Translations under genes and position numbers: made by a program | DNA from: Mangrovibacterium sp. | Lineage (GTDB): Bacteria; Bacteroidota; Bacteroidia; Bacteroidales; Prolixibacteraceae | Assembly (NCBI GenBank): GCA_047971925.1 | Contig: JBKEAC010000085.1 | Span: 10,794-74,793, forward strand | Direction: 5' to 3' | DNA: 64,000 bases | In this document: piece after piece, positions 1 to 64,000 of the stretch | Numbering within the stretch: position 1 is the first letter of the stretch | Layout of the letters: the number at the start of each line of letters is the position of its first letter | The notes under the pieces: model-generated | The model's input: only the letters and a program-made list of their open reading frames with translations | Databases searched by the model: none | What the model was told of the DNA's origin: nothing

Positions 1-635
1 GAAACAAAATTTTCAATCTCCAATTGCCGTTCAACAATCATTGCCAAAGTAGGAGTTTGAACACGTCCGATTGAAAGCACTTGCCTGTTCTGACCATATT
101 TTAAAGTATAGGCACGTGTAGCATTCAACCCCAGGAGCCAATCACCAATAGCACGAGCTGAACCCGCCTGATAAAGCAGATCGAAATCCTCTCCTGGTAG
201 CAGTTTATTGAATCCTTCTTTAATCGCATCTTCTGTGAGTGATGAAATCCACAAACGTTTTACCGGAGCTTTATTATTCGCCTTAACCAACACCCAGCGC
301 TGAATGAGTTCCCCTTCTTGACCAGCATCGCCACAATTAATGATTTCCGATGCATTTGAAATTAATGATTCGAGTGTTTTAAATTGCCTTTGCACCCCTT
401 TATCATCCATAATTTTAATTCCAAAACGATCTGGAATCATCGGGAGTGAGTCCATATACCATGATTTCCATGCCGATGTATAATCTGCAGGTTCTTTCAA
501 TGTACAAAGATGACCAAATGTCCAACTTACCTGATAGCCATTTCCTTCATAGTAGCCATCTTTTCGGTTTCTCGCTCCTAGAATTTGAGCAATTTCACCC
601 GCTACGCTGGGCTTTTCGGCAATACATAGTTTCAT
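1..635 (-). CDS. topB: DNA topoisomerase III (type IA), N-terminal Toprim part; gene runs off the left edge
   Basis: Absent from the ORF track because it is open at the edge. Manual minus-strand translation from the ATG at 635 gives MKLCIAEKPSVAGEIAQILGA..VSWTFGHLCTL..CGDAGQEGELIQRWV..SIGRVQTPTLAMIVERQ, the typical type IA Toprim/N-terminal signature. Confidence 0.75.
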   Translation of the reverse strand, partial: MKLCIAEKPSVAGEIAQILGARNRKDGYYEGNGYQVSWTFGHLCTLKEPADYTSAWKSWYMDSLPMIPDRFGIKIMDDKGVQRQFKTLESLISNASEIINCGDAGQEGELIQRWVLVKANNKAPVKRLWISSLTEDAIKEGFNKLLPGEDFDLLYQAGSARAIGDWLLGLNATRAYTLKYGQNRQVLSIGRVQTPTLAMIVERQLEIENFV

Positions 636-718
636 GTGCATTACTTTAGCAATAAGCACTTGGCTTTGCTTGATTTATTTTCGATGTTTAACTCTACTTA
701 ATGGTGGTAGGTACTATT

Positions 719-1549
719 TTAGCATAATTTTATTCCATTATCCTCAATGCTTATCAATCGTTCTTTATATAACGATCCGATTGCCATCTTGAAGTTTTTT
801 TTACTAATACCGAAAGTCTCTGCAATAAGTTCAGGTGATGATTTATCGTGTATCGGAAGGAAACCTCCTGCCACTTGCAACTTCTCTAGAATTACACCAG
901 CAATACCTTCTACTTTCACATAGCCTTGTTTTGTTAAGCTTATATCAATCTTATCGTCTTCTCTAATATTCTTAATGAATCCATTGGTTTTATCTCCAAT
1001 ACGAAGACGTCGATGCACTTCACTATTAAAGATAAGCCCCCAATGCGAATTATCAATAATAGCTTTATATCCTAGATCTGTTTTGCTTGCAATTAACAAA
1101 GTTACCTCTTCTCCCAATTCATAATCCACAGGTAAATTATCTAAAAACTTATCGAGCTTCGATGATGCCAATAGGCGGTTTGATTGATCATCAACATAAA
1201 TATAAACCACATATTTTTTGCCCACCTCCATACGAACTTGCTGCTCGCGAAAAGGCACAAAAAGTTGTTTTAGAACTCCCCAATCTAGGAAAGCTCCGAA
1301 TTCTGTTACCTCCATTACTTCTAAAAATGCAAAGTCACCAACTTGTGCATATGGTTGCTCTGTTGTGGCTACTGGTCGTTCTTCTCCATCGAGATATATA
1401 AATACCTCTAAACGTTGACCAATCTCACAGTTCTCTGGAACATAGCGATTGGGCATTAATATTTCACCACTCTGACCTCCATCTAGATAGACTCCAAAGT
1501 CTACCCTCTTCACCACCTCTAATTCATTTATTGTACCTAATGCTATCAT
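719..1549 (-). CDS. S1-like RNA-binding domain protein (CvfB/YitL family)
   Basis: 276-aa ORF with repeated S1/OB-like segments (VDFGVYLDGG.., EFGAFLDWG.., DLGYKAIIDN.., GFIKNIREDDKIDISL) and a C-terminal winged-helix-like tail. Confidence 0.65.
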   Translation of the reverse strand: MIALGTINELEVVKRVDFGVYLDGGQSGEILMPNRYVPENCEIGQRLEVFIYLDGEERPVATTEQPYAQVGDFAFLEVMEVTEFGAFLDWGVLKQLFVPFREQQVRMEVGKKYVVYIYVDDQSNRLLASSKLDKFLDNLPVDYELGEEVTLLIASKTDLGYKAIIDNSHWGLIFNSEVHRRLRIGDKTNGFIKNIREDDKIDISLTKQGYVKVEGIAGVILEKLQVAGGFLPIHDKSSPELIAETFGISKKNFKMAIGSLYKERLISIEDNGIKLC

Positions 1550-1844
1550 TGTATTTTATATTCTATGTTTAAATGAGAAGTACAAAAGTACGGTTTAAGA
1601 TGAAATATACAAATCCTAAGGTGAAAGCTTATCAGAAACTCAGGTATTATTAATCGTTATCCCCTCAACGAATCATAAAACCAAGAAATTCTATCCGCGT
1701 ATAATTACGGTATTCTCAATTTCAATCAATGCATTGACAAAGAATATCCACTATAATATTTCAAATAGACCATTTATTATTCACCTTACATTAACATGTA
1801 TTAGAAGCCGAATTGCTACTTTTGCAAAATTCAACTTGTAAAAC

Positions 1845-3239
1845 ATGACCCAGACACATGATTTGGCACAGAAGCCAATTTCAAAACTACTACTCTCCTT
1901 TTTTATACCTGCATTTATTGGTGTTTTCATTAATGCTTTATATAACATTGTTGACCGCATTTTTATTGGTAATTTGGTAGGAGCCGATGCGCTTAGTGGA
2001 GTTTCAATCATCTTTCCCATCATGTTAGCCATGACTGCTTTTGGCATGCTCTTAGGTATCGGTGGTGGCATCCTTATTTCCATCAATCTGGGGAGAAAAG
2101 ATCTAACTAAAGCCAATCAGGTTCTTGGTACAAGTTTCCTCCTAATAGTCATCACGGCAACAATTATCACTTCCATTGGCATGATCTACAAGGAATCTCT
2201 CCTCCGAATGTTTGGAGCAACCGATTCTACGCTGAATTATGCCAATGAATATCTAAGTTACATTCTTCTTGGAACTATCTTTCAATTAGTAGGATTTTCT
2301 CTCAACAACATTATTCGTTCTGAAGGGAATGCCCGAATAGCAATGATTTCAATGCTCATGAGCGCAGGCTGCAACATTTTGCTCGACTACATTTTGGTAT
2401 ATCATCTAAAAATGGGAGTTGCTGGTGCTGCTATTGCTACCGTTGTTTCAATGGCCTTATTATCGGCATGGGTAATTTTCCACTTTAAAAGTTCTCGTTC
2501 AGTGGTGAGCTTAAAAAAGAAATACATCAAACTAGACTTCCGCTTAGCAAAAGAAATTGGAAATACGGGTTTCCCACCTTTCTCCATGCAACTTGCTGGT
2601 TCAATTGTACAAGGATTAATTACCACGCAATTAGTTGCTCTGGGAGGCGACTTAGCCGTTGGTGCCATGGGAGTCATTATATCCATATCGATGATGATCA
2701 TTATGAGCATGGTGGCTATCAACATGGCTAGTCAGCCTATTTTTGGATATAACTATGGTGCTATGAATTACCTCCGAGTAAAATCATGCCTCGTCTTGTC
2801 CATGTCTGCTGCTACTGTTATTGGTATTTTGAGCTTCGCAATTGTTCAATTATTTCCTCACATTCTGGTTGATTTCTTCAATAACGACTCTCCAGAACTC
2901 ATCGAAATAAGCAAAAAAGGTCTACAAATTGCCATGGCTAGCCTACCTATCATTGGATTTCAAATTATCATTGGAAATTACTATCAATCGATAGGAAAAT
3001 CACGCATTGCCACCATTCTTCCTCTGCTCAGACAAGTCATTGTGCTGACTCCTTTAATATTCATATTACCTAAGTTTTGGGGATTAAACGGTGTTTGGCT
3101 TGCCATGCCGATATCTGATGCGGTTGCCGCAATCATCGTTTTATTCTTTATCAAAAAAGATTGGAAGAGACTAAATGATTTAATCTTAGACGAAAAATCT
3201 AAGTTAGCTTTATCGCCTAATCCCTCAACTGACTTTTGA
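1845..3239 (+). CDS. MATE family multidrug/toxin efflux transporter
   Basis: 464 aa, about 12 hydrophobic helices. The N-terminal KLLLSFFIPAFIGVFINALYNIVDRIFIG motif is typical of MATE/NorM-like proteins. Confidence 0.8.
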   Translation: MTQTHDLAQKPISKLLLSFFIPAFIGVFINALYNIVDRIFIGNLVGADALSGVSIIFPIMLAMTAFGMLLGIGGGILISINLGRKDLTKANQVLGTSFLLIVITATIITSIGMIYKESLLRMFGATDSTLNYANEYLSYILLGTIFQLVGFSLNNIIRSEGNARIAMISMLMSAGCNILLDYILVYHLKMGVAGAAIATVVSMALLSAWVIFHFKSSRSVVSLKKKYIKLDFRLAKEIGNTGFPPFSMQLAGSIVQGLITTQLVALGGDLAVGAMGVIISISMMIIMSMVAINMASQPIFGYNYGAMNYLRVKSCLVLSMSAATVIGILSFAIVQLFPHILVDFFNNDSPELIEISKKGLQIAMASLPIIGFQIIIGNYYQSIGKSRIATILPLLRQVIVLTPLIFILPKFWGLNGVWLAMPISDAVAAIIVLFFIKKDWKRLNDLILDEKSKLALSPNPSTDF

Positions 3240-3283
3240 TCCTAATTTCATTTCTAAAAAATGCCTATCTACAATGCTTCTAC

Positions 3284-4513
3284 TTAAAACTTGAGGTATA
3301 AATTGCTATCTCCATAGCTCAAAAATCGATAAGCGTTTTCAAGCGCATGAGCATAGACCCGCTTCCATTCATCGCCGATAAAGGCAGAAATTAACAAAAG
3401 CAATGTACTCTGCGGTTGGTGAAAATTGGTTATCATGCCTTGAACCAACTTAAAATCATAACTAGGAACGATGATAATTTTTGTATGAAATGCTAATTGT
3501 TGCAAACATCGTTTTTCCATGTAATCTATAAGTACTTGCAACGATTGATCTGCCGAAATATGCAGCTCATCTTCATAGGGCATCCATTGCTGAATTACCA
3601 TGTTCTCTTCTGATAAATTGGGATTCTCAAATATTTTAACTCCCAACCAATACAGACTCTCCAAACTTCTAATAGAAGTAGTACCAACTGCAATAAGCTT
3701 GCCGCGATTTTGCTGCAACTGCTGAATAAAACTCTTTGTTATTATTACCTGCTCTGCATGCATTTCGTGCTCACCAATTTTATCTGATTGCACAGGCCTA
3801 AATGTTCCTGCCCCAACGTGCAAAGTTACTTCCGAGCGACGAATATTCTTATCGCTCATCTTTGAAAAAATTTCATCAGTAAAATGCAATCCTGCTGTAG
3901 GAGCCGCTACCGATCCTTTCTCCTTTGAATAGACCGTCTGATATCTCTCGATGTCATTTTCTTCGGTTTCTCGATGAAGATAAGGTGGAATAGGTAAAGT
4001 TCCAATTGCCTCAATGATTGTCGCAAAATCAAACTTCTCATTATCCCACGAAAAGCATATTTGAACAGCTGTTTCTTTGCGTACTAATTTTTCAGCACAA
4101 AACACCACCTCTTCCCCACCTATATTCACTTGAAGTGTGAGTATTTCATCTTTCCACTTCTTCAAATTACCCACCATGCAATTCCAAACACATGATTTTC
4201 GCTGCTGAAATACCAACTGATAATCGGAAGGATGATGCGGATCAAGACAAAATATCTCGATATGCGCACCCGTTGATTTCTTAAAATACAATCGTGCGCG
4301 TATGACTTTTGTATTATTAAATACCAATAAACTATCTTGAGGAATATAATCTACTAGCGATTTAAACATCGCATCTTCAATCTGCCCATCACGCCAAACC
4401 AGCAACTTCGATAAATCTCTTTCCGCCAACGGACGAATAGCTACATGCTCATCGGGCAAATAATAATTTAATTCATGTGCGTCTTGAGACTTTATTTTAT
4501 GAAGATCTTTCAT
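3284..4513 (-). CDS. queA: S-adenosylmethionine:tRNA ribosyltransferase-isomerase
   Basis: 409 aa with QueA signatures LPIPPYL, AAPTAGLHFT, LHVGAGTFRPV, AVGTTS.R.LES, NFHQPQSTLLLL. Confidence 0.9.
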   Translation of the reverse strand: MKDLHKIKSQDAHELNYYLPDEHVAIRPLAERDLSKLLVWRDGQIEDAMFKSLVDYIPQDSLLVFNNTKVIRARLYFKKSTGAHIEIFCLDPHHPSDYQLVFQQRKSCVWNCMVGNLKKWKDEILTLQVNIGGEEVVFCAEKLVRKETAVQICFSWDNEKFDFATIIEAIGTLPIPPYLHRETEENDIERYQTVYSKEKGSVAAPTAGLHFTDEIFSKMSDKNIRRSEVTLHVGAGTFRPVQSDKIGEHEMHAEQVIITKSFIQQLQQNRGKLIAVGTTSIRSLESLYWLGVKIFENPNLSEENMVIQQWMPYEDELHISADQSLQVLIDYMEKRCLQQLAFHTKIIIVPSYDFKLVQGMITNFHQPQSTLLLLISAFIGDEWKRVYAHALENAYRFLSYGDSNLYLKF

Positions 4514-4569
4514 GGCTTTTCTTTAGTTCTGGGCGTATCAATGCGTGAAATAATTAGAAAACAATAGAC

Positions 4570-4625
4570 ACAGAAAAGCTGCAAGTAAGGCTAACGACAA
4601 ATCTTCACCTAATTACTTGCAGCTT
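4570..4625 (-). terminator. Stem-loop downstream of trxA (13-bp arms AAGCTGCAAGTAA / TTACTTGCAGCTT)
   Basis: Perfect 13-bp inverted repeat at 4576-4588 and 4613-4625, immediately 3' of the trxA stop on the minus strand. It is followed by a short T-rich tract. Confidence 0.5.
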
Positions 4626-4643
4626 ATTATTCATTTTTAAACG

Positions 4644-4961
4644 CTAAAGTGCAGCATCAATTTTAGCTGCCAAGGCTGATTTTTGAGCTGCGCCCACATG
4701 TTTATCAACCACCTCTCCATTTTTAAATACAAGCAAAGTCGGAATATTTCTAATGCCGTATTTCATTGATATTTCAGCCGAGCTATCCACATCAACTTTC
4801 ACAACTACCGCTTTCCCTTCGTAATCTTTCGAAAGCTCTTCTACAATTGGGGCAATCATTCTACATGGTCCACACCACTCTGCCCAGAAATCAACTAACA
4901 CTGGTTTGTCTGATTTCAATACTACTTCTTCAAAGTTCGCTTCTGTTACTTCAATAGCCAT
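4644..4961 (-). CDS. trxA: Thioredoxin
   Basis: 105 aa with the WCGPC active site (FWAEWCGPCRMIAP) and canonical thioredoxin length. Confidence 0.92.
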   Translation of the reverse strand: MAIEVTEANFEEVVLKSDKPVLVDFWAEWCGPCRMIAPIVEELSKDYEGKAVVVKVDVDSSAEISMKYGIRNIPTLLVFKNGEVVDKHVGAAQKSALAAKIDAAL

Positions 4962-5030
4962 AACTTAATCTTATTTTTTGATTTGTATTTTTATTAAACG
5001 ATTATATCGCCAAATTGTTTTTTTGCAAAT

Positions 5031-8000
5031 CTAATTAATTTTAAACGATACTCCCTCATATTCCCTAAAAAAACGTTCTAATTCCTTTGTAAAACTAATG
5101 CGCATGCTTCGAGAAAAAAGCGGAACTAACTGCCGCGTATCTTCATCCCACACATTAACATATAGCTTCTTATCGCCTAAATTATATTTAATATTTCGAA
5201 CTAATTCTTCTGTAAATCTTGGATTGATAATTTTTAATGGCAAATTAATTGTTACACTTGAAACCATTTTCTCTCTCACTTCATCAAGCAAATCTATACG
5301 TCGCACCTTAAATGCTAAATTCTTTGGTGCATTTGCATCTTTATTCGGATTAAAAAAACGTTCTCCTACATATCCTTTCACCAAAAGAAAAATGTTAGGT
5401 TTACAAAAATGACCAAATTCCACATAATCTTTACCCCAAAGCATCAACTCGTAGCTCCCCGAGTAATCGGCCATAACAATCTTTCCAAAAGGACTACCAT
5501 TTTTTGACATTCTCACTTCTGCTTCGAGAACCATTCCGCCAAAAGTAATTTCTTTCCCATCGAGATCATTGATTCTCTCGTTGAGATCATTCAACGTATA
5601 CTCTTTACTAACATAACTCGCAAATTCTAATTTATAGTCATCTAGCGGATGAGATGATAAATAGATACCTATCATTTCTTTCTCCCTCGCCAATAAAACT
5701 AAATTTGGAAACTCATTTACCTGAGGAATATCGGGGTTTTTAATAACTCCCGCCATGGCATCGCCGAACAGTGACATCATTGCATTCGCTTTCTCGCTTT
5801 GCACCTGTTGCCCAAAGCGAACTAACTTATCTAAAAAAATATCACTATCATCATTCGACGCAAAAAACTGTGCTCGCTTCATGCCCATTCCATCAAATGC
5901 TCCAGCGTTAATCAACGATTCAATACTCTTTTTATTAACCGTTTTCAAACTCACTCGCTGCACAAAATCAAATACATCTTTAAAAACGCCATTCTCATCT
6001 CTCTCACGAATAATTTCTTCAACTGCCGAATCGCCCACTCCTTTCACGCCTGCCATTCCGAAACGAATTACACCGTTCTTATTCACTGTAAACTTGCGAT
6101 ACGATTCATTAATATCGGGTCCTTTCACATTCAATCCCATGCGTTGACATTCCTCCATGAAAGTTGTAATCTTCGATATATCGCTCAAATTTCGACTCAT
6201 CACCCCTGCCATGAATTCCGCAGGATAATTAGCTTTTAAAAATCCTGTTTGATAAGCCACATAAGCATAACAAACCGAGTGCGACTTATTAAAGGCATAA
6301 CTTGCAAAAGCTTCCCAATCTTTCCAAACTTTTTGAATCAAAGATTTTGCATCTTTATTAGCTGCCTCGCCTTCATCGCAGGCTTTAACAAAATCAGGAT
6401 TATTCAAACAGCCTTCGGTAAATTTCACTGAAAGCTTATCCATTACTGCAATAATCTTCTTACCCATCGCCTTACGAAGCGCATCTGAATCGCCACGAGT
6501 AAATCCACCCAAAGCGCGCGACTGAAGCATCACTTGCTCTTGATAAACTGTAATACCATACGTGTCCTTTAAATAGGGCTCCATGAGCGGATGATCATAT
6601 TTCACTGGCTGACGACCATGTCGGCGTTCAATAAAATCGGGAATATATTCCATTGGTCCTGGTCGATAAAGCGCATTCATTGCCACCAAGTGCTCAAATC
6701 TATCGGGCTCTAGTGCCTTTAAATGTTTTTTCATGCCTGGCGACTCAAACTGGAACACAGCTGTTGTTTCTCCATTTGCAAATAACTGCAACGTCTTTTC
6801 ATCATCAAGAGGAACAGTGTTAACATCAACATCAATTCCTTTTGAAAGCTTAATATTATCAACCGTTTCTTTTATGATTGAAAGCGTGCGAAGCCCTAAA
6901 AAGTCCATCTTCAGCAAACCGATATTTTCCACAAATCGACCATCATATTGCGTGGTGAGCAATTCCTCGCCTTTGGTGGGCATTACAGGCAAATGCTCAT
7001 TGAGCGGATTTTTCCCAATCAAAACCCCGCAAGCATGCACCCCTGTTTGTCGCACTGTTCCTTCTAAAACCTCGGCATATTTTAAAGTCTTCCGAACCAA
7101 AGGGTCAGAAGATTCTTTCTCTAATTTAAATTCAGGAATATTTTGATATGCTTTTTTAAAACTCGATTCATCTCCAACCAACTTTGTTAGTCGATTCGAC
7201 TCAGAAATTGATAATCCCAACACCCTACCCACATCTTTAATCGAGCCCTTTGTTGCCATCGTACCAAATGTACAAATGTGTGCCACTTTATCTTGTCCAT
7301 ATTTATTTGTTACATAGTCAAGAACTCGCTGTCTACCATCATCATCAAAATCAATATCAACATCGGGCATTGAAATCCTATCGGGATTCAAAAAACGCTC
7401 AAATAGCAAATCATATTTAATCGGATCTACATCGGTTATTTTTACACAATAAGCCACAGCCGATCCTGCTGCTGAACCACGACCAGGACCAACCAAAACG
7501 CCATTATTCTTTGCCCAGTTAATAAAATCTTGCACAATTAAGAAATATCCCGGAAATCCCATCGTCTTAATGGTGTTTAATTCAAAATCTAAACGCTCTT
7601 TCACCGATGGCGCAAGATTTTCTCCATATCGATCTACCGAACCTTTAAAACACAAATACTCCAAATAATCTGCCTCCAACTTAATCTGCAAAGTCTTCTC
7701 ATAACCACCTAAGCGCATCAGAGCTTTTTCTGAAAACTCTTCAATCAAACTAGCCTCATCGAAACGCTTTTTATAGTCTTCAAAAGTTGCAAATTCTTCT
7801 GGAATATCAAATGGTGGCATAAAGGGATCATGATCTAATTCAAAGAACTCCACTTTTTCTGCAATTTCCATCGTGTTGGTGAGCACCTCTGGAATATCAG
7901 CAAAAAGCTCACTCATTTCCTTTCTAGTCTTAAACCACTCTTGCTTTGAATATCGCATCCTTGTCGGATCATCAAAATCTCTACCCGTATTCATACACAC

Positions 8001-9584
8001 AAGCAAATCATGCGGATCAGCATCTTCTTCATCGGTAAAGTGTGAATCATTCGTTGCAATTACTTTTACACCCAATTCTTGAGCCAATTGCAGCATCACC
8101 AAACTCACCTTCGCCTGATTCTCCCATGTGTCTCTACGCAAAATAGGATCATGATTCGGGTGCCTCGAAATCTCCAAGTAATAGTCATCACCAAAAACTC
8201 CCTTAAACCATCTGATTGATTCTTTCGCCTCCTCAATATTTCCATTCATGATGTGTTGAGAAATTTCACCGCCCAAACATGCCGACGAAACAATCAATCC
8301 TTCATGATATTGTGCCAAGAGTTCTTTATCAATACGTGGTTTATAATAAAAACCATCGGTATTGGCTATCGACGTTAACTTTAAAAGATTAACATAACCC
8401 ACTTCATTTTTTGCCAAAAGAATTAAATGATAACCCGACGAATCCGTTTTATCATCCTTCCTTAAATGACCCCGCTGCGCACAATAGGCCTCAATCCCGA
8501 TTATTGGTTTAAACGTACTTGGAAGCGTTGCTTTTATTTCATCTCGTAATTGTTTTTCTTCTTCCTCCGAAAGCTTCCGATCACCTTTTGCTTTTGCCAA
8601 ACGACGCTTCAACACATTGTCGGGAGCATTCTTACAAGCATTGTGAAACTCCTTTGCGCCAAACATATTACCATGATCGGTGAGTGCAACAGCCGGCTGA
8701 CCATCCTCAAATGCCTTTTCTGCAATTGATATCGTTTTATTTAATCCATCGAGAATAGAATATTGAGAATGCACATGAAGATGAACAAAAGGGAAAACCT
8801 CTTGACTAGCAGCTGCCGCACGAAATATTTTCTTTTCAAAATCTTCTAATGAAAATTCTTCAAAAACATCAACTTTAAATGATTCGTATTTAATTCCAAC
8901 GGGCTGAATGGTTTTCGGATTATTTTTCAAAAAACGCTCATATTCTGCAGGAGAAAAATCTAGCACTTTGAGTGTTGATTTCACATCAGATTCTTGTGCA
9001 TCAGCGGCTAAATGATTCAAGCCACCAACCCTAATAAGCTCTAAGAAACAGCGTGAAGTTGCCTCAACATCGGCCGCAGCATTATGCGCCTCCTCAAATC
9101 GAACCCCAAACAATCGTATGTGCAACTCCGTGAGCGATGGATTTTTTAACTGACCATTCTTCTTTAAATCACAATAAATCTTACTCCCATCCATGCTGTC
9201 AATAAACGGATGTTTCGATAAATCTTCCGACATTCCCATCCTCACCAATTCACAGCCCACCACATTCACATCAAAAGTCACATTATGACCAACAATAAAT
9301 CGACTCTGCCTCACATCGCCCATAAAATCAGCCAATGCCTCCTTCAAAGGAATACCTATCTCAATAGCCTTTTGTGTTGTAATGCCATGCACCTTAACCA
9401 CCTCATCGGGAATAATATAACCTTCAGGATAAATAACATGATTTTTTGCCGCTATAAAATTACCCACCTCATCATGCATCTGCCATGCCAACTGAACCAT
9501 GCGAGGCCAGTTATCCGTATCATCTATCGAAGCTTTCCAATTCTTGGGCAAGCCTGTTGTTTCAGTGTCAAATATTAAAAACAT
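5031..9584 (-). CDS. dnaE: DNA polymerase III alpha subunit (DnaE-type) with N-terminal DEDDh 3'-5' exonuclease (DnaQ-like) domain
   Basis: 1517 aa. Residues about 1-190 carry Exo I FDTETTGL, Exo II GHNVTFDVNV and Exo III HNAAADVEAT. The PHP domain then starts at FVHLHVHSQYSILDG, followed by polymerase core motifs (PDVDIDF, GLLKMDFLGL, YRPGPM, KSHS.CYA) and a C-terminal OB fold. Confidence 0.92.
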   Translation of the reverse strand: MFLIFDTETTGLPKNWKASIDDTDNWPRMVQLAWQMHDEVGNFIAAKNHVIYPEGYIIPDEVVKVHGITTQKAIEIGIPLKEALADFMGDVRQSRFIVGHNVTFDVNVVGCELVRMGMSEDLSKHPFIDSMDGSKIYCDLKKNGQLKNPSLTELHIRLFGVRFEEAHNAAADVEATSRCFLELIRVGGLNHLAADAQESDVKSTLKVLDFSPAEYERFLKNNPKTIQPVGIKYESFKVDVFEEFSLEDFEKKIFRAAAASQEVFPFVHLHVHSQYSILDGLNKTISIAEKAFEDGQPAVALTDHGNMFGAKEFHNACKNAPDNVLKRRLAKAKGDRKLSEEEEKQLRDEIKATLPSTFKPIIGIEAYCAQRGHLRKDDKTDSSGYHLILLAKNEVGYVNLLKLTSIANTDGFYYKPRIDKELLAQYHEGLIVSSACLGGEISQHIMNGNIEEAKESIRWFKGVFGDDYYLEISRHPNHDPILRRDTWENQAKVSLVMLQLAQELGVKVIATNDSHFTDEEDADPHDLLVCMNTGRDFDDPTRMRYSKQEWFKTRKEMSELFADIPEVLTNTMEIAEKVEFFELDHDPFMPPFDIPEEFATFEDYKKRFDEASLIEEFSEKALMRLGGYEKTLQIKLEADYLEYLCFKGSVDRYGENLAPSVKERLDFELNTIKTMGFPGYFLIVQDFINWAKNNGVLVGPGRGSAAGSAVAYCVKITDVDPIKYDLLFERFLNPDRISMPDVDIDFDDDGRQRVLDYVTNKYGQDKVAHICTFGTMATKGSIKDVGRVLGLSISESNRLTKLVGDESSFKKAYQNIPEFKLEKESSDPLVRKTLKYAEVLEGTVRQTGVHACGVLIGKNPLNEHLPVMPTKGEELLTTQYDGRFVENIGLLKMDFLGLRTLSIIKETVDNIKLSKGIDVDVNTVPLDDEKTLQLFANGETTAVFQFESPGMKKHLKALEPDRFEHLVAMNALYRPGPMEYIPDFIERRHGRQPVKYDHPLMEPYLKDTYGITVYQEQVMLQSRALGGFTRGDSDALRKAMGKKIIAVMDKLSVKFTEGCLNNPDFVKACDEGEAANKDAKSLIQKVWKDWEAFASYAFNKSHSVCYAYVAYQTGFLKANYPAEFMAGVMSRNLSDISKITTFMEECQRMGLNVKGPDINESYRKFTVNKNGVIRFGMAGVKGVGDSAVEEIIRERDENGVFKDVFDFVQRVSLKTVNKKSIESLINAGAFDGMGMKRAQFFASNDDSDIFLDKLVRFGQQVQSEKANAMMSLFGDAMAGVIKNPDIPQVNEFPNLVLLAREKEMIGIYLSSHPLDDYKLEFASYVSKEYTLNDLNERINDLDGKEITFGGMVLEAEVRMSKNGSPFGKIVMADYSGSYELMLWGKDYVEFGHFCKPNIFLLVKGYVGERFFNPNKDANAPKNLAFKVRRIDLLDEVREKMVSSVTINLPLKIINPRFTEELVRNIKYNLGDKKLYVNVWDEDTRQLVPLFSRSMRISFTKELERFFREYEGVSFKIN

Positions 9585-10209
9585 AATCGTTGGATCTTGG
9601 TAAATTCACAATGCAAATATTGCAGCACAAAAATAGACTTTAATTATAGCCTGTGCAAAAAAGACTCTAATTTTAAATTCTCGCCAAACAACATTTCATA
9701 AACCTAGCCCAACTCTCACACTCTCAACTTCGCTTTCCAGTTTGTGTTGGGCTTAGCGATTATTTGGGTTGCAGCTGTGACCTACAGATTTTTATTTTCT
9801 AAAATGGCATAGCTTGTTGAAACGACGTTGCACATTCACGTGCATGCCACAAAAATATAACAAGAAGAATTAGCAAAAGTGTCCTAGATTTTGATTTTTG
9901 AGAACTAATTCTAAAAGCTGTCGCTTATTTTCATTGTGTTATAGTTGAGCTGACATTGAAAAACAGTCGTTTTTGTTGAAAATATTTTAAGGAGTGAAAG
10001 TTGGGTTCGCTACCTTTAAAAACCAAACACAAATCAACTTTCCACAAAGAAAAAACACATTCAAAATCACTACTGCTATTCAAAAACTCAAAAAAACAGC
10101 TCATTTTCCACATAAATCAGGCGAACAAATCATTTTAATTCTCTTTTTACTTCATCATATTCAATAAATCATTATCTTAGGAGCCAATAAATAATCATAA
10201 TCGATAATC

Positions 10210-11418
10210 ATGAATAATAAACTTACTGCACTCACTCTTTGCACTTGTCTTTTTGCTACATCTTCTTGGGCTAAAAATGACAACAAGAAACAAAATGAAG
10301 GTGGATACATCTTCTCAACTACAAAGGAAATACCCCACACATCGGTAAAAGATCAAAACCGATCGGGCACTTGCTGGTCATTCTCAACACTCAGCTTCAT
10401 TGAATCGGAAATGCTACGAGCAGGAAAACCGGAAACCGATCTTTCTGAAATGTTTGTCGTGCGACACGTTTATAAAGACAAATCAGAAAAATATGTACGC
10501 CTACATGGCAATCTAAACTATAGCGCAGGTGCTGGCTCACGCGACGTGCCATATATCATCGAAAAATATGGCATTGTTCCCGAAGGAGTTTATGGCGGAC
10601 TATCATATGGAGAAGACAAACACGTGCACGGCGAAATGGATGAAATGCTACTTGCCCAAGTGGGTGCTGTGATTAAAAACAAAAATCGAAAACTTTCACC
10701 AGCTTGGACTACCGCCATCGATGGAACTCTTGATGCATACTTAGGCGAGCTTCCCGAAGAATTCGAATATCATGGAAAAAAATATAGCCCTCAATCGTTT
10801 GCTTCCGATTTCGTTGGGCTCAACATGAACGACTATATTGAAATTACATCATTCACACACCAACCATTCTACAAATCATTCGCCTTAGCCATTCCCGACA
10901 ATTGGCTATGGGGCGAAAGCTACAATGTGCCAATGAATGAAATGATTGCAATAATCGACAATGCCATTGCCAATGACTACACTATTGCTTGGGGGGCTGA
11001 TGTAAGTGAAAAAGGATTTGTTACCAAAAATCAAGGTGTAGCTGTTGTGCCTGAAGTAAACACACAAGAAATGAGCAATGCCGAAATTGCAAAATGGGAA
11101 AACATGTCGACAAACGAAAAAGATGCCGAACTTTACAAACTCGATAAACCAGGAAAAGAAAAAACCATCACACAAGAAATGCGCCAACAAGCCTACGACA
11201 ACTATGAAACAACCGATGATCACGGCATGGAAATTATAGGCACAGCCAAAGATCAAAATGGAACCCCCTATTACATTGTAAAAAACTCTTGGGGCGAATA
11301 CAATAAATACAAAGGCTATTTCTATGCCTCAATTCCTTTTGTGCAATACAAAACAATGAGCATCATGGTAAATAAAAACGCCATTCCTAGCGAAATACGC
11401 CAAAAACTTGGAATCTAA
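10210..11418 (+). CDS. pepC: C1-family cysteine aminopeptidase (aminopeptidase C / bleomycin hydrolase-like) with signal peptide
   Basis: 402 aa. Catalytic Cys motif QNRSGTCWSFS, a downstream H/N region (HGMEIIG..VKNSWG), and an N-terminal hydrophobic signal LTLCTCLFATSSWA. Confidence 0.85.
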   Translation: MNNKLTALTLCTCLFATSSWAKNDNKKQNEGGYIFSTTKEIPHTSVKDQNRSGTCWSFSTLSFIESEMLRAGKPETDLSEMFVVRHVYKDKSEKYVRLHGNLNYSAGAGSRDVPYIIEKYGIVPEGVYGGLSYGEDKHVHGEMDEMLLAQVGAVIKNKNRKLSPAWTTAIDGTLDAYLGELPEEFEYHGKKYSPQSFASDFVGLNMNDYIEITSFTHQPFYKSFALAIPDNWLWGESYNVPMNEMIAIIDNAIANDYTIAWGADVSEKGFVTKNQGVAVVPEVNTQEMSNAEIAKWENMSTNEKDAELYKLDKPGKEKTITQEMRQQAYDNYETTDDHGMEIIGTAKDQNGTPYYIVKNSWGEYNKYKGYFYASIPFVQYKTMSIMVNKNAIPSEIRQKLGI

Positions 11419-11441
11419 ATTACGTAAGTATTCCTAAAAAT

Positions 11442-11480
11442 AAAGCGGACGAATTTGAAATTCGTCCGCTTTATTTTTTT
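11442..11480 (+). terminator. Rho-independent terminator after pepC (possibly bidirectional)
   Basis: 12-bp perfect stem AAAGCGGACGAA / TTCGTCCGCTTT with a 7-nt loop, followed by ATTTTTTT. An A-rich tract lies on the other side, between convergent genes. Confidence 0.8.
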
Positions 11481-11546
11481 ATTCATTAAATCATCTCTTT
11501 ATCCAATTGAAAACAAGCCAAAAACCACAGCAAGCCTCACTTCCTG

Positions 11547-11939
11547 CTATTTTTGAACAACTTCTTCTTTTGCCACTTCTTTTGCTTCCTTGAGGTGACT
11601 ACCAGACATATCGCAAGTACCATCGAAAATAGCCTCCGCCTCAATGCTCAAAACCGATGTATAAAGCTCCCCTCTCAATCGTGCTTTTTCTCGAAGAGTT
11701 GTTCGCTCTTTAACCTTAAATGCACCCAAAACTTCTCCTAAAACCTCGAAATTAGCACAAACTATATCGCCAAAAACCTTTCCTGTCAGACCAATTACCA
11801 GACGACCGGTACAATTAATTGTACCTTCCAATTCACCATCAATACGAATATCACCTTCCACACTCATATCACCAACAAACTTTGTTCCTTGTCCGATAAA
11901 GGTGAAAACTTGTTGCACCTCGGTATTTACCTTTGCCAT
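11547..11939 (-). CDS. Bactofilin-family polymer-forming cytoskeletal protein
   Basis: 130 aa with a repetitive beta-helix pattern (GDMSVEGDIRIDGELEGTINCTGRLVIGLTGKVFGDIVCANFEVLGEVLG) typical of bactofilin/CcmA (DUF583). Confidence 0.8.
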   Translation of the reverse strand: MAKVNTEVQQVFTFIGQGTKFVGDMSVEGDIRIDGELEGTINCTGRLVIGLTGKVFGDIVCANFEVLGEVLGAFKVKERTTLREKARLRGELYTSVLSIEAEAIFDGTCDMSGSHLKEAKEVAKEEVVQK

Positions 11940-11984
11940 TTTTCGTAATTTATTGTTTCACAATGCAATATTATTCATCAAAAG

Positions 11985-12056
11985 TGACCCCAATGAGACT
12001 CGAACTCATATCGTCAGAACCGGAATCTGATATTCTATCCATTGAACTATGGAGCC
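11985..12056 (-). tRNA. tRNA-Arg (anticodon CCG)
   Basis: Hand-folded cloverleaf on the minus strand: acceptor GGCTCCA/TGGGGTC, D arm GTTC-AATGGATA-GAAT, anticodon arm TCAGA-TTCCGGT-TCTGA (CCG), T arm ATGAG-TTCGAGT-CTCAT, discriminator A. Length 72 nt, no encoded CCA. Confidence 0.85.
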
Positions 12057-12063
12057 AATCGCA

Positions 12064-12071
12064 CAAAAGTA
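12064..12071 (-). promoter_or_regulatory. Bacteroidota -7 promoter box (TACTTTTG) for tRNA-Arg
   Basis: Plus-strand CAAAAGTA is TAnnTTTG on the minus strand, ending 8 nt upstream of the mature tRNA 5' end. Confidence 0.45.
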
Positions 12072-12209
12072 AAAAAAACATTCATATAATTATCTAATTA
12101 AACCATCATAATATCACTTTTACTCTTATTTCACATATAACCTCAACCAAACACAGCTCTCAAATAGCCAATTTCAAGCATCTTTATACATTTCCATAAA
12201 AAAACTATT

Positions 12210-12336
12210 CTTTGGGGGTGCCGGCATCTCTCCTCGCCACTTGCCCACGCCCTGCCGTCGCGCTTTCCGCTACAATCTTTTCCCGCCTTAGGTCGGGAAA
12301 AGGATTTTCGCTGCAATCGCTCACCCAGCTTCGCCA
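12210..12336 (-). ncRNA. Candidate structured RNA, copy A (unclassified family)
   Basis: Conspicuously GC-rich island in AT-rich intergenic DNA. It is homologous to copy B (12921-13055) in inverted orientation. The conserved blocks are GGGUGAG, AAAUCCUUUU..AAAAGAUUG, CGGAAAGC.CGACGGCAGGGC, UGGGCA, UGGCG.GGAG and AUGCCGGCACCCCC. The internal hairpin has a different sequence from copy B. On the minus strand a U-run (TAGTTTTTTT) follows about 10 nt after the 3' end. Confidence 0.5.
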
Positions 12337-12793
12337 CTCATCAGAAATTGCAATGTAAAATGAAATTAGCCTCTAAAAAAAAAAACAAATGATCAGATGA
12401 ATTGTTAAAAAGTATTTATTTAGTGTCATTTTATGCAAGGTCGCATGCATTGAGGAAAGCTAACTTGAAGTAATAAATAGGCGCAAACACATGGCAACCC
12501 CTTTAACAATCGAGGTTCATGAAGAATGAATGACGAATGCATTTTGAACTTTTATGATGCATCCGTCGCAACAGACGGACACGCTTTGTACTTTTTGTGC
12601 GAATAATTTTTGTTAGATTGTGAATTCGTGTTAAAAGCAAAGCAATATGACAGATCGAATAGTTAACCCGAGTTAAAAGTAACCTCGTAATTAAATTCAG
12701 ATTGTTAATAAAAGTTATAAGCAGACGAATAATCAATTGCGTATTGTGTCAAAAAGTGCAATATTGGTCAATAAATAGAAAATTACAGACTAC

Positions 12794-12887
12794 ATTTTAA
12801 CACTTTCAAGCTATATCGGAGTAAAAATAGACGAGATTTTAACATTTTTAAGTTATCAAGAAAACTCAAAGCAGATGATTTTAACAT
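12794..12887 (+). repeat. Three direct ATTTTAACA(C/T) boxes spaced exactly 42 bp apart
   Basis: Boxes start at 12794, 12836 and 12878, just upstream of the putative promoter of RNA copy B. Confidence 0.6.
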
Positions 12888-12912
12888 TTCTTTTTTGAGC
12901 ATTTAGCTTCGG

Positions 12913-12920
12913 TAGTTTTG
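12913..12920 (+). promoter_or_regulatory. Bacteroidota -7 promoter box (TAGTTTTG) upstream of RNA copy B
   Basis: Exact TAnnTTTG match ending a few nt before the conserved RNA block starts (CAGCCGGGUGAGG). A TTTG lies upstream, although the spacing is shorter than consensus. Confidence 0.4.
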
Positions 12921-13055
12921 CACAGCCGGGTGAGGTATTGGCGTGGAAATCCTTTTAAGTGGGCTTTGCCTTTTGCCCACTTAAAAGATTGGAACGGAAA
13001 GCCCGACGGCAGGGCTGGGCATTGTGGCGGGGAGGAATGCCGGCACCCCCAAAAG
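12921..13055 (+). ncRNA. Candidate structured RNA, copy B (unclassified family)
   Basis: GC-rich island with predicted closing helix GGGUG/CACCC, helix AAUCCUUUU/AAAAGAUU capped by an 8-bp hairpin AAGUGGGC-loop-GCCCACUU, hairpin GCCC-GACGGCA-GGGC and hairpin GGCAU..AUGCC. Homologous to copy A. Confidence 0.5.
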
Positions 13056-13221
13056 CCACAAGCACAGCATAACAATCACAGACACATGGGTAAAGAAAAA
13101 TAAAGCACTAATACTCATATAAATTCAGAAGAAAACATATCGATTAGCAAGCATCAATTTTTAATTTAAAATTCCACCTTTTTTTTCTCAAAAATAAAAC
13201 CCGTAATCAAGTTGAAAAAAC

Positions 13222-13229
13222 TATCTTTG
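13222..13229 (+). promoter_or_regulatory. Bacteroidota -7 promoter box (TATCTTTG) for purL
   Basis: Exact TAnnTTTG match 47 nt upstream of the purL ATG. Confidence 0.45.
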
Positions 13230-13275
13230 CATCTTTCATTAAGCTTAGTACAAAAAATATCAAAATAACATCATA

Positions 13276-16200
13276 ATGATTTCTTTTTTCAAGACACCTT
13301 CGAACAGCGTGATAGCCGTTCATTCTTCTGAAAAAATTGACAATTCAAGCACCAGCAAGCTTATCTGGCTTTTTGGTCATGCCGAGTATCTTTCGGCAAC
13401 GCAAATTGCAGGAACTTTCGTGGGACCACGCAAAGAAATGATTACCCCTTGGAGCACAAATGCCGTTGAAATCACTCAAAACATGAGTATCAGCGGCATT
13501 ATTCGTATAGAGGAGTTTGTGGAAGTGCCTAACAAAAATGCAGGTTTCGACCCCATGCTTCAACGCATGTATGAAGGGCTCAACCAAGATATATTCAGCA
13601 TTAACAAACAACCTGATGCTATTGTTGAAGTTAGCGACATGGCTGCCTACAACGAAAAAGAAGGCTTGGCATTGAGCTCTGATGAAATTACTTATTTAGA
13701 ATCGGTGGCTAAAACTTTAGGACGGAAATTAACCGATAGTGAGGTGTTTGGTTTCTCGCAAGTGAACTCGGAACACTGCCGCCACAAAATATTCAACGGC
13801 ACATTCATCATTGATGGTGTGGAGCAAGAAATGTCGCTGTTCAAAATGATTCGCAAGACTTCTGAAATGAACCCGAACCAAATTGTTTCTGCCTATAAAG
13901 ACAACTGCTCATTTGTGCAAGGTCCGGTGGTGGAACAATTCGCTCCAGCAAGTCATGACAAACCCGATTTCTTTGAAATTAAAGATATAGAGACTGTTCT
14001 TTCGCTAAAAGCCGAAACGCACAACTTCCCCACTACAGTAGAACCTTTCAATGGTGCAGCAACAGGAACGGGAGGCGAAATTCGCGACCGTATTGCAGGA
14101 GGAAAAGGCGCATTGCCGATTGCAGGAACAGCCGTTTACATGACTTCCTATCCTCGCAGTGAGGCAGGTCGATCGTGGGAGCAAGCCACAGAAGAAAGAG
14201 ATTGGTTATACCAAACTCCCGAAGAAATATTGATTAAAGCATCGAATGGGGCTTCAGATTTTGGAAACAAATTTGGGCAGCCTCTTATTACAGGTTCGGT
14301 GCTCACTTTCGAACACTTTGAAAACAATAAAAAATACGGCTACGATAAAGTAATTATGATGGCTGGTGGCATCGGCTTTGGAAAAAAGGTAGATAGCTTG
14401 AAAGACAAACCAACTGCTGGCGATAAAGTAGTGCTTTTAGGTGGCGACAATTACCGCATTGGCATGGGCGGTGGCGCCGTTTCATCGGTAGCAACAGGCG
14501 AATTTGAAAACGCTATTGAGCTAAATGCAGTGCAGCGTGCCAATCCTGAAATGCAAAAACGTGCCTACAATGCCATTCGTGCGCTGAGTGAATCGGAAAA
14601 CAACCCAATTGTTTCTATTCACGACCACGGTGCAGGCGGACACTTAAATTGCCTCTCGGAATTAGTGGAAGAAACTGGCGGACACATTGACACAGCTAAA
14701 TTGCCTGTGGGCGACCCTACTCTCTCGCAAAAAGAAGTGGTTGGTAATGAAAGTCAAGAGCGCATGGGGCTTGTAATGAATGGCAAAGATGTGGCTTGGT
14801 TGCAACGTGTGGCAGATAGAGAACGCTCGCCCATGTATGTCATTGGTGAAGCTACTGGCGACATGCAATTTACTTTCGAAAACTCGAAAACAGGCGAAAA
14901 ACCAATCGACTGGCAATTGAAATACATGTTTGGCAATCCACCAAAAACAATCTTAACCGATACAACAAAAGAAGAAAAATTTGCTGAATTAGGATATAAA
15001 ACAGAAGAACTGCAAAAAAACTTAGAACAAGTGTTGCAGTTGGAGTCGGTGGCTTGTAAAGACTGGTTAACTAACAAAGTTGACCGCTCAGTTACTGGAA
15101 GAATTGCGAAACAACAGTGCGCTGGTGAATTGCAATTACCATTGAACAACTGCGGTGTTATCACTCTCGACTATCAAGGGAAAGCGGGATTTGCAACCTC
15201 AATTGGTCATGCACCAGTAGCGGCAATGATTGACCCAGCTCGTGGCTCTGTGCTTTCCATTGCCGAATCGCTCACTAATATTATTTGGGCTCCGATGCCT
15301 GAAAAATTGAAATCTGTTTCGCTTTCTGCTAACTGGATGTGGCCAGCTAAAAATGAGGGCGAAAATGCTCGCATTTATAAAGCCGTGAAAGCAGCTTCTG
15401 ACTTTGCTTGTGAATTAGGCATTAACATTCCAACGGGAAAAGACTCGATGTCGATGACTCAAAAATATAAAAACGATGTGGTTTATTCGCCTGGATGTGT
15501 GATTATAACGGCATCGGGTGAAGTGACCGACGTGAAGAAAGTGGTAGAACCAGTGTTGGTGAACGACGCATCGAAACCCGTTTATTACATCGACCTTTCA
15601 TCAATGCATCTTGTGCTTGGCGGTTCAGCATTCGGGCAAATTATAAATCGCATCGGGCAAGAAGCTCCTACTGTTGCCAACACGCCTTACTTCATGAAGG
15701 CATTCAACACTGTGCAAGCACTCATTGAAGATGGCGAAATTGCTGCAGGACATGATGTAGCATCGGGTGGTTTAATCACCTCACTTCTTGAAATGTGTTT
15801 CTCGAATAATCGGGTGGGATTAAATCTCGATTTATCAGGAATTGGCGAAGCTGACACAACAAAAGTGTTCTTCAATGAAAACCCTTCATTAGTTCTTCAA
15901 GCCAATAACGCCAATTCTTTCGAAAGCAAATTAAACGCTGCAGGAATACGCTTTGTTAAGATCGGAACTCCATCGGAAAAACGTGAGTTTACAGTGTTGA
16001 ACCACGGTGAAAATTTATCGCTAGATATTAATGCACTTCGCGATCTTTGGTTTAAGACTTCTTACCTCATGGATAGAAAACAAAGTGGCGAAAAACATGC
16101 AAAAGTTCGCTTTGAAAACTATAAGAAAAATGCAATTGAGTTCGATTTCAAAGGATTTACAGGAAAGGCTTCCGATTATGGTATCGATTTAAAACGTCGT

Positions 16201-16962
16201 ACACCTAGTGGCATTAAAGCTGCAATCATTCGTGAAAAAGGTGTGAATGGCGAGCGTGAAATGGCTTATATGCTCTATTTGGCAGGCTTCGATGTGAAAG
16301 ATGTGCACATGACAGACCTCATTGAAGGTCGCGAAACTTTGGAAGATGTGAATTTGATTGTATATTGCGGTGGCTTCTCAAATTCCGATGTGCTTGGTTC
16401 TGCCAAGGGTTGGGCTGGAGCATTCAAATACAATGACAAAGCACGCACGGCACTTGAAAACTTCTATCGCCGCGAAGATACATTGAGCTTGGGCGTGTGC
16501 AACGGTTGTCAATTAGCTGTTGAACTTGATTTGATTTATCCTGAACACGCCGAAAAACCACGCATGCTGCACAATGAGTCGCACAAATTTGAATCGAACT
16601 TCATCGGCGTAGAAATTGCACCAAACAATTCGGTGATGTTGAAAAGCATGGCAGGCATGAAATTAGGTGTATGGATTGCTCATGGCGAAGGTAAATTCTC
16701 CTTGCCCTATGCAGAAAGCGAATACGACATTCCATTCAAATATGCCAACACTGGATATCCAGGTAATCCGAATGGTTCCGACTACAATGCCGCAGCTATC
16801 TGCTCAAAAGATGGTCGCCATTTAGCCATGATGCCTCACTTAGAGCGTGCATTCCGCCCATGGTTATGTGCTCACTATCCTGCAGATAGAAAGCTCGATG
16901 AAGTAACACCTTGGATGGAAGCATTTGCAAATGCTCGTGAGTGGATTTTTGAGAAGATGTAA
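13276..16962 (+). CDS. purL: Phosphoribosylformylglycinamidine (FGAM) synthase, single-chain large form
   Basis: 1228 aa with the FGAM synthase core (ETHNFPT.VEPF.GAATG.GG.IRD, DHGAGGH) and a C-terminal glutaminase domain with the catalytic GVCNGCQ motif. Confidence 0.95.
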   Translation: MISFFKTPSNSVIAVHSSEKIDNSSTSKLIWLFGHAEYLSATQIAGTFVGPRKEMITPWSTNAVEITQNMSISGIIRIEEFVEVPNKNAGFDPMLQRMYEGLNQDIFSINKQPDAIVEVSDMAAYNEKEGLALSSDEITYLESVAKTLGRKLTDSEVFGFSQVNSEHCRHKIFNGTFIIDGVEQEMSLFKMIRKTSEMNPNQIVSAYKDNCSFVQGPVVEQFAPASHDKPDFFEIKDIETVLSLKAETHNFPTTVEPFNGAATGTGGEIRDRIAGGKGALPIAGTAVYMTSYPRSEAGRSWEQATEERDWLYQTPEEILIKASNGASDFGNKFGQPLITGSVLTFEHFENNKKYGYDKVIMMAGGIGFGKKVDSLKDKPTAGDKVVLLGGDNYRIGMGGGAVSSVATGEFENAIELNAVQRANPEMQKRAYNAIRALSESENNPIVSIHDHGAGGHLNCLSELVEETGGHIDTAKLPVGDPTLSQKEVVGNESQERMGLVMNGKDVAWLQRVADRERSPMYVIGEATGDMQFTFENSKTGEKPIDWQLKYMFGNPPKTILTDTTKEEKFAELGYKTEELQKNLEQVLQLESVACKDWLTNKVDRSVTGRIAKQQCAGELQLPLNNCGVITLDYQGKAGFATSIGHAPVAAMIDPARGSVLSIAESLTNIIWAPMPEKLKSVSLSANWMWPAKNEGENARIYKAVKAASDFACELGINIPTGKDSMSMTQKYKNDVVYSPGCVIITASGEVTDVKKVVEPVLVNDASKPVYYIDLSSMHLVLGGSAFGQIINRIGQEAPTVANTPYFMKAFNTVQALIEDGEIAAGHDVASGGLITSLLEMCFSNNRVGLNLDLSGIGEADTTKVFFNENPSLVLQANNANSFESKLNAAGIRFVKIGTPSEKREFTVLNHGENLSLDINALRDLWFKTSYLMDRKQSGEKHAKVRFENYKKNAIEFDFKGFTGKASDYGIDLKRRTPSGIKAAIIREKGVNGEREMAYMLYLAGFDVKDVHMTDLIEGRETLEDVNLIVYCGGFSNSDVLGSAKGWAGAFKYNDKARTALENFYRREDTLSLGVCNGCQLAVELDLIYPEHAEKPRMLHNESHKFESNFIGVEIAPNNSVMLKSMAGMKLGVWIAHGEGKFSLPYAESEYDIPFKYANTGYPGNPNGSDYNAAAICSKDGRHLAMMPHLERAFRPWLCAHYPADRKLDEVTPWMEAFANAREWIFEKM

Positions 16963-16971
16963 TGATTAAAA

Positions 16972-17072
16972 ACCTGAGTTTTAGATAACCTTTCAGCTAA
17001 AGAAAATACTCTTGTAATACTCGCAAGATATCAAGAAAGTAGCTAAAACAAAATCCGATCTAAAACTCAGGT
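16972..17072. repeat. Perfect 15-bp inverted repeat (ACCTGAGTTTTAGAT / ATCTAAAACTCAGGT) enclosing 71 bp with a nested hairpin
   Basis: Arms at 16972-16986 and 17058-17072. The inner TCTTG-N9-CAAGA hairpin sits near the centre. The element begins 10 bp after the purL stop. Confidence 0.7.
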
Positions 17073-17304
17073 CAACTGCTAAACCATGAATCACTGTGTA
17101 ATTTTAATTTGCATTGGATAATAAGAATTGAGATATATTTCAACTCATTTTGCAAGTATATTTTGAACATCTCTATTTTTAGCCTCCTCTTAACGGACTT
17201 CAAAAGAAATAGGCACATGTTATAAATATATTTTATTAATTTTGCCAGAATCAATTAATACGAAACATCCACTTTTATAGGATCAATAAAGAATAAAATA
17301 AATT

Positions 17305-19758
17305 ATGAATATTTCATACAAATGGTTGAAAGACTACATCGACACAAGTCTAACTCCTAATGAGTTGGAAAGCATATTAACACAAGTTGGATTAGAGGTT
17401 GGTGGAATAGAAGAAGTTGAGAGCATTAAAGGAGGACTCAGGGGACTTGTAATTGGCGAAGTTTTGAGTTGCGAAGCTCATCCTGATTCTGACCATTTAA
17501 GCAAAACAACAGTAAATTTAGGCGATGGTATTGCCACCCCTATCGTTTGTGGAGCTTCTAATGTTGCAAAGGGACAGAAAGTGGTTGTTGCCACAGTCGG
17601 CACAACCTTATATGATGGAGATAAGGAATTTACTATCAAAAAATCAAAAATTCGTGGCGAAGTATCGGAAGGAATGATTTGTGCCGAAGATGAAATCGGA
17701 CTCGGAAATAGCCATGAAGGAATTATGGTCCTACCTAGCAATGCCATTCCAGGAACTCCAGCAAGCGAATACTTCAACATTGAATCGGATTATTGCATTG
17801 AGGTCGATTTAACTCCTAATCGCATTGATGCTGCATCACATATCGGAGTAGCTCGAGACTTAGCAGCCTATTTAGCAAAAAATGAAAATATCGGCTACAC
17901 CAAACCAAGTGTAGAAGCTTTCCAAGTTGATAACAATTCTCACCCAATAGCTATTGAGCTTGAAAAAAATGATGCTTGTCATCGTTATGCTGGGCTAACA
18001 ATCAGCGGAGTGGAAGTAAAAGAATCACCTGATTGGTTAAAAAACCGATTAAAAACAATCGGTTTAAATCCAGTTAATAATATTGTCGATGTAACAAACT
18101 ATGTCATGTTTGAAACAGCTCAACCGCTGCATGCCTTCGACATGGCAGAAATAAAAGGCAATAAAATTATCATAAAAACACTTGCTAATCAATCGAAATT
18201 CACTACACTCGATGGCGTCGAACGAAAACTTAATGAAAATGATTTAATGATTTGCAGCGAAAGCGAACCATTGTGCATTGCCGGAGTTTTCGGTGGAATC
18301 GAATCAGGAGTTAAGAATTCAACTCAAGCTATTTTCTTAGAATCTGCTTGTTTCGATCCTATCTTTGTTAGAAAAACAGCACGATTTCATGGATTAAATA
18401 CCGATGCTTCTTTTCGATTTGAAAGAGGAACTGATCCTAATGGTGTAATTTATGCATTAAAACGTGCTGCTTTACTCATTCAACAAGTTGCTGGCGGAAA
18501 AATTTCCAGTAACATCACCGACATCTACCCTACTCCTATTGCTGATTTTAAAGTAGATGTTAGCTATTCAAACATTGCACGTTTAATTGGGAAAGACTTA
18601 GGAAAAGACCTTATTAAAAGAATACTTTGTGCTTTAGAAATCAAAATCGAAAACGAATGCGACGATCTTCTATCGCTAGCTGTTCCTCCATATCGTGTTG
18701 ATGTGAAACGTGAAGCTGACATTGTAGAAGAAATTCTACGCATATATGGCTACAACAATGTGGAAATACCAACTAAAGTCAATGCCACACTACAATACAC
18801 GGAGAAAGTAACTCCAATGAAGATTCGCAATAAAGCTGCCGATATTCTATCTGCTCAAGGATTCCGCGAAATTTGGTCAAATTCTCTAACTAAATCTAGC
18901 TATTATGAAAATCGTGAAGCTTTTTCAACTAAAAATACCGTCAATTTATTTAATCCACTCAGTGCAGATCTAGGAGCTTTGCGCCAAAGTCTTTTATTTA
19001 ATGGATTGGAGACAATTGCCTACAATGCTAATCGAAAAAATGGGGACTTAAAAATTTATGAGCTTGGAAATTGTTATAGCAAAAATGATGTTGACTCGCC
19101 TAATTCACCTTTAAAAAAATATAATGAAGAAGAACATCTAGGCATCTTCATTTCTGGTAAGAAAGAACGCGAAAGTTGGGCCATTCCTCAAAATGAAAGC
19201 TCATTCTTTCAATTAAAATCATACGTGGAAAATTTATTGTCAAGATTAGGCATAAACATTGACCAACTTCGACACAATGGATTCAATGATGATATCGTTT
19301 CTGATGGACTAATCTACACTGCTTATACTCAAAAAGAGCTTGTCAAAATTGGAATTGTAAGCAAAAGAACACTTAAAGAATTCGGCATTGACAAACCTGT
19401 CTTTTTTGCCGATATCAACATGAATAATCTTTATACATTACTAAAAAATAGCAAAACATTATTCTCTGAGCTACCAAAATATCCTGAAGTTCGTCGAGAT
19501 TTAGCTCTTTTAATTGATAAAAATGTTTCTTTCAATGACATTGTAAATCTTGCTAATAAATCAGAAAAAAGATTGCTCCGTCGCATTGATTTGTTCGATG
19601 TATATGAAGGCAAAGGAATCCCCGAGGATAAAAAGTCATATGCTGTGAGCTTCATCTTGCGCGATGATGAAAAAACACTCAACGAACAGCAAATTGAAAA
19701 AATAATGCACAAGTTGATCGATTCATTTGAAAAAGAACTTCAAGCAAAACTTCGATAA
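17305..19758 (+). CDS. pheT: Phenylalanine--tRNA ligase beta subunit
   Basis: 817 aa starting MNISYKWLKDYI, with an N-terminal tRNA-binding OB domain (HPDSDHL..C.V..G), B3/4, B5 and a C-terminal anticodon-binding-like FDVY.G domain. Confidence 0.95.
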   Translation: MNISYKWLKDYIDTSLTPNELESILTQVGLEVGGIEEVESIKGGLRGLVIGEVLSCEAHPDSDHLSKTTVNLGDGIATPIVCGASNVAKGQKVVVATVGTTLYDGDKEFTIKKSKIRGEVSEGMICAEDEIGLGNSHEGIMVLPSNAIPGTPASEYFNIESDYCIEVDLTPNRIDAASHIGVARDLAAYLAKNENIGYTKPSVEAFQVDNNSHPIAIELEKNDACHRYAGLTISGVEVKESPDWLKNRLKTIGLNPVNNIVDVTNYVMFETAQPLHAFDMAEIKGNKIIIKTLANQSKFTTLDGVERKLNENDLMICSESEPLCIAGVFGGIESGVKNSTQAIFLESACFDPIFVRKTARFHGLNTDASFRFERGTDPNGVIYALKRAALLIQQVAGGKISSNITDIYPTPIADFKVDVSYSNIARLIGKDLGKDLIKRILCALEIKIENECDDLLSLAVPPYRVDVKREADIVEEILRIYGYNNVEIPTKVNATLQYTEKVTPMKIRNKAADILSAQGFREIWSNSLTKSSYYENREAFSTKNTVNLFNPLSADLGALRQSLLFNGLETIAYNANRKNGDLKIYELGNCYSKNDVDSPNSPLKKYNEEEHLGIFISGKKERESWAIPQNESSFFQLKSYVENLLSRLGINIDQLRHNGFNDDIVSDGLIYTAYTQKELVKIGIVSKRTLKEFGIDKPVFFADINMNNLYTLLKNSKTLFSELPKYPEVRRDLALLIDKNVSFNDIVNLANKSEKRLLRRIDLFDVYEGKGIPEDKKSYAVSFILRDDEKTLNEQQIEKIMHKLIDSFEKELQAKLR

Positions 19759-19780
19759 AAAAGGGTGCTACATACACAAA

Positions 19781-19817
19781 AAAAGACCACTGAATTTAAT
19801 GTTCAATGGTCTTTTTT
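19781..19817 (+). terminator. Rho-independent terminator between convergent pheT and the Spy-like gene
   Basis: Stem AGACCACTGAA / TTCAATGGTCT (one mismatch), flanked by AAAA on the 5' side and TTTTTT on the 3' side. Confidence 0.7.
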
Positions 19818-19836
19818 ATATGATTATTAATCTGCT

Positions 19837-20316
19837 CTATTCATCAGGATGATTAATTTCAGGTCTCTCTCCTCCTGGCATTCTCGACTTCATTTCCTTC
19901 TGCATTTCATCATATTTCACTTTTTGAGCATCAGTTAAAACAGCTTTTATCTTTGCATCATTCTTTTTTCTTTGCTCGTCCATCTGAGCATGCATAGTTT
20001 CTCTATTAGCCTCCATCTGCTCACGCATTGCCTCAGGGTCATCACCAAACTTTTCGCGCATAGCTTTCATTTGATTTTGCATCTCAACTGACTGAGCATT
20101 CAAAATCTCTTTAACCTTTGTTTGCTGATCGGCTGTTAATTCCAATTCCGTTGTCATGCGCTCCACTTGTTTAGCTGTTCTTTCCTCAGAAGACATTCTT
20201 GGACCTCGCTGTTGATACTCTGATGATTGAGAAGGTCGTGTACCACTTCCTCTTTGTGCCATTGAAATTGTACTAAATCCAGCTACAATAGCAAATACTA
20301 AAATTACTTTCTTCAT
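19837..20316 (-). CDS. Periplasmic Spy/CpxP-family (LTxxQ motif) protein
   Basis: 159 aa with a signal peptide (VFAIVAGFSTISMAQ), a charged helical protein body and two LTxxQ motifs (LTADQ, LTDAQ). Confidence 0.6.
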   Translation of the reverse strand: MKKVILVFAIVAGFSTISMAQRGSGTRPSQSSEYQQRGPRMSSEERTAKQVERMTTELELTADQQTKVKEILNAQSVEMQNQMKAMREKFGDDPEAMREQMEANRETMHAQMDEQRKKNDAKIKAVLTDAQKVKYDEMQKEMKSRMPGGERPEINHPDE

Positions 20317-20481
20317 ATATTAAATTTATTTCATTATAATCTCGTTAAATATTTCTCTTAAATATTCTCTTTAAAAATATGCATAAAACAAGATTTATTT
20401 CTCACTTACAGACATCTATTTTTCTTTGAAGTTTAACTATAACTATAATATTAAAGGAAATTAACTATTATCGCAATAAAA

Positions 20482-21021
20482 TTACTTCCGTAAATCTGAA
20501 AATAACTTTCTAAACTTATCACGTTTAAGAATAACCACAGCTTGACAAAAAGGATTACTTGGATTATTCAACAAATAGTTCTGATGATAATCTTCGGCTT
20601 GAAAGAAATCACCTATTGGCTCAACACTAGTCACAATTTCTGCTTCATAAACATCTTCCTCGTTTAATCTTTTAATCAGATTTTCAGCCAACTCTCGCTG
20701 CTCTTGATCATGATAATAAATCACAGAGCGATATTGCGTTCCTATATCTTCACCTTGTCGATTTAATGTTGTTGGGTCATGAGTTGCAAAAAAAACACGC
20801 AATATATCCAGACAACTTATTTGCGCTGCATCGTAAGATATCTGAACGACCTCAGCATGATTTGTGTTACCCGTACACACTTGTTCATATGTAGGATTAA
20901 CAACTACCCCTCCCGAATAGCCACTCTTCACAGAGCAAACTCCTTTCAATTCGCTAAAAACAGCTTCCGTACACCAAAAGCATCCACCTCCAAGTGTAAC
21001 ATATTTCAAATCATTATTCAT
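20482..21021 (-). CDS. msrA: Peptide-methionine (S)-S-oxide reductase
   Basis: 179 aa with the active-site motif GGGCFWCTE and conserved HAEVV..YD and YHQ.YL. Confidence 0.92.
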   Translation of the reverse strand: MNNDLKYVTLGGGCFWCTEAVFSELKGVCSVKSGYSGGVVVNPTYEQVCTGNTNHAEVVQISYDAAQISCLDILRVFFATHDPTTLNRQGEDIGTQYRSVIYYHDQEQRELAENLIKRLNEEDVYEAEIVTSVEPIGDFFQAEDYHQNYLLNNPSNPFCQAVVILKRDKFRKLFSDLRK

Positions 21022-21029
21022 TACCTCAG

Positions 21030-21620
21030 TTATTTAATCCACGTATTAAGAGAAAAATCTATTGAGTGCTCAACCAAATAAGCAAAAGAGAAAAATCTAA
21101 GTAATCGAAACAAGGCAAACAACAAATAATGATTGGACTTGTATTCTGTTGTGCCAACTAGCATGCTCACTAATCCCCATGGCAATGGTGTCAATGCCGC
21201 TGTAATAATCAAAAAAGATCCATACTTTCGGAACATAGGCCACAAATCTTTAAACAGCTTTCGGCTGAAAAAACGAAATAAGCGCATATTTCTAAATGTG
21301 CGTCCCAAGTAAAAAGAAAGCACACCTGCTCCATACGAAATGATTGCAAATAAAGCTACATCTTGCCAATAAGAGAGCCCCGATTGTCGATGCAACGACC
21401 ACTTCATGTAGAGTTCGGGAGGAAATAATCCGAAAAAAACTTCAGAGCACACATAACTCAAATAAACCAATGGGGTTCGCTCATACACATAGGCAGTCAA
21501 TACTCCTTTATTCGGAGTAATGATGTATTTATCAGCTAACAGATACAAAATTGCCAAGGCTAAAAAGTAAAGCCCACCTTTAGCTAAATTCTGCAACAGA
21601 AATTTTGTTTTTTCATCCAT
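21030..21620 (-). CDS. Integral membrane protein, function unknown (possible VTT/DedA-YqaA-like)
   Basis: The ORF track gives 21030-21710. The internal ATG at 21620 (MDEKTKFLLQN) is favoured because the upstream extension is not membrane-protein-like. There are 4-5 hydrophobic helices. The family assignment is tentative. Confidence 0.45.
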   Translation of the reverse strand: MDEKTKFLLQNLAKGGLYFLALAILYLLADKYIITPNKGVLTAYVYERTPLVYLSYVCSEVFFGLFPPELYMKWSLHRQSGLSYWQDVALFAIISYGAGVLSFYLGRTFRNMRLFRFFSRKLFKDLWPMFRKYGSFLIITAALTPLPWGLVSMLVGTTEYKSNHYLLFALFRLLRFFSFAYLVEHSIDFSLNTWIK

Positions 21621-21893
21621 AATGCTTGTAAATATATATCTATTTTTAAATACTTCTCTTCTACATTCTGCCTTTTTTAAAATCATTAACGAAAAAACAA
21701 ATGATTTCATACATAAATACTCTAAGCAAGAAGTCTTTAATTAATTATTAGATATATTTCTACATTAAAATTAGGCAAGCGAGCAAGAGTTCTTCACTCA
21801 TGGTGCATAATTTATATTTTTTTTACAAGAAGTGTCAACATAGTCAAATCAATATTATCTAACTTTGTTTAATCAAATATTTAAGTATTCAAT

Positions 21894-23051
21894 ATGCTAA
21901 ATTTCACGTATAAAAACCCAACTAAAATTTTGTTTGGCAAAGGTCAAATTGCAAACATAACCAAAGAAATTCCTCAAGATGCTAAAATCTTACTAACATA
22001 TGGAGGCGGTAGTATTTTCAAAAATGGTGTCTATGACCAAGTTCGAGCTGCTACTGAAGGATTAAACATCATTGAATTCGGAGGCATTGAGCCCAACCCC
22101 AAATATGAAACGCTCATGCAAGCTGTCGAAATATGCCGACAAGAAAAAATAACTTTTCTCCTTGCTGTTGGTGGTGGATCTGTACTCGACGGAACCAAAT
22201 TTATTGCTGCTGCTCACTTTGTGAAAGAAGACGACACTTGGGATATTCTTAAAACAGGAGGAAAAATAATTAAGCAAGCTCTTCCCATCGGATGTGTAAT
22301 GACACTACCCGCTACTGGGTCGGAAATGAATGGGAATGCTGTTATTTCGAAACTTACTACCAAAGAAAAGCTTGGAATGCTAAGCCCATTAGTATATCCC
22401 CAATTTTCAGTGCTTGACCCTGATTTTATTTCGTCTCTTCCCGAAAATCAAATTGCCAATGGAATAATTGATTCATATGTCCACACCATTGAGCAATACT
22501 TAACCTACGATGTTGATTCTCCTCTACAAGACCGATATGCAGAAAGCATTCTAAATACACTCATCGAGGAAGGTCCTAAAGTTATTGCAAATAACAAAGA
22601 CTATAATGCGGCTGCAAACTACATGTGGTGTGCAACTAATGCACTTAATCATTGGATAGCTGTTGGCGTTGTACAAGATTGGAGCACTCACCAAATTGGA
22701 CATGAACTAACGGCTCTTCATGGAATCGACCATGCAAAAACGCTGGCAATTGTTCTTCCTGGAGTCATGAATTTTAAAAGAAAAGATAAAGCTAAAAAAA
22801 TCCTACAATACGGTAGTCGCATATTTGGAATCTCTTCTGGATCTGACGAAGAACGGATTGATGCAACTATTCATGCCACAGAATCTTTTTTCAACAAACT
22901 AGGAGTTTCTTGTCGTTTGTCCGATTATAATGTCACCGAAGAAAGCATTCTCACCATTGAGAATCGTTTTAAAGACAGAAAGAAATCAGATGGCGAGCAT
23001 CGCGACATTGACTGGCAAGCCACTGGAACTATTCTACGCTCAAGACTCTAA
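21894..23051 (+). CDS. Iron-containing (group III) alcohol dehydrogenase, YqhD/butanol dehydrogenase-like
   Basis: 385 aa with the GGGS..D..K nucleotide-binding motif (AVGGGSVLDGTKFIA) and metal-binding His residues (HQIGHELTALHGIDHAKTLA). Confidence 0.85.
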   Translation: MLNFTYKNPTKILFGKGQIANITKEIPQDAKILLTYGGGSIFKNGVYDQVRAATEGLNIIEFGGIEPNPKYETLMQAVEICRQEKITFLLAVGGGSVLDGTKFIAAAHFVKEDDTWDILKTGGKIIKQALPIGCVMTLPATGSEMNGNAVISKLTTKEKLGMLSPLVYPQFSVLDPDFISSLPENQIANGIIDSYVHTIEQYLTYDVDSPLQDRYAESILNTLIEEGPKVIANNKDYNAAANYMWCATNALNHWIAVGVVQDWSTHQIGHELTALHGIDHAKTLAIVLPGVMNFKRKDKAKKILQYGSRIFGISSGSDEERIDATIHATESFFNKLGVSCRLSDYNVTEESILTIENRFKDRKKSDGEHRDIDWQATGTILRSRL

Positions 23052-23123
23052 TAAAACAAACAGCAATAATCTTCAAAGAAGATTATTGCTGTTTGTTTTA
23101 AAAATTTCATTACCCTCTTCAAT

Positions 23124-24776
23124 TTAGGATAACAACTCCTGCGCTGCCTTTCGAGCCGTTTCCGAAGCACTCTCTCCTGCCAACATCAATGCCAATTCAT
23201 CTATTCGTTCATTTTCACTCAACTGACGAATTGACGTAAATGTCTGCTCATTATCATCATATTTATATACTTTAAAATGATACTCTCCCTTTCCTGCAAT
23301 CTGCGGAAGATGAGTAATATTAAGAATTTGCACATGGGCAGATAATTCTTTTAAAACATCTCCCATTTTAACAGCAACTTCACCTGATATTCCTGTATCT
23401 ATTTCATCAAAAACAATTGTTGGTAATGACTTATTACTAGCTATAAGCGACTTAATAGCCAACATTACACGTGAAATTTCACCTCCTGAGGCAACTTTTG
23501 AAACATCTTGCAACGTTCCATTCTTATTGCCAGCAAAAGTAAAAAGTAAATCATCAATCCCAGTATTAGAAATAGAATCTAATTTCTTAAACTGAAGTTT
23601 AAATACCGCATTTGGCATTCCCAAACGATATAACACTTCTTCTATTGATTGTTCTATAATAGGTGCAGCTGTAATTCTCCTTTCACTCAATTCTCCGGCA
23701 CAAAGATGCAATTCTGCCAACAAACCATCTACCAGCAAACGGTGTTGTTCGATATCTTCATCAAATGTTCCTATCTGTGCGATCTTCTTCTCAAAATCAT
23801 GCTGTAAGATAAGTAACTCAGAAACAGAATCAACTTTAAACTTTTGCTGCAAAGAATAAAACAAATCAAGGCGTTCTGCAATCTCATTCACTCGAGTTGA
23901 ATTATATTCTACACCATCTGCTAAGACATCACATTCATCATTTATATCTTTCATCTCCAAATAAACCGACTCCAATCTAGAAGCTAATTCATCAGCTCTA
24001 CCAACCACGCTACTCATCTTTTTGAATCGAGACAAATGCTCCTTTAGTCTTGCCAACACGCCTAAATCATCTTGTTGCATTTCTGAAGAAAATCCGCCAA
24101 ATATTGACTTAATATCTTCTGCATGCTCTAAAGTCGATTGCTCCTGTTCCAATACCTCTTGCTCACCTTCTTTCAATTTTGCACTTTCTAATTGAGCATA
24201 TTGAAACTGTAGATAATCAAAATCGCTTTTTGACTGTTCTGCTTGATAAATAAGCTCAAGCAATATTTTATTTTGCTTTTGATAATTCCGATAACAATCA
24301 GAATATTTCTCTAAACATTTTGCATTTCCTGCAACAAGATCAACCAAATTTAATTGAAAAGAATTATCGCCCAATGATAAATTCTGATGCTGCGAGTGAA
24401 TATCAATCAGCTGTGAAGAAATTTCTTGCAGCACTTTTAATGTAACTGGTGTATCATTAATAAAAGCCCTTGATTTTCCACTTGCACTAATCTCTCGCCT
24501 CAAGATGGTTTGTTCTTCATAATCAATATCATTTTGCTGGAAAAGCGACATCAAATTAAGATTGCTAATTTTGAAGATAGCTTCAACTGTGCATTTCTGC
24601 TCCTCATTTCGCAAAACCGACAAATCAGCACGCTGACCCATAATTAGCCCCAAAGCACCAAGTATTATCGATTTCCCAGCCCCTGTCTCTCCAGTGATGA
24701 TGTTAAATCCCTGAAAATATTTTATATGCAACTTATCAATGAGTGCATAGTTTGATATATGTAATTCTAGAAGCAC
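23124..24776 (-). CDS. recN: DNA repair protein RecN
   Basis: 550 aa with an N-terminal Walker A (GETGAGKSI), a long coiled-coil middle and a C-terminal signature/Walker B (SGGE.SRVMLA..VFDEIDTGISG). Confidence 0.92.
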   Translation of the reverse strand: MLLELHISNYALIDKLHIKYFQGFNIITGETGAGKSIILGALGLIMGQRADLSVLRNEEQKCTVEAIFKISNLNLMSLFQQNDIDYEEQTILRREISASGKSRAFINDTPVTLKVLQEISSQLIDIHSQHQNLSLGDNSFQLNLVDLVAGNAKCLEKYSDCYRNYQKQNKILLELIYQAEQSKSDFDYLQFQYAQLESAKLKEGEQEVLEQEQSTLEHAEDIKSIFGGFSSEMQQDDLGVLARLKEHLSRFKKMSSVVGRADELASRLESVYLEMKDINDECDVLADGVEYNSTRVNEIAERLDLFYSLQQKFKVDSVSELLILQHDFEKKIAQIGTFDEDIEQHRLLVDGLLAELHLCAGELSERRITAAPIIEQSIEEVLYRLGMPNAVFKLQFKKLDSISNTGIDDLLFTFAGNKNGTLQDVSKVASGGEISRVMLAIKSLIASNKSLPTIVFDEIDTGISGEVAVKMGDVLKELSAHVQILNITHLPQIAGKGEYHFKVYKYDDNEQTFTSIRQLSENERIDELALMLAGESASETARKAAQELLS

Positions 24777-24793
24777 AACTATTAATTTAATTT

Positions 24794-25699
24794 TTAAAAT
24801 GCATTATGTTCCTTCAGTGCCTGATAATTTGCACTATTTGCAGGGTCCATCTCAACCAATGCTGCAACAACTCGATTCAACTCTTCGATTGGTGCAGCCG
24901 AGAAAATATTAAGCAGCTCGCTCGTTTTAGCATCAAAAAAAACAGTAAACAAATATAAACTTGGTCGTGTGCGATATAATTTCACCAAACTCACAACTGA
25001 ATTGGCAACTACTGAACGACCATTTGCAAAAGATTTCTCCATCTCATCTAGTCCTTTGCGATGATAATCATATAACAACTGACGAAATGCTGAATACGAT
25101 CTATTATTCAAATTTTCAGCAAGCCAATATCTATTCGTTTCATTTTCATACGACTTCCATCCTCCATAAGATGAACCTTGGGCATTATTTACAATCTGCA
25201 TAGCTTTCTGAAAATAAATCGAACCAGCATTAGGTGAAAATGAATCAGCATCCATACCTAAAATAACATAGGCATAAAAAGCCATAATGCTCGTGAGATT
25301 ATCCACATTTGATGATTCATTATAAACTAACGGTTCAAATTCTGAATACACCACATGAAAATCTTTATCCTTAATATTCAACAATGGACTTTCATAACTC
25401 GCATTATAAATCGGGCGACGAAGTTGCACATTAACCGAGCCTTTAAATTCATTAGTTGAAACTTGCTCTTCCAACTGAATGACCATATTACACTCGATTA
25501 ATTCCGTTTTTTCATAACGATCTTCCGTCCATTTCCTTTCATTCATGAACTGCGTTAAAGCTGTCTGCATGGCCTTAAAGGTATTCTGATTTGCTTCTCT
25601 AATCTTATTATAATTCACTGTAACATTACAGCGAAGTTCTTGAGCATTCAAACTACTTGCACCTAAAATCAATGCTATTATAAATACAATTCTATTCAT
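24794..25699 (-). CDS. DUF4835-family secreted protein
   Basis: 301 aa with a signal peptide. It occupies the conserved Bacteroidota position between coaBC and recN. The family name is recalled from that synteny and has not been searched. Confidence 0.55.
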   Translation of the reverse strand: MNRIVFIIALILGASSLNAQELRCNVTVNYNKIREANQNTFKAMQTALTQFMNERKWTEDRYEKTELIECNMVIQLEEQVSTNEFKGSVNVQLRRPIYNASYESPLLNIKDKDFHVVYSEFEPLVYNESSNVDNLTSIMAFYAYVILGMDADSFSPNAGSIYFQKAMQIVNNAQGSSYGGWKSYENETNRYWLAENLNNRSYSAFRQLLYDYHRKGLDEMEKSFANGRSVVANSVVSLVKLYRTRPSLYLFTVFFDAKTSELLNIFSAAPIEELNRVVAALVEMDPANSANYQALKEHNAF

Positions 25700-25717
25700 T
25701 GAAAATATACTTTGTTT

Positions 25718-26935
25718 TTATGAATGATGAAACATGCGAATTGATATCTCTTGAATAATATCTTTCGCAACTTCCGCTTTCGTCTTCAATGGAAAACTTT
25801 TAATTTCTCCGACGGCATCAATAATAGATATCTTATTAGTATCTACCCCAAATCCAGCACCGAAATCATTAAGCGAATTTAAAACAATTAAATCTAAGTT
25901 TTTACGTCGCAACTTTACTTCCGCATTCTTAAATTCATCTTGAGTTTCAAGGGCAAAACCTATTAGCAACTGGTTTTCACGTTTCTGTTTCCCAAGAGAA
26001 GCCGCAATGTCATCATTTGCCACTAATTCTATCGAAAAATCATGCTGATTCTCACGCTTAATTTTTTGCTCTGCTCTTGTTTTAGGACGATAATCAGCAA
26101 CAGCAGCACTCATAATAGCGGCATCGCACAAGGGGAAAATCCGTTCCGCCTCCATCTTCATTTCCTCAGCAGATTCCACTAAAATCAATTCAATCGAATG
26201 TGCCGATTTTAACTTAACACTCACCGGACCACTAAGCAAGGTAACACGTGCCCCTTGTTCTGCCAATGCTTCTGCCAATGCATAGCCCATTTTCCCCGAT
26301 GAATAGTTCCCAATAAATCGAACAGGATCAATTCGCTCGTAAGTTGGACCAGCAGTAACTAGAATATGCTTATTTAGAAGTTTTTTTTTTGAATTAAAAT
26401 GCTCCACAACAGCATCTACAATATGTTCTGGCTCTGCCATTCGCCCTTTACCATGCAAGCCACTAGCTAAAACGCCATCACCTGGTTCAATAATAATATT
26501 ACCATATGATTTAAGCAACTGCATATTTTGGTTAGTTGATGGATGCTGAAACATATCTAAATCCATGGCAGGAGCAAGCATCACATCATTTTTTGCAGAA
26601 AGATAGGTTGTAACTAGTAGGTTATCGGCAATGCCATGTGCCATTTTCCCAATTGTTGCAGCTGTAACGGGAGCAATTAAAGTCAAATCCGCCCATTGCC
26701 CCATGTCAACATGCGAATGCCATGTACCATCATTTGCCGTAAAAAAATCCGACGCAACTGGTCTTCCCGACAATGCACTCATTGTAACAGGCGTAATGAA
26801 CTGCTTTGCAGCTGGAGTCATCACCACTTGCACTTGTGCACCTTCTTTTATTAATAACCGCAAAAGCATAGCTGCCTTATAAGCAGCTATGCTTCCTGTT
26901 ATTCCTAAAACAATATTTTTGCCCTCTAATCTCAT
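25718..26935 (-). CDS. coaBC: Bifunctional phosphopantothenoylcysteine decarboxylase / phosphopantothenate--cysteine ligase
   Basis: 405 aa with an N-terminal flavoprotein domain (GITGSIAAYK, PAMD..M) and a C-terminal CoaB domain (TAGPT.E.IDPVR.I.N.SSGKMG). Confidence 0.92.
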   Translation of the reverse strand: MRLEGKNIVLGITGSIAAYKAAMLLRLLIKEGAQVQVVMTPAAKQFITPVTMSALSGRPVASDFFTANDGTWHSHVDMGQWADLTLIAPVTAATIGKMAHGIADNLLVTTYLSAKNDVMLAPAMDLDMFQHPSTNQNMQLLKSYGNIIIEPGDGVLASGLHGKGRMAEPEHIVDAVVEHFNSKKKLLNKHILVTAGPTYERIDPVRFIGNYSSGKMGYALAEALAEQGARVTLLSGPVSVKLKSAHSIELILVESAEEMKMEAERIFPLCDAAIMSAAVADYRPKTRAEQKIKRENQHDFSIELVANDDIAASLGKQKRENQLLIGFALETQDEFKNAEVKLRRKNLDLIVLNSLNDFGAGFGVDTNKISIIDAVGEIKSFPLKTKAEVAKDIIQEISIRMFHHS

Positions 26936-26955
26936 GGAAGGTATTTGAATTTATA

Positions 26956-27276
26956 CTATTCCTTTGTTGGGTTTCTGTGATAAATATTATGATGTTTCAG
27001 TTCTTCACACGCAATTAAAGTCGGCTTTGGCAAACGCTCATAATACTTTGAAATTTCAATCTGCTCACGATTCTCAAAAACTTCTTCTAAGTTATCATTA
27101 TACGATGCAAATTCTTGAAGCTTCTGATTTAATTCCTCTTTCATTTCTGATGAAATCTGATTTGCTCGTTTAGCAAGAATCATCACTGTTTCATAGATAT
27201 TTCCTGTTTCGCTTTCTAAATCATCTAAATTTCTTGGCACTGTAGTACCCTCTGCTTTTACTTTCTTGAAATCCAT
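26956..27276 (-). CDS. rpoZ: DNA-directed RNA polymerase subunit omega
   Basis: 106 aa with an omega core helix NIYETVMILAKRANQI, in the conserved position between coaBC and bamD. Confidence 0.7.
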   Translation of the reverse strand: MDFKKVKAEGTTVPRNLDDLESETGNIYETVMILAKRANQISSEMKEELNQKLQEFASYNDNLEEVFENREQIEISKYYERLPKPTLIACEELKHHNIYHRNPTKE

Positions 27277-27288
27277 TCGGTTATATAA

Positions 27289-28101
27289 TTAAATCTCGTT
27301 GTTATAATCTAATCTTGTAGATAACTCTGCATAATATTTGTCGGCAGCTTTTCTATGCTTACTTTCTGGATACTCATCCACAAAGGTAAAATACTCATCC
27401 AAAGCAGAACTCAAGCGCTCTTCCTGCAATTCTTCAACACTTCGAACACCTAAATTATATTTCGACCGCAAAAGCATAAATTTCAACTCCTCACGATAAC
27501 TACTATTAGGAAATTCTTTCAGTGAATTTTGCAATGCTATTGTCGAAGCCTTGTAGTTTTCTAAATCATAATACAACTTAGCTGTTAAAAATGACTTATA
27601 CACCAACTTATCATGTAACTCGTCAATTTTCTCATTAGCTTCTGATACCTTATCACTCGCAGGAAATAAATTTACATACAGCTGATAAGCATCTATCGCC
27701 TTTTTAGTTACGGTCTGATCTAATCGTATGCTTGGCGATTCATCGTAATAACATCTCGCAACCATGTACTGCGCATCTTTACGATAGTTACTTCTTGGAT
27801 ACTCTGTAACCAAAGTTCGATACCAATGACCAGCTAAAAGATAATCACCAGACTCATAATAACTCTGAGCATAGTTATAATAAATCTCATCTGCCTTACT
27901 CGTACCACGATAAACCGTTACTAGCTCGCGAAACAATTCACAAGCACGAACATATTCTCCTTCGGCATAATATTCTTTTGCCTTTTTATATTTATATTCG
28001 AAATCAGAACTTTTTAAGACTTTCTGATATTCGCCACAGCCTGTTGTAATTAATAAAAACAACAACGCCATTATTGTTATTACATGAGTTTTTCTAAGCA
28101 T
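27289..28101 (-). CDS. bamD: Outer membrane protein assembly factor BamD (TPR lipoprotein)
   Basis: The ORF track extends to 28146. The start at 28101 gives MLRKTHVITIMALLFLLITTGC, a lipoprotein signal with lipobox Cys. TPR-like repeats follow (YYAEGEYVRA, YESGDYLLA, YYDLENYKAS). Confidence 0.8.
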   Translation of the reverse strand: MLRKTHVITIMALLFLLITTGCGEYQKVLKSSDFEYKYKKAKEYYAEGEYVRACELFRELVTVYRGTSKADEIYYNYAQSYYESGDYLLAGHWYRTLVTEYPRSNYRKDAQYMVARCYYDESPSIRLDQTVTKKAIDAYQLYVNLFPASDKVSEANEKIDELHDKLVYKSFLTAKLYYDLENYKASTIALQNSLKEFPNSSYREELKFMLLRSKYNLGVRSVEELQEERLSSALDEYFTFVDEYPESKHRKAADKYYAELSTRLDYNNEI

Positions 28102-28464
28102 TTTGCAAAGATAAGTCTTTGATTGAAATATGAAATACAATTTCATGTTTTTATGCTATTTTCATCTAATAATTGCACATATCTTAAATTCCATACCTTA
28201 ATGTGACTATTATTAAGAAAAAAAAAAAACAAATCAAACTCACTCTCCAAAATAAACATTAGTGCCTACAAAACAATTTTATATGGAAAAAATATTCCTA
28301 ACTCAAGATGCTTATCTGTGAGACGCTCGGTATATCCTCACTCTATTCTCATTGTTATTCTCATCGGAAATATCGTAATAAATTCAATTACAAAAACTTA
28401 TTTGTCGCAATTTTGAATCATAATCTTATTAAGCACACTAAACTTCATCTCAAGAAAAAATATT

Positions 28465-29175
28465 TGAGGAATTAAATCAGTGCATTTTTAAATCCGTTAA
28501 AGATTGATTGAGTTTAAAACGAACAAACATCGTTACTTAAACACGTCTAACAACAATATAAATTGAAGCTTAATTCTATTCATAAAAAAAAACCTACATC
28601 ATTAAGCTTACTTAATACATCTCTTGAAAAAAAATATCACCCAATAAGTTTGCTTATTTTAACATATCAAAAAAAATATGGACAAATAAGCATGCTTAAT
28701 TCATCTCTTGAAAAAAAATACCACCCAATAAGTTTGCTTATTTTAACATATCAAAATAAATATGGACAAATAAGCTTGCTTAATTCATCTCTTGAAAAAA
28801 AATATCACCCAATAAGTTTGCTTATTTTAACATATCGAAATAAATATGGACAAATAAGCTTGCTTAATCCACCTCATGAAAAAAAATATGGACAAATAAA
28901 TTCTTATATAGCTCATGATTGAGAACGTTTATAGTCCTTTGACCATGCCTTTTGATGATGATTGATTGGCAATCAGAATGCATCGTGTCGTTCATTTTGT
29001 TTTATGAGGGCATCTTTTGTCCTAATTTCATAAAAAGACGTATTGCAATGCAACTCTACCATTAGGATGAAATCTACCCTCATAAAATCATAATGACCTA
29101 ACAGCTAATTTTTAGAAATCCCCCTAAAAAAAAAATCACCCTATTTTAAAAGTTGATTTACCGACAATTCGCAAC
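28465..29175 (+). repeat. Modular non-coding repeat element, copy 1 (left module + 42-bp unit array + right module)
   Basis: The roughly 115-bp left module (GGAATTAAATC.GTGCATTTTTAAATCCG...ATAAATTGAAGCTTAA) is, by eye, about 80 percent identical to 52945-53060. The right module is more weakly similar to 53370-53585. Confidence 0.85.
28582..28905 (+). repeat. Tandem array of about eight 42-bp units (three near-identical 84-bp double units)
   Basis: Each unit has a short variable part, an A8-9 tract, TAT, (CACCCAA or GGACAAA), then a palindrome AATAAGTTTGCTTATT or TAAGC(AT/TT)GCTTA. A-tract starts recur every about 42 bp. Confidence 0.9.
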
Positions 29176-29203
29176 TTCACCATATCGAAGCAAAAAAAAT
29201 GAC

Positions 29204-29211
29204 TAACTTTG
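29204..29211 (+). promoter_or_regulatory. Bacteroidota -7 promoter box (TAACTTTG) for the 29.2-33.9 kb operon
   Basis: Exact TAnnTTTG match about 30 bp after the end of repeat element copy 1 and 25 nt before the GTG at 29236. Confidence 0.4.
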
Positions 29212-29235
29212 CAAACTATAATAATTCTAATTCAA

Positions 29236-30837
29236 GTGAAAACAATTTATTTTTTCATACTCCTGTTCCTCGTAGCTATAACCCCACGAAGTTATGCCAA
29301 TTCTCCCAAAGTTGTCGTTGTGATAAACATTGAGAATATGCGCCCAGAATACATTCAACGTTACTACTATAACTTTCAAAACGGAGGCTTCAAGCGATTA
29401 GTTGAAGAAGGTGCGCTTTGCTCAAACACAAGAATGTTCATAAACGATCAAAACATCTGTACTTCAACGGCTAGCTTGTTCACGGGCTCCTATCCTTCCT
29501 CGCATGGAATCATTAACTCCGAATGGTTGAATCGAGTAAATAACAAGAAAGTAGATGCTACCAATACTCCCAATTATCAAACTGTTGGAGGCGATTCCAA
29601 TGAGGGAAAACGGAGTGCTGAAAATCTCCTTAGTACTACCATTGGCGATGAATTAAAATTAAATTCTAATGGTTTAAGTACAGTCTACTCAATATCGGCA
29701 AATGCCGAAACAGCCATTTTTTCTGCTGGTCACGCTGCTGACGGAGCCTTTTGGATGGAAAAAACAACTGGCAACATGATTTCTTCATCTTATTACATTA
29801 ATGAATTTCCGTTCTGGGCACTGAGCTTTAATAATCAAAAAAAAGCAAAACATGCTCTCGATAAAAAATGGGAACTCCTCTATCTTAATCCCATAAATTA
29901 CAAAGCTTCTTCCGAAGATGGTAGCAACTTTGAAATTGGTTTCGAAGGAAAAAACACTTTTCCCTATGACATGCAAAAAATCTACTCGAAAACCGACAAT
30001 TACAGCTTTTTAAAGAACACTCCCTTCATGAATAACATCATCACTGATTTTGCGATTGAACTATTCGATAAAACTCGCATGGGAAGCGATGAGCATACCG
30101 ACCTACTTTCTATAAACTACAGCTCACTAGGTGGGAAGTTTGGTCCACAGTCAATTGAAAATGAAGATTTTTACATTCGCCTTGATCAAGATATTGCACG
30201 ACTCACATCTCACATAACAAAAGCTATCGGCGATGAAAACATACTTATTGTACTTAGCTCAGTAAGTGCTGAAAACTACTCGGCAGAATATTTAAACTCG
30301 TTGAAAATACCTAATGGATATGTAAAACCCGATAATATTGTTGCTTTACTTCGCTCCTATTTAAATGCAACATTTCAACAAGAAAACTGGATTCAAGAAG
30401 TTATTGATCAAGAAATTTATTTTAATCAAGAACTTATTAAAGAGAAAGGTGTTAACTTTAATGAAATGCTCGAAAAATCGGCTCAACTTGTTAATCAATT
30501 TAAAGGTGTTGATATTGCTGTTCCTACTAGTATCTTCTTGCAAGGCGACTTTGCTAACAGTCGATTAAAAAGCATGGCTAACAGTTATAACTTTCAACGA
30601 TCTGGCGACTTATGCTTTTCCGTTCAGCCAAATTGGCAAACAAACTATCGCTTTCAAAACAAGCTTTACACAACCGATAATCGCATATGTCTCCTCTTTT
30701 GGGGAAAAGGAGTAAAAAAAACAAATTGCAGCGAAGAAACAAATGCGATAGACATGGTTCCCACCATTTTCTACCTACTCGGGAAAGCTCAACCGCAGGG
30801 ATGTCAAGGGAAAATCATTAAGCAAATTACAAACTAA
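29236..30837 (+). CDS. Alkaline phosphatase superfamily protein (nucleotide pyrophosphatase/phosphodiesterase-like), secreted
   Basis: The ORF track starts at TTG 29209, which overlaps the -7 box. The in-frame GTG at 29236 gives the signal peptide (M)KTIYFFILLFLVAITPRSYA. AlkP-core features are present: VVVVINIENMRPEY and the nucleophile region CTSTASLFTGSYPSSHGII. Confidence 0.65.
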   Translation: MKTIYFFILLFLVAITPRSYANSPKVVVVINIENMRPEYIQRYYYNFQNGGFKRLVEEGALCSNTRMFINDQNICTSTASLFTGSYPSSHGIINSEWLNRVNNKKVDATNTPNYQTVGGDSNEGKRSAENLLSTTIGDELKLNSNGLSTVYSISANAETAIFSAGHAADGAFWMEKTTGNMISSSYYINEFPFWALSFNNQKKAKHALDKKWELLYLNPINYKASSEDGSNFEIGFEGKNTFPYDMQKIYSKTDNYSFLKNTPFMNNIITDFAIELFDKTRMGSDEHTDLLSINYSSLGGKFGPQSIENEDFYIRLDQDIARLTSHITKAIGDENILIVLSSVSAENYSAEYLNSLKIPNGYVKPDNIVALLRSYLNATFQQENWIQEVIDQEIYFNQELIKEKGVNFNEMLEKSAQLVNQFKGVDIAVPTSIFLQGDFANSRLKSMANSYNFQRSGDLCFSVQPNWQTNYRFQNKLYTTDNRICLLFWGKGVKKTNCSEETNAIDMVPTIFYLLGKAQPQGCQGKIIKQITN

Positions 30838-30840
30838 ACG

Positions 30841-32532
30841 ATGCACTTCACAATGCGCTTGTTAAATAAACAAAATAACTTCTTAATCATCTGGACGACT
30901 TACTTCCTTTCTAGCTGTATAGGTTCGGATTTCGACTTTGATAAATTCGATGATAATCTAAATATAAATCCTGGATTTCAAATTGCACTTGTTAAAGCCG
31001 ATGATATTGAGTTGGGAAGCTTCATTAACCTCAACAAAATTGAATCAGTACAATCTTATGAAGAAGACGGTTACACTAAGTGGGTATATCAGAATAAAGA
31101 AGAACAACTTGCCACTATAAAATTCGAAGATGTTTTCAACAACATTCTCACCGACATTAACAACAACCTCATCGACACATATCACGATTACAACTTCAAC
31201 ATCAAACAATTCATATCTTCCAATCTCGATTTAATTAATCAAATCACAGGAGAAACTTATTCCTCAAGTGAGGTTTCTGCTCTTAGCCCTACTGAAATAA
31301 ACACCCTTTGGTCGAAAATTAATTTTGCCGATATTCAAGATAAGCTAGTGAGTATTGATGAACGATATGTTGATATTACTCCTACCGACTATTTGGAATT
31401 GCATGCCATAAATGCCGATCTTCAACTTTCAATTATATGGGATGGATTTCCCTATGCGGCAAAAGTTGAAATTGATTTTGAAAATATTACAAGCCCAAAT
31501 GAACCCGAAATTCAGCTTAACAATAGCACGACAACTCATGTTTCTGAAACTTTTTCATTTTCACAAGTCGATGTAATCATCGACCCTGAAATTATGCAAT
31601 TGAAAATAACAAGTAAAATCACATTGCTTGAACTGCCAAAAGATGATTTCAACACTCAAATCAAAACAAGCTATCAGAATATTGTCATCAATAGTGTTAC
31701 GGGTGTTTTTTCTAATATATCGAGCAGTTTTGAAAATCAATTTTCAATCAAACTCGATGAATTAGGCAATATTGTTTCGGGTGTTAGCTTTTTAAAACCA
31801 AGCATACACATACCACTAAATAATCAGTCGCCTCTATCAGGAAGTGGAACAATTAAATCGACTTCACTTATGAGCGATGACAGCGAAAGAATGATTAGCA
31901 CCTATGACCCTCTCGAAGTTAATGCTAATTGCGACCAGCAGCTCTCACTAGATTACAAAAATTCAAACATCGTTGACTTGTTTGATGGTGTTGTTATTCC
32001 AGAATCGTTTCTAATCAGCGGCTCCTTCTCACTGGATAGCAAACAAACCAGCGTAACATTAAGTCCAAACAACTTTATTGAAATGGGATATCATATTACC
32101 ATTCCATTCTACTTGAAAATTGTTGATTTAAAATACGAAAACCTTAATGCAGCTAAAATTAATCTATCGGAAAGCGAAAAAAAATTAATCGACAAAGCAG
32201 CAAGACTGGGTGTCATGATTAATTACACTTCCGAATTTCCTGTTAATGCCAATGTAATTCTTAACCTTCTTGATGAAAACCAAAACACAACCAGCACCAT
32301 AGTTCTTGAAAATGCAGTAGAGGCTACTGAAATTAACGAAGCAGGAATCACAATTTCTCCTATTACTAAACAGCATGCTTTTCATTTCACCGAAGAGCAA
32401 ATTGATGCTATTCAAAACACCTATGCCATAAAGCCAATCATATCACTACACACCAATTCGAAAGCAATTGAACTTATTACCGATTACAAAATTGATTTCA
32501 CAATGAGCCTACTCGGAGATATCAATCCTTAA
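30841..32532 (+). CDS. Hypothetical lipoprotein (no recognisable domain)
   Basis: 563 aa with the lipobox YFLSSC, rich in Asn/Ile/Ser. It starts 3 nt after the upstream stop. Confidence 0.6.
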   Translation: MHFTMRLLNKQNNFLIIWTTYFLSSCIGSDFDFDKFDDNLNINPGFQIALVKADDIELGSFINLNKIESVQSYEEDGYTKWVYQNKEEQLATIKFEDVFNNILTDINNNLIDTYHDYNFNIKQFISSNLDLINQITGETYSSSEVSALSPTEINTLWSKINFADIQDKLVSIDERYVDITPTDYLELHAINADLQLSIIWDGFPYAAKVEIDFENITSPNEPEIQLNNSTTTHVSETFSFSQVDVIIDPEIMQLKITSKITLLELPKDDFNTQIKTSYQNIVINSVTGVFSNISSSFENQFSIKLDELGNIVSGVSFLKPSIHIPLNNQSPLSGSGTIKSTSLMSDDSERMISTYDPLEVNANCDQQLSLDYKNSNIVDLFDGVVIPESFLISGSFSLDSKQTSVTLSPNNFIEMGYHITIPFYLKIVDLKYENLNAAKINLSESEKKLIDKAARLGVMINYTSEFPVNANVILNLLDENQNTTSTIVLENAVEATEINEAGITISPITKQHAFHFTEEQIDAIQNTYAIKPIISLHTNSKAIELITDYKIDFTMSLLGDINP

Positions 32533-32571
32533 GAAACTAATACTGCAAAATACTCTATTTTCGTTTAATAC

Positions 32572-33939
32572 ATGAAAAAACATCTCATCATATTCTTACT
32601 TTCAGTATGCTTTCATTCTGTTACTAACGCTCAGAGCAATGGAATACTTTTCCTAGAAGGAGTTCCTCAATCTACCATTCTCAATCCCTCTTGGAGACTA
32701 CATAATGATGATAATTGGCACATTTCTTTACCTGCTCTAGGAAGTATATCTACTGCTATTTCATTTCGCTCGCTATCATGGAATGAGGCTATGCGCATTG
32801 AAAACCGAATCCTCTATTTTGATTTAGAGAATCTTCCTGAAGCAGCCAAAGGAAACAATCCGATCTATGCATCAATGAATTTACAATTGTTTGGTGCCGG
32901 ATTTGAAATTAACAACAGACATTACTTCACGATCAACCTCAACACTCGAATCCAATCTAAAAGCAACATTCCTGGATCTATATTTAATTTACAATATGGC
33001 AACTGGGATACTCAAACAAACACCCCCATTAACCATCATATTCAGAAACTTTCGGTAGATGCCATCAGCTACATCGAAACAAGCCTTGGTTACAACCTAA
33101 AAGTAAATGACCAACTAACAATTGGCACACGCATTAAAGTACTCACGGGTGCTGCGGCTACAAAAACAGAAAACCTAGATATTCAAATGAAGACCTACAC
33201 CGATGGCACCATGCTTGTAGAACACGCCATTCAACAACAATTTGTTGGTCCATTCAACATCCGATTGTCTGATACAGGTAGAATCAATGGCATTCAGGTG
33301 GAAAACAACACTAGCGATATTATCGAATCAACACTCGGAAAAAACAAAGGATTTGCTTTCGATTTTGGTCTTAGCTACCAACTAAACGACAAACTCAATT
33401 TGGGTTTTTCAGTCATCGACATCGGACATATTAATTGGTCGGGGAAAACACAAGAAATTTATTCTCATAATGCACTTTACTATGAACCCACAGATATTAG
33501 CGACAATCTGACAAATGGTAGCAGTGGATCTAACAACAATGCTACAAGTCAAATCAAACAATATATTGACGATTTGAAAGATTCATTCAAGCTTAACAGT
33601 GTCGATAGCATCAGCTTTAGCACTCCCATTTATCGCACAATAAATTTCAATGCTCAATATCAAACTTATCAGTGGCTAAGCCTTGGTGGTCTATTGCAGT
33701 TTAACCATTTTTGGGAGCCAAACATCACACTAGCAAGCACATTTTCCTGTCGTAAAGCTTTTTCTGCAATGTTAAGTTGCAGTGCTTCCAAAGAAGACTA
33801 TTTGAACATAGGCACAGGACTAATGGTTCGAGGTGGTTTTTTTCAATTTTATGCTGTAACCGATCAATTAAATAGCATTTTAAGACTAGGAAATGCCGAC
33901 TCAATCAACTTTCAACTGGGATTTAATTTAATCTTTTAA
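32572..33939 (+). CDS. Putative outer-membrane beta-barrel protein
   Basis: 455 aa with a signal peptide (SVCFHSVTNAQ), alternating hydrophobic beta-strand patterns throughout, and a C-terminal aromatic residue (..QLGFNLIF) typical of OMPs. Confidence 0.6.
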   Translation: MKKHLIIFLLSVCFHSVTNAQSNGILFLEGVPQSTILNPSWRLHNDDNWHISLPALGSISTAISFRSLSWNEAMRIENRILYFDLENLPEAAKGNNPIYASMNLQLFGAGFEINNRHYFTINLNTRIQSKSNIPGSIFNLQYGNWDTQTNTPINHHIQKLSVDAISYIETSLGYNLKVNDQLTIGTRIKVLTGAAATKTENLDIQMKTYTDGTMLVEHAIQQQFVGPFNIRLSDTGRINGIQVENNTSDIIESTLGKNKGFAFDFGLSYQLNDKLNLGFSVIDIGHINWSGKTQEIYSHNALYYEPTDISDNLTNGSSGSNNNATSQIKQYIDDLKDSFKLNSVDSISFSTPIYRTINFNAQYQTYQWLSLGGLLQFNHFWEPNITLASTFSCRKAFSAMLSCSASKEDYLNIGTGLMVRGGFFQFYAVTDQLNSILRLGNADSINFQLGFNLIF

Positions 33940-33965
33940 TTAAAAAAAGAGCAAAGTAATATCAT

Positions 33966-36131
33966 CTAATTTTCAAAAGAATCTGCCACATCATTGCTAT
34001 AAACCTGAGTGAGCAATTCCAGTTTCAGACTTAATTCGGCTATTCTTAAAAGAATTTTTGCCTGCTGAACTACCACTGGCAGAACTTCGTTTGGTTGAAT
34101 CTTAATTAAATGTTCAATTATATCTTTTAATTCTGATTGATTTTTATAGGAATGGTCCATCGTTGGAATCCGAATGACATCTATCACATTCAAAATTTCT
34201 TCAGCTATATTTATCAAATTCGACTGATTTAAAACGCCTGATTCTCGATGCAAACCTAAAGCCGACAAATAGGAAATCAATGCATGATTATGATATGTTA
34301 ATTTCAAAGAAACATCTTGCAAAAGCGATTTCCCTTTCGGTTCCAAACGCATGTTTTTCCAAGCCATCGCCAAAGCATTATCTGCTCGATGGGACTCTCG
34401 CCTAGCTACTCTATAATCAAAGTCATTTTCTGGCAAACAATGCACATGGGCTCGAATAATCTGCTTAAGATATGCTGCATTCGATTGGAAAGCCACATTC
34501 AGAAGCGATGGGATACGCTTCCCATGAAAATCAGGCCACACAATCCTCACTGTAACCACCGCTATTGCAGAGCCAATCAATGTATCTAACAAGCGATATC
34601 CCAATGCATCGACCCCTTGCGGATTAACAAAATTAATGACACATAAAACATAAGTCGTTACGAAAATTACAGCATAACTATATCGCCTTCGTAGCCAATA
34701 CAAAAAAAGAAATGCTGATAACAACAGAAATGCAATTTGTCCCTCCATAGTGGGCAAAATATAAATAGAAATCATTCCGATTAACACCCCCAAGAGTGTT
34801 CCAAAAACACGTTGAAAGAAACGACGCCGAGTTTCACTATATGTAAATTGACAAACAAGTAGTGCAGTAAGCACCACCCATCCACCATAATCAATATTTA
34901 GTAATTGAGCAACAGTATAACTCAACGTTAAGCAAATGGATAAACGTATTGCATGGCGCATTCTTGGATGCTCAAAACTTAGTTGCTCAAACAAGCGCTC
35001 CTTAATCGAGCGATTATCTTTAGACAATCGTGGCATTATAACACTATCTTCACTCGTCATTAGTCCACTAATAATCTCACTAGTCCGACAAACATTCTGT
35101 ACAATATTTCGAAGTGAATGGTCGGCTTTTATTTGATAATAGTCTAATTTTTCTTCTAAAGAATTAACCGACCAAGTAACTAACGCTGGATGTTTATAAG
35201 GAATATGCACCAACAACGAATAAGCAAATAACTCCGAAGCCTCAGCCAATAAATAAAAAACCTGACCTACTCCTTCCAACACCTCTACCTCATTTTTTGA
35301 TTGCTGAATCATTTCATAGCGTTCATGAGTTGAAGTTGCCCTCTCGTGCAAACTTTGCAATTGCATGAAATAATTCATATATTGCCTTAAAACCTTATTA
35401 TCGCCCTCAATATCGGCATAACTCCTCATCAACACCCTGCACTGATCGAGAGAATCAACCAAGCGAATGTTCTTTATCGCTAAATTGTTTCGTATTGTTT
35501 GATGCAACGACATTTCTCTGATAAACAATTGAGCCTTCTCCTTCTGATAAGATGCCAACGCCTTAAATCCACGAGCCAATTGTTCTTCTAGCAAGCGATA
35601 AGGATTCAAATAAAGTAACATTAACGAAAATAAACCATGAATAAGGGCACCTAAAGAAAGTAACACAGCGGGCAAATACCACTCCCGATGAGAATCAATG
35701 CTCATCATAGCATAGACACCCACTAATATTGCACCAAATGTAATACCTCGAAAACGCTCACTAAGTCCACCTATCAAAATAAATACGATTGCAGAAATAC
35801 CTAAGCCTATTCCTAAAAGTATTGCATGATTAGCTAATAAAACAACAGCAAAACTTGATATTCCAAAGCCAAAAACCTTTAGCAATAAAGCAACAACTCT
35901 TCCTTTAGGATGATCATCGGTTTCCGATAATGCATCGGCCAAAACACCTAAAGCCAATGTACTTGCAAAAAAATTTCGCCCTGCCACAATAAAAGGCACA
36001 CACATGAGCGCTATAACAACAGTTACCTTTATGGCTTTTTGCCTATCAGGACTACTCCAAAACCATCTCCTCACGGGTTCATACCAACCAAACTTACTTA
36101 AGAAACTATGAAAACCATATTTATTCTCCAT
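33966..36131 (-). CDS. FUSC/YccS-family integral membrane protein
   Basis: 721 aa with two clusters of about 5-6 TM helices, separated and followed by long helical cytoplasmic regions. This is the architecture of the YccS/YhfK/FUSC family. Confidence 0.6.
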   Translation of the reverse strand: MENKYGFHSFLSKFGWYEPVRRWFWSSPDRQKAIKVTVVIALMCVPFIVAGRNFFASTLALGVLADALSETDDHPKGRVVALLLKVFGFGISSFAVVLLANHAILLGIGLGISAIVFILIGGLSERFRGITFGAILVGVYAMMSIDSHREWYLPAVLLSLGALIHGLFSLMLLYLNPYRLLEEQLARGFKALASYQKEKAQLFIREMSLHQTIRNNLAIKNIRLVDSLDQCRVLMRSYADIEGDNKVLRQYMNYFMQLQSLHERATSTHERYEMIQQSKNEVEVLEGVGQVFYLLAEASELFAYSLLVHIPYKHPALVTWSVNSLEEKLDYYQIKADHSLRNIVQNVCRTSEIISGLMTSEDSVIMPRLSKDNRSIKERLFEQLSFEHPRMRHAIRLSICLTLSYTVAQLLNIDYGGWVVLTALLVCQFTYSETRRRFFQRVFGTLLGVLIGMISIYILPTMEGQIAFLLLSAFLFLYWLRRRYSYAVIFVTTYVLCVINFVNPQGVDALGYRLLDTLIGSAIAVVTVRIVWPDFHGKRIPSLLNVAFQSNAAYLKQIIRAHVHCLPENDFDYRVARRESHRADNALAMAWKNMRLEPKGKSLLQDVSLKLTYHNHALISYLSALGLHRESGVLNQSNLINIAEEILNVIDVIRIPTMDHSYKNQSELKDIIEHLIKIQPNEVLPVVVQQAKILLRIAELSLKLELLTQVYSNDVADSFEN

Positions 36132-36278
36132 TCTAGCAATACTATTAGATTCAAAATCAATTCCTTTCTAAAAGAAAAAGCATGAATAATCATATTCATA
36201 CTTTCCTTTTTAAAGAACATGCAAATTAACTACTTCTTAGAAAATACTGAGTAGTCTAAACCTTAAGTTTATATAAGA

Positions 36279-37028
36279 TTAATGCGTATTATTCCAAAAC
36301 AATTGAGCTTTTTCTAAATCCTCAGGTGTATCTATGCCAATACTTTCATGCTCCGTTTCTGCCACTTTAATTTTATAACCCGCCTCAAGCCAACGCAATT
36401 GCTCTAAGGATTCCGACAATTCAAGCGACGATGGCTCTAAGGTTGTCAATTTCTGAAGCACATCTGCTCGATAAGCATACATCCCTAAATGATAATAAAA
36501 CGAACGATTTTCTAACCACTTTTCAGGATCTGTTCCACGCACATAAGGAATTGTTGATCGGCTAAACAACATGGCGAAGTTTTGCGTATTAAAAACAAGC
36601 TTCGGACGATTCGGGTTAAACAATGTTTCAACATCTTCCACGCGCTTTGCCAATGTAGCTATCTGCGTTGAACTATCAGAAAAACATTGAGTCAAAGATT
36701 CTAGTTGCTGTGCACACACAAAAGGCTCATCGCCTTGCACATTCACCACCACGTCAAAATCATTTTCTTTAGCCAACAAGCGTGCTGCTTCTGCCACTCT
36801 ATCAGTACCACTAGGGTGATCTGCTCGTGTTATTACAACTCGTCCACCAAAATTTTTTACTACTTGTGCTATTCTATCATCATCGGTTGCCACCCAAACA
36901 CGTTCAAATGTTTCAGCAGCTTTTTCATAAACATGCTGAATAATGTATTTTTCAGCTAACTTTTCGAGAGGCTTACCTGGAAATCTAGACGATTGATATC
37001 GAGCTGGAATAATGGCAATAATATTCAT
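36279..37028 (-). CDS. kdsB: 3-deoxy-manno-octulosonate cytidylyltransferase (CMP-KDO synthetase)
   Basis: 249 aa with MNIIAIIPARYQSSRFPGKPL, SGTDR and NVQGDEP motifs. Confidence 0.92.
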   Translation of the reverse strand: MNIIAIIPARYQSSRFPGKPLEKLAEKYIIQHVYEKAAETFERVWVATDDDRIAQVVKNFGGRVVITRADHPSGTDRVAEAARLLAKENDFDVVVNVQGDEPFVCAQQLESLTQCFSDSSTQIATLAKRVEDVETLFNPNRPKLVFNTQNFAMLFSRSTIPYVRGTDPEKWLENRSFYYHLGMYAYRADVLQKLTTLEPSSLELSESLEQLRWLEAGYKIKVAETEHESIGIDTPEDLEKAQLFWNNTH

Positions 37029-37086
37029 GTAGATAATTTTATTTGATTAAAAAAGATTTTATATTCATTTTTTGTGCACTTTTTAT

Positions 37087-37115
37087 TTTGATTATGCAAA
37101 GTTCTTGTATTTTTG
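37087..37115 (+). promoter_or_regulatory. Candidate Bacteroidota promoter (TTTG-N17-TATTTTTG) upstream of the receiver gene
   Basis: TTTG at 37087-37090 and TAnnTTTG at 37108-37115, in the 218-bp divergent intergenic region. Confidence 0.35.
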
Positions 37116-37246
37116 CACAAATATAATAATATCATCTTCTAAAATAGAAAGATTGATAAACGGTACTTAAACTTTTCCAACATTGGTGGGTTTATTTAAC
37201 GAGAGTTGCAAAAAAATAATTTATCATCACCTTAATTTAAAAACAT

Positions 37247-37615
37247 ATGTCTAAAAAAATTCTTGTAGCAGAAGACAACAAACTTATCCTAGAAACAATC
37301 TGTCATAAACTAATTAAAGATGGCTACGAAGTAATTAAAACCGTAAATGGTAAAGAATGCAGCGAATATCTAAGCTCTCACAAAGATGAAATAGATATGC
37401 TCATCACCGACTTATATATGCCTTTTTTAAATGGTCACGAAATCATTAACCTAGTAAGAGTGGAACTTGATTTAAAAATTCCAATCCTAGTTTTATCGGC
37501 CGACGGGGCGGAAGACTCGGTGTTGAAAGCTTTTGAACTAGGAGCCGACGACTATGTAATTAAACCTTTTAGTCTGAGCGAACTCACCATTCGACTAAAA
37601 AAGATGCTGCGTTAA
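37247..37615 (+). CDS. Stand-alone response regulator receiver (CheY-like) protein
   Basis: 122 aa with acidic pocket VAEDN, phospho-acceptor Asp in LITDLYMP and a conserved Lys in VIKPF. There is no output domain. Confidence 0.88.
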   Translation: MSKKILVAEDNKLILETICHKLIKDGYEVIKTVNGKECSEYLSSHKDEIDMLITDLYMPFLNGHEIINLVRVELDLKIPILVLSADGAEDSVLKAFELGADDYVIKPFSLSELTIRLKKMLR

Positions 37616-39866
37616 ACCCGCGACCTTCTTAAAACACCTTTTTATTCATTTTTAATTTTGTCCATGAATCAAGTTTACAACCTAAGTAAAAAGCTTCTTC
37701 TATATTATGCATTGTCATTTATCTTTTCTTTCACCATTCTGCACAACGCATTGGCGCAAACAAAAGTAAATGCCGATTCGTTGTTTTTAGTTGCTCGACA
37801 GTATTCTTTTGATGGCAAATACAATAAAGCTTTGCAAATTTCCGACTTAATTTTAAGTCAGAATCCCAACTATTTTGATGTTTCGTTGCTAAAAAGTCGC
37901 ATTTATTCATGGCAAGGAGATTACACAACTGCTGAAAAAATAGCCTCTGAGGTTTTAACTCTTGACCCGAAGAATTATGATGCTTATGATGCGCTATCGA
38001 ATATCTATCTATGGAACAATCAATCGGAAGAATGCATCTTAACAATCAACAGAGCTTTATATTTCTTTGAAGATGATATCAACCTCTTAATAAAAAAAAC
38101 AAAAGCCTTACTCCTTCTTCAAAACTTTGAAGAGGCGCAAGAAACTCTTGATATTTTATCAGAATTAGACCCACAAAATCCTGAAATTAAAAAACTCAAA
38201 GATAGAATTACAGTAGAAGCAACAAGCAATACTTCTACTGTCAATTTAGATTCTCTCTTCGCTGTTGCCAATAACTATGCTGCGAAAAAAGAGTACACTA
38301 AAGCTCGAAATACTGCTTCTGAGGTATTGGCAATCTATCCTCAATATACCGATGCGCAGCTTCTAATTGCTAGAACTCAAGCTTGGGAAGGAAATTATGT
38401 GTCTGCACAAAAAGAAGTGAGCGATGTACTAAGTAAAGATGCTAAAAACTACGATGCGATCTCATTACAAAGCGATATATATTTCTGGAATGGAAAGTAT
38501 AATCAATGTATTCTGTTCATCACTCAGGCTCAATCCATCTATCCGAAAGATATTTCTTTACTAACTAAAAAATTTAAAGCACAAGTTGCACTCAACGATA
38601 ATGAGAGTGCTAATGAAACTTTAAAATTGCTAGAAGTTCTAGATCCAGAAAACAAAAGTGTGAAGGCTGAAAAAAACACAAAGTAAGCCCTATCAAGTAA
38701 ACTCGGATCCGATAGCTAAGTAATTTGACTTTTTTGTCTAAGCAAACTCAGCATCGACTAAAAAGATGCTGTGCTAAACTCGCTGCCCTCTCAAAACACC
38801 TTTTTATTCATTTTTTTATTTTGTCCATGAATCAAGTTTACAATTTAAGTAAAAAGCTTCTTCTATTTTATGCATTGTCATTTATCTTTTCTTTCGCTAT
38901 TCCACACAACGCATTGGCGCAAACAAAAGTCAATGCCGATTCGTTGTTTTTAGTTGCTCGACAGTATTCTTTTGATGGCAAATACAATAAAGCTTTGCAA
39001 ATTTCCGACTTGATTTTAAGTCAGAATCCCAATTATTTTGATGTTTCGTTGCTAAAAAGTCGCATTTATTCATGGCAAGGAGATTACACAACTGCTGAAA
39101 AAATAGCTTCTGATGTTTTAACTCTTGACCCAAAGAATTATGATGCTTATGATGCGCTATCGAATATCTATCTATGGAACAATCAATCGGAAGAATGCAT
39201 CTTAACAATCAACAGAGCTTTATATTTCTTTGAAGATGATATCAATCTTTTAATAAAAAAAACAAAAGCCTTACTCCCCTTAAAAAACTACGATGAGGCG
39301 CAAGAAACAATTAATCGGTTATTAGAATTAGACCCACAAAATCCAGCTATTAAAAAACTCCAAGATAGAATTAACTTAGAAGCATCTGGCAATGCAACTA
39401 CTATCAATTTAGATTCTCTCTTCAGCGTTGCTAATAGCTATGCTATGAAAAAAGAGTATACTAAAGCTCGAAATACAGCCTCAGAGGTATTAGCAATCTA
39501 TCCTAAATATACCGATGCACAGCTGCTAATTGCTAGAACTCAAGCTTGGGAAGGAGATTATGCATCTGCACAAAAAGAAGTGAGCGATGTGCTAAGTAAA
39601 GATGCTAAAAACTATGACGCAATCTCATTACAGAGCGATATTTACTTCTGGAATGGAGAATATGACCAGTGCATTCTGTTCATCACTCAGGCTCAATCCA
39701 TCTATCCGAAAGATATTTCTTTACTAACTAAAAAATTTAAAGCACAAGTTGCACTCAACGATAATGAGAGTGCCAATGAAACTTTAAAAATGTTAGAGGT
39801 TCTAGATCCTGAAAACAGTGTATTGAAGGATGAAAAAGAAAAGATAGCACTAAGCAAGCCCTATAA
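37591..39866 (+). repeat. Tandem duplication, period about 1163 bp (copy 1 37591-38693, copy 2 38754-39866)
   Basis: The last about 25 bp of the receiver gene, the intergenic region, the signal peptide and the whole TPR region are repeated. Both ends of the unit are nearly identical between copies, while the middle third is visibly more diverged. Confidence 0.9.
37664..38686 (+). CDS. Secreted tetratricopeptide-repeat protein (barrel-less paralogue of the downstream gene)
   Basis: ATG at 37664 (the ORF track TTG is at 37658), with a signal peptide ending ALAQ and multiple TPR units. The stop codon falls at a position that is internal in the paralogue. Confidence 0.75.
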   Translation: MNQVYNLSKKLLLYYALSFIFSFTILHNALAQTKVNADSLFLVARQYSFDGKYNKALQISDLILSQNPNYFDVSLLKSRIYSWQGDYTTAEKIASEVLTLDPKNYDAYDALSNIYLWNNQSEECILTINRALYFFEDDINLLIKKTKALLLLQNFEEAQETLDILSELDPQNPEIKKLKDRITVEATSNTSTVNLDSLFAVANNYAAKKEYTKARNTASEVLAIYPQYTDAQLLIARTQAWEGNYVSAQKEVSDVLSKDAKNYDAISLQSDIYFWNGKYNQCILFITQAQSIYPKDISLLTKKFKAQVALNDNESANETLKLLEVLDPENKSVKAEKNTK

Positions 39867-40620
39867 AAATATTATCAAAGTTGAATATAACTACGAAACC
39901 TTCAAGAAACCATGGGAAAGAATGTGGAGCATGACTGGTTTGTCATATGGCAGACGCACATCGAAATATGGCGACTATTATGCCAATATTTTCATGGGTG
40001 ATTTGATTTTACCTGGTGAAAAATTTGGTTCCGATTTAGGCCTACAATTCGAGCTCGAATGCTACCCAAAGATTGACAACAATAACACTTTTTTCTTTGC
40101 CTACGCCTATTCGCCTAGCCCAATTTTTGCTACCCATCGATTAGGTGTTGAATATTATCGAAGTTTTCCAAACATTATTGATGCTTCATTAGGATATCGC
40201 TTCATGAATTTCTCGACAGATGTTGAAGAAATAGTTAATGTTAATGTACTTACCACATCAATTTCAAAATATCTTGGTAATTATTGGCTCTCTTTTCGCC
40301 CCTATGCCGTTTTTGTGAGTAATGTCGATAAGGTTAATTCTTCATATCAAATCATAGGTCGAAAATATCTTGCACGCCCTGAAAGTTTTATCGGATTAAC
40401 ATTAGGGTATGGTGTAAGTTCTCCCGATGACAGCTTTTTTCAGAACAATGCAGGAACAGCGCCTCTTTATAAAACCTACACTACACAAGCACAATTCAAA
40501 TACAAACTTTCCTCTTTACTAATCATTGATTCTTATTTAGGCTATGAAAATGCAGAATATAAACCCAATTCACATCGTGGGCAAATAAATTTTAGAATTG
40601 CAATTCAATGCTTACTTTAA
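38827..40620 (+). CDS. TPR + C-terminal outer-membrane beta-barrel protein (YaiO-like; PgaA/BcsC-type export porin architecture)
   Basis: ATG at 38827. The ORF-track extension from 38725 is the duplicated 3' end of the receiver gene. The N-terminal about 330 aa are TPR. The C-terminal about 260 aa show amphipathic beta-strands (LGVEYYRSF, SLGYRFMNF, YWLSFRPYAVFV, IGLTLGYGV, QAQFKYKL, IDSYLGYENAEY, INFRIAI). Confidence 0.7.
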   Translation: MNQVYNLSKKLLLFYALSFIFSFAIPHNALAQTKVNADSLFLVARQYSFDGKYNKALQISDLILSQNPNYFDVSLLKSRIYSWQGDYTTAEKIASDVLTLDPKNYDAYDALSNIYLWNNQSEECILTINRALYFFEDDINLLIKKTKALLPLKNYDEAQETINRLLELDPQNPAIKKLQDRINLEASGNATTINLDSLFSVANSYAMKKEYTKARNTASEVLAIYPKYTDAQLLIARTQAWEGDYASAQKEVSDVLSKDAKNYDAISLQSDIYFWNGEYDQCILFITQAQSIYPKDISLLTKKFKAQVALNDNESANETLKMLEVLDPENSVLKDEKEKIALSKPYKNIIKVEYNYETFKKPWERMWSMTGLSYGRRTSKYGDYYANIFMGDLILPGEKFGSDLGLQFELECYPKIDNNNTFFFAYAYSPSPIFATHRLGVEYYRSFPNIIDASLGYRFMNFSTDVEEIVNVNVLTTSISKYLGNYWLSFRPYAVFVSNVDKVNSSYQIIGRKYLARPESFIGLTLGYGVSSPDDSFFQNNAGTAPLYKTYTTQAQFKYKLSSLLIIDSYLGYENAEYKPNSHRGQINFRIAIQCLL

Positions 40621-40628
40621 AGCTTCTA

Positions 40629-42029
40629 ATGAAACGAAAACATTTAATAAGCGCTCTAGTATTAATCTCAATCTGGGCTCTTATATTAGCATCTACCGCC
40701 TATGGATTCTGGAATGCCATTCAACACTATTCTCCAGAATCATTAGCAGAAGATCAAGCTATCGCCGATGCTGAATGGGAAGCTCGTCAAAAAGTTATTG
40801 ATGCAAAAAGTGCTAACTTCCCGATTGGTCATCAAGTTAAAGCGCTTCGTCCATCTACACATCCATTAGCTATAAAAATGCGTCATTCCATTCGATATTT
40901 TCTGCATGGAATGATCGATTTTTCTTTGCCTGAAATATGGTCAACTAAAGTCAAATCGAACATTGAAAATATCATCGGGATTCCCCTAATCACCATGATG
41001 TTTCTAATGACATTAATATTCAATACTCTCATTCCTATTATCGGAACAATATTATTTTTAGCCACATTCCGAAAAGAATATAAAATTCAATATAGAGAAC
41101 AACTATTATCTAGATACGAAGAAGTGATGATGGAATATCTTTTCGGAGAATTGCCAGCGAAAGAAGTAGCTCTCGAGATGCGTAAAGTAACAAGTAAATT
41201 AGGCAAGGATATTTTAATAGAAAGTCTAATGAACTATGAACGCAATCTTTCTGGAGAATATGCCGATCGGATTATATTACTTTATCGACTTGTTGGCTTA
41301 CATCATTTTTCAATGCGAAAAATCAAATCACGACAAACAACGCGGAGAGTGAGCGGCATTCGCGAGTTGTCAAATCTATATCCTTCGGGAGCACTTAAGG
41401 TAATCATTAAATATTTGAATGATAAAAATCATTTAGTACGAAGTGAGGCTCTAATTTCATATGCTTTCCTAGATACTTCTGCATCATATAGCTTTCTAGA
41501 CAATTTGAATAGCGAGTTTTCAACATGGACTCAGCTAAACATTCTTAACTATGTGAAATTACACGAACAAGCTGTTCCTTCATTTCAAAAATGGCTTCAA
41601 TCCTCGAATAACGACGTACAAGATTTTTGTATCAAGATGATTCAATATTTCCAACAAATTGAAAGTGCTCAAGAATTAACTGCCATGATATATCATCCCA
41701 ACAGATACACTCGTGAAAATATCTATCAAGCAATTCGCGCCCTCAATTACGTCGATGCAAAAACGGTATTAATCGGACGTTACTTTGATGAAGTGGCAAG
41801 AAATAAAATTGAAATACTAAAAACTATACGCGAAATTGGCTCTATTGATGATATCGATTTTTTCCTTCTTGCATTAAGTGATGAAAATAGCGTGGAAATC
41901 ATCTTGCTTATATGTAGCATCATTATCGACTTAGCCCCTTCTGGAGAATATCAACTACGAAATTTTGCTGAAGAACGCGATAAAAACTTATTCAAATACA
42001 TCAATTACATAACGAAGAACAAAGCTTAA
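40629..42029 (+). CDS. Membrane-anchored HEAT/ARM-like repeat protein
   Basis: The ORF track starts at 40608, overlapping the upstream stop, and the ATG at 40629 (MKRKHLISALVLISIWALIL) is also possible. The protein has one N-terminal TM helix, a hydrophobic hairpin (IPLITMMFLMTLIFNTLIPIIGTILFLA) and then HEAT-like units (LNDKNHLVRSEALISYAF, HPNRYTRENIYQAIRAL). Confidence 0.6.
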   Translation: MKRKHLISALVLISIWALILASTAYGFWNAIQHYSPESLAEDQAIADAEWEARQKVIDAKSANFPIGHQVKALRPSTHPLAIKMRHSIRYFLHGMIDFSLPEIWSTKVKSNIENIIGIPLITMMFLMTLIFNTLIPIIGTILFLATFRKEYKIQYREQLLSRYEEVMMEYLFGELPAKEVALEMRKVTSKLGKDILIESLMNYERNLSGEYADRIILLYRLVGLHHFSMRKIKSRQTTRRVSGIRELSNLYPSGALKVIIKYLNDKNHLVRSEALISYAFLDTSASYSFLDNLNSEFSTWTQLNILNYVKLHEQAVPSFQKWLQSSNNDVQDFCIKMIQYFQQIESAQELTAMIYHPNRYTRENIYQAIRALNYVDAKTVLIGRYFDEVARNKIEILKTIREIGSIDDIDFFLLALSDENSVEIILLICSIIIDLAPSGEYQLRNFAEERDKNLFKYINYITKNKA

Positions 42030-42031
42030 TC

Positions 42032-44116
42032 ATGAGTGGCATTTGGATTAAAATATGGAGTGAACTTGCTTTCTGGATCGAAAACTATTTGTTTTGGTAT
42101 GCCTTTGTCATGTTCCTATTATACTCCATTCTAGCTATAATATCGGCAATTGTTTTAACACGCTATAGTAAGGAGGCCAATGTAACCAATTACAACGAAG
42201 TACTTTCGTCACCTTACGCACCAATGGTTTCAATTTTAGCACCTGCATACAATGAAGAACTAAACATCTATGAAAATGTTAAAGCTCTTCTTTCTCTCTA
42301 TTACGCAAACTATGAAGTGGTTGTCATCAACGATGGAAGTTCCGATGCAACACTCGACGTAGTAATCAATGAGTTCGACATGGAAAAAGTCGATATCTTA
42401 ATTGATAATAAAATCCATAGTTCTGAAATTCGTGGGGTGTATCGCTCAAGAAAAACATCGCTAAATAACCTTGTCCTAGTTGATAAAATAAATGGGGGGA
42501 AAGCCGACGCTCTAAATGCAGGAATCAATGTTTCTTCGGGTAAATACTTTGTTGCTATCGATGCCGATTGTGTAATTGACCCTTATGCCCTCCAGATATT
42601 AGTTAAACCCTTTCTAGCCGACCAGCAAGGAAAAGAAACCATTGCAGTGGGTGGTGTGATTCGAATAGCCAATTCGTGTGTTATTGAAGGAGGACAACTC
42701 ATCGATATTCAACTCCCGAAACAATTACTTCCCTTATTTCAAGTCATAGAATATAATCGATCCTTTCTCATGGGGCGACTGGCATGGACTAAACTTAATG
42801 GATTACTCATTATTTCAGGAGCTCTGGGAATGTTCAATAAAGAAATTGTAGTGGAATGTGGCGGATACTCCAGATATACAGTAGGTGAAGACATGGAACT
42901 TGTGGTTCGCATGCGTCGATACATGTCGGAAATAGTAAAAAAACCTTATAAAATCGATTATCTTCCTGACCCTTTATGCTGGACAGAAGCTCCTGCAACA
43001 GCCGACATTCTAATTAGGCAACGTAATCGCTGGACTAGAGGAACTATCGAAACTCTCTTTGCTCATTGGAACATGTTTTTAAATCCAAAATATGGCGTGA
43101 TGGGCATGATGTCGCACCCATTCTGGACTTTCTTCGAATGGTTCGCTCCAATCATTGAGTTTGTAGGCATGCTCTATTTTTTGATTCTTGTGTTCTCTGG
43201 GCAAGCCAATTGGACAATCTTCTTCACTTCATTAACATTTATATATGCATTTGCACTCACGCTTAGTGGAATTAGTATATTATATGACCACATTGTCTAT
43301 TTTAAATATCAAAAAATCGACATGGTAATTCGTCAGCTCCTTGCAGCTGCCATTGAACCTTTCGTATATCACCCGATAGTAACTTATGCTGCTCTTCGTG
43401 GAAATTGGGACTATTTTATTCTTCGTAAACGAAATTGGGGGAAAATGCCTCGTGCGGGACTTGGGGGGAAACCTCAAAGTGTGGTTAGCGCAGAAACAAT
43501 CAGGAATAAACAAAACGAAAATGAAACAAATACTCCTGTTGAAGTTCCAAGTGCTCATCAAGAAGCTGCCGAAAAAAAAACATCAAATAACCAGAAAATC
43601 ATTCGCACTATCATTTACATTTCTTTTGCTTTAATTATCGGATATTTCGCTTTCAATCATTTTGCTCAAATAGCTAAGCAAAATGTTAAACAAATAGAAT
43701 CAGTTGACCAAACTCTCGAACGCCTTGCATCGGAAGACTCTGTGCAAAATATCAAAATTAAAAATGCAGCAAATAACATTACTTTGCAGTCTATTTCCAT
43801 ACAAAACAACGTGGAATACAGAGATGGTTATCAAACCTTGATTATTGTAAACTCCATTGAATTAAACCTTAACTTTCAACTCATCGTTGGTAGTTTCAAT
43901 GAGCATGAGAATGCTTTAAACTACATTAAAGCCCTACAAACAAAAAACATTAATGCAGCAATTCTTGCTAAAAGCAACAACATCTACTTCATTTCTGCTG
44001 GTGGATACAATACGCTCAATGAAGCACTCGCTGCTAAACAAAAAATCAATGATAGCAATCCTGAAATAGAAGGCATTTGGATTTATCATCGCAGAAAGAA
44101 TGATTCATTAAACTAA
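42032..44116 (+). CDS. Family-2 processive glycosyltransferase (PgaC/BcsA/NodC-like synthase) with C-terminal SPOR domain
   Basis: 694 aa with motifs VSILAPAYNEE, VINDGSSDAT, AIDADC, GEDMEL and RQRNRWTRG (QxxRW). TM helices flank the catalytic domain. A low-complexity linker follows, then one more TM helix, then a SPOR-like fold (FQLIVGSFNEHENALNYIKAL..AILAKSNNIYFISAGGYNTLNEALAAKQKI). Confidence 0.8.
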   Translation: MSGIWIKIWSELAFWIENYLFWYAFVMFLLYSILAIISAIVLTRYSKEANVTNYNEVLSSPYAPMVSILAPAYNEELNIYENVKALLSLYYANYEVVVINDGSSDATLDVVINEFDMEKVDILIDNKIHSSEIRGVYRSRKTSLNNLVLVDKINGGKADALNAGINVSSGKYFVAIDADCVIDPYALQILVKPFLADQQGKETIAVGGVIRIANSCVIEGGQLIDIQLPKQLLPLFQVIEYNRSFLMGRLAWTKLNGLLIISGALGMFNKEIVVECGGYSRYTVGEDMELVVRMRRYMSEIVKKPYKIDYLPDPLCWTEAPATADILIRQRNRWTRGTIETLFAHWNMFLNPKYGVMGMMSHPFWTFFEWFAPIIEFVGMLYFLILVFSGQANWTIFFTSLTFIYAFALTLSGISILYDHIVYFKYQKIDMVIRQLLAAAIEPFVYHPIVTYAALRGNWDYFILRKRNWGKMPRAGLGGKPQSVVSAETIRNKQNENETNTPVEVPSAHQEAAEKKTSNNQKIIRTIIYISFALIIGYFAFNHFAQIAKQNVKQIESVDQTLERLASEDSVQNIKIKNAANNITLQSISIQNNVEYRDGYQTLIIVNSIELNLNFQLIVGSFNEHENALNYIKALQTKNINAAILAKSNNIYFISAGGYNTLNEALAAKQKINDSNPEIEGIWIYHRRKNDSLN

Positions 44117-44152
44117 ATTGTTTAACTTTGTTTTCCCGAAAATACGAAAGAA

Positions 44153-45439
44153 ATGGATTTACAAGTTATTAAACAACGATTTGGAATTATCGGAAATAAC
44201 CATACACTCAACAGAACTATCGAGGTAGCTCTTCAGGTGGCTCCCACCGATTTGTCGGTTCTTATTACAGGCGAAAGTGGTTCTGGAAAGGAATCTATTC
44301 CTCAAATCATTCATCAAAATTCATCACGCAAACACAATAAATACATTGCTGTGAACTGTGGGGCAATTCCAGAAGGCACTATTGACTCAGAATTATTTGG
44401 ACATGAAAAAGGTTCTTTCACTGGTGCTTTAAACGATCGCAAGGGATATTTTGAAGAAGCAGATGGTGGTACTATTTTTCTTGATGAAATAGGAGAACTT
44501 CCATTATCAACACAAGCTCGACTCTTAAGAGTGCTTGAAGCTGGTGAATATATCAGAGTTGGCTCATCGAAAGTTCAAAAAACAGATATCAGAATTGTTG
44601 CTGCCACAAATATCAACTTCACGAATGCTATTCAAGATGGAAAATTTAGAGAAGATTTATTCTACCGATTAAACACGGTTCCAATTCGGCTTTCTCCATT
44701 GCGAGAAAGAACCGATGATATTTTTCTTCTATTTAGAAAGTTTGCTTCCGATTTCGCAGAAAAATATCAAATGCCATCGATACGTTTAACTCCTGAAGCT
44801 CGATATCTTTTAGAAAACTATCACTGGCCTGGAAATATTCGCCAACTCAAAAATGTTACAGAGCAAATATCAATCATAGAGCAAGAAAAAACAATAACCG
44901 ATGAAATTGTTAGAAGATATCTGCCTGAAGGAGGAAAACCAAACCTCCCCACGCTATACAAAAATGAAGATTCAAAAAATTTTTCTACCGAAAGAGAAAT
45001 ACTGTATCAAGTACTTTTCGATATGAAAAAAGATATGACCGATTTGAAAAAGCTCGTTTTCGATCTAATGAAAGACAGTAACAGCTCTCCAAATGTGTCT
45101 AATGAAAACCAACAGATTATTCATGATTTATATCACAATGACTCCTATGCGAGTGTTGTTAGTCATACTCCTGCTGGCAATAATTCACCTTCTGCATCCT
45201 TCAATAACTCGCCAAGTATAGAACTCGATGATGATATTGAATATTATCATGAAGAACATGCATCGAATGAAATCGATATAATGCGCCTTGCTGAATATGA
45301 GAAAATCGCAATCCAAAAAGCACTAGAAATGTTTAATGGCAACCGACGAAAAGCGGCAGAAAAACTTGGAATTTCAGCCAGAACTCTATACCGTAAGCTA
45401 AAAGAGTATGACCTCCTCGATGGAAGCGTGGACGAATAA
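44153..45439 (+). CDS. Sigma-54-dependent transcriptional activator (AAA+ plus Fis-type HTH, no N-terminal sensory domain)
   Basis: 428 aa with Walker A GESGSGKE, the GAFTGA variant GSFTGA, ESELFGHEKG, Walker B FLDEIGE, the R-finger region and a C-terminal HTH (RKAAEKLGISARTLYRKLKEY). Confidence 0.88.
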   Translation: MDLQVIKQRFGIIGNNHTLNRTIEVALQVAPTDLSVLITGESGSGKESIPQIIHQNSSRKHNKYIAVNCGAIPEGTIDSELFGHEKGSFTGALNDRKGYFEEADGGTIFLDEIGELPLSTQARLLRVLEAGEYIRVGSSKVQKTDIRIVAATNINFTNAIQDGKFREDLFYRLNTVPIRLSPLRERTDDIFLLFRKFASDFAEKYQMPSIRLTPEARYLLENYHWPGNIRQLKNVTEQISIIEQEKTITDEIVRRYLPEGGKPNLPTLYKNEDSKNFSTEREILYQVLFDMKKDMTDLKKLVFDLMKDSNSSPNVSNENQQIIHDLYHNDSYASVVSHTPAGNNSPSASFNNSPSIELDDDIEYYHEEHASNEIDIMRLAEYEKIAIQKALEMFNGNRRKAAEKLGISARTLYRKLKEYDLLDGSVDE

Positions 45440-45527
45440 TGTAATCACTCTGCTTTTATTCCGATTATCTAATAGGACTACTTTAAATAGCGTAATTGAA
45501 TTCTAAATTTAAAACACACCAAAACAA

Positions 45528-46052
45528 ATGAAAGTATATCTACATAAACTGGCTCTCTTAGCCATCATGGCTCAACTAATATTTTTGCCTTTTTCCGCAT
45601 GCAAAATGTCGTACTCTTTCACTGGTGCGGCTCTTGATCCTTCGGTTAAAACATTTGCTGTACTATATATTCAGAATAGAGCTCGATTGGTTAACCCTAA
45701 TCTTAGTCAACAATTAACCGATGGACTCATTGATAAAATTAATCGCCAAACATCTCTTCAAATGATGCAAAATGAGGGAGATCTTGAATTTGAAGGTGTT
45801 ATTTCTGATTATAGAGTAACTCCTGTGAATATTTCTCAAGGTGACCTAGCAGCTCAAAATCGACTTACAGTAACACTGCAAATGAAATACACCAACAACA
45901 AAGACCACGATGCTGATTGGGAAAAATCATTCTCTGCCTATGTTGACTTTGATGCTAACAGATTATTATCTGATGTTGAAGAGTCGCTTGCTGAGGAAAT
46001 TATAGCTCAATTAACCGATGATATTTTTAATGCATCAATAGCCAATTGGTAA
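45528..46052 (+). CDS. lptE: LPS-assembly lipoprotein LptE-family protein
   Basis: 174 aa with a lipoprotein signal ..FSAC followed by the Bacteroidota LptE-type motif YSFTGA. It sits in the conserved position between the sigma54 activator and secG. Confidence 0.7.
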
Positions 46053-46615
46053 TGAACAGTTCCATTCTAAATAAATATATAGAAAATCCAGAGCTTCTCA
46101 ATGAGGATAGTCTTATTGAACTCAAAAAAATAGTTCTCGATTTTCCACACTTCCAATTAGCATGGGTTCTATTAATCAAAAACTTAGTGCTACTTGAATC
46201 AGAAGAACTTGATAGCTATTTAGAGAAAGCTTCTTTCTTCATCGTAGATAAACGACGATTATATCACCTGCTATACATCGACCCAAAACTAGCTATGAGA
46301 GAATTGAACTTGAGTAAAAATGAACTAGCCAATTCGAGCAGTACGAAAATAAGCGACAAAAACTCTCCGCTCGAAGAATTAAGTAATCTTGCATTCTCGC
46401 TTCAGCAAAACACACCCTATCAAAATACAAGCGTAAAAAACACGAATAGCTCAGGTGAAAATGACTTTTTCACAGAAACTATGGCCAAAATATACATTAA
46501 ACAAGGATTATTTAAACAAGCAATTACATCTTATGAGAAATTATGTTTGAAATTTCCAGAAAAAAATGCTTACTTTGCCGAACGAATTGAAGAAATTAAG
46601 AAATTAACGAAATAA
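46046..46615 (+). CDS. Hypothetical protein with C-terminal TPR-like helix pair
   Basis: 189 aa, overlapping the lptE stop by 7 nt. The C-terminal sequence [31 protein letters not shown] is TPR-like. Confidence 0.55.
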
Positions 46616-46621
46616 ATTAAA

Positions 46622-47008
46622 ATGTACACATTAATTACAGTCTTATTAATTATCGCCAGTGTATTCATGGTGTTAATCGTTTTAGTGCAAAACTCAAAAG
46701 GTGGAGGCTTGGCAAGCAACTTTCAATCAAGCAATCAAGTCATGGGAGTTCGCAAGACTAATGATTTCCTTGACAAGACAACTTGGTGGTTGGCTGGAAT
46801 CCTTTTAGTCCTTTCTATTGCAGGTAGTGCTTATATACCTAAAGAAAACAAAGTCCCTGTTGCTACTGAAATGAGTAGCCAAATTAACAACGCAGCAAAA
46901 CAAGCTACTATTCAAACTGAGCCTGTATTTGAAGAAGCTACTGGAGAAGTAAATGCTACTGAAACTAATACTTCTGAAGAAACTGAAGCAAGCGAACCTA
47001 CTCAATAA
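46622..47008 (+). CDS. secG: Preprotein translocase subunit SecG
   Basis: 128 aa with two TM helices, the SecG motif LVQNSKGGGL and an acidic/Thr-rich tail. Confidence 0.85.
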   Translation: MYTLITVLLIIASVFMVLIVLVQNSKGGGLASNFQSSNQVMGVRKTNDFLDKTTWWLAGILLVLSIAGSAYIPKENKVPVATEMSSQINNAAKQATIQTEPVFEEATGEVNATETNTSEETEASEPTQ

Positions 47009-47111
47009 TAATTTCAGCTTTAGAAAATTAATTCTGCTCTTTAGCAGTATTTTTCTCCAGATACGGTTTTCAAAAAATCCACTATCTGGTCAATACATAT
47101 GATTTAAATTT

Positions 47112-47141
47112 AAAGACTAGTCCTAAGACTAGTCTTTTTTT
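47112..47141 (+). terminator. Rho-independent terminator after secG
   Basis: Perfect 9-bp stem AGACTAGTC / GACTAGTCT with loop CTAA, followed by TTTTTTT. Confidence 0.8.
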
Positions 47142-47442
47142 GCAACCAACGATAGAGCTAATTGTGCTAATTATTTTTTTAAGACAATTAAAAGCAAATT
47201 CCGAAGTTCATAAATTCCAAAACAAAGTCACGCAATCGATTTAATCACAAACTCCGGTTTTTACGCAGAAATATCTTAAACTGAAACCTGAACTATTTAA
47301 TACAATTTTCGAAATTAAAAGACTAAATTTGAATCAAAAATATGATTAAAACTAATAGGTCATGTGGTGAAAATTTCCAATTCTCAATTAAAAACGAATT
47401 CTCAAGATCATCTTTTACTCTATCATTTAAAAACAAAACATT

Positions 47443-49188
47443 TTGCGCAAAAAAATTCAATTTATATATCATTACACCAGTCAATATAAATGGTGGTATC
47501 TCGGTGGTATCATCGCATTAATCCTCACCATTTGGATTTCAATTCTCATTCCTGAATATATCCAACTCTCAATCGACCTCCTTCACGACAAAAAATTTCA
47601 GCAAACCGATACACTTCGTCAATACATCGGCATTATTATTCTGCTGGCACTTGCAATGATTATCGTTAGATCAATTTCTCGAATACTTCTTTTTATTCCA
47701 GCTCGCCTCATTGAGCGGCAATTGAAAGGAGAAATGTTCCTCAAACTTAGTTCTTTTGGTAAAATTTATTTTGATGAAAACCCAACGGGTACAATCATCT
47801 CGAGAATAAACAATGATATCAACGGCATTCGCATGATTACTGGATTTGGTACTTTGCAGCTGATTAACATTGTTTTCTCCCTATCGCTCACACCCTACAT
47901 GATGTGGAAACTATCTCCAAGCCTAACTATTTATTGCATTGTTCCTGTCATCATCATATTTGCAATTGTTAGAGCAGGTATGAAAATAATGGTAAACCAC
48001 ACCCAACACCAAATGACATCTCTTCAATCATTATCGGCAAAAACCATTTCTTTTCTATCAGGGAATAGCGTAATTAAAAGCTACAATATTTATGATTATG
48101 CCGAAAATGATGTCGAAATAGAAAACATTCGTCTATTTAATCATCAGATGAAAATTTCGTGGATTCGTTCTTTTGTCATGCCTCTGCTAGCCAACATGAG
48201 TCAAATTCTTAAAGTGCTCATTCTTTTTGCTGGTGGAATTTATTGCATTAATGGAGAATTAACCATCGGAGAACTAACTGCCTATATTGCCTATTCAGCC
48301 TTACTCACCCAGCCCATCATGAGCCTTGGTTGGGTGCTCACCATTTTCCAACAAGGAATTGTGGGAATTGAAAGTTTACAAACCATTTTAAACCGAGAGG
48401 GTGAAGATGACCATCGTGCTTCACTTGATGCAAATGTAAAACAAGATTTATTTCAGCACGGAATAAAAATTCAGAATTTATCCTACGCTTTTCCTAATTC
48501 CACTTCGAATACACTTAGCAATATCAGTTTTCAAATAAATCCAGGTGAAATTATTGGCATTACTGGTGAAGTGGGTGCAGGAAAAAGCACTCTTATCAAC
48601 TGCATTAATGGCTATCTTCGCACTGAAAGTGGTATGATTTTGTTTGGCAAGCTCGATGCCAATGAAATAAAATCCGATGATATTAGGCATGTGGTTCGCA
48701 CTGTAAGTCAAGACACCTTCTTATTCTCCGATACAATTGAAAATAACATCATTTTTGGCTCTCAGAAAAACAATAACGCACGAAATCTCGATGATGCCAT
48801 TTATAAATCGGCATTAAAGGACGAAATTCTTCGATTTCAAGCCCACGAAAAAACAATCGTCGGAGAAAAAGGCATCATGCTTTCTGGCGGTCAGAAACAA
48901 CGCCTTAGCTTGGCACGAGCATTATACACCCCTTGCGATCTACTTATTCTTGATGATATTTTCTCAGCTGTTGATACTGCTACTGAACAATTTCTAATCA
49001 CCCAAATTCTAGAAAACAATGTAGCAAAGAGCCTAATCATCGTTTCTAATCGTACTAGTGTACTTCAAAAAACAAATCAAATCATTGTGCTCAACAATGG
49101 AGAAATTAGTGAAAAAGGTAGCCATGAAGAACTACTGCTAAATTCTGCATTCTATCAGCAAATATTGAGACTACAAACCGAACAATAA
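47443..49188 (+). CDS. ABC exporter, fused permease/ATPase (MdlA-like half transporter)
   Basis: 581 aa with a TTG start as in the ORF track. It has a six-helix TMD, then Walker A GEVGAGKST, the signature LSGGQKQR and Walker B LLILDD. Confidence 0.85.
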   Translation: MRKKIQFIYHYTSQYKWWYLGGIIALILTIWISILIPEYIQLSIDLLHDKKFQQTDTLRQYIGIIILLALAMIIVRSISRILLFIPARLIERQLKGEMFLKLSSFGKIYFDENPTGTIISRINNDINGIRMITGFGTLQLINIVFSLSLTPYMMWKLSPSLTIYCIVPVIIIFAIVRAGMKIMVNHTQHQMTSLQSLSAKTISFLSGNSVIKSYNIYDYAENDVEIENIRLFNHQMKISWIRSFVMPLLANMSQILKVLILFAGGIYCINGELTIGELTAYIAYSALLTQPIMSLGWVLTIFQQGIVGIESLQTILNREGEDDHRASLDANVKQDLFQHGIKIQNLSYAFPNSTSNTLSNISFQINPGEIIGITGEVGAGKSTLINCINGYLRTESGMILFGKLDANEIKSDDIRHVVRTVSQDTFLFSDTIENNIIFGSQKNNNARNLDDAIYKSALKDEILRFQAHEKTIVGEKGIMLSGGQKQRLSLARALYTPCDLLILDDIFSAVDTATEQFLITQILENNVAKSLIIVSNRTSVLQKTNQIIVLNNGEISEKGSHEELLLNSAFYQQILRLQTEQ

Positions 49189-50957
49189 TGAACAATACCG
49201 AGATAAAAATTCAGCTCAAAGATTGGCAACTACTTGTGCGGTTTGCCAAATACTTTCGTCCTCACAAAAAATGGCTTAGCTACAGTTTAATTTCAATACC
49301 TATCACTACAGCGGCAAGTGTTCTCTTTCTTTATTTAGTTCAATCAATCATTGACAACTACATTATTGCTGGAAATTTAGAAGGATTAAAATGGCAATCT
49401 CTTGCCTTATTCTTTGTCTTAATTATCAACATTCTTTTCGATGGTACTTATAGCTATTCCTTTGTGAAGGCTGGAGGGCTTACCATTATGGATGTGCGAA
49501 AGAAAATGTTTGCCAAAGCCATTCGATTTCCGTCAAAATATTACGATAAAAACCCTATCGGAATCACTCTTTCACGGCTCACAAGCGATCTAGATGCCAT
49601 TGCTGAATCATTTGCCTCTGGCATACTTGGACTTCTTGCTGATAGTATCAAGACCATTGCTTTAACAATCTATCTTTTCTGCATTAATTGGAAACTAGCT
49701 CTTGCTGCAATCATTCTCCTTCCTGCCATTATGCTGATCATTCAATTCTTACGAAAAAAAATGAGAAAAGCATTCTTTGCTGCTCGTGCAAGTCTTGCCA
49801 AATCGGCTGCCTATTTGCAAGAAGCGCTGTATGGAATTAAAACAATCCAACTTTATGCCGCCAAAGATGAGGTTTTTAAAAAATACGACAAACTTAACAA
49901 GGACTTTAGCGATGCTCAGAATCATTCTAACATCTATGATTCTACACTATACTCAGTTATCGATGGAATCACAACGATTGCTACTGCTCTTGTCATTGCG
50001 TTAGGAGCAATTCTCATTGGAAACCAAAACCTAACCATTGGCATTCTTATCGTTTTTATCACTTCTCTTGAACGCCTTTTTGTCCCAATTCGGCAATTTG
50101 CACAACAGGTTTCTACAATTCAGCGTGCTCTTTCAAGCCTTGACCATCTGAGCGACCTATTCGACACCAAGATTGAAGAAGATGATTCCGTTCTACAAAA
50201 CCAAAAGAATGATAGTCAAGAAATAAACATACAAGAAATAGAATTTAAAAATGTTTACTTTAGATACTCTGATGATGGCGATGATGTTCTTAAAAACATT
50301 TCTTTCAAATTAAATAAAGGCAACCGAATAGCACTCGTGGGAACTACTGGTTCAGGGAAATCAACCATTATTAAGCTTCTTGCTAAAAACTACAACAACT
50401 ATCGAGGTTCTATTAAAATTAACGGACATGAACTAAGCGATCTTTCTATCCATTTAGTCCGAAAGGCCATTTCTGTCATGCAACAAGATATTTTCATGTT
50501 CAACGACACCATTAACTTCAACATTGCATTGGGTAGAGATAATATTTCCACCGATGATGTTAAAGCCGCTGCCGAATTCGTGTGTGCCAATCAATTTATT
50601 GAAAAACTTCCTCAACAATACAACCATCTTATTAAAGACAACGGGACTAATCTATCTAAAGGACAGGCTCAGCTTTTATCATTTGCACGTGCTATTGCGG
50701 GAAAATCCGATTTAATCATCCTCGATGAAGCAACATCATCTGTCGATTCCATCACCGAGCAAGCCATACAGCAAGCTATAGCCAATATTTTCGATAAAAA
50801 AACGGTAATTGCGGTGGCTCACCGACTAAGCACGATTAAAAATTCCGATTTGATACTCGTGCTCGATAAGGGAGAAATCATTGAACAAGGAAATCATCAA
50901 GACTTAATTGACATGCATGGTAAATACGCTCAATTAGTTCAAAAACTCGATTCGTAA
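49188..50957 (+). CDS. ABC exporter, fused permease/ATPase (MdlB-like half transporter)
   Basis: 589 aa. The start overlaps the upstream stop (ATGA). It has Walker A GTTGSGKST, the signature LSKGQAQL and Walker B LIILDEATS. It probably forms a heterodimer with the upstream gene product. Confidence 0.85.
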   Translation: MNNTEIKIQLKDWQLLVRFAKYFRPHKKWLSYSLISIPITTAASVLFLYLVQSIIDNYIIAGNLEGLKWQSLALFFVLIINILFDGTYSYSFVKAGGLTIMDVRKKMFAKAIRFPSKYYDKNPIGITLSRLTSDLDAIAESFASGILGLLADSIKTIALTIYLFCINWKLALAAIILLPAIMLIIQFLRKKMRKAFFAARASLAKSAAYLQEALYGIKTIQLYAAKDEVFKKYDKLNKDFSDAQNHSNIYDSTLYSVIDGITTIATALVIALGAILIGNQNLTIGILIVFITSLERLFVPIRQFAQQVSTIQRALSSLDHLSDLFDTKIEEDDSVLQNQKNDSQEINIQEIEFKNVYFRYSDDGDDVLKNISFKLNKGNRIALVGTTGSGKSTIIKLLAKNYNNYRGSIKINGHELSDLSIHLVRKAISVMQQDIFMFNDTINFNIALGRDNISTDDVKAAAEFVCANQFIEKLPQQYNHLIKDNGTNLSKGQAQLLSFARAIAGKSDLIILDEATSSVDSITEQAIQQAIANIFDKKTVIAVAHRLSTIKNSDLILVLDKGEIIEQGNHQDLIDMHGKYAQLVQKLDS

Positions 50958-51128
50958 GCGCCCTAATTTTTCGAGTTTCTCAACTGAATTACCAAAAATT
51001 TAGCAGACTCCTCCTTGAAGCAGTCTTCACTAAATTCATTTTTGATTTACTAAAAATTTCTGTGCCAACAATTGCCTTTATTATAAGTTTTAAACTATCT
51101 TTACAGAGAATTTAAAAAAACATTCTGT

Positions 51129-51662
51129 ATGGCGATCATAAGACCATTAAACGGGAAAACCCCTATCATAGGCAGCAAATGCTTTATAGCTGAAAATGCA
51201 GCCATCATCGGAGATGTAGAAATTGGAAACGGAAGTAGCGTGTGGTATAGCACCGTACTTCGTGGTGATGTGAACTACATTAAAATAGGTGAGAATACCA
51301 GCATTCAAGATTGTGCAGTTATTCACGGCACTTATCAGAAATCCGCAACAAATATCGGAAACCACGTTATCATTGCCCATGGAGCCATTGTGCACGGAGC
51401 AACTCTTCACGACCATGTGATGGTGGGAATGAATGCCGTTGTTCTCGATGATTGCATTATTCACTCAAACACAATCATTGCCGCTGGCTCGGTAGTTACA
51501 AAAGGAACGGAAGTGGAAGGAAACAGTGTTTATGCAGGAATTCCAGCTAAAAAAATCAAAGACTTAACTCCTGAGCTAGCTCAAAATGAGCTAGAACGAA
51601 TAGCTAAAAACTATGCCACCTATGCCAGTTGGTATGGCGATTATTATAACAACGAAAAATAA
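51129..51662 (+). CDS. Gamma-carbonic-anhydrase-like / hexapeptide-repeat (LbH) protein (YrdA/PaaY family)
   Basis: 177 aa with left-handed beta-helix hexapeptide repeats and conserved VLRGD and His residues. Confidence 0.8.
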   Translation: MAIIRPLNGKTPIIGSKCFIAENAAIIGDVEIGNGSSVWYSTVLRGDVNYIKIGENTSIQDCAVIHGTYQKSATNIGNHVIIAHGAIVHGATLHDHVMVGMNAVVLDDCIIHSNTIIAAGSVVTKGTEVEGNSVYAGIPAKKIKDLTPELAQNELERIAKNYATYASWYGDYYNNEK

Positions 51663-51702
51663 ATCGATTTATCATTACAAAAAATAAAATAACACAAAAC
51701 AA

Positions 51703-52602
51703 ATGAAACCAACTTTATTAATTTTAGCAGCAGGAATGGGCAGCCGATATGGCGGTTTAAAGCAAATTGACCCATTTGGACCAAACGGAGAAGCAATTAT
51801 TGAATATTCCGTGTTCGATGCAATTCGTGCTGGATTTGGAAAAGTAGTTTTTGTCATTCGTGAAAGCTTTGCCGATGAATTTAAAGCAAAATTCAATGGT
51901 AAATTAGAAGGAAAAATCGAAGTAGAATATGTCTATCAAGAACTCAACAAACTACCCGAAGGCTATACATGCCCTGAAGGTCGTGAAAAACCTTGGGGTA
52001 CTGGGCATGCAATTCTAATGGCAAAAGAAGCTATTAAAGAACCTTTTGCATCAATCAATGCCGATGATTTCTACGGAAAAGAAGCCTTTGAAGTAATGGC
52101 TAAATTCCTTGCAAACGATTGCAATGAAGAGCAATATAGCATGATGGGATATTCTCTTAAAAACACACTCTCTGAATATGGTTCGGTGAGCCGTGGAATT
52201 TGCGAAAGCGATGCTAAAAACAACCTCACTGTAATCGTTGAGCGCCATGACATTCGCCGTGAAGCCGATGGCATTGTGTGCGACAATGGTCAAGGTGAAA
52301 AAATTAAGCTAGAAGAAAACTCTCCTGCGTCGATGAACTATTGGGGATTCCATCCTAGCCTATTCAATAAGTTAGAAAAATTATTTAAACAGTTCCTCGA
52401 TACAAACATCAACACTCCAAAATCAGAATTTTACATTCCTAACGTGGTGTTCGATTTAATTAAGAGCAAAGAAGCTGCAACTAAGGTGCTAGAAGCCGAT
52501 TCTCCATGGTTTGGTGTAACATTCCCCGACGACAAGCCATTTGTGGTTGGAAAAATTAAAGACTTAACCGATAAAGGCATATATCCACCTAAATTGTGGT
52601 AA
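51703..52602 (+). CDS. Sugar-phosphate nucleotidyltransferase
   Basis: 299 aa with the N-terminal LAAGMGSRYGGLKQ signature of the NTP-transferase fold. Confidence 0.7.
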   Translation: MKPTLLILAAGMGSRYGGLKQIDPFGPNGEAIIEYSVFDAIRAGFGKVVFVIRESFADEFKAKFNGKLEGKIEVEYVYQELNKLPEGYTCPEGREKPWGTGHAILMAKEAIKEPFASINADDFYGKEAFEVMAKFLANDCNEEQYSMMGYSLKNTLSEYGSVSRGICESDAKNNLTVIVERHDIRREADGIVCDNGQGEKIKLEENSPASMNYWGFHPSLFNKLEKLFKQFLDTNINTPKSEFYIPNVVFDLIKSKEAATKVLEADSPWFGVTFPDDKPFVVGKIKDLTDKGIYPPKLW

Positions 52603-52628
52603 TATCTATCTGTTAAAACATTAATATT

Positions 52629-52663
52629 AACGAGGATGTAATAAAAACATCCTCGTTTTTTTT
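52629..52663 (+). terminator. Rho-independent terminator
   Basis: 10-bp stem AACGAGGATG / CATCCTCGTT with a 9-nt loop, followed by a T-run. Confidence 0.8.
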
Positions 52664-52934
52664 GGTCTATGTCGAATAGGATTGGTAAAAATAATTTGCC
52701 TCTTTAGTTGTTCCTAACTTAGAGAAGGATGTGATTGAAACACGCTTGCAATACACTTGCAACGCACTTACAACAGTCTTCTATCATTTAATCGAAGCTC
52801 GCCACATGCTATTCGTTTTTCAACGGAACGCCCATTTGGTCATTGTTGCATTGCCTTGTAGAATTAACCAAGCAAGCATAATTCGACAATTCACCTACCC
52901 ACTAAATTCAACATATAGCCTTTTTTAAAAAAAC

Positions 52935-53585
52935 TAACCCGTTGGCGGAATTAAATCGATGCATTTTTAATCCGATAAATAATAATTGAGTTTTAAAGGA
53001 ACAAAAATCGTTGCTAAAACACTTCTTATTACATTATAAATTGAAGCTTAACTTAGCTCATGGGGAAAAATGTCGGCAATTAAGTTGACTTAAAGCACCA
53101 CATTAAAAAGTTTATCAACAATTAAGTTGGCTTAAAGCATTACATCAAAAAAATTATCAACAATTAAGTTGGCTTAAAGCACCATTTCAAAAAAAATATG
53201 AACTAATAAGTTTGCTTAAAGCACCATTTCAAAAAGTTTATCGATAATTAAGTTGGCTTAAAGCACCTCATCAAAAAAAATATGGACTAATAAGTTTGCT
53301 TAATTTTGCATTTCAAAAAAAAAATGGACCAATAAGCTTTTTTTTAAACCGTAGTGTTCTAACAAATATAGTCATTGAGCACGTCGGTTGACGATGATTA
53401 AATGATAGATTCAGAAGATATTACACAATCTTCCTGATGGTGATGCATTGCTATGTATCTTTAACAGCCTCCTCAATTTAATAATTAATTTTAAGAAGTT
53501 CCCAAAATACCAATGAAACACGAAAACGCATAACTCATTCTTCTTTAAAATTGCAAATAATTAATTCCGCCGACAAGTTAACTAC
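52935..53585 (+). repeat. Modular non-coding repeat element, copy 2, with about 20-bp terminal inverted repeats
   Basis: The left end TAACCCGTTGGCGGAATTAA matches the reverse complement of the right end, TAACTTGTCGGCGGAATTAA. The left module is homologous to copy 1. Confidence 0.85.
53055..53346 (+). repeat. Tandem array of seven 42-bp units
   Basis: Unit consensus is GCACCATTTC-A(5-9)-(G)TTTATCAACAA or TATGGACTAA-TAAGTTTGCTTAAA. The units are more diverged from each other than in copy 1. Confidence 0.9.
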
Positions 53586-53633
53586 AAAATCTCTACACGT
53601 TTTTTTTCATTTTCATTGAAGTAAATCTTATTT

Positions 53634-55559
53634 TTGCATTCTAATATTCAACTAAAACAACAATCTCTTTTTAAAAAATCTATTTGCAAGAAAATAAACC
53701 CAATCATTTTGAAATCATTCCCCTTCTACATATGGTTTTTTCTACTACTCTTTCCATTCTGTGGAAGCAGTCAGAGTTTATTGCAAGACACCCTTCCCTC
53801 TGCCACAAAATACAACAATATATTTTCCGATAGCGCACTTGTAAGAATCAGAAGTAAAAAATTCACGCGCATTATTTACGAAGGAATAGCTGCAGAACGT
53901 GGCGATCCGAATGTTAGAGAAAAAGCTCGTCAAAATCAGTATGCTAATCTTTATCGTTTACAAGGAAAAACAATTGGGAAAATCAGAATTAATCGACTTG
54001 ATGCATTCGGACCAACCTTGGAAGACACCGCTTTTGTACACCCTAGTTCATTTGTGAAATGGGCAAACAAAATGCATGCCAAATCGAGTGCCGGCACCAT
54101 TGAAAAAAATATTTTTTTAAAAAGTGGCGATGAACTCAATTCGGAAATCGTGCTAGAAAACGAACGCTTAATTCGCCAAATGGAATACATTCGCGATGCA
54201 CGCATACTCGCCGAACTTGATTCTAATGACACCACAAAAGTGAACTTGGTTGTAATTACCAAAGACGTCTTCTCCTATGGAGCCGAAATGCAATTAAAAG
54301 GACTCGAGGATGGCTTTTTCTCTATCTTTAATCAAAATATCTGGGGAATTGGTCACCAATTAGGCGGAGGCATTGTGTGGAACACCCAAGCCAATGATGG
54401 TTTGGGAATAAGAAGTTCCTACACTGCCCGAAATATCAAGGGAACATACACCGACGCCACCGTGGGATTCATTAACAGCTATCGACAAAAAGGAATGGTA
54501 ATTGATGTGCAACGCCCATTTGCCAAAACAAACACCCATTGGGCTGGTGGAACTGAATTTTATAAAATGTGGCGTACAAATTCTTATTATGAAACCGAAA
54601 TTGTTACATCCGACACCATACGCTCTCCAGTTAACTACACCGCCTATGACCTCTGGAGTGGATACGCATTCAAATTAGGAAATAAACAAATTTCAAGCAG
54701 CCCCTATTTAGTGCTCGCTGCCCGATATCGGAATGTCGATTTTATCTCTCGTCCAAAAGCTGGCGAAGATGGCAAACAATATTTTGCTGATTCCAAACTG
54801 TACATGCTTAGCCTCAGTCTTTCCAAACGACAATACATTCGCGATAACCACATTTATAGCTATGGTATCACCGAAGACATTCCCAAAGGTTTCCTACACG
54901 AATTTGTGTTTGGTCATGACGATAACGAATTCAACCAACGTCTTTATGGTCACCTATTTATTTCGAGTGGAAATCTCATCCAAATGAAACCAACTTATCT
55001 CTATTTATCGGCAGGATTTGGAAGTTTTTTCAACAAAACAGGGATTGAACAAGGTGAATTGCAATTAAATTTCAACCTCATTTCTCGACAATTTAAAATA
55101 GGCAATCAAATTGCCCGACAATTCATTTCTGCCAAATATGTGCATGGCTACAATCGTTTTAACCAAGAATACTTAGAACTCGACGATAACGATGGCATTA
55201 GAGGATTTGAAAGCAATCTTACTTTTGGCAAAAAAAAGTTCTATATTAACACCGAAACTCTCTATTTTTTAAACAAAAAATTCTGGGGATTCAACATGGC
55301 ATTTTTTAATTTTTTCGACATTGGAGTGCTTGCTCATCAAGACGAAAGTATTTTTAAAGGAAGGTGGTATTCTGGATTTGGTGCTGGCATTCGCTTCAAA
55401 AACGAGAGCTTAGTGTTCGATACAATTCAATTGCGCTTTGCTTTCTATCCTGGATCTCCATCTGACCAAACTTTATTTGGTGTTCAAGGCGGATATCTAC
55501 GCCGAGAAATACCCTATGACTTCCAAGCTCGTAAACCAATCAACTTAGAATATCGCTAA
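53634..55559 (+). CDS. Putative outer-membrane protein (Omp85/BamA-like beta-barrel; tentative)
   Basis: 641-aa ORF. The start is uncertain: the TTG at 53634 overlaps a TATTTTTG -7-like box, and the in-frame TTG at 53709 gives MKSFPFYIWFFLLLFPF. The C-terminal half has a beta-strand pattern and Gly/aromatic-rich segments (WYSGFGAGIRF). Confidence 0.5.
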   Translation: MHSNIQLKQQSLFKKSICKKINPIILKSFPFYIWFFLLLFPFCGSSQSLLQDTLPSATKYNNIFSDSALVRIRSKKFTRIIYEGIAAERGDPNVREKARQNQYANLYRLQGKTIGKIRINRLDAFGPTLEDTAFVHPSSFVKWANKMHAKSSAGTIEKNIFLKSGDELNSEIVLENERLIRQMEYIRDARILAELDSNDTTKVNLVVITKDVFSYGAEMQLKGLEDGFFSIFNQNIWGIGHQLGGGIVWNTQANDGLGIRSSYTARNIKGTYTDATVGFINSYRQKGMVIDVQRPFAKTNTHWAGGTEFYKMWRTNSYYETEIVTSDTIRSPVNYTAYDLWSGYAFKLGNKQISSSPYLVLAARYRNVDFISRPKAGEDGKQYFADSKLYMLSLSLSKRQYIRDNHIYSYGITEDIPKGFLHEFVFGHDDNEFNQRLYGHLFISSGNLIQMKPTYLYLSAGFGSFFNKTGIEQGELQLNFNLISRQFKIGNQIARQFISAKYVHGYNRFNQEYLELDDNDGIRGFESNLTFGKKKFYINTETLYFLNKKFWGFNMAFFNFFDIGVLAHQDESIFKGRWYSGFGAGIRFKNESLVFDTIQLRFAFYPGSPSDQTLFGVQGGYLRREIPYDFQARKPINLEYR

Positions 55560-55875
55560 AACACCTCTCATTACACTGCTCCCAAAGCATAACTTGAGAA
55601 ATAGACATTCTTCTTTTTTTTGGTGTTGACGGAATGAGAGTGCTGAAAAAAATACCGCCCCTAAAAAAATCCCTTGCAAGCAAGCACATGAGCAATTGAA
55701 GAGGCACAAAGACAAAATAAGTAGGGTGCAAAATAAAAATCAAAAAAAAGAAGTTCTGTAATTCTAAGTATGTTATGTGAGAAAGGAAAGCAAAATAAAC
55801 CAAGTAAGTAATACTTTATTTGCCAATCTCATCTTCTTTTTATAAATTCGAGCTTTATTTAAAAATTAAACGCAA

Positions 55876-58008
55876 ATGAAAAAGCTCATCTCCCTCTTTC
55901 TCCTACTCAGTCTAACTCATTTCACATCTTTCTCTCAAAAGCAAATGAGTTTAAATGATGCTATTTTAGGACGAGGATCATATCTATATCCTAAAATGCT
56001 TAGCCTGGTGGAATGGCAAGACGAAAAACACTATGCTTCCTATGAAAACGACACCACTTGGATAAACACAATTGGCAGCAATAATGCCGAAGTTCTACTC
56101 GATTCAACAAGCATTGCTCAAGCATGCCAAAACTATGGCAAAGCTTACCAAAAAATGCTCCTTTCAAATTTCATCGACTCAAACAATGCCCTCTTAAAAG
56201 GTGCAAACAGCTATGTAGTGTATCATTTAAAAACGAAAAATATCACACATTGGATTGAGTTGCCTCAAGGTGCAGAAAACGATGATTTTTGTTCAGCTAA
56301 CAACACCATTGCCTACACCATCGGTCAAAATCTTTTCATTGAAAACATTGCCGAACAAACTCAAATAAGCCACGAAACAACTCCAGGAATTATTGTTGGA
56401 CAAAGCGTTCATCGACATGAATTTGGCATTAACAAAGGAACTTTCTGGTCGCCTTCAGGAAAATATTTAGCCTTTTATCGCCAAGATGAAAGCATGGTTC
56501 ATGAGTATCCTTTGACTAACTTCATGAGCAGAATTGCAGAAAACACACCCATTCGATATCCGATGGCGGGAGAGGCTAGTCATGAGGTAACTATTGGGAT
56601 ATACAACACCGAGAACAAGCAAATTACTTACTTACAAACTGGAAAACCAGACGATCACTACCTGACAAACATTAGTTGGAGCCCCGATGAAAAATCGATT
56701 TATGTGGCAGAACTAAATAGAGAACAAAACCACATGCACCTTAATCAATTTGAGGTAACTAAAGGGGAAAAGTTAGCAACTATCTTAGAAGAACAACGAG
56801 ACACTTATGTAGAACCTCAATATCCGATTTCATTTTTGAACAACGACAACAATCGATTCATCTACATGAGTCGTGCTGACGGTTTCTTTCATCTCTACCT
56901 CTACTCTACCGATGGAAAACTAATCAAACAACTCACAAAAGGAAATTGGGAAGTTACCGAATTTTACGGTATCGATGCACAAAACAAATATGCCTACTTT
57001 CAAGCTGCCAATGAAAATGGTTTAAATAGAAACACATTTCGAGTGAACTTGACAAATGGCTCTAGCCAACAGCTCGATGCAGAAGATGGCTATCATCAAG
57101 CTAACTTCTCACCTAAATTCACCCATTTTGTCAGCTCGTGGTCGGCACACAATGTACCTGGTCAAACCGATATCATCACCTCATCGGGAAAACACATTAG
57201 CACGATAGCCAAAGCAAAAAACACGCTTTCCGATTATGAGCTTGGAGAAACCAAACTCCTAACAATTAAGGCTGCCGACGGAACTACTGATCTGAATGCA
57301 ATTATCACACTTCCAAATAATTTCGATCCTGCAAAGAAATATCCCGCAATCATTTATGTATATGGTGGACCACATGCACAAATGATTAACAATTCATGGA
57401 ACTATGGAGCGCAGTGGTGGTATTATTACATGGCATCGAAAGGTTACATCATGCTCACCGTTGATAATCGAGGTTCAGCCTATCGAGGACAGGCTTTTGA
57501 GGAAGTTATTCATCGCCAATTAGGCATAGAAGAAACAAAAGACCAAATGGAAGGCTTGAAGTACTTGCAAAGTTTGGACTATGTTGACACGAAAAGAATT
57601 GGAGTCCATGGTTGGAGTTTCGGTGGTTTCATGACTACCAATCTCATGCTTCGCCATCCCGAACAATTTAAAGTTGGTGTGGCTGGTGGAGCTGTTGTAG
57701 ATTGGGCACTTTATGAAATTATGTATGGCGAACGATATATGGATACTCCAAAAGAAAATCCTGAAGGTTATGAAGAAACAAACATGCTAAATCACATTGA
57801 TAAGCTTAGCGGAAATTTACTCTACATTCATGGTGCGCAAGATGATGTGGTTGTTCCTCAACACAGCATGCAATTTCTTCGCGAATGTATTAAGCAAAAC
57901 AAATCAATCGACTTCTTCACCTATCCTACACACCCCCACAATGTGCGCGGGAAAGATCGAGTTCACTTGATGAATAAAGTTAGTCAATATTTTTTCGATA
58001 AACTCTAA
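55876..58008 (+). CDS. S9B-family serine peptidase, dipeptidyl-peptidase IV-like
   Basis: 710 aa with a signal peptide, an N-terminal beta-propeller region and a C-terminal alpha/beta hydrolase domain. The nucleophile motif is GWSFGG, with downstream Asp and His (HGAQDD..; HPH). Confidence 0.88.
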   Translation: MKKLISLFLLLSLTHFTSFSQKQMSLNDAILGRGSYLYPKMLSLVEWQDEKHYASYENDTTWINTIGSNNAEVLLDSTSIAQACQNYGKAYQKMLLSNFIDSNNALLKGANSYVVYHLKTKNITHWIELPQGAENDDFCSANNTIAYTIGQNLFIENIAEQTQISHETTPGIIVGQSVHRHEFGINKGTFWSPSGKYLAFYRQDESMVHEYPLTNFMSRIAENTPIRYPMAGEASHEVTIGIYNTENKQITYLQTGKPDDHYLTNISWSPDEKSIYVAELNREQNHMHLNQFEVTKGEKLATILEEQRDTYVEPQYPISFLNNDNNRFIYMSRADGFFHLYLYSTDGKLIKQLTKGNWEVTEFYGIDAQNKYAYFQAANENGLNRNTFRVNLTNGSSQQLDAEDGYHQANFSPKFTHFVSSWSAHNVPGQTDIITSSGKHISTIAKAKNTLSDYELGETKLLTIKAADGTTDLNAIITLPNNFDPAKKYPAIIYVYGGPHAQMINNSWNYGAQWWYYYMASKGYIMLTVDNRGSAYRGQAFEEVIHRQLGIEETKDQMEGLKYLQSLDYVDTKRIGVHGWSFGGFMTTNLMLRHPEQFKVGVAGGAVVDWALYEIMYGERYMDTPKENPEGYEETNMLNHIDKLSGNLLYIHGAQDDVVVPQHSMQFLRECIKQNKSIDFFTYPTHPHNVRGKDRVHLMNKVSQYFFDKL

Positions 58009-58040
58009 TAGTTTAATCCAAACAGCGAAATTATGAACAA

Positions 58041-58072
58041 AAAGAGCATTCCGAGTTATCGGAATGCTCTTT
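58041..58072 (+). terminator. Stem-loop after the peptidase gene
   Basis: Perfect 12-bp stem AGAGCATTCCGA / TCGGAATGCTCT with loop GTTA. The T-run is short (TT), so terminator strength is uncertain. Confidence 0.55.
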
Positions 58073-58176
58073 GCAATTAAAAAAACAACATCTCTAGACT
58101 TGAAGGTACTTTATTTACACAAAAAATTCCTTATTTTGTGCTGCATAATTTAAGAAGTCGCAAAAAAACAAATCAG

Positions 58177-60864
58177 ATGAATAAATCATTACTACGAAAA
58201 AAATATATCATTGCCCTTTTAGCTAGTCTACTTACATGTGTTTTCCCACATGCGAAAGCCCAAGAATCAACCGATTCAACTCCATTCTTTTTATTGTCTG
58301 GAAAAATTAGTGTTCAATCGGGTTCCTCAGAAGGAGTGCTCATGTCCCTATCGCAAGGAAACAAAACGATTCAAAAAATTACACTAAACAAAAGTGGCAA
58401 ATATGAATTTGAACTTGATTATAACAAACATCTCCATTTAACGATTCAGAAAGAAGGTTATTTTCCCAAAATAATCAACATCGACACGAGCCTACCAAGG
58501 CACATCTTGCAAGGGAATAATGACTTCCCTCCCCTTTCTGTCAATCTGCAAATGATTAAACAAACAAGCCTTATCACTTACAACTATTTCTCGCTTCCGC
58601 TTGCCGACATTTCTTATAGCTCAAGCATTGACAATATTGACATTAACTATTCACAATCTGATGAGGAGTTAAAGCAATTAATCGCCGAAGCCGAAGTGGA
58701 ACAAAAACTTCTCGCCGCAGAGCAATCAATTGCCAATCAAAAAAACGACCAAAGCTCGCCTAGCAATGAAGAAAAATATCAACAAATTCTAACAGAAGGC
58801 AATCTTTCCTACAACACCGCCTCTTATAATGATGCCCTAAAGAAATATCAAGAAGCGCATGCGCTTATTCCTGAAGAAAGCTTTGCTCTCGACCGAATAG
58901 GTGAAATTGAAATGATAATGCAAATGCTTGCCGAACAAGCTGCAATTGATGCGAACTACAATGCTGCAATTGCTCAAGCCGATAAAAACTTCAAAGCAAA
59001 ACAATACACAACAGCTATAACCGATTATCATCAAGCTTTGAACATAAAGCCCAACGATGAATATGCTCAGAAGCAAATCACCGAGAGCCAACTACATTTA
59101 AGTAATCATGAAATTTTGGCTCAATATACAGCCCTAATTTCTATTGCCGACAAAGCTCTTCAAGAGAAAGATTTCAGCATAGCTCGTGAAAATTACTCGA
59201 AAGCAAAAGACTTAAAGGTTGAAAAGGAATACCCTGAAAAGCGACTTGCAGAAATCGATGCACTTGAAGCGGAACAAAATAGATTAATTAGCCTTGAAAA
59301 TCAATATTTGGCAGCCATGAAAGATGGTAACCTTCTTTTCAGCAATGAACATTACGAAAATGCCATCACTCTTTTTGAAAAGGCTCTCGAATTTAAAAGC
59401 AATGATGCTGAAGCTCGAAAAAGAATTGCCGATTCAAAAAAAGCCATTGTTCTTAGAAATGAACATGCTAACTATGCCTCAGTCATCACAGCTGCCGATA
59501 GTGCATTTCAGATTAAAGACTATGAACTTGCTCGTCAGCAATACAAAAAAGCACTCACTATGATGCCTTCGGAAGAATATCCGAAACAACAAAATAGCAA
59601 AATCGATCAGCTTCTAATTGCACAAGAAAAGGAAAAAATAAAAGCACATTATGATAGCATTATCGCTATTGCCGATGCTGCATTTCAGGCAAAAGACTAT
59701 ACCCTTGCTCGTCAGCAATACAAGCAATCGCTAACGATAATAACATCGGAAGAATATCCGAAACAACAAAACAGTAAAATCGATCAGCTTCTAATTGCAC
59801 AAGAAGAAGCAAAAATAAAAGCAAAATATGATAGTATTATCGCTATTGCCGATGCTGCATTTCAGGCAAAAGACTATACCCTTGCTCGTCAGCAATACAA
59901 GCAATCGCTAGCGATAATGGCTTCGGAAGAATATCCGAAACAGCAAAACAGTAAAATCGATCAGCTTCTAATTGCACAAGAAAAGGAAAAAATAAAAGCA
60001 AAATATGATAGTATTATCACTATTGCCGATGCTGCATTTCAGGCAAAAGACTATACCCTTGCTCGTCAGCAATACAAGCAATCGCTAGCGATAATGGCTT
60101 CGGAAGAATATCCGAAACAGCAAAACAGTAAAATCGATCAGCTTCTAATTGCACAAGAAAAGGAAAAAATAAAAGCAAAATATGATAGTATTATCGCTAT
60201 TGCCGATGAAAATTTCAGAAGTCAAACATTTAGCCTAGCAGAAAATAACTATAACGAGGCAATTCGATTACTTCCAAGCGAGAGCTATGCGCAAGAACAG
60301 TTAAAAAAGATAGCAGAAACTCGTCTTGCTGTTAAAGAAGCCCAAAGAGCGGCCTATAAAGAAGAAATTGCTGAAGGAGACAATAACTTCCATCAGCAGA
60401 GCTATGCCTTAGCTAAATATCATTATAACGAAGCTATAAAACTTATTAGCTGGGAAGAATATCCGAAAGCTCAAATAAGGAGGATTACTGAACTCAGTAG
60501 AGCTCCATTAAGTGAGGCTGACAAGCAAAAACATGCTGAATTGGTTTCTTCAGCCCATGATTCTTATAACAAAAAAGATCTAGCGGTGGCTCGTACATTC
60601 TATCTGCAAGCGCTTCAAATTAATCAAAGCGATGATCAATCTGCCTTACGTCTGATGGAAATTGAAAAGCAAATTAAAGAAACAGATGTTGCAAAACAAA
60701 GTGCGGCATATAACGAACTTCTAAAGAAAGCCGATAATGCATTTGAAGAAAAACAATTCAGTGTCGCTCGCTCATATTACAATCAGGTATTAAATCTGAA
60801 TGCAAATGACGAATATGCAAAGGCTCAATTGAAAAAAATTGCAGATATTGTAAATAACAACTAA
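58177..60864 (+). CDS. Secreted repeat protein: N-terminal carboxypeptidase-regulatory-like beta-sandwich plus about 12 TPR-like 58-59-aa modules
   Basis: ATG at 58177 gives MNKSLLRKKYIIALLASLLTCVFPHAKAQ (the ORF track GTG is at 58138). The N-terminal SGKISVQ..KSGKYEFEL..KEGYFPK is CarbopepD_reg-like. The rest is made of modules Y..I...AD..F....Y..A...Y..AL...P.E.YP. Confidence 0.7.
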   Translation: MNKSLLRKKYIIALLASLLTCVFPHAKAQESTDSTPFFLLSGKISVQSGSSEGVLMSLSQGNKTIQKITLNKSGKYEFELDYNKHLHLTIQKEGYFPKIINIDTSLPRHILQGNNDFPPLSVNLQMIKQTSLITYNYFSLPLADISYSSSIDNIDINYSQSDEELKQLIAEAEVEQKLLAAEQSIANQKNDQSSPSNEEKYQQILTEGNLSYNTASYNDALKKYQEAHALIPEESFALDRIGEIEMIMQMLAEQAAIDANYNAAIAQADKNFKAKQYTTAITDYHQALNIKPNDEYAQKQITESQLHLSNHEILAQYTALISIADKALQEKDFSIARENYSKAKDLKVEKEYPEKRLAEIDALEAEQNRLISLENQYLAAMKDGNLLFSNEHYENAITLFEKALEFKSNDAEARKRIADSKKAIVLRNEHANYASVITAADSAFQIKDYELARQQYKKALTMMPSEEYPKQQNSKIDQLLIAQEKEKIKAHYDSIIAIADAAFQAKDYTLARQQYKQSLTIITSEEYPKQQNSKIDQLLIAQEEAKIKAKYDSIIAIADAAFQAKDYTLARQQYKQSLAIMASEEYPKQQNSKIDQLLIAQEKEKIKAKYDSIITIADAAFQAKDYTLARQQYKQSLAIMASEEYPKQQNSKIDQLLIAQEKEKIKAKYDSIIAIADENFRSQTFSLAENNYNEAIRLLPSESYAQEQLKKIAETRLAVKEAQRAAYKEEIAEGDNNFHQQSYALAKYHYNEAIKLISWEEYPKAQIRRITELSRAPLSEADKQKHAELVSSAHDSYNKKDLAVARTFYLQALQINQSDDQSALRLMEIEKQIKETDVAKQSAAYNELLKKADNAFEEKQFSVARSYYNQVLNLNANDEYAKAQLKKIADIVNNN
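59467..60208 (+). repeat. About 4.2 near-perfect 177-bp in-frame tandem repeats inside the repeat-protein gene
   Basis: The string AAAGCA(A/C)A(A/T)TATGATAG recurs at 59641, 59818, 59995 and 60172, an exact 177-bp period equal to 59 aa. Protein units YDSII(A/T)IADAAFQAKDYTLARQQYKQSL..EEYPKQQNSKIDQLLIAQE.. are almost identical. Confidence 0.92.
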
Positions 60865-60961
60865 GTGATATATTAACTACATTTTCAAATACTTACAACC
60901 AATCAGCAAAACACACAAGAAGGAGTTACTCATTTTTATTACCTAAAAAAGTTGCATATCA

Positions 60962-60992
60962 TTTGTTTTTTAAAAAAAGCTCCTTATCTTTG
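60962..60992 (+). promoter_or_regulatory. Consensus Bacteroidota promoter (TTTG-N19-TATCTTTG) for the tRNA-Lys array
   Basis: TTTG at 60962-60965 and TAnnTTTG at 60985-60992, 35 nt upstream of the first tRNA. Confidence 0.55.
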
Positions 60993-61027
60993 CACCGCTT
61001 TCAACAAGGAAGCACTCCAATTATGGA

Positions 61028-61100
61028 GACTCAGTAGCTCAGCCGGTAGAGCACATCCCTTTTAAGGATGGGGTCCTGGGTTCGAATCCCAGCTGAGTCA
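61028..61100 (+). tRNA. tRNA-Lys (anticodon UUU), copy 1
   Basis: Acceptor GACTCAG/CTGAGTC, D loop AGCTCAGCCGGTAGAGC, anticodon arm CATCC-CTTTTAA-GGATG, T arm CTGGGTTCGAATCCCAG. Length 73 nt. Confidence 0.92.
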
Positions 61101-61163
61101 CTATTTTTAGTGTATTTAGCATTAGAAATATAGTCTTTATTTAGAAGACAAATAAACCGTGGA

Positions 61164-61236
61164 GACTCAGTAGCTCAGCCGGTAGAGCACATCCCTTTTA
61201 AGGATGGGGTCCTGGGTTCGAATCCCAGCTGAGTCA
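61164..61236 (+). tRNA. tRNA-Lys (anticodon UUU), copy 2
   Basis: Sequence identical to copy 1. Confidence 0.92.
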
Positions 61237-61305
61237 CACAAAATGCGAGTTCAAAATTCGTATCTTATCGACATACTTTCATTAAAGGAAGTATAATTCC
61301 ACGGA

Positions 61306-61378
61306 GACTCAGTAGCTCAGCCGGTAGAGCACATCCCTTTTAAGGATGGGGTCCTGGGTTCGAATCCCAGCTGAGTCA
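61306..61378 (+). tRNA. tRNA-Lys (anticodon UUU), copy 3
   Basis: Sequence identical to copy 1. Confidence 0.92.
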
Positions 61379-61433
61379 CCAAGAAAACTTTTTACAATTA
61401 TTTTGTGAAAAGTTTTTTTTTCATTCATACATT

Positions 61434-62432
61434 ATGAAACTTACGCACTTCATTCTTCTAATTCTATTGCTTAGCAGTTGCTCTAAATCCGACTTAAAAT
61501 ATCAAACATCATTCTATTATTGGCGCACAGTCTTTAAACTTAATGATACTGAGAAGCACGTCATTGCATCAAACAAGGTAGAGAGGCTTTACGTGCGATA
61601 TTTTGATGTTGATGTTAGTGAAAATGGAATACCATTTCCTGTTGCTAAAATATCTTTCGCTGATAGTGCAACTTGTAAAATAATACCTGTGGTATTCATT
61701 AAAAATCAAGTGATGCTAAATGAAAAGCTCAACATAAGCCAGTTAACAAGCAACATTACATCCTTAGTAATGCAGATAAACGAGCAAACAAATTCAGAAC
61801 TTCACGAAATACAAATCGACTGCGACTGGTCGGCTAAAAGCAAAGACCGCTTCATGGCATTCATGAAAGAGCTTCGAGAAAAGTGGAGCGGAAAACTTTC
61901 GGCAACCATTCGCTTGCACCAAGTGAAATATTTTCATCAAACGGGTATTCCTCCTGTTGACTATGGGGTACTCATGTTCTATAATATGGGCAAAATTGAT
62001 GAGCTAACAAATAACTCTATTTATGATGAAGCTATTGCTAAGCAGTACACCCCTAGCATTAGCCAATATCCGCTGCCATTGAAAATAGCCCTACCCATCT
62101 TTTCTTGGGGGATACACACGCAGAATAACCAAGTAATGGGACTGTGGAATAAGAAAACATGGAATGATTTAAATAATCATGCAAATCTGAAAAAAATTGC
62201 ACAAAATCGGTTTCAAGTTATATCTTCATTCTATGAAGATGGACGATTCTTTCAAAAAAATGATATTATAGTTCACGAAAATGTATCGGAAGAAAATTTG
62301 CTGAACATAGCTAACAACTTATCAATATTAAATGCTAACTTTGATACTGAAATAATATTTTACGATTTAGATTCAATAAACACAATTAACTACGATGAAG
62401 ATATTTTCAAAAATGTTTCTATTCAGTTTTAG
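61434..62432 (+). CDS. Hypothetical lipoprotein
   Basis: 332 aa with the lipobox LLLSSC. No domain was recognised by eye. Confidence 0.6.
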   Translation: MKLTHFILLILLLSSCSKSDLKYQTSFYYWRTVFKLNDTEKHVIASNKVERLYVRYFDVDVSENGIPFPVAKISFADSATCKIIPVVFIKNQVMLNEKLNISQLTSNITSLVMQINEQTNSELHEIQIDCDWSAKSKDRFMAFMKELREKWSGKLSATIRLHQVKYFHQTGIPPVDYGVLMFYNMGKIDELTNNSIYDEAIAKQYTPSISQYPLPLKIALPIFSWGIHTQNNQVMGLWNKKTWNDLNNHANLKKIAQNRFQVISSFYEDGRFFQKNDIIVHENVSEENLLNIANNLSILNANFDTEIIFYDLDSINTINYDEDIFKNVSIQF

Positions 62433-64000
62433 CATTGTGCTAAGCTTAGGATTAACAGCACTCGCTTGCGGGTGGTATTACGATGAAAGATATAGTAATT
62501 CTAATTTCGCCCCTGAGATTTTTGTCAACAATGATTTTTCCCCCATGTTCTATTGCTATGATTCCTTTTTTTATGATAAAGCGTTAGGGAATCATAATAC
62601 GTATTTTAAAGATGATATTTCTGAAGTTTGGCAGGAATATCTAGCGGGAATAAGTAATCAAGAAACTATTGAGGAGATTCTTTTTAACGAGAAAAACTAT
62701 TCGCTTAAGCGCATCGAAAATATCGCTTTCAAAGAATTAAGTGAAAATCTTCCAATGACTAATGTGAAGTTTCGAACTTTCATGCAATACATGTATGTAG
62801 CGCGAAGTGTTGAACAGCGAAGCACTTCGGAAGCATATAGCTGGAACAATAATTCTGAACAAGAAGATGTGGATTTTAAAACCATGTACACACTGGCTTT
62901 TGCTTTGTACAATTCTGCCAAAGATGAAATAATTAAGCAAAAATCATATTTGCTCATTATGAAAATGTATTTCTATTTTTTCAATGAAATGAGCACCGAC
63001 CAGCAGGAACAATGCATTTCTCTTTACGAAAAAATATCACCAAAGGCTCCTAAAAACAAAGATTATTATCGTATTTTAGGCTATGTAGCTGGTGTGAATT
63101 ATCGTCAAAAGAATTACATAACATCGAATTATTTATACAGCAAAATTTTTCTAAGTTCTCCTATTCTTCAAAAAAGTGCCATATTTAGTTATCACCCATT
63201 AAGCTACGATGATGTGAAAAATAAGCTCATTCCCCAATGTATATCTAACGAAGAAAAATGCGCCGTATGGACATTGCAAGGCTTCTACGTTCAAGAGCCA
63301 CAATCCATGTTAGAAATAGCCAACATTGACATTAACAGTAAGTTCTTGCCTCTACTCATGAGCCGAGCTATAAACAAGGAGGAAAAAAAAATTATAAGCC
63401 TCAACACCGATACAACGCTTCTTGCTAACATTAAAGACCAATATGAAGATGTTGACGATCATGAAGTAGTTTACCCCATCATTAAACAAATTTCAGAAAC
63501 CAAGGGTTTAAAAAATGTATTCACTTGGCAAACAGCTCTTGGATATATGGAAATGCTATACAATCATCACAGTGAAGCTGAGAAATGTTTTAACCTTGCT
63601 CTTCAGAACGCTCCCAACACGAGTGAAGCTAAGGGGCAGATTCGCGTGTTGAAACTTCTGAATAAACTAAATCAGATTGATAAAATTTCTCCTAATTGTT
63701 TCGATGAAATAGACCATGAAATTTATTGGCTACTATGCGAGCTAAACAGACCTTCGGAAGAAATGAATGCACTTGGGGCACTGGGCGAACGGATAGATAA
63801 TGCACAAATTTTTGTACGTAATTATCTCACATTGCTATATCAAGAAGATGGTAATTCCAGCATGGCTGCTATGTTTAAAAATTCTAACTCTTGGGAATAT
63901 GGATGGGCAGTTAATAAACTTCTCGATAAGACAAATGGTGTTGATAATATTCTAGCTCTTCTTAAAAAAGATAAGCCAAACATCATGGAACAATCGGCCA
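62413..64000 (+). CDS. Hypothetical secreted/lipoprotein-like protein (partial, runs off the right edge)
   Basis: Absent from the ORF track because it is open-ended. Manual translation from the ATG at 62413 gives MFLFSFSIVLSLGLTALACGWYYDERYS... and stays open to position 64000 (at least 529 aa). It overlaps the upstream gene by 20 nt. Confidence 0.6.
   Translation, partial: MFLFSFSIVLSLGLTALACGWYYDERYSNSNFAPEIFVNNDFSPMFYCYDSFFYDKALGNHNTYFKDDISEVWQEYLAGISNQETIEEILFNEKNYSLKRIENIAFKELSENLPMTNVKFRTFMQYMYVARSVEQRSTSEAYSWNNNSEQEDVDFKTMYTLAFALYNSAKDEIIKQKSYLLIMKMYFYFFNEMSTDQQEQCISLYEKISPKAPKNKDYYRILGYVAGVNYRQKNYITSNYLYSKIFLSSPILQKSAIFSYHPLSYDDVKNKLIPQCISNEEKCAVWTLQGFYVQEPQSMLEIANIDINSKFLPLLMSRAINKEEKKIISLNTDTTLLANIKDQYEDVDDHEVVYPIIKQISETKGLKNVFTWQTALGYMEMLYNHHSEAEKCFNLALQNAPNTSEAKGQIRVLKLLNKLNQIDKISPNCFDEIDHEIYWLLCELNRPSEEMNALGALGERIDNAQIFVRNYLTLLYQEDGNSSMAAMFKNSNSWEYGWAVNKLLDKTNGVDNILALLKKDKPNIMEQSA

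Follow-up and report, generated by a model that had tools for sequence, protein, structure and literature searches.

A head-to-head pair of Flavo-1 elements between tRNA-Arg and purL of Mangrovibacterium sp., and the predicted three-way-junction fold of the family

The BOX elements of Streptococcus pneumoniae and the ERIC/IRU sequences of enterobacteria are imperfect palindromes of ~100-200 nt whose end modules are conserved and whose interior is modular and variable. They occupy intergenic regions in either orientation and are often co-transcribed with their neighbours. The REP sequences of Proteobacteria, which also occur as BIMEs and REPINs and are linked to RAYT transposases, are simple GC-rich palindromes of 20-40 nt with a conserved 5' tetranucleotide. 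The Flavo-1 motif of Bacteroidota is structured, multi-copy and intergenic. It was catalogued in 2010 by Weinberg et al. (Genome Biol 11:R31; PMC2864571), who graded it as neither cis-regulatory nor a switch. F. psychrophilum contributes 96 entries to the published alignment and F. johnsoniae 35; a further 4 come from G. forsetii, and T. denticola and C. hutchinsonii are each represented once. Rfam lists the family as RF01705, type 'Gene; sRNA'. Here, we describe two Flavo-1 copies in a 64,000-nt stretch of Mangrovibacterium sp. DNA (the window), and compare them with their relatives.

Flavo-1 copies in the tRNA-Arg-purL gap

The 1.2-kb non-coding gap between the genes for tRNA-Arg and purL contains two GC-rich elements of ~120 nt. 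The GC content is 0.54-0.58 at 12200-12350 and 12950-13100, and 0.26-0.38 in the surroundings. A preliminary description, made by reading the window alone, had presented the two islands as an inverted pair of homologous, unclassified structured RNAs. The homology and the inversion are clear from two pairs of arms: 12211-12281 with 12983-13053 (71 nt, 83% complementarity) and 12298-12330 with 12924-12956 (33 nt, 79% complementarity). In a pairwise alignment that includes the flanks, the two elements, copy A and copy B, share 80% column identity, and every conserved block of the preliminary description was found in place.

The label 'unclassified' does not stand. The cmscan program matched RF01705 to copy A with 56.4 bits (12252-12334; E = 1.4e-9 for the whole 64-kb window) and to copy B with 48.3 bits (12920-13012; E = 2.3e-7 for the whole window). 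Both scores exceed the curated gathering score of 42 bits, and the elements therefore belong to a known family. Each alignment spans positions 1-76 of the 76-position model, with all RF01705 helices present and one non-canonical pair per copy. Both islands are copies of Flavo-1, of the subclass beginning GCGUKAGGGAUUG. The Rfam search, which the preliminary description had proposed as a check, thus removes the novelty and leaves the feature. Its failure to match the blocks to any riboswitch or housekeeping RNA is borne out: the elements are neither. They are homologous and structured, as that description had proposed. Both copies contain the long hairpin with conserved internal loops, built of GAUUGnAGnGGAAAUCC and GAUUGnAnCGGAAAGC strands and capped by a variable apical stem, that they share with the Rfam family. 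They also share its phylum (the family has a few members in Spirochaetota), its intergenic location and its multi-copy occurrence. No other Rfam family accounts for the 3' extension of the elements: at permissive settings, cmscan found nothing in 12100-13200 but Flavo-1 and chance matches (DicF, RF_site3; E = 0.6-2.7).

Each Flavo-1 copy is shown by sequence comparison to have the predicted fold of a three-way junction, composed of a 5-bp closing helix (P1), the helices P2 and P3, and a CCAAA tail. An extended covariance model built beyond the Rfam core, R1, scores copy A at 81.8 bits (12210-12329) and copy B at 64.2 bits (12925-13054). The features of the locus are:

11984..12056, minus strand: tRNA-Arg(CCG), on the same strand as copy A and 155 nt downstream of it, with its own -7 box at 12064-12071
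12211..12326, minus strand: copy A, a complete Flavo-1 of the GCGUGA-type subclass, from P1 through the CCAAA tail (Rfam and R1)
12322..12326, minus strand: 5' strand of copy A P1, GGGUG, with partner CACCC at 12216-12220 (read from the sequence)
12216..12220, minus strand: 3' strand of copy A P1, CACCC, followed by the tail CCAAA at 12211-12215
12260..12320, minus strand: P2 of copy A, corresponding to the Rfam core hairpin; its internal loops are symmetric and rich in purines (cmscan alignment and MFE fold)
12278-12301, minus strand: apical hairpin of copy A, UUUUCCCG-ACCUAAGG-CGGGAAAA (cmscan alignment and MFE fold)
12222..12257, minus strand: copy A P3, stem CGGCA/UGCCG (12253-12257 with 12222-12226) and a 26-nt G-rich loop
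12327..12927, no strand: AT-rich spacer between the two 5' ends, with no credible ORF and with motifs of 42-bp period
12913..12920, plus strand: Bacteroidota-type -7 box TAGTTTTG, 7 nt upstream of copy B P1
12928..13054, plus strand: copy B, a complete Flavo-1 of the same subclass as copy A, more degenerate (Rfam and R1)
12928..12932, plus strand: 5' strand of copy B P1, GGGUG, with partner CACCC at 13044-13048 and tail CCAAAA at 13049-13054
12934..13004, plus strand: P2 core hairpin of copy B (cmscan alignment and fold)
12953-12986, plus strand: apical hairpin of copy B, UUUUAAGUGGGC-loop-GCCCACUUAAAA, with 13-nt arms that are 100% complementary
13007..13042, plus strand: copy B P3, stem CGGCA/UGCCG (13007-13011 with 13038-13042) and the 26-nt G-rich loop GGGCUGGGCAUUGUGGCGGGGAGGAA
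13276..16962, plus strand: purL (FGAM synthase), on the same strand as copy B and 222 nt downstream of it, with its own -7 box at 13222-13229

The apical hairpin of P2 has been exchanged as a unit, as the preliminary description had noticed: UUUUCCCG pairs with CGGGAAAA in copy A and UUUUAAGUGGGC with GCCCACUUAAAA in copy B, and the two hairpins have no sequence in common. The proposed closing helix GGGUG/CACCC occurs in both copies and is backed by covariation across the family. The CGGCA/UGCCG hairpin is likewise present in both, and the corresponding segment in relatives is always a hairpin. A further stem, read as GCCC/GGGC in copy B and GCGC/GCGU in copy A, has to be given up. Inspection of relatives within the subfamily shows no covariation for it; the family structure instead joins the CCC/CGC stretch to the 5' GGG/GCG, and this pairing forms the base of the central hairpin. 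The degeneration of copy B consists of a U-C mismatch in P2a and of GGC in place of GNA in loop 1. Single-sequence folding gave uninformative z-scores of only -0.8 and -1.8 for the two copies. The 600-bp spacer was searched for a decayed gene: its longest ORF encodes 77 aa, and a Pfam scan of that ORF gave no match.

Family-wide architecture of Flavo-1

The closing helix P1 was recovered in relatives that had been chosen from their 5' side alone. Fifty of the 65 contain a perfect Watson-Crick partner of five base pairs followed by CC, compared with a mean of 0.2 (maximum 3) when the 5' pentamer was swapped for a different one, and the helix occurs in 14 distinct pair combinations. The two strands of P2 are nearly identical in sequence (GAUUGnAGyGGAAAkC), and the stem is therefore almost two-fold symmetric. 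It contains purine-rich 3x3 internal loops, and its apical part is freely swappable between copies. The linker between P2 and the 3' strand of P1 forms P3: in every one of the 41 cases where this segment reaches 10 nt or more, it folds into a hairpin along its whole span (mean z = -3.6). P3 is absent from 9 of 50 elements. The tail is conserved at 96% (C), 94% (C), 70% (A), 87% (A) and 79% (A).

P1, P3 and the CCAAA tail lie outside the Rfam Flavo-1 model, which covers the central hairpin only. The model ends ~8 nt past this hairpin and handles the 5' GGGUGA as an insertion. In the 2010 alignment, the 5' GCGUKA block is already present, but it is unpaired. Elements of the family range from 72 to 200 nt in length. 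The Rfam model gives 26 bits to relatives of 165-200 nt that share the platform, or misses them altogether, and R1 recovers them over their full length. The G-rich type of P3 found in the window also occurs in metagenomic relatives, which are much larger and below the Rfam cut-off. Its loop contains GUGCGnnGG repeated twice and is G4-like in some copies.

The subfamilies of Flavo-1 are lineage-specific. P1 is always GCGCN/NGCGC in spirochaete copies and GCGGC/GCCGC in all copies of one Chitinophaga-like lineage, every copy of one Sphingobacteriales MAG lacks P3, and the window copies have P1 GGGUG/CACCC and P3 in common. Entire modules differ between orthologous copies at a transaldolase/Fsa-like gene, as they do between copies A and B.

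The helices contain 2626 Watson-Crick and 36 G-U pairs. The 107 apical hairpins compared contain 30 G-U pairs when read in sense and 14 when read in antisense; the sense strand is the more stable in 51 hairpins and the antisense strand in 28. Together, the G-U pairs and the stability weakly favour the annotated strand.

The near-absence of G-U intermediates bears on an alternative in which Flavo-1 is a classical cut-and-paste MITE. In that case, a DDE transposase would bind P1 and the base of P2 as terminal inverted repeats, and the apparent covariation would reflect the joint evolution of the element's two ends. These ends do form inverted repeats, their two-sided changes are almost purely Watson-Crick, and both the end sequences, which are specific to lineages, and the copy number, which varies strongly between genomes, would suit such an element. 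However, among 50 elements and 32 boundary definitions there is no excess of direct repeats of 3-8 bp that could represent target-site duplications, and no transposase is associated with the copies in the loci surveyed. The apical P2 and P3 hairpins are kept whatever their sequence, and the mismatched internal loops are conserved, although a MITE would not need these hairpins. We consider a MITE very improbable.

Transcription, gene context and mobility

Each window copy points to the downstream gene on its own strand, so that copies A and B, if transcribed, would be sense 5' portions of the tRNA-Arg and purL leaders, respectively. Copy B would lie close to the 5' end of its transcript, because a -7 box is located 7 nt upstream. 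Exact TAnnTTTG boxes are present at the three sites given in the preliminary description: 12913-12920 (plus strand), 12064-12071 (minus strand) and 13222-13229 (plus strand). The 8-mer occurs 72 times in the window, where 85 occurrences are expected; it is thus not enriched, and one occurrence proves little.

The preliminary description had read the elements as independent short transcripts. Spelled out, this makes them two sRNA genes of about 130 nt that act in trans, each under a promoter of its own. The Rfam type of the family agrees with this, as do the exact box ahead of copy B, the separate boxes of tRNA-Arg and purL further downstream, and a fold sealed by P1, a feature of many stable sRNAs. 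The case for independent short transcripts is weak. Copy B alone has a -7 box, copy A lacks a good one, and no terminator-like site was found after copy A (before tRNA-Arg) or copy B (before purL). Across the family, a -7 box lies within 25 nt upstream of about 5 of 101 copies, with no sense-strand enrichment (17 compared with 9-17 in controls), and terminators follow 7 of 118 copies and 5 of 118 controls. The combination of own promoter and own terminator expected of a stand-alone sRNA is therefore found neither family-wide nor in the window. Some head-to-head pairs are 20-48 bp apart, which leaves no space for two promoters. The transcriptome of F. psychrophilum gives the sRNA reading no support and agrees with repeat-like behaviour: Flavo-1 matches are sense or antisense to transcripts, many lie outside transcribed regions, and the data are equivocal on expression (PMC9723704). 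Two sRNA genes are thus an improbable explanation of the pair.

Copy B shares its strand with purL, which begins 222 nt further downstream, and it follows a promoter-like box. This position, together with the compact three-way junction, would also fit a cis-regulatory leader, riboswitch-like or an attenuator, of purL (sensing purine intermediates) and/or of tRNA-Arg. However, a separate box of purL lies 47 nt ahead of the ATG, and neither a terminator nor a helix sequestering the start site was found downstream of the element as an expression platform. The best relatives of the PurL N-terminus, with up to 79% identity, are from Sunxiuqinia, Marinilabiliales and Prolixibacteraceae; there is no Flavo-1 upstream of purL in three relatives (76-79% identity), where the neighbouring genes differ. 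The contigs of close strains found through the bactofilin protein were only 2 kb long and stopped short of the two elements. Elsewhere, the element precedes unrelated genes in either orientation: tandem intergenic regions contain 24 sense and 28 antisense copies, and all-against-all BLAST of flanking ORFs from both locus sets found no recurrent neighbouring gene family in about 180 loci. The consistent position, consistent orientation and coherent gene set of a riboswitch or leader are thus missing, in line with the grading by Weinberg et al. 2010 (PMC2864571). We regard a cis-regulatory leader as scarcely credible.

One locus has a fixed layout. Four Flavobacterium species keep one Flavo-1 at the same 5'-UTR position of the transaldolase/Fsa-like gene, flanked by a conserved -7 box and the start codon. 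There, the box is followed by 10-22 nt and then by the element, and the layout of copy B, with its box 7 nt before P1, matches this. It is possible that Flavo-1 is a functional RNA domain, used in protein docking, processing or 5'-end protection when transcribed in sense. Its many paralogous copies would then be versions of one host-selected device, with A and B as leader modules of tRNA-Arg and purL. The deep conservation of the junction and the purine-rich loops argues for this explanation, and so do the maintenance of hairpins of variable length and sequence at two positions, the weak sense bias, the layout shared with copy B, and the sense orientation of both window copies relative to their downstream genes. 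Against it, about half of the copies are antisense to the surrounding genes, many F. psychrophilum copies are untranscribed (PMC9723704), no gene class is associated with the element, and genomes contain anywhere between 1 and 96 copies. There are hardly any G-U pairs, the purL relatives lack the element, and copy B is mismatched at conserved positions. On balance, we judge the functional domain unlikely, if still worth serious consideration.

Copies that lie less than 1 kb apart are arranged in a preferred manner. Thirteen such pairs are divergent, one is convergent and none is tandem, whereas 25, 25 and 50%, respectively, would be expected. The window pair is therefore in the head-to-head arrangement typical of Flavo-1 doublets. 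Doublet spacing varies from 20 to 990 bp, and the two partners frequently show little similarity. The 3' end of Flavo-1 tends towards the nearest gene.

The preliminary description had also considered that the conserved blocks might be terminal repeats of a mobile element found beside transposases. This does not hold as worded, because no transposase is consistently adjacent, but the family does resemble a dispersed, amplifying repeat. No mobilising enzyme was found beside the copies, and neither RAYT nor Y1 transposases were seen there, in about 180 loci. The sole gene enclosed by a Flavo-1 pair is an HNH_2 fragment (L096). Carriage by phages or plasmids was discounted: three matches were found among 2.9 million viral contigs, and a BLASTN search of the plasmid database PLSDB gave none.

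An IS110-family element is inserted in one Flavo-1 copy (L067), a further similarity to REP sequences: in E. coli, IS621 targets REPs.

Four other classes were set aside because their consensus features do not fit: integron attC sites (there are no cassette arrays), hammerhead or other ribozymes (no catalytic cores), tRNA-like or RNase P substrates (the tail is CCAAA, not RCCA) and CsrA sponges (the 5' GGA is not conserved).

Flavo-1 and dispersed structured repeats

Flavo-1 shares with REP, BIME and REPIN sequences its multi-copy, intergenic occurrence without regard to gene orientation, a single-strand hairpin kept by complementary changes, lineage-specific variants, an excess of inverted doublets and the lack of target-site duplications. 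It does not have the short palindrome and 5' tetranucleotide of a REP. It is a three-way junction of 72-200 nt, 3-5 times longer than a REP, has conserved non-canonical loops, and is conserved across a phylum, whereas REPs are conserved across a single species. Unlike REPINs, its doublets vary in spacing and often combine dissimilar partners, and the RAYT or Y1 transposases of the REP-RAYT system were not seen beside its copies in the loci surveyed. Flavo-1 would resemble BOX and ERIC/IRU in its conserved ends, variable modular interior, intergenic location and use of either orientation; it has no known sequence relationship to them and differs in its branched fold and conserved single-stranded tail.

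We tentatively favour, at somewhat below an even chance, a putative modular structured repeat similar to REP, BOX and ERIC, which would here be transcribed passively as leader sequence. Flavo-1 would then be an intergenic repeat and not a dedicated sRNA gene or sensor. It probably multiplies within lineages, and its copies may trade modules by recombination. Together with the tail and the bases of both P2 and P3, P1 would constitute a basal platform with a conserved single-strand fold. We hypothesize that this fold is kept because it is recognised by a trans-acting, probably dimeric, protein, which may act in the spread of the element or in the processing or protection of RNA. Copies A and B would be generic structured modules rather than purine- or tRNA-specific regulators.

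Several observations stand against the interpretation of Flavo-1 as a repeat. Conservation of the junction and of the purine-rich internal loops spans several orders and reaches as far as Spirochaetota, which is unusual for selfish DNA and looks like that of a selected RNA-protein interface. The weak sense-strand bias, the fixed 5'-UTR copy of the four Flavobacterium species, and the lack of target-site duplications and, in the loci surveyed, of a mobilising enzyme beside the copies also count against it, as do the departures from REPINs in doublet spacing and partner similarity. We speculate further, and consider it quite doubtful, that the junction platform is the site of the putative dimeric protein and that the unit of function or mobility is the head-to-head doublet. 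On this view, Flavo-1 would be a Bacteroidota counterpart of REP/REPIN-RAYT with a much more elaborate fold, and the G-rich tandem P3 loop an accessory module.

The feature in the window is explained by a known Rfam family and does not represent a new RNA class. What is new concerns the orphan motif itself. Its unit extends beyond the hairpin to a predicted closed three-way junction with a conserved tail. The platform is conserved, its distal modules are interchangeable, and it reaches relatives of 165-200 nt below the Rfam gathering cut-off. Copies that neighbour each other nearly always lie head-to-head, and their 3' ends tend to be on the side of the nearest gene. Such features weigh against an 'sRNA gene' and in favour of a REP/BOX-like repeat that a putative protein recognises, and the extended covariance model would better annotate the intergenic regions of Bacteroidota.

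Identity of the two GC-rich islands

The two GC-rich islands between the tRNA-Arg gene and purL are members of Flavo-1 (RF01705), a known family without assigned function. A cmscan search with Rfam 15, covering the entire window, establishes this membership, as both islands score above the Flavo-1 gathering score of 42 bits, and the label "unclassified" of the preliminary description is thereby replaced. Even with hits up to E = 10 admitted, the window contains no third copy.

12211-12326, minus strand: copy A (RF01705 match 12252-12334, minus strand, 56.4 bits, E = 1.4e-9)
12928-13054, plus strand: copy B (RF01705 match 12920-13012, plus strand, 48.3 bits, E = 2.3e-7)

Flavo-1 was first described by Weinberg et al. 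2010 (PMC2864571), who rated it as probably an RNA, and as neither a cis-regulator nor a switch. Its 239 members were nearly all from Flavobacteria, with a few from other Bacteroidetes and Spirochaetes (PMC2864571). No reported function was found in the literature that could be searched.

The GC content is 0.54-0.58 in both islands, against 0.26-0.38 in the non-coding DNA around them. The copies are mutually inverted, with arms 12211-12281 and 12983-13053 being 83% complementary over 71 nt, and a second pair, 12298-12330 and 12924-12956, 79% complementary over 33 nt. These values bear out the initial recognition of two inverted homologous islands. The column identity of the pairwise alignment, flanks included, is 80%. 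The stretch from AAUCCUUUU to AAAAGAUU is wholly unlike in sequence, yet folds as a hairpin in both copies, as had been proposed from a swapped apical hairpin with a retained stem-loop. The Rfam model consists of one 76-position hairpin. In its alignment of both copies, the 5' GGGUGA is taken as an insertion and the model ends at ..CGACGGCAG; about 45 nt beyond it are also conserved between the copies.

Three-way-junction architecture and its variants

A core-pattern scan of the genome collection yielded 119 loci from Flavobacterium, Chryseobacterium, Pedobacter, Chitinophagaceae, Sphingobacteriales and termite-gut spirochaete MAGs. Class 1 resembles the Rfam consensus (..UAGCC CCGAUUG..CGGGAAAUAGCUCC), and class 2 is the type of the window (GCGUKA GGGAUUG .. 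CCCGA [hairpin] MACGC CCAAA). The 5' pentamer of class 2 is complementary to the pentamer just before CC, forming the closing helix P1. Among 65 instances picked from the 5' side alone, against selection bias, 50 have a perfect 5-bp Watson-Crick partner with CC directly after it; exchanged pentamers give a mean of 0.2 and a maximum of 3. P1 occurs in 14 combinations, including GCGUU/AACGC, GCGUG/CACGC, GCGGC/GCCGC, GCGCC/GGCGC, GCAUU/AAUGC, GAGUU/AACUC and the window's GGGUG/CACCC. From the junction GA to P1 runs a segment that forms a second hairpin, P3, in all 41 instances with 10 nt or more (mean z = -3.6); it is missing from 9 of 50 class-2 elements. Both bases preceding P1 are pyrimidines, and P1 is followed by a tail of C (96%), C (94%), A (70%), A (87%) and A (79%). 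The P1 pairing, the P3 hairpin and the tail together make the class-2 Flavo-1 unit a closed three-way junction. The GGGUG/CACCC helix and the GGCA/UGCC hairpin of the preliminary description are both recovered, the former in the P1 pairing of class-2 relatives and the latter in a segment that folds as a hairpin in relatives. Its GCCC/GGGC stem is rejected, as the bases concerned pair with the 5' GGG/GCG instead.

The strands of basal P2, the central hairpin, read from the alignment, are nearly identical 5' to 3' (GAUUGnAGyGGAAAUC and GAUUGnAaCGGAAAGC), and the stem, which carries G-A-rich 3x3 internal loops, is therefore nearly two-fold symmetric. Such symmetry would suit a dimeric protein. 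Helix pairs are almost all Watson-Crick (2626, with 36 G-U and 43 A-C). Most of the A-C cases arise where class-1 copies were made to fit P1.

Scanning metagenomes with the P3 base as anchor gave 64 loci, many with a window-like, purine- and G-rich P3 loop of two direct units (GUGCGnnGG, AUUU, GUGCGnGGG). The loop of one locus, on the minus strand of L134, is GGGCGGGAUUUGUGGGCGGG, a canonical four-tract G-quadruplex pattern. Many P3 loops of the window subfamily also contain a Shine-Dalgarno-like GGAG, AGGAG or AAGGUGAU. Loci with a window-like P3 have a much larger distal P2, for a total of 165-200 nt. These large variants (L131, L136, L140, L153 and about 40 other metagenome loci among L124-L187) have the basal platform of Flavo-1 together with its G-rich P3 and CCAAA tail. 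Their distal P2 is of two types, ..GCGGcACCCCACAGCG..GCGAGGAGUAUAGCGG.. and ..GCGGUUAUGAGCGCCG..(AU-rich)..GGCGCGAAAUUUGAGCGG... Our covariance model R1, extended by P1 and P3, recovers these variants over their full length; RF01705 gives 26 bits or nothing, so standard annotation misses them. The conserved part is the basal platform, and the distal modules are interchangeable.

Distribution, doublets and insertions

Flavo-1 is distributed like a repeat. The published alignment holds 96 copies from F. psychrophilum (2.9 Mb), 35 from F. johnsoniae, 4 from G. forsetii and 1 each from T. denticola and C. hutchinsonii. Copies of one genome share idiosyncratic states of P1, P2a (the base of P2) and P3. 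Orientation is mixed: the flanking long ORFs of class-2 elements are both on the opposite strand in 20 cases and both on the same strand in 15, and 5 elements lie between convergent and 5 between divergent genes. No recurrent neighbouring protein family was found.

Neighbouring copies less than 1 kb apart form 13 divergent pairs with facing 5' ends (the window, L024, L096, L088, L056, L023, L169, L129, L163, L156, L138, L131 and L179), one convergent pair (L071) and no tandem pair. This established divergent excess has a probability of about 1e-7 (expectation 25%). Spacers range from 20 to 990 bp, and partners are sometimes of different classes. The head-to-head arrangement in the window is a typical Flavo-1 doublet. 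Single copies have the 3' tail closer than the 5' end to a gene boundary in 59 of 84 cases (p = 2.7e-4), independent of boundary type (gene start or end) and of the gene's strand.

Two loci contain further genes. The L096 pair is the only one found with a gene enclosed.

L096 (Flavobacterium micromati), 2336-3506: head-to-head pair around a broken gene for an HNH_2 endonuclease domain (minus-strand ORFs 2434-2742, 2748-3200 and 3187-3402)
L067 (Bacteroidales MAG CAIRMR010000143.1), about 645-2215: IS110-family IS (Pfam DEDD_Tnp_IS110 and Transposase_20) within the P3 loop of a class-2 Flavo-1

In the L067 element, ..CCCGACCCGAGG closes the 5' part at about 644; the 3' part, ..GAGGGGAACGCCCAAA, is at 2217-2239. 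REP sequences are targets of IS110/IS621 elements, which the L067 insertion, a single case, recalls; at L034, a related IS lies about 50 nt outside the copy.

We tentatively liken Flavo-1 to REP, BOX and ERIC sequences, as a modular structured repeat whose platform is recognised by a protein and whose window copies, if transcribed, would be parts of leaders. Recognition of its single-stranded form by a trans-acting, probably dimeric protein would be what conserves the basal platform. A classical MITE fits worse and is highly improbable; no target-site duplications flank the Flavo-1 copies.

Transcription and leader context

The Bacteroidota-type -7 boxes that had been noted before copy B, tRNA-Arg and purL were all located, each as an exact TAnnTTTG.

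12064-12071, minus strand: before tRNA-Arg
12913-12920, plus strand: 7 nt before copy B
13222-13229: before purL

With 72 occurrences against 85 expected, the motif shows no enrichment in the window, and single occurrences therefore carry little weight. Across the family, about 5 of 101 copies have it no more than 25 nt upstream, it shows no sense upstream enrichment (17 versus 14, 17 and 9 in controls), and terminator-like sites 3' of copies are no commoner than in the control (7/118 versus 5/118). No terminator follows copy A or copy B, and each points to the downstream gene on its own strand. If transcribed, the copies would lie within the leaders of tRNA-Arg and purL and would not be sRNAs in their own right; independent sRNA genes fit worse and are improbable. 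A purL- or tRNA-specific regulator fits worse as well and deserves hardly any credence; three relatives have no Flavo-1 upstream of purL. The organism of the window resembles Marinilabiliales or Prolixibacteraceae.

The AT-rich spacer between the copies and three other regions of the window hold repeats, tRNA genes or a hairpin.

12617-12724: ATTGTnAA..GTTAAAAG at 12617, 12659 and 12701
12793-12889: (A/G)GAC..GATTTTAACAYTT at 12793, 12835 and 12877
28645-28835: three tandem copies 84 bp apart, TAAGTTTG then TATTTTAACATAT, with -7-box-like sequences and a motif resembling the spacer motif
61028-61381: three tandem tRNA-Lys(UUU) genes spaced about 136-142 bp, with equal Rfam scores and identical aligned sequence over the tRNA model
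23047-23103: strong palindromic hairpin, probably a bidirectional terminator, both strands matching the unrelated hairpin families Plastid-psbA-2 (36-39 bits) and mir-653 below threshold

Both spacer sets repeat at exactly 42 bp, or about four helical turns, and are absent from TRF output. The second motif holds the reverse complement of the first motif's core (TGTTAAAA). The array, just upstream of the -7 box of copy B, looks like putative protein-binding sites.

Four Flavobacterium species carry a class-2 element that follows a conserved TAATTTTG box by 10-22 nt and precedes the start codon of a gene that we take, by eye from its sequence, to be transaldolase/Fsa-like. Copy B has the same layout. 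The arrangement indicates that sense transcription of some Flavo-1 copies would place them at the extreme 5' end of an mRNA. The orthologous leaders differ by double changes in P1 (GCGUG/CACGC versus GCAUG/CAUGC) and P2a (GGG/CCC versus AGG/CCU), and by wholesale replacement of distal P2 and P3, with a nearly identical promoter. Judged from these sequences, module replacement between genomic copies would explain the differences better than point mutation, and they match the pattern of copy A versus copy B.

These leaders and the deep conservation of the non-canonical loops speak for the main rival, a host-selected RNA module that functions whenever transcribed in sense, which we consider rather unlikely. 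Apical hairpins show a weak preference for the sense strand (G-U pairs, 30 sense versus 14 antisense; stability higher in sense in 51, in antisense in 28, equal in 28). In F. psychrophilum, Flavo-1 matches are sense or antisense to transcribed regions, and many are untranscribed (Guérin et al., PMC9723704).

As far as checked, neither the published motif nor the Rfam model includes P1, P3, the tail, the large variants or the doublet rule. These are incremental extensions of a known kind of element and do not define a new one.

Follow-up and report, generated by a model that had tools for sequence, protein, structure and literature searches.

Pneumococcal BOX elements are intergenic, non-coding repeats that are organized as boxA-boxB(n)-boxC and contain a variable number of ~45-bp subunits. 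Modular repeats of a related kind are present in Porphyromonas gingivalis, the species in which MITEs with internal minisatellites have hitherto mainly been described. MITEPgRS (MITE464) from this organism has terminal repeats that surround up to 14 tandem 41-nt repeats (Naito et al. 2008, PMC2575886; PMC4596501) and is found in 20 copies per genome, some of which are incomplete (PMC2575886, PMC4596501). The BrickBuilt MITE, which is also from P. gingivalis, has 23-nt repeats between a leader and a tail, together with small terminal repeats, and occurs in 19 copies per genome (Klein et al. 2015, PMC4596501). BrickBuilt copies are always intergenic, are located tens to hundreds of nucleotides from the flanking genes and have measured promoter activity (PMC4596501). 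Many of these copies are missing one or both ends, and clear target duplications are often missing as well (PMC4596501). BrickBuilt additionally has a very narrow host range and no Rfam match (PMC4596501).

In this study we describe a modular repeat in a 64-kb window of Mangrovibacterium DNA, the window being the whole stretch that was analyzed. Two copies in the same orientation are known (n=2), both of which are intergenic and which lie 24 kb apart; copy 1 occupies 28463-29172 (710 bp) and copy 2 occupies 52935-53580 (646 bp). On balance, we favor the view that a non-autonomous, MITE-like and probably transposon-derived repeat element is represented at both loci. A preliminary description of this DNA had compared the element with pneumococcal BOX. 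The comparison is valid for the modular architecture, as both have a conserved left module, variable subunits and a right module and both are intergenic and non-coding. However, the likeness, judged by description, is only architectural, BOX belongs to another phylum, and the window element, at ~650-710 bp, is far longer. Closer precedents come from P. gingivalis, in the form of BrickBuilt and MITEPgRS (PMC4596501, PMC2575886).

The window element has in common with BrickBuilt a leader, a spacer-less minisatellite, a distinct tail, terminal inverted repeats (in copy 2), an intergenic location, degraded ends (in copy 1), the absence of clear target duplications, a narrow host range in the collections scanned and the lack of an Rfam match. 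It differs in that BrickBuilt has IS5-like terminal repeats, 23-nt units and 19 copies, and in that promoter activity was measured for BrickBuilt but is only predicted here. With MITEPgRS it shares a non-coding nature, presence in the Bacteroidales, terminal inverted repeats (in copy 2), copies that are incomplete and an array of variable unit number, with units of 41 nt in MITEPgRS and 42 bp here, a comparison that is made by length and not by sequence. MITEPgRS carries A/B repeats, which resemble direct repeats, immediately internal to its two ends, whereas the leader and tail of the window element are distinct. Copy numbers also differ, with 20 MITEPgRS copies per genome versus two copies here in 64 kb. 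The ends of MITEPgRS are of the IS5 type (GAGACTGTTGCA), while the window element ends in GGCGGAATTAAATC; likewise, the IS5-type ends tabulated for these families (GAGACC...TGCA; PMC4596501 Table 2) are not matched by the ends found here (TAACCCGTTGGCGGAATTAAATC). The window element is of BrickBuilt/MITEPgRS architecture but, judged by its ends, a member of a different family.

Organization and homology of the two copies

The coordinates of the individual parts are given in Table 1. In a sensitive blastn search, 28463-28861 and 52942-53339 form an alignment of ~400 bp with 73% identity (E 2e-73), and the left modules, which are each ~115 bp, are ~73% identical between the copies (105/144 aligned bases). 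Both copies exhibit the same layout of a leader, spacer-less tandem units and a tail, with the number of units being eight in copy 1 and seven in copy 2. The modular left-array-right layout that had been proposed is borne out.

The proposal that the ~710-bp element has a second copy at 52935-53585 holds only in part. The 5' ~400 bp and the termini are homologous, but the right-hand ~250 bp are not significantly alike, with 45/300 shuffles scoring as well. There are two exceptions to this dissimilarity. The first is ~50 bp directly after the array, where local alignment places 28929-28978 of copy 1 collinear with 53366-53416 of copy 2 (similarity weak, position correct), and the second is the last ~50 bp (17/500 shuffles). 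Homology does not extend significantly outward past the left end of the copies (50/500 shuffles). Judged from sequence, it is the 5' ~400 bp and the termini, and solely these, that justify naming both loci copies of one element. This also separates the element from BOX, which needs a conserved boxA as well as a conserved boxC, whereas here the left module is conserved and the right-hand side is not. A further difference from BOX is that complementarity of leader and tail is confined to the 36-nt ends of copy 2.

Table 1. Coordinates of the parts of both copies and of the adjacent native promoter boxes
Feature	Position	Strand	Basis or remark
Copy 1 left module (leader)	28463..28578	+	Homology with copy 2 begins here; ~73% identity
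Copy 1 left terminal sequence, GGAATTAAATCAG	28468-28480	+	Start of left module
Copy 1 minisatellite, 84-bp double units	28579..28914	+	Tandem Repeats Finder, unit register, information content
Copy 1 post-array segment	28915..28975	+	Local alignment
Separate hairpin-type dispersed repeat	28976..29133	.	Nested in or abutting copy 1
Copy 1 right end	29134..29172	+	Right ends of copies align marginally, 17/500 shuffles
Native -7 box TAACTTTG, alkaline-phosphatase-family gene (start 29236)	29204..29211	+	Outside element; conserved with GCA_047974225.1 (L026)
Copy 2 left terminal inverted repeat, perfect core GGCGGAATTAA	52935..52970	+	36 nt, 78% complementary
Copy 2 left module (leader)	52942..53056	+	Homology with copy 1
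Copy 2 minisatellite	53057..53350	+	Tandem Repeats Finder, unit register, -7-like motifs
Copy 2 tail	53351..53544	+	53366-53416 collinear with copy 1
Copy 2 right terminal inverted repeat	53545..53580	-	Pairs with 52935-52970
Native -7 box TATTTTTG, BamA/TamA-family outer-membrane protein gene (annotated start 53709)	53629..53636	+	Outside element

The genes flanking the copies include bamD, rpoZ, coaBC, recN, a phosphatase, sugar-nucleotide transferases, ABC transporters and DPP IV. The genes downstream of the two copies are mutually unrelated, and paralogy of these genes was thus ruled out as the source of the common upstream sequence. Breaks at 28653, ~52729 and 53503 in short-read assemblies of the same organism fit the presence of repeated sequence at these positions.

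Arrays of 42-bp units

Tandem Repeats Finder detects a 42-bp array in copy 1 at 28627-28899 (6.5 copies), for which a reading in 84-bp double units is given as well (28603-28889, 3.4 copies, 94% matches), and a 42-bp array in copy 2 at 53077-53336 (5.4-6.1 copies, ~80%). When placed in register, copy 1 contains seven full units plus one degenerate unit (28579-28914) and copy 2 contains six full units plus one degenerate unit (53057-53350). TAAG and CTTA are invariant in 13/14 units, the 4-nt spacer between them is variable, and an A-tract is located upstream. A pattern of three such palindromic units has nine matches in the window versus none in 100 shuffles. The earlier claim of 42-bp units that each carry an A-tract and a palindrome is thus confirmed, and the high match rate among the double units supports their recent expansion. 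The minisatellite would have grown and homogenised locally after insertion, by slippage or unequal exchange, to give the 84-bp double units of copy 1. A CRISPR array was ruled out, as the entire 42-bp unit repeats and there are no unique spacers.

Several units also contain the motif TAAGTTTG, a rightward TAnnTTTG (-7-like) sequence that points to the downstream gene and matches the Bacteroidetes -7 consensus (PMC9723704). It is found in three copy 1 units (28645, 28729 and 28813), each of which has a TTG 18 nt upstream, and in copy 2 at 53207 and 53291, so that the perfect motif is present in only 5/14 units. The match to the consensus makes a predicted effect on transcription plausible; however, these motifs are repeats of one or two events and are therefore not statistically compelling.

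The arrays had also been described as non-coding, which agrees with our analysis. The 119-aa ORF that spans array 1 is not paralleled in copy 2 and is without a match in Pfam, and the two copies do not share any conserved ORF. As each unit could form a short hairpin, and as the copy 1 array on the + strand folds better than its shuffles (z = -4.0), leader and array might together be transcribed as a structured non-coding RNA, or as a long 5' leader of hairpins with A-rich linkers, that serves, for example, as a protein sponge. We view such an RNA as highly improbable. The copy 2 array and both leaders fold no better than shuffles (leader z values between -2.0 and +0.8), the RNA folds are inconsistent between the copies, and neither RNA nor DNA folding of leaders and arrays yielded a consistent structure. 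Furthermore, the stems are short (4-6 A/T-rich pairs) and lack convincing compensatory changes, there is no site resembling a terminator, and Rfam contained no relevant match for the element at either the gathering or a permissive threshold.

Strong intrinsic curvature, which had been expected from the phased A-tracts, is not predicted. In a wedge model, the end-to-end/contour ratio is 0.97 for the copy 1 array and 0.91 for the copy 2 array, versus a window mean of 0.89 +/- 0.07, shuffles at 0.88-0.89 and a phased A6 positive control at 0.38. A model that considers only A-tracts allows no more than ~90-100 degrees in 270 bp.

Native promoters and orthologous sites in relatives

Both copies were originally described as having the same orientation and as ending 30-50 bp before a -7 box. 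The measured distances are indeed 31 nt from the end of copy 1 to the TAACTTTG box (TAnnTTTG) and 48 nt from the end of copy 2 to the TATTTTTG box. In the related genome GCA_047974225.1, recN is followed after 58 bp by the orthologous phosphatase gene, which has the same TAACTTTG box. The corresponding gap in a second relative (L028) is 68 bp and is devoid of the element, as are the 235 bp before the orthologous outer-membrane protein gene in two others (L163/L164). Conservation of the copy 2 box is a reading by eye, in which 53620-53640 (aaatcttatttttgcattc) is compared with positions 4914-4933 of a further related locus, L161 (aaatcctatctttgcaatc), each ~72-73 nt before the gene start; a MAFFT alignment set the relatives' box against a different stretch of the window. 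The element is absent from both orthologous sites in the relatives, but as these share 63-72% protein identity and have a rearranged gene order around both loci, this absence is no proof of insertion. A look-up of the annotated phosphatase protein (P0001, 505 aa) for other assemblies returned no record.

The proximity to these promoters raises the question of whether the arrays are a host regulatory cassette, composed either of phased sites to which a dimeric protein would bind once every four helical turns or of tandem sigma-A-type promoter modules, that controls envelope genes. A variable 4-nt spacer between invariant half-sites is a pattern typical of protein sites and not of RNA stems. The two copies are also oriented alike and end at short distances from -7 boxes of genes for secreted or outer-membrane proteins, the unit motif fits the -7 consensus with a TTG at an 18-nt distance in copy 1, and in one relative the orthologous BamA/TamA-like gene is preceded by a different 42-bp array. 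We nevertheless judge this reading to be unlikely, though credible, since there is no adjacent regulator gene and no candidate binding protein known, the orthologous genes of relatives use the same predicted -7 boxes without the element, predicted curvature is ordinary, and most units lack a perfect -7 motif. A regulatory cassette of this type is compatible with a transposon origin.

On the favored view of a MITE-like element, this element would have been inserted, or become fixed, immediately ahead of two envelope-gene core promoters. It may secondarily influence how the downstream genes are expressed, for which the 31/48-nt spacing, the -7-like unit motifs and the copy 1 TTG give grounds, and the unit palindromes may be binding sites of a dimeric protein. 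With changes in unit number, this architecture, here placed before the promoters of the BamA/TamA-like and secreted phosphatase genes, may also be a recurrent source of promoter-proximal variation.

Terminal inverted repeats and proposed mobility

Copy 2 is bounded by a pair of 36-nt arms (52935-52970 and 53545-53580) with 78% complementarity and an 11-bp perfect core. This inverted repeat has a score of 16 versus 10.7 +/- 1.1 in shuffles, a value that was reached by 0/60 of them, and is placed exactly where homology between the copies begins. In copy 1 there is no significant long-range terminal inverted repeat by the shuffle test. Its terminal remnants are a left-hand GGAATTAAATCA and a right-hand GGTAAATCA (reverse complement). 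The degraded right terminal repeat reads GATTTACC (29155-29162; reverse complement GGTAAATC) followed by CGACAATTCGC, and the reverse complement GGTAAATCA of this right end matches both the left end and the core of a terminal repeat in a sister genome. The latter belongs to an element at L029 3360-3818, in which a 21-nt terminal inverted repeat (90% complementary) surrounds six 42-bp units and direct repeats flank the whole. Only short words are common to this element and the window element, with every match at an E value of at least 1.

Taken with the absence of the element from orthologous sites in relatives, the copy 2 inverted repeat strengthens the idea, already put forward in the preliminary description, of a non-autonomous mobile element. 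The order of parts in such an element would be a terminal inverted repeat, a ~115-bp leader, an expandable 42-bp minisatellite, a tail and a second terminal inverted repeat. Copy 1 would afterwards have lost most of its terminal repeats and gained, or it would abut, an unrelated hairpin-type repeat. No target-site duplication was seen by eye in the flanks of 52935/53580 or 28463/29172, and there are no transposase genes in the 64-kb window; mobility would presumably have been provided by a transposase acting in trans.

Invertons are common in Bacteroidota, the phylum of this genome, and the significant inverted repeat that immediately precedes the outer-membrane protein gene could also be read as one. 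Copy 2 would then be a phase-variable invertible promoter, with the 36-nt repeats as recombinase sites around a 574-bp segment that switches the outer-membrane protein gene and with internal -7-like motifs that face this gene. The chance that this is so appears very small. There is no recombinase gene nearby, the conserved -7 box of the gene itself lies outside the repeats (53620-53640 versus L161 4914-4933), and copy 1 is without inverted repeats. The assembly breaks at 52729 and 53503 are additionally located off the repeat cores, with 53503 coinciding with a fragment of a dispersed repeat.

The hairpin repeat within copy 1

The right module had been defined by an 11-bp perfect inverted repeat at 29000-29010 and 29077-29087 (TTTTATGAGGG and CCCTCATAAAA). 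This inverted repeat exists, and extends to 27-nt arms with 81% complementarity, but it is part of a separate hairpin repeat family that is present twice in a related genome. The repeat at 28976-29133 matches L161:10516-10665 with 76% identity over 153 bp, and an nhmmer profile of the hairpin repeat finds a second match in the same genome at L161:342-508 (E 3e-15). Its DNA fold has a z of -3.8. The tail of copy 2 contains a short reverse-oriented fragment resembling this hairpin repeat at 53460-53503, and short-read contigs of the same organism begin exactly at 53503.

The best reading of these observations is that MITE-like repeats form a mosaic in the intergenic block of copy 1, with the hairpin repeat representing a different family. 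Intergenic mosaics of different short repeat families are also exemplified by the BIME/REP mosaics of E. coli and by ERIC, Correia and RUP. The hairpin repeat is similar in size and shape to these palindromic elements, while the 42-bp units of the window arrays are directly oriented and not alternating as in BIME/REP. For annotation purposes, these ~700-bp intergenic blocks are accordingly to be regarded as repeat mosaics and not as missed genes or RNAs, and it is because of these mosaics that short-read assemblies break at these places.

Distribution and recurrence of the 42-bp period

An nhmmer profile of the two left modules has a single match in 1.2 Mb of fetched loci, which is a contig of the same organism (L001). 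The left-module signature GGAATTAAATCNNTGCATTTTT is absent from 185,579 species-representative genomes, with its 24 matches all being to one unrelated conserved coding sequence (Colwellia, Porticoccaceae and similar gammaproteobacterial taxa). Viral contigs gave zero matches to either the unit pattern or the left-module pattern, and distant blastn searches of plasmid and phage collections gave no match to the element.

These searches bear on a further reading of the arrays. The sopC centromere of plasmid F consists of 12 x 43 bp with one inverted repeat per unit, and the 42-bp unit with its one palindrome resembles it in both unit length and number of palindromes. An iteron or centromere-like array of an integrated replicon is nonetheless scarcely credible here. 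Housekeeping genes surround both copies in a chromosomal context, there are no rep, par or integrase genes nearby, and two dispersed copies with the same orientation are 24 kb apart; the lack of a plasmid or phage match also stands against it.

A scan of metagenomes with the pattern TAAG-N4-CTTA, repeated three times at 41-43 bp, retrieved at least 120 contigs. Among the matches listed there are several array families with the same design of an A-tract and a TTAAG palindrome, and in none of the listed contigs was the left module detected by blastn or nhmmer. In viral loci, control palindromes of equal composition gave 1, 17 and 5 matches versus 8 for TAAG..CTTA, and the abundance of hits is therefore no evidence for a special class of array. 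Compensatory outer-stem changes were looked for by eye in one metagenome family, where the result was ambiguous and was dropped.

Non-coding arrays with a period of exactly 42 bp recur in the Mangrovibacterium clade. Their units represent five or more unrelated sequences, and in several of these the core is a short palindrome. No similarity of units was detected among the different 42-bp arrays. This exact recurrence with unrelated sequences might point to something not yet understood. For example, the 42-bp period (four helical turns) could itself be functional, with MITE-like elements carrying lineage-wide phased protein-binding or promoter-module arrays that become set beside core promoters of envelope genes and in which unit sequence turns over quickly while spacing stays fixed, a possibility that we regard as quite improbable. 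At the level of architecture, the occurrence of a second, unrelated family in the Prolixibacteraceae suggests that MITEs with internal minisatellites are more widespread in Bacteroidota.

Two copies of a probable MITE-like element

The best explanation of the feature is a MITE-like element containing a 42-bp minisatellite, accompanied by a second repeat of hairpin type. Two homologous non-coding copies are dispersed in the window, one has a good terminal-repeat pair, relatives lack the element, and double units have expanded. A sensitive blastn search within the window aligned 28463-28861 with 52942-53339 (73% identity, E 2e-73) and found no third copy, and homology between the copies beyond their left ends was not significant. 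This alignment, Tandem Repeats Finder and the register of the units bear out the 42-bp arrays of the preliminary description in both intergenic regions (Table), and the anatomy that it proposed was largely correct. Thirteen of the 14 units keep TAAG and CTTA unchanged, with four variable bases between them and an A-tract upstream. Expansion of the double units in copy 1 is recent. The window belongs to a Mangrovibacterium sp. MAG (Prolixibacteraceae, Bacteroidota): NCBI MAG proteins on a 93,873-bp contig are 100% identical to the phosphatase-family protein and the outer-membrane protein encoded next to copies 1 and 2, respectively.

Table. Positions of the element copies, their arrays and related arrays. 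L-numbers are fetched loci of relatives or metagenomes.
Feature	Position	Details
Copy 1	28463-29172	Intergenic; left flank bamD (27289-28146, minus strand), right flank an alkaline-phosphatase/phosphodiesterase-family gene (start 29236)
Copy 2	52935-53580	Intergenic; left flank a nucleotidyl-transferase gene (51703-52602), right flank a BamA/TamA-family outer-membrane protein gene (annotated start 53709)
Array 1	28627-28899	42-bp period (Tandem Repeats Finder)
Array 1 read in 84-bp double units	28603-28889	3.4 copies, 94% matches (Tandem Repeats Finder)
Array 2	53077-53336	42-bp period (Tandem Repeats Finder)
Copy 1 units in register	28579-28914	7 full, 1 degenerate
Copy 2 units in register	53057-53350	6 full, 1 degenerate
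42-bp arrays of the clade	L029 3386-3679; L161 4586-4772; L027 5063-5147	In addition to the two window arrays
Metagenome 41-bp family	L035, L054, L056, L062, L101, L093, L114, L120, L125, L136	
Metagenome 42-bp ATTAAG family	L040, L078, L087, L094, L096, L116	

Element ends and the hairpin repeat

Copy 2 has a 36-nt inverted repeat (52935-52970 and 53545-53580, 78% complementary, perfect core GGCGGAATTAA) whose left arm is placed exactly at the start of homology with copy 1 and whose score of 16 exceeds those of all 60 shuffles (10.7 +/- 1.1). Copy 1 retains end remnants only, GGAATTAAATCAG on the left and GATTTACC on the right (reverse complement GGTAAATC), without a significant long-range inverted repeat. 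No target-site duplication was recognised at either copy.

On their right-hand sides the two copies show no significant likeness (45 of 300 shuffles reach an equal score) with two exceptions: the ~50 bp directly 3' of the arrays are alike (28929-28978 versus 53366-53416), as are the last ~50 bp of both copies, for which 17 of 500 shuffles score as well. A "right module" with an 11-bp perfect inverted repeat had been counted as part of the element, but the stretch concerned (28976-29133) instead belongs to a separate repeat family with matches in the related MAG GCA_047974225.1. It matches 10516-10665 of L161, a locus of that MAG, at 76% identity over 153 bp; there the repeat lies upstream of a NigD-like gene. 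A profile built from both sequences also matches L161 342-508 (E 3e-15). The repeat forms a long imperfect hairpin with 27-nt arms (DNA fold z = -3.8). As a palindromic, dispersed unit of ~160 bp it occupies 28976-29133 in the window and 10505-10671 and 342-508 in L161, at ~76% identity and always intergenic. The clade thus has a second repeat family that is independent of the array element. Copy 2 contains a 44-bp fragment resembling it in reverse orientation (53460-53503), exactly where same-organism short-read contigs start. The intergenic regions are thus patchworks in which at least two repeat families are combined.

Under the MITE-like explanation, the element would be mobilised, now or formerly, in trans by a transposase encoded outside the window, array length would alter through slippage or unequal exchange, and copy 1 would be an older, decayed copy with a nested or adjoining hairpin repeat. 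No rep, par, recombinase or transposase genes lie near either copy.

Comparison with relatives and databases

In GCA_047974225.1, recN is followed after 58 bp by the orthologous phosphatase gene with an identical -7 box, TAACTTTG; in the window, the conserved phosphatase promoter sequence starts at ~29180, a few bases past the end of copy 1. The bamD-rpoZ-coaBC-DUF4835-recN block of this MAG is opposite in orientation relative to the phosphatase gene (window 23124-28146 versus L029 4970-9942), and thus copy 1 lies at a rearrangement junction. In another relative, an efflux outer-membrane factor gene lies 68 bp upstream of the phosphatase orthologue. The site orthologous to copy 2 is a 235-bp intergenic region without an array in the relatives' loci L163/L164. 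The native -7 box downstream of copy 2, TATTTTTG at 53629, lies ~72-73 nt from the gene start; both box and distance appear to be conserved in L161 by direct reading of 53620-53640 (aaatcttatttttgcattc) against L161 4914-4933 (aaatcctatctttgcaatc), whereas a MAFFT alignment set the relatives' -7 box against another stretch of the window. Absence of the element from relatives that have 63-72% protein identity and are rearranged is suggestive of insertion, not proof of it. Among 185,579 species-representative genomes the left-module signature matched nothing but unrelated coding sequence; it is also absent from viral contigs, plasmids, phages and 1.2 Mb of fetched loci.

The genes downstream of the two copies are unrelated, which rules out duplication of a promoter region. 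A coding sequence was rejected as well: copy 2 has nothing equivalent to the 119-aa ORF across array 1, and this ORF matches no Pfam family. No Rfam family matches the element, and no stable fold is common to the leaders and arrays (leader z -2.0 to +0.8; array 1 -4.0 on the plus strand, array 2 -0.9). The strong intrinsic curvature proposed from phased A-tracts is not predicted. A Bolshoy-Trifonov-type wedge model gave end-to-end/contour ratios of 0.97 and 0.91 for the arrays, against 0.89 +/- 0.07 for the window, ~0.88-0.89 for shuffles and 0.38 for a phased A6 control; in a crude A-tract-only model the arrays bend at most ~90-100 degrees over 270 bp. One A-tract per four helical turns is a weak source of bending.

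Known systems and promoter context

Porphyromonas gingivalis has two MITE families with internal minisatellites, BrickBuilt and MITEPgRS/MITE464 (PMC4596501, PMC2575886). BrickBuilt places 23-nt repeats between a leader and a tail and has small terminal repeats; its 19 copies are intergenic, many lack one or both ends, target duplications are unclear, there is no Rfam match, and promoter activity occurs in both directions. MITEPgRS/MITE464 combines terminal repeats with up to 14 tandem 41-nt repeats (PMC4596501, PMC2575886). The window element shares this architecture, with different ends (GGCGGAATTAAATC versus the IS5-type GAGACC... of the P. gingivalis families), and we file it as a new family of this kind outside those two. 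The suggested resemblance to pneumococcal BOX elements holds as an architectural analogy and goes no further.

As originally described, the copies end near -7 boxes, 31 nt (copy 1) and 48 nt (copy 2) upstream of the native ones and immediately upstream of the -33 region. Five units contain TAAGTTTG, a count that goes back to one or two events multiplied by the repeat; the motif points to the downstream genes and matches TAnnTTTG, the Bacteroidota sigma-A -7 consensus (PMC9723704). Each such motif in copy 1 has a TTG 18 nt upstream. Because the element lies near -7 boxes and its units hold promoter-like motifs, an effect on transcription is plausible, by way of putative additional promoters in the rightward direction, an A/T-rich upstream element or putative protein sites at the palindromes. 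A regulatory role is possible.

Other arrays of similar period

L029 of GCA_047974225.1 has a 21-nt terminal inverted repeat (3360-3818, 90% complementary, CAGGTAAATCGC...) around six 42-bp units. The flanking ~52-nt direct repeats also have a 42-bp periodicity and constitute a fifth distinct 42-bp unit sequence. The locus shows that minisatellites of 42-bp units inside terminal inverted repeats exist in the clade. The end core, GGTAAATCG, resembles the window-element ends, with a few 11-15-nt words in common, none individually significant. The source annotation has an 88-aa ORF across the array in this region (3308-3885, between mnmE and a DUF5106 gene). Six non-coding arrays in ~140 kb of clade sequence have a period of 30 bp or more; in five of them it is exactly 42 bp. 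In L161 the array is built of 84-bp double units and precedes the gene orthologous to the BamA/TamA-like gene of the window. No similarity is detectable between the unit sequences of different 42-bp families: this exact period recurs with unrelated units.

At least 120 metagenome contigs match three TAAG-N4-CTTA palindromes at 41-43-bp spacing, and the matches listed include families with an A-tract and TTAAG-palindrome design from AT-rich and GC-richer genomes. Control palindromes were about equally frequent in viral contigs, so we do not treat these arrays as a special class. The start and end modules of a 41-bp family (GTTAAG-YGCA-CTTAAC plus CCAGAAAAAAAAGG) are conserved, and the family is entirely intergenic among the matches listed; genomes of ~41-49% GC carry several arrays each (three on one 970-kb contig), and compensatory changes beside the palindrome are possible by eye. 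A 42-bp family (ATTAAG-ATTT-CTTAAT plus an A6 tract), found in AT-rich genomes among the matches listed, has a conserved ~100-bp right module (ACGTAGCCACGCTTACAACCACGGCATAAAAC...) in differing genomic contexts and no Rfam match at gathering score.

Additional features of the window

The deposited phosphatase-family protein (505 aa, GTG start at 29320) probably starts too far downstream, because homologues align along all 533 aa counted from 29236, a start that adds a signal peptide. An A13 run lies upstream of bamD (28219-28231). An 11-bp tandem repeat (TTGCAACACAC, 3.7 copies, 52735-52775) is situated 160 bp upstream of copy 2, near the end of a same-organism short-read contig at ~52729. Two divergent Flavo-1 RNA matches exceed the gathering score (12252-12334, minus strand; 12920-13012, plus strand) near tRNA-Arg(CCG) (11984-12056), and three tRNA-Lys(UUU) genes form a ~140-bp tandem array (61028-61381). 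Within the gene for a 908-aa TPR-repeat protein (58138-60864), a 177-bp repeat occurs in four tandem copies (59493-60208, 93% matches). Two adjacent TPR-protein genes (37658-38686 and 38725-40620) look like paralogues with similar Pfam profiles; both contain the 9-bp tandem repeat TTATGATGC, at 37975 and 39138, and the second has an additional YaiO beta-barrel domain.

Follow-up and report, generated by a model that had tools for sequence, protein, structure and literature searches.

A candidate glycan synthesis and export locus of undescribed type in Mangrovibacterium sp., linking a GT2 synthase to a HEAT-repeat protein and a stand-alone receiver

Introduction

Among the described synthase-dependent exopolysaccharide (EPS) systems, c-di-GMP receptors are represented by PilZ in Bcs and by PgaD in Pga, and the c-di-GMP site of Pga lies between subunits, at an interface that has no recognisable domain. 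The porins PgaA, BcsC and AlgE form outer-membrane barrels of 16-18 strands. The QxxRW motif set of the synthases occurs also in short-oligomer enzymes such as NodC, and BcsG places a phosphoethanolamine-type decoration on a secreted polymer. To our knowledge, few enzymes of c-di-GMP metabolism are generally encoded by Bacteroidota. A barrel of 14 strands fused to TPR repeats is described for the proteins of type 11 secretion (Slam/DUF560) (PMC8406197).

Here we analyse a locus within a 64,000-nucleotide stretch of DNA (the window) from Mangrovibacterium sp. Based on sequence comparison and structure prediction, we consider with moderate confidence that it encodes a four-component synthase-dependent system for glycan synthesis and export, of undescribed type, together with one recent duplicate gene.

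Results

The original prediction placed five co-directional genes at this locus. All five open reading frames were recovered at the predicted positions on the + strand, and Pfam and NCBIfam profiles agreed with every domain call made for them. The features are as follows.

37108..37115, +, candidate Bacteroidota -7 promoter box TATTTTTG (lead only)
37247..37615, +, stand-alone receiver domain (REC), 122 aa (Pfam Response_reg, 7e-22)
37607..38700, +, copy A of a tandem partial duplication of ~1.1 kb (pairwise alignment)
37664..38686 (alternative start 37658), +, secreted TPR-only protein, 340-342 aa (TPR_19, 8e-28)
about 38769-39870, copy B of the duplication (pairwise alignment)
38827..40620, +, outer-membrane TPR-YaiO protein with signal peptide, 597 aa (PF19413, TIGR04390, AlphaFold2)
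38935-39855, +, two tandem TPR modules of the TPR-YaiO protein, aa 37-343
39868-40614, +, YaiO-family beta-barrel, aa 348-596, 14 predicted strands (PF19413, 2e-35)
40629..42029 (alternative start 40608), +, inner-membrane HEAT-repeat protein, 466 aa (HEAT_2, 5e-10; AlphaFold2; hydropathy)
41157-42014, +, HEAT solenoid, predicted cytoplasmic, aa 177-462 (AlphaFold2 alpha-solenoid)
42032..44116, +, GT2 synthase gene
42032..43480, +, GT2 synthase core, aa 1-483 (Pfam/NCBIfam, motifs, hydropathy)
43595..43666, +, extra TM helix of the GT2 protein, aa 522-545 (hydropathy; topology inferred)
43880..44050, +, SPOR domain, aa 617-673, predicted periplasmic, of the peptidoglycan-binding type (PF05036)

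The genes are closely spaced, with 42-48 bp between REC and the TPR-only gene and 140 bp between the latter and the TPR-barrel gene. The HEAT gene follows after 8 bp if its start is placed at 40629, the choice of the public gene calls, or overlaps the barrel gene by 13 nt if it starts at 40608; only 2 bp separate its stop from the GT2 start, and in relatives these two genes overlap. The candidate -7 box, read from the sequence, lies in the 218-bp divergent intergenic region between kdsB and REC and matches TAnnTTTG, which we take to be the Bacteroidota -7 consensus. A sigma-70 promoter scan performed no better than on shuffled sequences, and positions 36000-45600 contained no Rfam match or riboswitch. 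Pfam and NCBIfam profiles detected no PilZ, PgaD, GGDEF, MshEN, deacetylase, hydrolase or lyase domain at the locus, in agreement with the prediction that the module lacks a canonical c-di-GMP receptor or deacetylase.

The two TPR proteins had been described as paralogues. They are related, with TPR_19 matches of 1e-26 to 8e-28 and 90% amino-acid identity, but they are not old paralogues: copies A and B of the tandem partial duplication are 93% identical at the nucleotide level, over a stretch that takes in ~50 bp ahead of either start codon. The TPR-only protein, whose signal peptide ends ALA-Q, is by sequence comparison a truncated, lineage-specific recent duplicate that corresponds to the TPR-encoding part of the gene that follows (dN/dS 0.21, dS 0.26). 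The gene is absent from the sister genomes L087 and L088, and public short-read contigs begin at window position 39744, within copy B. The proposed five-gene module thus reduces to a conserved unit of four genes, namely REC, TPR-YaiO, HEAT and GT2, as judged from gene content.

Conservation of this unit was evaluated across 73 species loci of the GT2 clade, drawn from more than ten phyla. The HEAT gene lies immediately upstream of GT2 in 68 of these loci, including all 41 from Bacteroidota, and is also present in the other five. Among the 28 Bacteroidota loci with adequate flanks, 24 encode REC (no nearby REC was found in the remaining 4) and 25 encode TPR-YaiO, with all four genes present in 21. 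As expected for an outer-membrane part, the YaiO barrel is absent from monoderms (0/11 loci). Plasmid pMESCI01 of Mesorhizobium ciceri carries the same gene order as the window module, and a haloarchaeon carries an overlapping REC-HEAT-GT2 triad. Both REC and the HEAT membrane protein are therefore conserved partners of the GT2 clade across phyla, in support of the original reading. From these neighbourhoods the synthase looks to be always paired with an uncharacterised HEAT protein and a phosphorylatable receiver; conservation of this trio extends from Bacteroidota to haloarchaea, and we found no description of it in the literature.

The YaiO-like barrel proposed for the C-terminal region of the 38827-40620 protein was confirmed by PF19413 (122.7 bits versus a cut-off of 23.9), by TIGR04390 (1e-24; 87 bits versus a cut-off of 32) and by an AlphaFold2 model of mean pLDDT 83, in which 19 helices are followed by 14 beta-strands. 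The best full-length PDB fold match of this model was E. coli BcsC (9b8a; 548 columns, TM 0.40). Since strand count and fusion to a short N-terminal TPR part match the type 11 (Slam/DUF560) layout (PMC8406197), the protein might instead be a Slam-like exporter of proteins or lipoproteins, with the GT2 glycosylating a lipid or making a short oligosaccharide; that the GT2 reaches the threshold of no curated polymer-synthase model would suit such a role. However, Pfam DUF560 did not match the TPR-barrel protein even at E<=10, the module contains no conserved lipoprotein or cargo gene, and in other family members (proteins of 954-1006 aa) the TPR part reaches PgaA/BcsC-like length. Further points against this role are the C-terminal TM bundle of the GT2 and its alignment to the channel-proximal region of BcsA. 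A Slam-like exporter is on these grounds very unlikely.

The GT2 core consists of an N-terminal TM region, a GT-A domain predicted to be cytoplasmic, and C-terminal TM helices, and is matched by Glyco_tranf_2_3 (5e-21) and Glycos_transf_2 (2e-20). Its motifs NDGS-D, NGGKADALN, IDxD, TVGEDMEL and QRNRW are invariant in nine relatives that are 45-63% identical to the window protein. For the C-terminal half (positions 270-414), BcsA is the only solved structure to give an alignment, and the closest curated family is PgaC/IcaA, at a score far below its cut-off. Beyond the core, a low-complexity linker and the basic segment RKRNWGKMPR precede the extra TM helix, which is predicted to carry the C-terminal tail into the periplasm. 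The predicted fusion of GT2 to SPOR was upheld by PF05036 (3.6e-6; 27.6 bits versus a cut-off of 21, and 30.3 bits when the C-terminus was scanned alone), but the fusion is confined to the closest relatives, the sister L087 among them, and is not a family trait.

The HEAT-repeat protein comprises TM1 (aa 4-33), a loop of ~90 aa predicted to be periplasmic, TM2 (aa 119 to ~148) and the solenoid, as judged from hydropathy and an AlphaFold2 model (mean pLDDT 86) with a long second TM helix. A fold search with this model returned generic ARM/HEAT/alphaRep proteins only and no solved or characterised homologue. The family itself numbers 985 representatives at E<1e-30. In 21 of 49 long members of the family, the segment that leads into the anchoring TM helix holds SPOR or LysM, which indicates that this segment is periplasmic and the solenoid cytoplasmic, a topology otherwise based on hydropathy and the positive-inside rule. 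In other lineages it is thus the HEAT partner that carries the peptidoglycan-binding domain, which here resides on the GT2 protein, and such shifting between the two proteins is indirect support for their acting in one complex.

Recurrence of SPOR/LysM on the complex could also mean that the product is an envelope glycan, periplasmic or wall-attached (akin to osmoregulated periplasmic glucans or a wall-linked polymer), made by a peptidoglycan-tethered synthase and in many relatives given LtaS/OpgB/EptA-type decoration from phospholipid head groups. The predicted lack of a polymer-modifying enzyme is true of the window locus by Pfam and NCBIfam but not of the family, in which an LtaS/sulfatase-type enzyme is fused or adjacent to GT2 in 18 related loci; the core triad also exists without an outer membrane in Firmicutes, Actinobacteriota and the haloarchaeon. 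Against this, the distribution of the TPR-fused barrel over Bacteroidota and monoderms fits a product that crosses the outer membrane, its best full-length fold match is a cellulose exporter, and the BcsG precedent makes phosphoethanolamine-type decoration compatible with secretion. We regard an envelope glycan as possible but unlikely.

The receiver of the window has an intact phospho-acceptor set (E9, D10, D55, S84, Y103, K106), and these residues are retained in 56 of 57 module-linked stand-alone receivers. As predicted, the window encodes no histidine kinase: phmmer searches with ten hybrid kinases of related loci matched the REC gene only. Kinases do stand beside REC in relatives, three of which encode an unorthodox PAS-HisKA-HATPase-REC-Hpt protein directly upstream; on M. 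ciceri pMESCI01, REC lies downstream of genes for a histidine kinase and a response regulator and is followed by an Hpt gene. A scan of the 49 long HEAT proteins found neither a REC-HEAT nor a REC-GT2 fusion, so it is linkage that points to the putative target of the receiver. A different target is offered by the co-directional gene 36 bp downstream of GT2 (44153-45439), which encodes a sigma-54 enhancer-binding protein without the usual N-terminal receiver that REC might serve in place of the synthase. However, sigma54-LptE-x-SecG forms a separate conserved block, which an opposite-strand T9SS cadherin gene splits from the module in M. lignilyticum and Gaoshiqia; near the modules of Sphingobacterium, Algoriphagus, Mesorhizobium and the haloarchaeon the block is absent and the receiver still accompanies HEAT-GT2. 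Synteny thus disfavours the sigma-54 activator as partner, and we give this pairing hardly any credence.

Acceptor conservation and neighbouring kinases support the predicted control by phosphorylation, but its wording "rather than c-di-GMP" fails as a family rule. The matching receiver of Bacillus-type, Paenibacillus and actinobacterial loci is part of an upstream Hpt-REC-GGDEF-REC protein, two of these proteins having an intact GGEEF motif and RxxD I-site, so that c-di-GMP could be the proximal signal in those Firmicutes and Actinobacteriota. By extension, c-di-GMP might still be the allosteric activator throughout, with HEAT or the HEAT-GT2 interface as unrecognised receptor, as the Pga precedent allows, and REC controlling only a diguanylate cyclase, to which it is fused in certain phyla but not elsewhere; the window module, too, could hold such a binding site. 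This reading is distinctly improbable given that neither the module nor the checked neighbours encode GGDEF, EAL, PilZ or MshEN, that Bacteroidota, proteobacterial, verrucomicrobial and archaeal versions have the bare receiver only, that most fused GGDEF domains are without the GG[DE]EF motif, and that c-di-GMP enzymes are generally scarce in Bacteroidota.

Discussion

Taken together, these data favour synthase-dependent secretion of a glycan under the control of a receiver. Judging from motifs and architecture, the inner-membrane GT2 would polymerise a sugar nucleotide processively on its cytoplasmic GT-A domain and move the product through a channel built from its own TM helices. The HEAT protein would be its obligate partner, anchored by a TM helix and placing its alpha-solenoid in the cytoplasm, presumably in contact with the catalytic domain. 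A kinase encoded elsewhere in the genome would feed a His-Asp-His-Asp phosphorelay with the stand-alone receiver as last acceptor; once phosphorylated, the receiver may dock on the HEAT scaffold or on GT2 and act post-translationally as an on or off switch for polymerisation. A phosphorelay through REC and HEAT probably switches the system. The periplasmic TPR modules would receive the chain, which may exit through the 14-stranded YaiO barrel. Through the SPOR domain of its tail, the GT2 would anchor the inner-membrane complex to the peptidoglycan, perhaps at sites of division. The TPR-only protein, apparently a recent duplicate under purifying selection, may add periplasmic scaffold.

The original assignment to the synthase-dependent EPS class is supported by the multi-TM GT2 with processive-synthase motifs and by the TPR-fused barrel, but not by the size of that barrel, which at 14 predicted strands would be narrower than the porins PgaA, BcsC and AlgE. 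The role proposed for the receiver is the one taken by the c-di-GMP receptors PilZ in Bcs and PgaD in Pga, and an accessory set of REC and HEAT would be new for a synthase-dependent glycan secretion system.

Gene layout and surroundings

The module is encoded in a metagenome-assembled genome of Mangrovibacterium sp. (Prolixibacteraceae, Bacteroidota). Its five open reading frames (ORFs) are co-directional and lie between kdsB and a gene for a sigma-54 activator without a receiver domain:

36279-37028, minus strand: ORF, kdsB, flank before the module
37247-37615, plus strand: ORF, stand-alone receiver (REC), Response_reg
37658/37664-38686, plus strand: ORF, TPR-only protein, TPR family match
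38827-40620, plus strand: ORF, TPR-barrel protein, TPR and YaiO barrel
40629-42029, plus strand: ORF, HEAT membrane protein, HEAT_2; a 466-aa form in public gene calls
42032-44116, plus strand: ORF, GT2-SPOR, GT2 families and SPOR
44153-45439, plus strand: ORF, REC-less sigma-54 activator, flank after the module

All domain assignments that the original prediction had made by eye (REC, TPR, YaiO barrel, HEAT, GT2 and SPOR) were confirmed by Pfam and NCBIfam, with matches of the receiver to Response_reg (7e-22), of the membrane protein to HEAT_2 (5e-10), of both TPR proteins to TPR families and of the synthase to three GT2 families. An alternative start of the HEAT gene, an ATG at 40608, lies farther upstream and would overlap the barrel gene. 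No Rfam family matched the region 36000-45600 at E≤1, c-di-GMP riboswitches included, and a scan for sigma-70 promoters and terminators gave the same level as shuffled sequence.

The sigma-54 enhancer-binding protein encoded downstream lacks an N-terminal receiver or sensor, and its gene starts 36 bp past the GT2 stop. It opens a conserved block (44153-47008) that continues with LptE, a hypothetical gene and SecG. This block is kept in relatives, but there an opposite-strand T9SS cadherin gene stands between block and module. The receiver as a partner of the REC-less activator was rejected on synteny.

Several other features of the window were recorded. Upstream, a co-directional trio (29209-33939) encodes a type I phosphodiesterase/nucleotide pyrophosphatase (542 aa), a 563-aa protein without Pfam family and a DUF5723 protein (455 aa) with a weak FadL-like match; the 641-aa product of the ORF at 53634-55559 likewise matched no Pfam family. 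Three tRNA-Lys(UUU) genes with identical Rfam scores stand in tandem at 61028-61381. Two Flavo-1 RNA motifs (RF01705; 56 and 48 bits), one at 12252-12334 (minus strand) and one at 12920-13012 (plus strand), point in opposite directions and are adjoined by tRNA-Arg(CCG) at 11984-12056. DNA polymerase III alpha (5031-9584, minus strand; 1517 aa) has an RNase_T-type exonuclease domain N-terminal to its PHP domain.

The GT2 synthase and the TPR-YaiO barrel

The GT2 carries the motifs NDGS-D, NGGKADALN, IDxD, TVGEDMEL and QRNRW, which are invariant in nine relatives 45-63% identical to it. By hydropathy, an N-terminal transmembrane (TM) region is followed by the cytoplasmic GT-A domain, C-terminal TM helices, a basic segment, a low-complexity linker, a TM helix at aa 522-545 and the SPOR domain. 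The protein thus has what is expected of the synthase in a synthase-dependent exopolysaccharide (EPS) system, namely an inner-membrane GT2 with the D, DxD, (T/G)ED and QxxRW set and TM segments flanking GT-A. SPOR (PF05036) scored 27.6-30.3 bits against a cut-off of 21 and, since the helix at aa 522-545 precedes it, should be periplasmic as judged from hydropathy. The best curated family of the GT2 was PgaC/IcaA (TIGR03937), at 128.7 bits far below the equivalog cut-off of 422.3; CelA (TIGR03030) gave 37.9 bits against a cut-off of 699, and the NodC score was also negligible. PDB sequence searches with the GT2 alone and with a GT2 profile returned generic matches to the GT-A N-terminal part and weak matches to BcsA, and no close homologue; BcsA was the sole solved structure aligning, weakly, to the C-terminal, synthase-specific half (positions 270-414). 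Long 'GT2' ORFs of high-GC loci proved to be artefacts of ORF over-extension and were rejected as fusions.

The barrel predicted at the C-terminus of the 38827-40620 protein was borne out by matches to the YaiO families (PF19413, 122.7 bits, cut-off 23.9; TIGR04390, 87.4 bits, cut-off 32) and by an AlphaFold2 model (mean pLDDT 83) in which 19 helices are followed by 14 beta-strands, compared with 16-18 strands in characterised EPS porins. An outer-membrane barrel joined to a periplasmic TPR domain, the second feature of synthase-dependent EPS systems, is therefore predicted for the module. The best full-length fold match in the PDB was the cellulose exporter BcsC of E. coli (548 columns, TM 0.40). 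As a sequence, the protein scored 62.2 bits with PgaA (TIGR03939; cut-off 366.65), through its TPR part only, and 30 bits with the BcsC model (cut-off 858), and the barrel alone had zero matches to DUF560 (PF04575) down to E≤10. In this protein, the TPR region (38935-39855), like its counterpart in the TPR-only gene (37664-38686), goes back to an internal duplication of a ~150-aa module.

Over ~1.1 kb, the TPR-only gene duplicates the 5' part of the barrel gene in tandem. Nucleotide identity between the two copies is 93% and extends to ~50 bp ahead of each start codon; the proteins are 90% identical, and the differences concentrate in the linker joining the two TPR modules. With dS at 0.26 and dN/dS at 0.21, the TPR-only copy is no recent artefact and seems to be under constraint. 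A duplication created by the assembly is unlikely, as copies that differ by 7% under this dN/dS speak against it, and so do independent short-read contigs, which break inside the repeat.

Two sister Mangrovibacterium genomes encode REC, HEAT, a single TPR-YaiO protein of 595-600 aa and a long GT2 of 655-704 aa, which has a detectable SPOR domain in one of these genomes; the TPR-only gene is absent from both. In the more distant M. lignilyticum and Gaoshiqia, the TPR-YaiO protein has 425 aa and one TPR module, and the GT2 has 480-491 aa and no SPOR. Given 595-600 aa in the subclade of the window versus 425 aa in M. lignilyticum and Gaoshiqia, TPR dosage grew repeatedly, and the layouts in sister and distant genomes place the intragenic doubling of the TPR module first, the joining of SPOR to the GT2 tail second and the tandem TPR copy last. 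Among these sequences, the tandem duplication of the TPR part is confined to the lineage of the window. Of the five-gene unit originally proposed, four genes are thus conserved while the fifth is a recent duplicate, and the GT2-SPOR fusion is specific to the lineage of the window.

Conservation and spread of the four-gene unit

For synteny, related loci were collected by a GT2-alignment scan with one genome per species; the sample comprised the best 80 of at least 495 relatives, was conditioned on the GT2 clade and two peptide patterns, and was annotated with custom HMMs iterated on the loci. Each of the 41 Bacteroidota loci with sufficient flank had a HEAT-TM gene directly upstream of GT2, as did 68 of the 73 loci over all phyla. 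The other five also hold a HEAT gene, which overlaps an over-extended GT2 ORF call in three and lies at 1.6 or 5.8 kb in two. Pfam confirmed HEAT_2 in eight of nine upstream ORFs for which the first HMM scan had given no or weak HEAT (from Firmicutes, Actinobacteriota, Balneolia, Proteobacteria, Verrucomicrobiota and Nitrospira); the ninth, a short Bacillus ORF, matched no Pfam family.

Twenty-eight Bacteroidota loci had flanks of 4.5 kb or more on both sides; 24 of these 28 contained REC, 25 contained TPR-YaiO and 21 the full set of four. The window holds all four genes as well. The co-occurrence of receiver, TPR-barrel, HEAT and GT2 in Bacteroidota anticipated by the original prediction was hence observed, except that the TPR-only gene does not take part in it. 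The barrel was found in none of the 11 Firmicutes and Actinobacteriota loci, and its lack in monoderms is what is predicted for an outer-membrane component.

REC-HEAT-GT2 was found in Bacteroidota, Proteobacteria, Verrucomicrobiota, Nitrospirota, Firmicutes, Actinobacteriota and haloarchaea. On pMESCI01 of Mesorhizobium ciceri the order is kinase, response regulator, second response regulator, YaiO-family barrel, HEAT and GT2, with an Hpt gene alongside (PGAP annotation). On a Salinirubellus plasmid (4581-7446 of the locus L092) the genes for response regulator, HEAT and GT2 overlap (PGAP), and plasmids of Halosolutus and Haloarcula also gave matches. The core of the module is therefore shared by Bacteria and Archaea, possibly through plasmid transfer.

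Two loci, L034 of Chitinophaga (7992-10957) and L035 (6518-9560), have one HEAT gene followed by two tandem GT2 paralogues; their barrel protein is ~1000 aa long. L035 is labelled Beijerinckiaceae and is organised exactly like L034; its label may reflect mis-binning.

The HEAT partner

The AlphaFold2 model of the HEAT protein (mean pLDDT 86) is all-helical: a loop of ~90 aa separates the first TM helix from the second, which is long and continues into the cytoplasm, and a solenoid follows at aa 177-462. Fold searches with this model returned generic ARM, HEAT and alphaRep proteins, designed or eukaryotic solenoids, and no functional lead. Run against 1.84 billion cluster representatives (50% identity), a profile of the family matched 9651 of them at E<1e-3, of which 985 reached E<1e-30. 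Their annotations are generic throughout, and the conserved core consists of the anchoring TM helix and the solenoid.

The extra length of long family members is due to more HEAT repeats or to N-terminal SPOR or LysM domains, detected by Pfam in 18 and 3 of 49 long representatives, respectively. In members inspected individually these domains form an N-terminal extension before the anchoring TM helix, a position that fixes the HEAT solenoid on the cytoplasmic side. In the lineage of the window, SPOR is on the GT2 tail and not on HEAT. The movement of a peptidoglycan-binding domain between HEAT and GT2 is indirect evidence that both belong to one complex. Fusions of HEAT with GT2, REC with HEAT or REC with GT2 were not found among the 49 long HEAT-family proteins scanned.

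Receiver and regulatory input

The phospho-acceptor set of the receiver in the window is complete (E9, D10, D55, S84, Y103 and K106), and the corresponding pattern ([E/D]D, D, S/T, F/Y, K) is kept in 56 of 57 module-linked stand-alone receivers. On these residues, the receiver is predicted to be phosphorylatable. As originally predicted, a histidine kinase was not detectable anywhere in the window. In several Bacteroidota, such as Sphingobacterium anhuiense, an unorthodox kinase (PAS-HisKA-HATPase-REC-Hpt) is encoded directly upstream of REC, so that a His-Asp-His-Asp relay would naturally end at the receiver. At the corresponding place, Firmicutes and Actinobacteriota encode REC-REC or Hpt-REC-GGDEF-REC proteins; an intact GGEEF motif together with an I-site was present in just two of the seven GGDEF proteins examined.

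Also as predicted, HMM searches of the module proteins found neither a canonical c-di-GMP receptor nor a deacetylase: the five proteins have no recognisable PilZ, PgaD interface, PelD, Alg44 or MshEN domain, and Pfam and NCBIfam gave no GGDEF or EAL domain. The module proteins may nevertheless hold a cryptic c-di-GMP-binding site. Taking together the kept acceptor residues, the adjoining kinases and the occurrence of GGDEF in some members, phosphorylation is the common denominator of the family, and c-di-GMP looks like an add-on of some lineages without counterpart in the Bacteroidota form. Control by phosphorylation rather than c-di-GMP, as first proposed, hence fits the Bacteroidota form, which lacks GGDEF, but does not extend to those Firmicutes and Actinobacteriota in which GGDEF is fused. 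We infer the target of the phosphorylated receiver from gene linkage alone.

Two Bacillus-type loci, L056 (5324-15934) and L061 (5337-15862), encode an Hpt-REC-GGDEF-REC protein, HEAT, GT2, a protein of 1077-1086 aa (without Pfam family in L056), a stand-alone REC and a REC-containing protein of 958-969 aa, of which the 969-aa member from L056 is a HAMP-GAF-PAS hybrid kinase. Each is a self-contained island of signalling and synthesis.

Polymer-modifying enzymes in relatives

Deacetylases, lyases, glycoside hydrolases and other polymer-modifying enzymes were absent from the module by Pfam and NCBIfam, and the window has no ORF for a sulfatase-type enzyme. Eighteen related loci, however, encode a 'Sulfatase' membrane enzyme of the alkaline-phosphatase superfamily, similar to LtaS, EptA, OpgB and BcsG (L005 11062-14484, L027 9439-11829, L006 15463-17478 and 15 more loci), so that the predicted lack of a modifying enzyme is true for the window and not for all of its relatives. 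In Sphingobacteriia this enzyme is fused onto the C-terminus of GT2; in Flavobacteriia and Cytophagia a separate gene between GT2 and YaiO encodes it, with ~800 aa and a C-terminal TPR. Its presence suggests that carriers decorate the polymer from phospholipid head groups.

Interpretation and comparison with known systems

The interpretation of the locus as a non-canonical synthase-dependent EPS-like module is largely right, with four amendments: four genes and a recent duplicate make up the unit, SPOR on GT2 is lineage-specific, and relatives often encode an LtaS-type modifying enzyme and sometimes a GGDEF domain. Gene linkage and domain identities are direct observations. Most likely, the HEAT-partnered GT2 makes a polymer that is exported via TPR-YaiO, with a phosphorelay switch acting through the receiver; that the synthase is processive, how the proteins contact each other, which way control runs and what is made are our inferences. 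Tentatively, and with more doubt than confidence, REC-HEAT-GT2 may be regarded as an ancient pan-prokaryotic class of glycan synthase in which the synthase is processive and is gated directly, via a dedicated HEAT adaptor, by a phosphorylated single-domain receiver, and in which SPOR or LysM tethers the polymer-making complex to peptidoglycan. If true, direct gating through HEAT would be the phosphorelay counterpart of c-di-GMP gating.

To our knowledge, all well-studied synthase-dependent machines (cellulose, PNAG, alginate, Pel and Nfr) have a post-translational c-di-GMP switch and, as far as we know, Bacteroidota form biofilms and matrix polymers, yet largely lack c-di-GMP. A synthase with fixed receiver and HEAT partners points to a different and directly testable control logic. 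It also offers a handle on a polymer of many environmental, gut, plant-associated and possibly pathogenic microbes, and merits experimental study in a tractable carrier. NELoc-2 of C. perfringens contains a HEAT-GT2 pair. The system is widespread and unnamed; a full-text literature search, with subscription journals mostly outside its reach, found no description of the module, and the only published HEAT-GT2 pair found was that in the NELoc-2 gene table (PMC2879425).

This table lists CP4_0467 (HEAT repeat, 377 aa) and CP4_0468 (GT2 'chitin synthase', 466 aa) (PMC2879425). Compared by annotation and size, the two are adjacent in the order HEAT-then-GT2, as in the module, and have the sizes of monoderm members. 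NELoc-2 is a necrotic enteritis-associated locus in which the pair is uncharacterised (PMC2879425), and it has no outer-membrane component because C. perfringens is a monoderm.

The barrels of type 11 secretion (Slam, DUF560) combine a short periplasmic TPR domain with 14 strands (PMC8406197). The module barrel resembles them in its TPR fusion and its predicted 14 strands; they export proteins and lipoproteins, whereas the module barrel stands in the context of a GT2 synthase. The founding member of the YaiO barrels belongs to the cryptic, uncharacterised yaiO-yaiX-yaiP-yaiS cluster of E. coli K-12, where the barrel gene is likewise beside a GT2 gene, yaiP, whose product shares 27% identity with the window GT2 across 227 aa (E 4e-10). 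YaiO of E. coli lacks TPR and is barely similar to the window barrel (E 0.06), and its cluster contains an acyltransferase pseudogene and a deacetylase, without HEAT or receiver.

The E. coli Nfr system consists of NfrA, a TPR outer-membrane protein, and NfrB, a GT2 with a c-di-GMP-binding MshEN domain (PMC8669469). This recently recognised system (PMC8669469) shares with the module a minimal set of GT2 and TPR outer-membrane protein with dedicated local signal input. Control of Nfr is through MshEN on the GT2, and HEAT partner and receiver are absent from it; conversely, MshEN and NfrA_C domains were not found in the module proteins.

With Bcs, the module shares the D, DxD, (T/G)ED and QxxRW set of BcsA and, in relatives, an alkaline-phosphatase-superfamily enzyme reminiscent of BcsG, the phosphoethanolamine transferase of E. 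coli. Its porin is much shorter than BcsC, PilZ and BcsB are absent, and HEAT and REC take the place of PilZ and c-di-GMP. As in Pga, the synthase is an inner-membrane GT2 that has few TM helices and would depend on a second membrane protein, and the barrel of the outer membrane is fused to TPR. Unlike in Pga, a PgaB-type deacetylase and PgaD are both absent from the module and there is no recognisable c-di-GMP input; its barrel is YaiO-type with 14 predicted strands instead of the 16 of PgaA, and the partner of its synthase is not a small two-TM PgaD but a cytoplasmic HEAT solenoid of ~350 aa encoded upstream.
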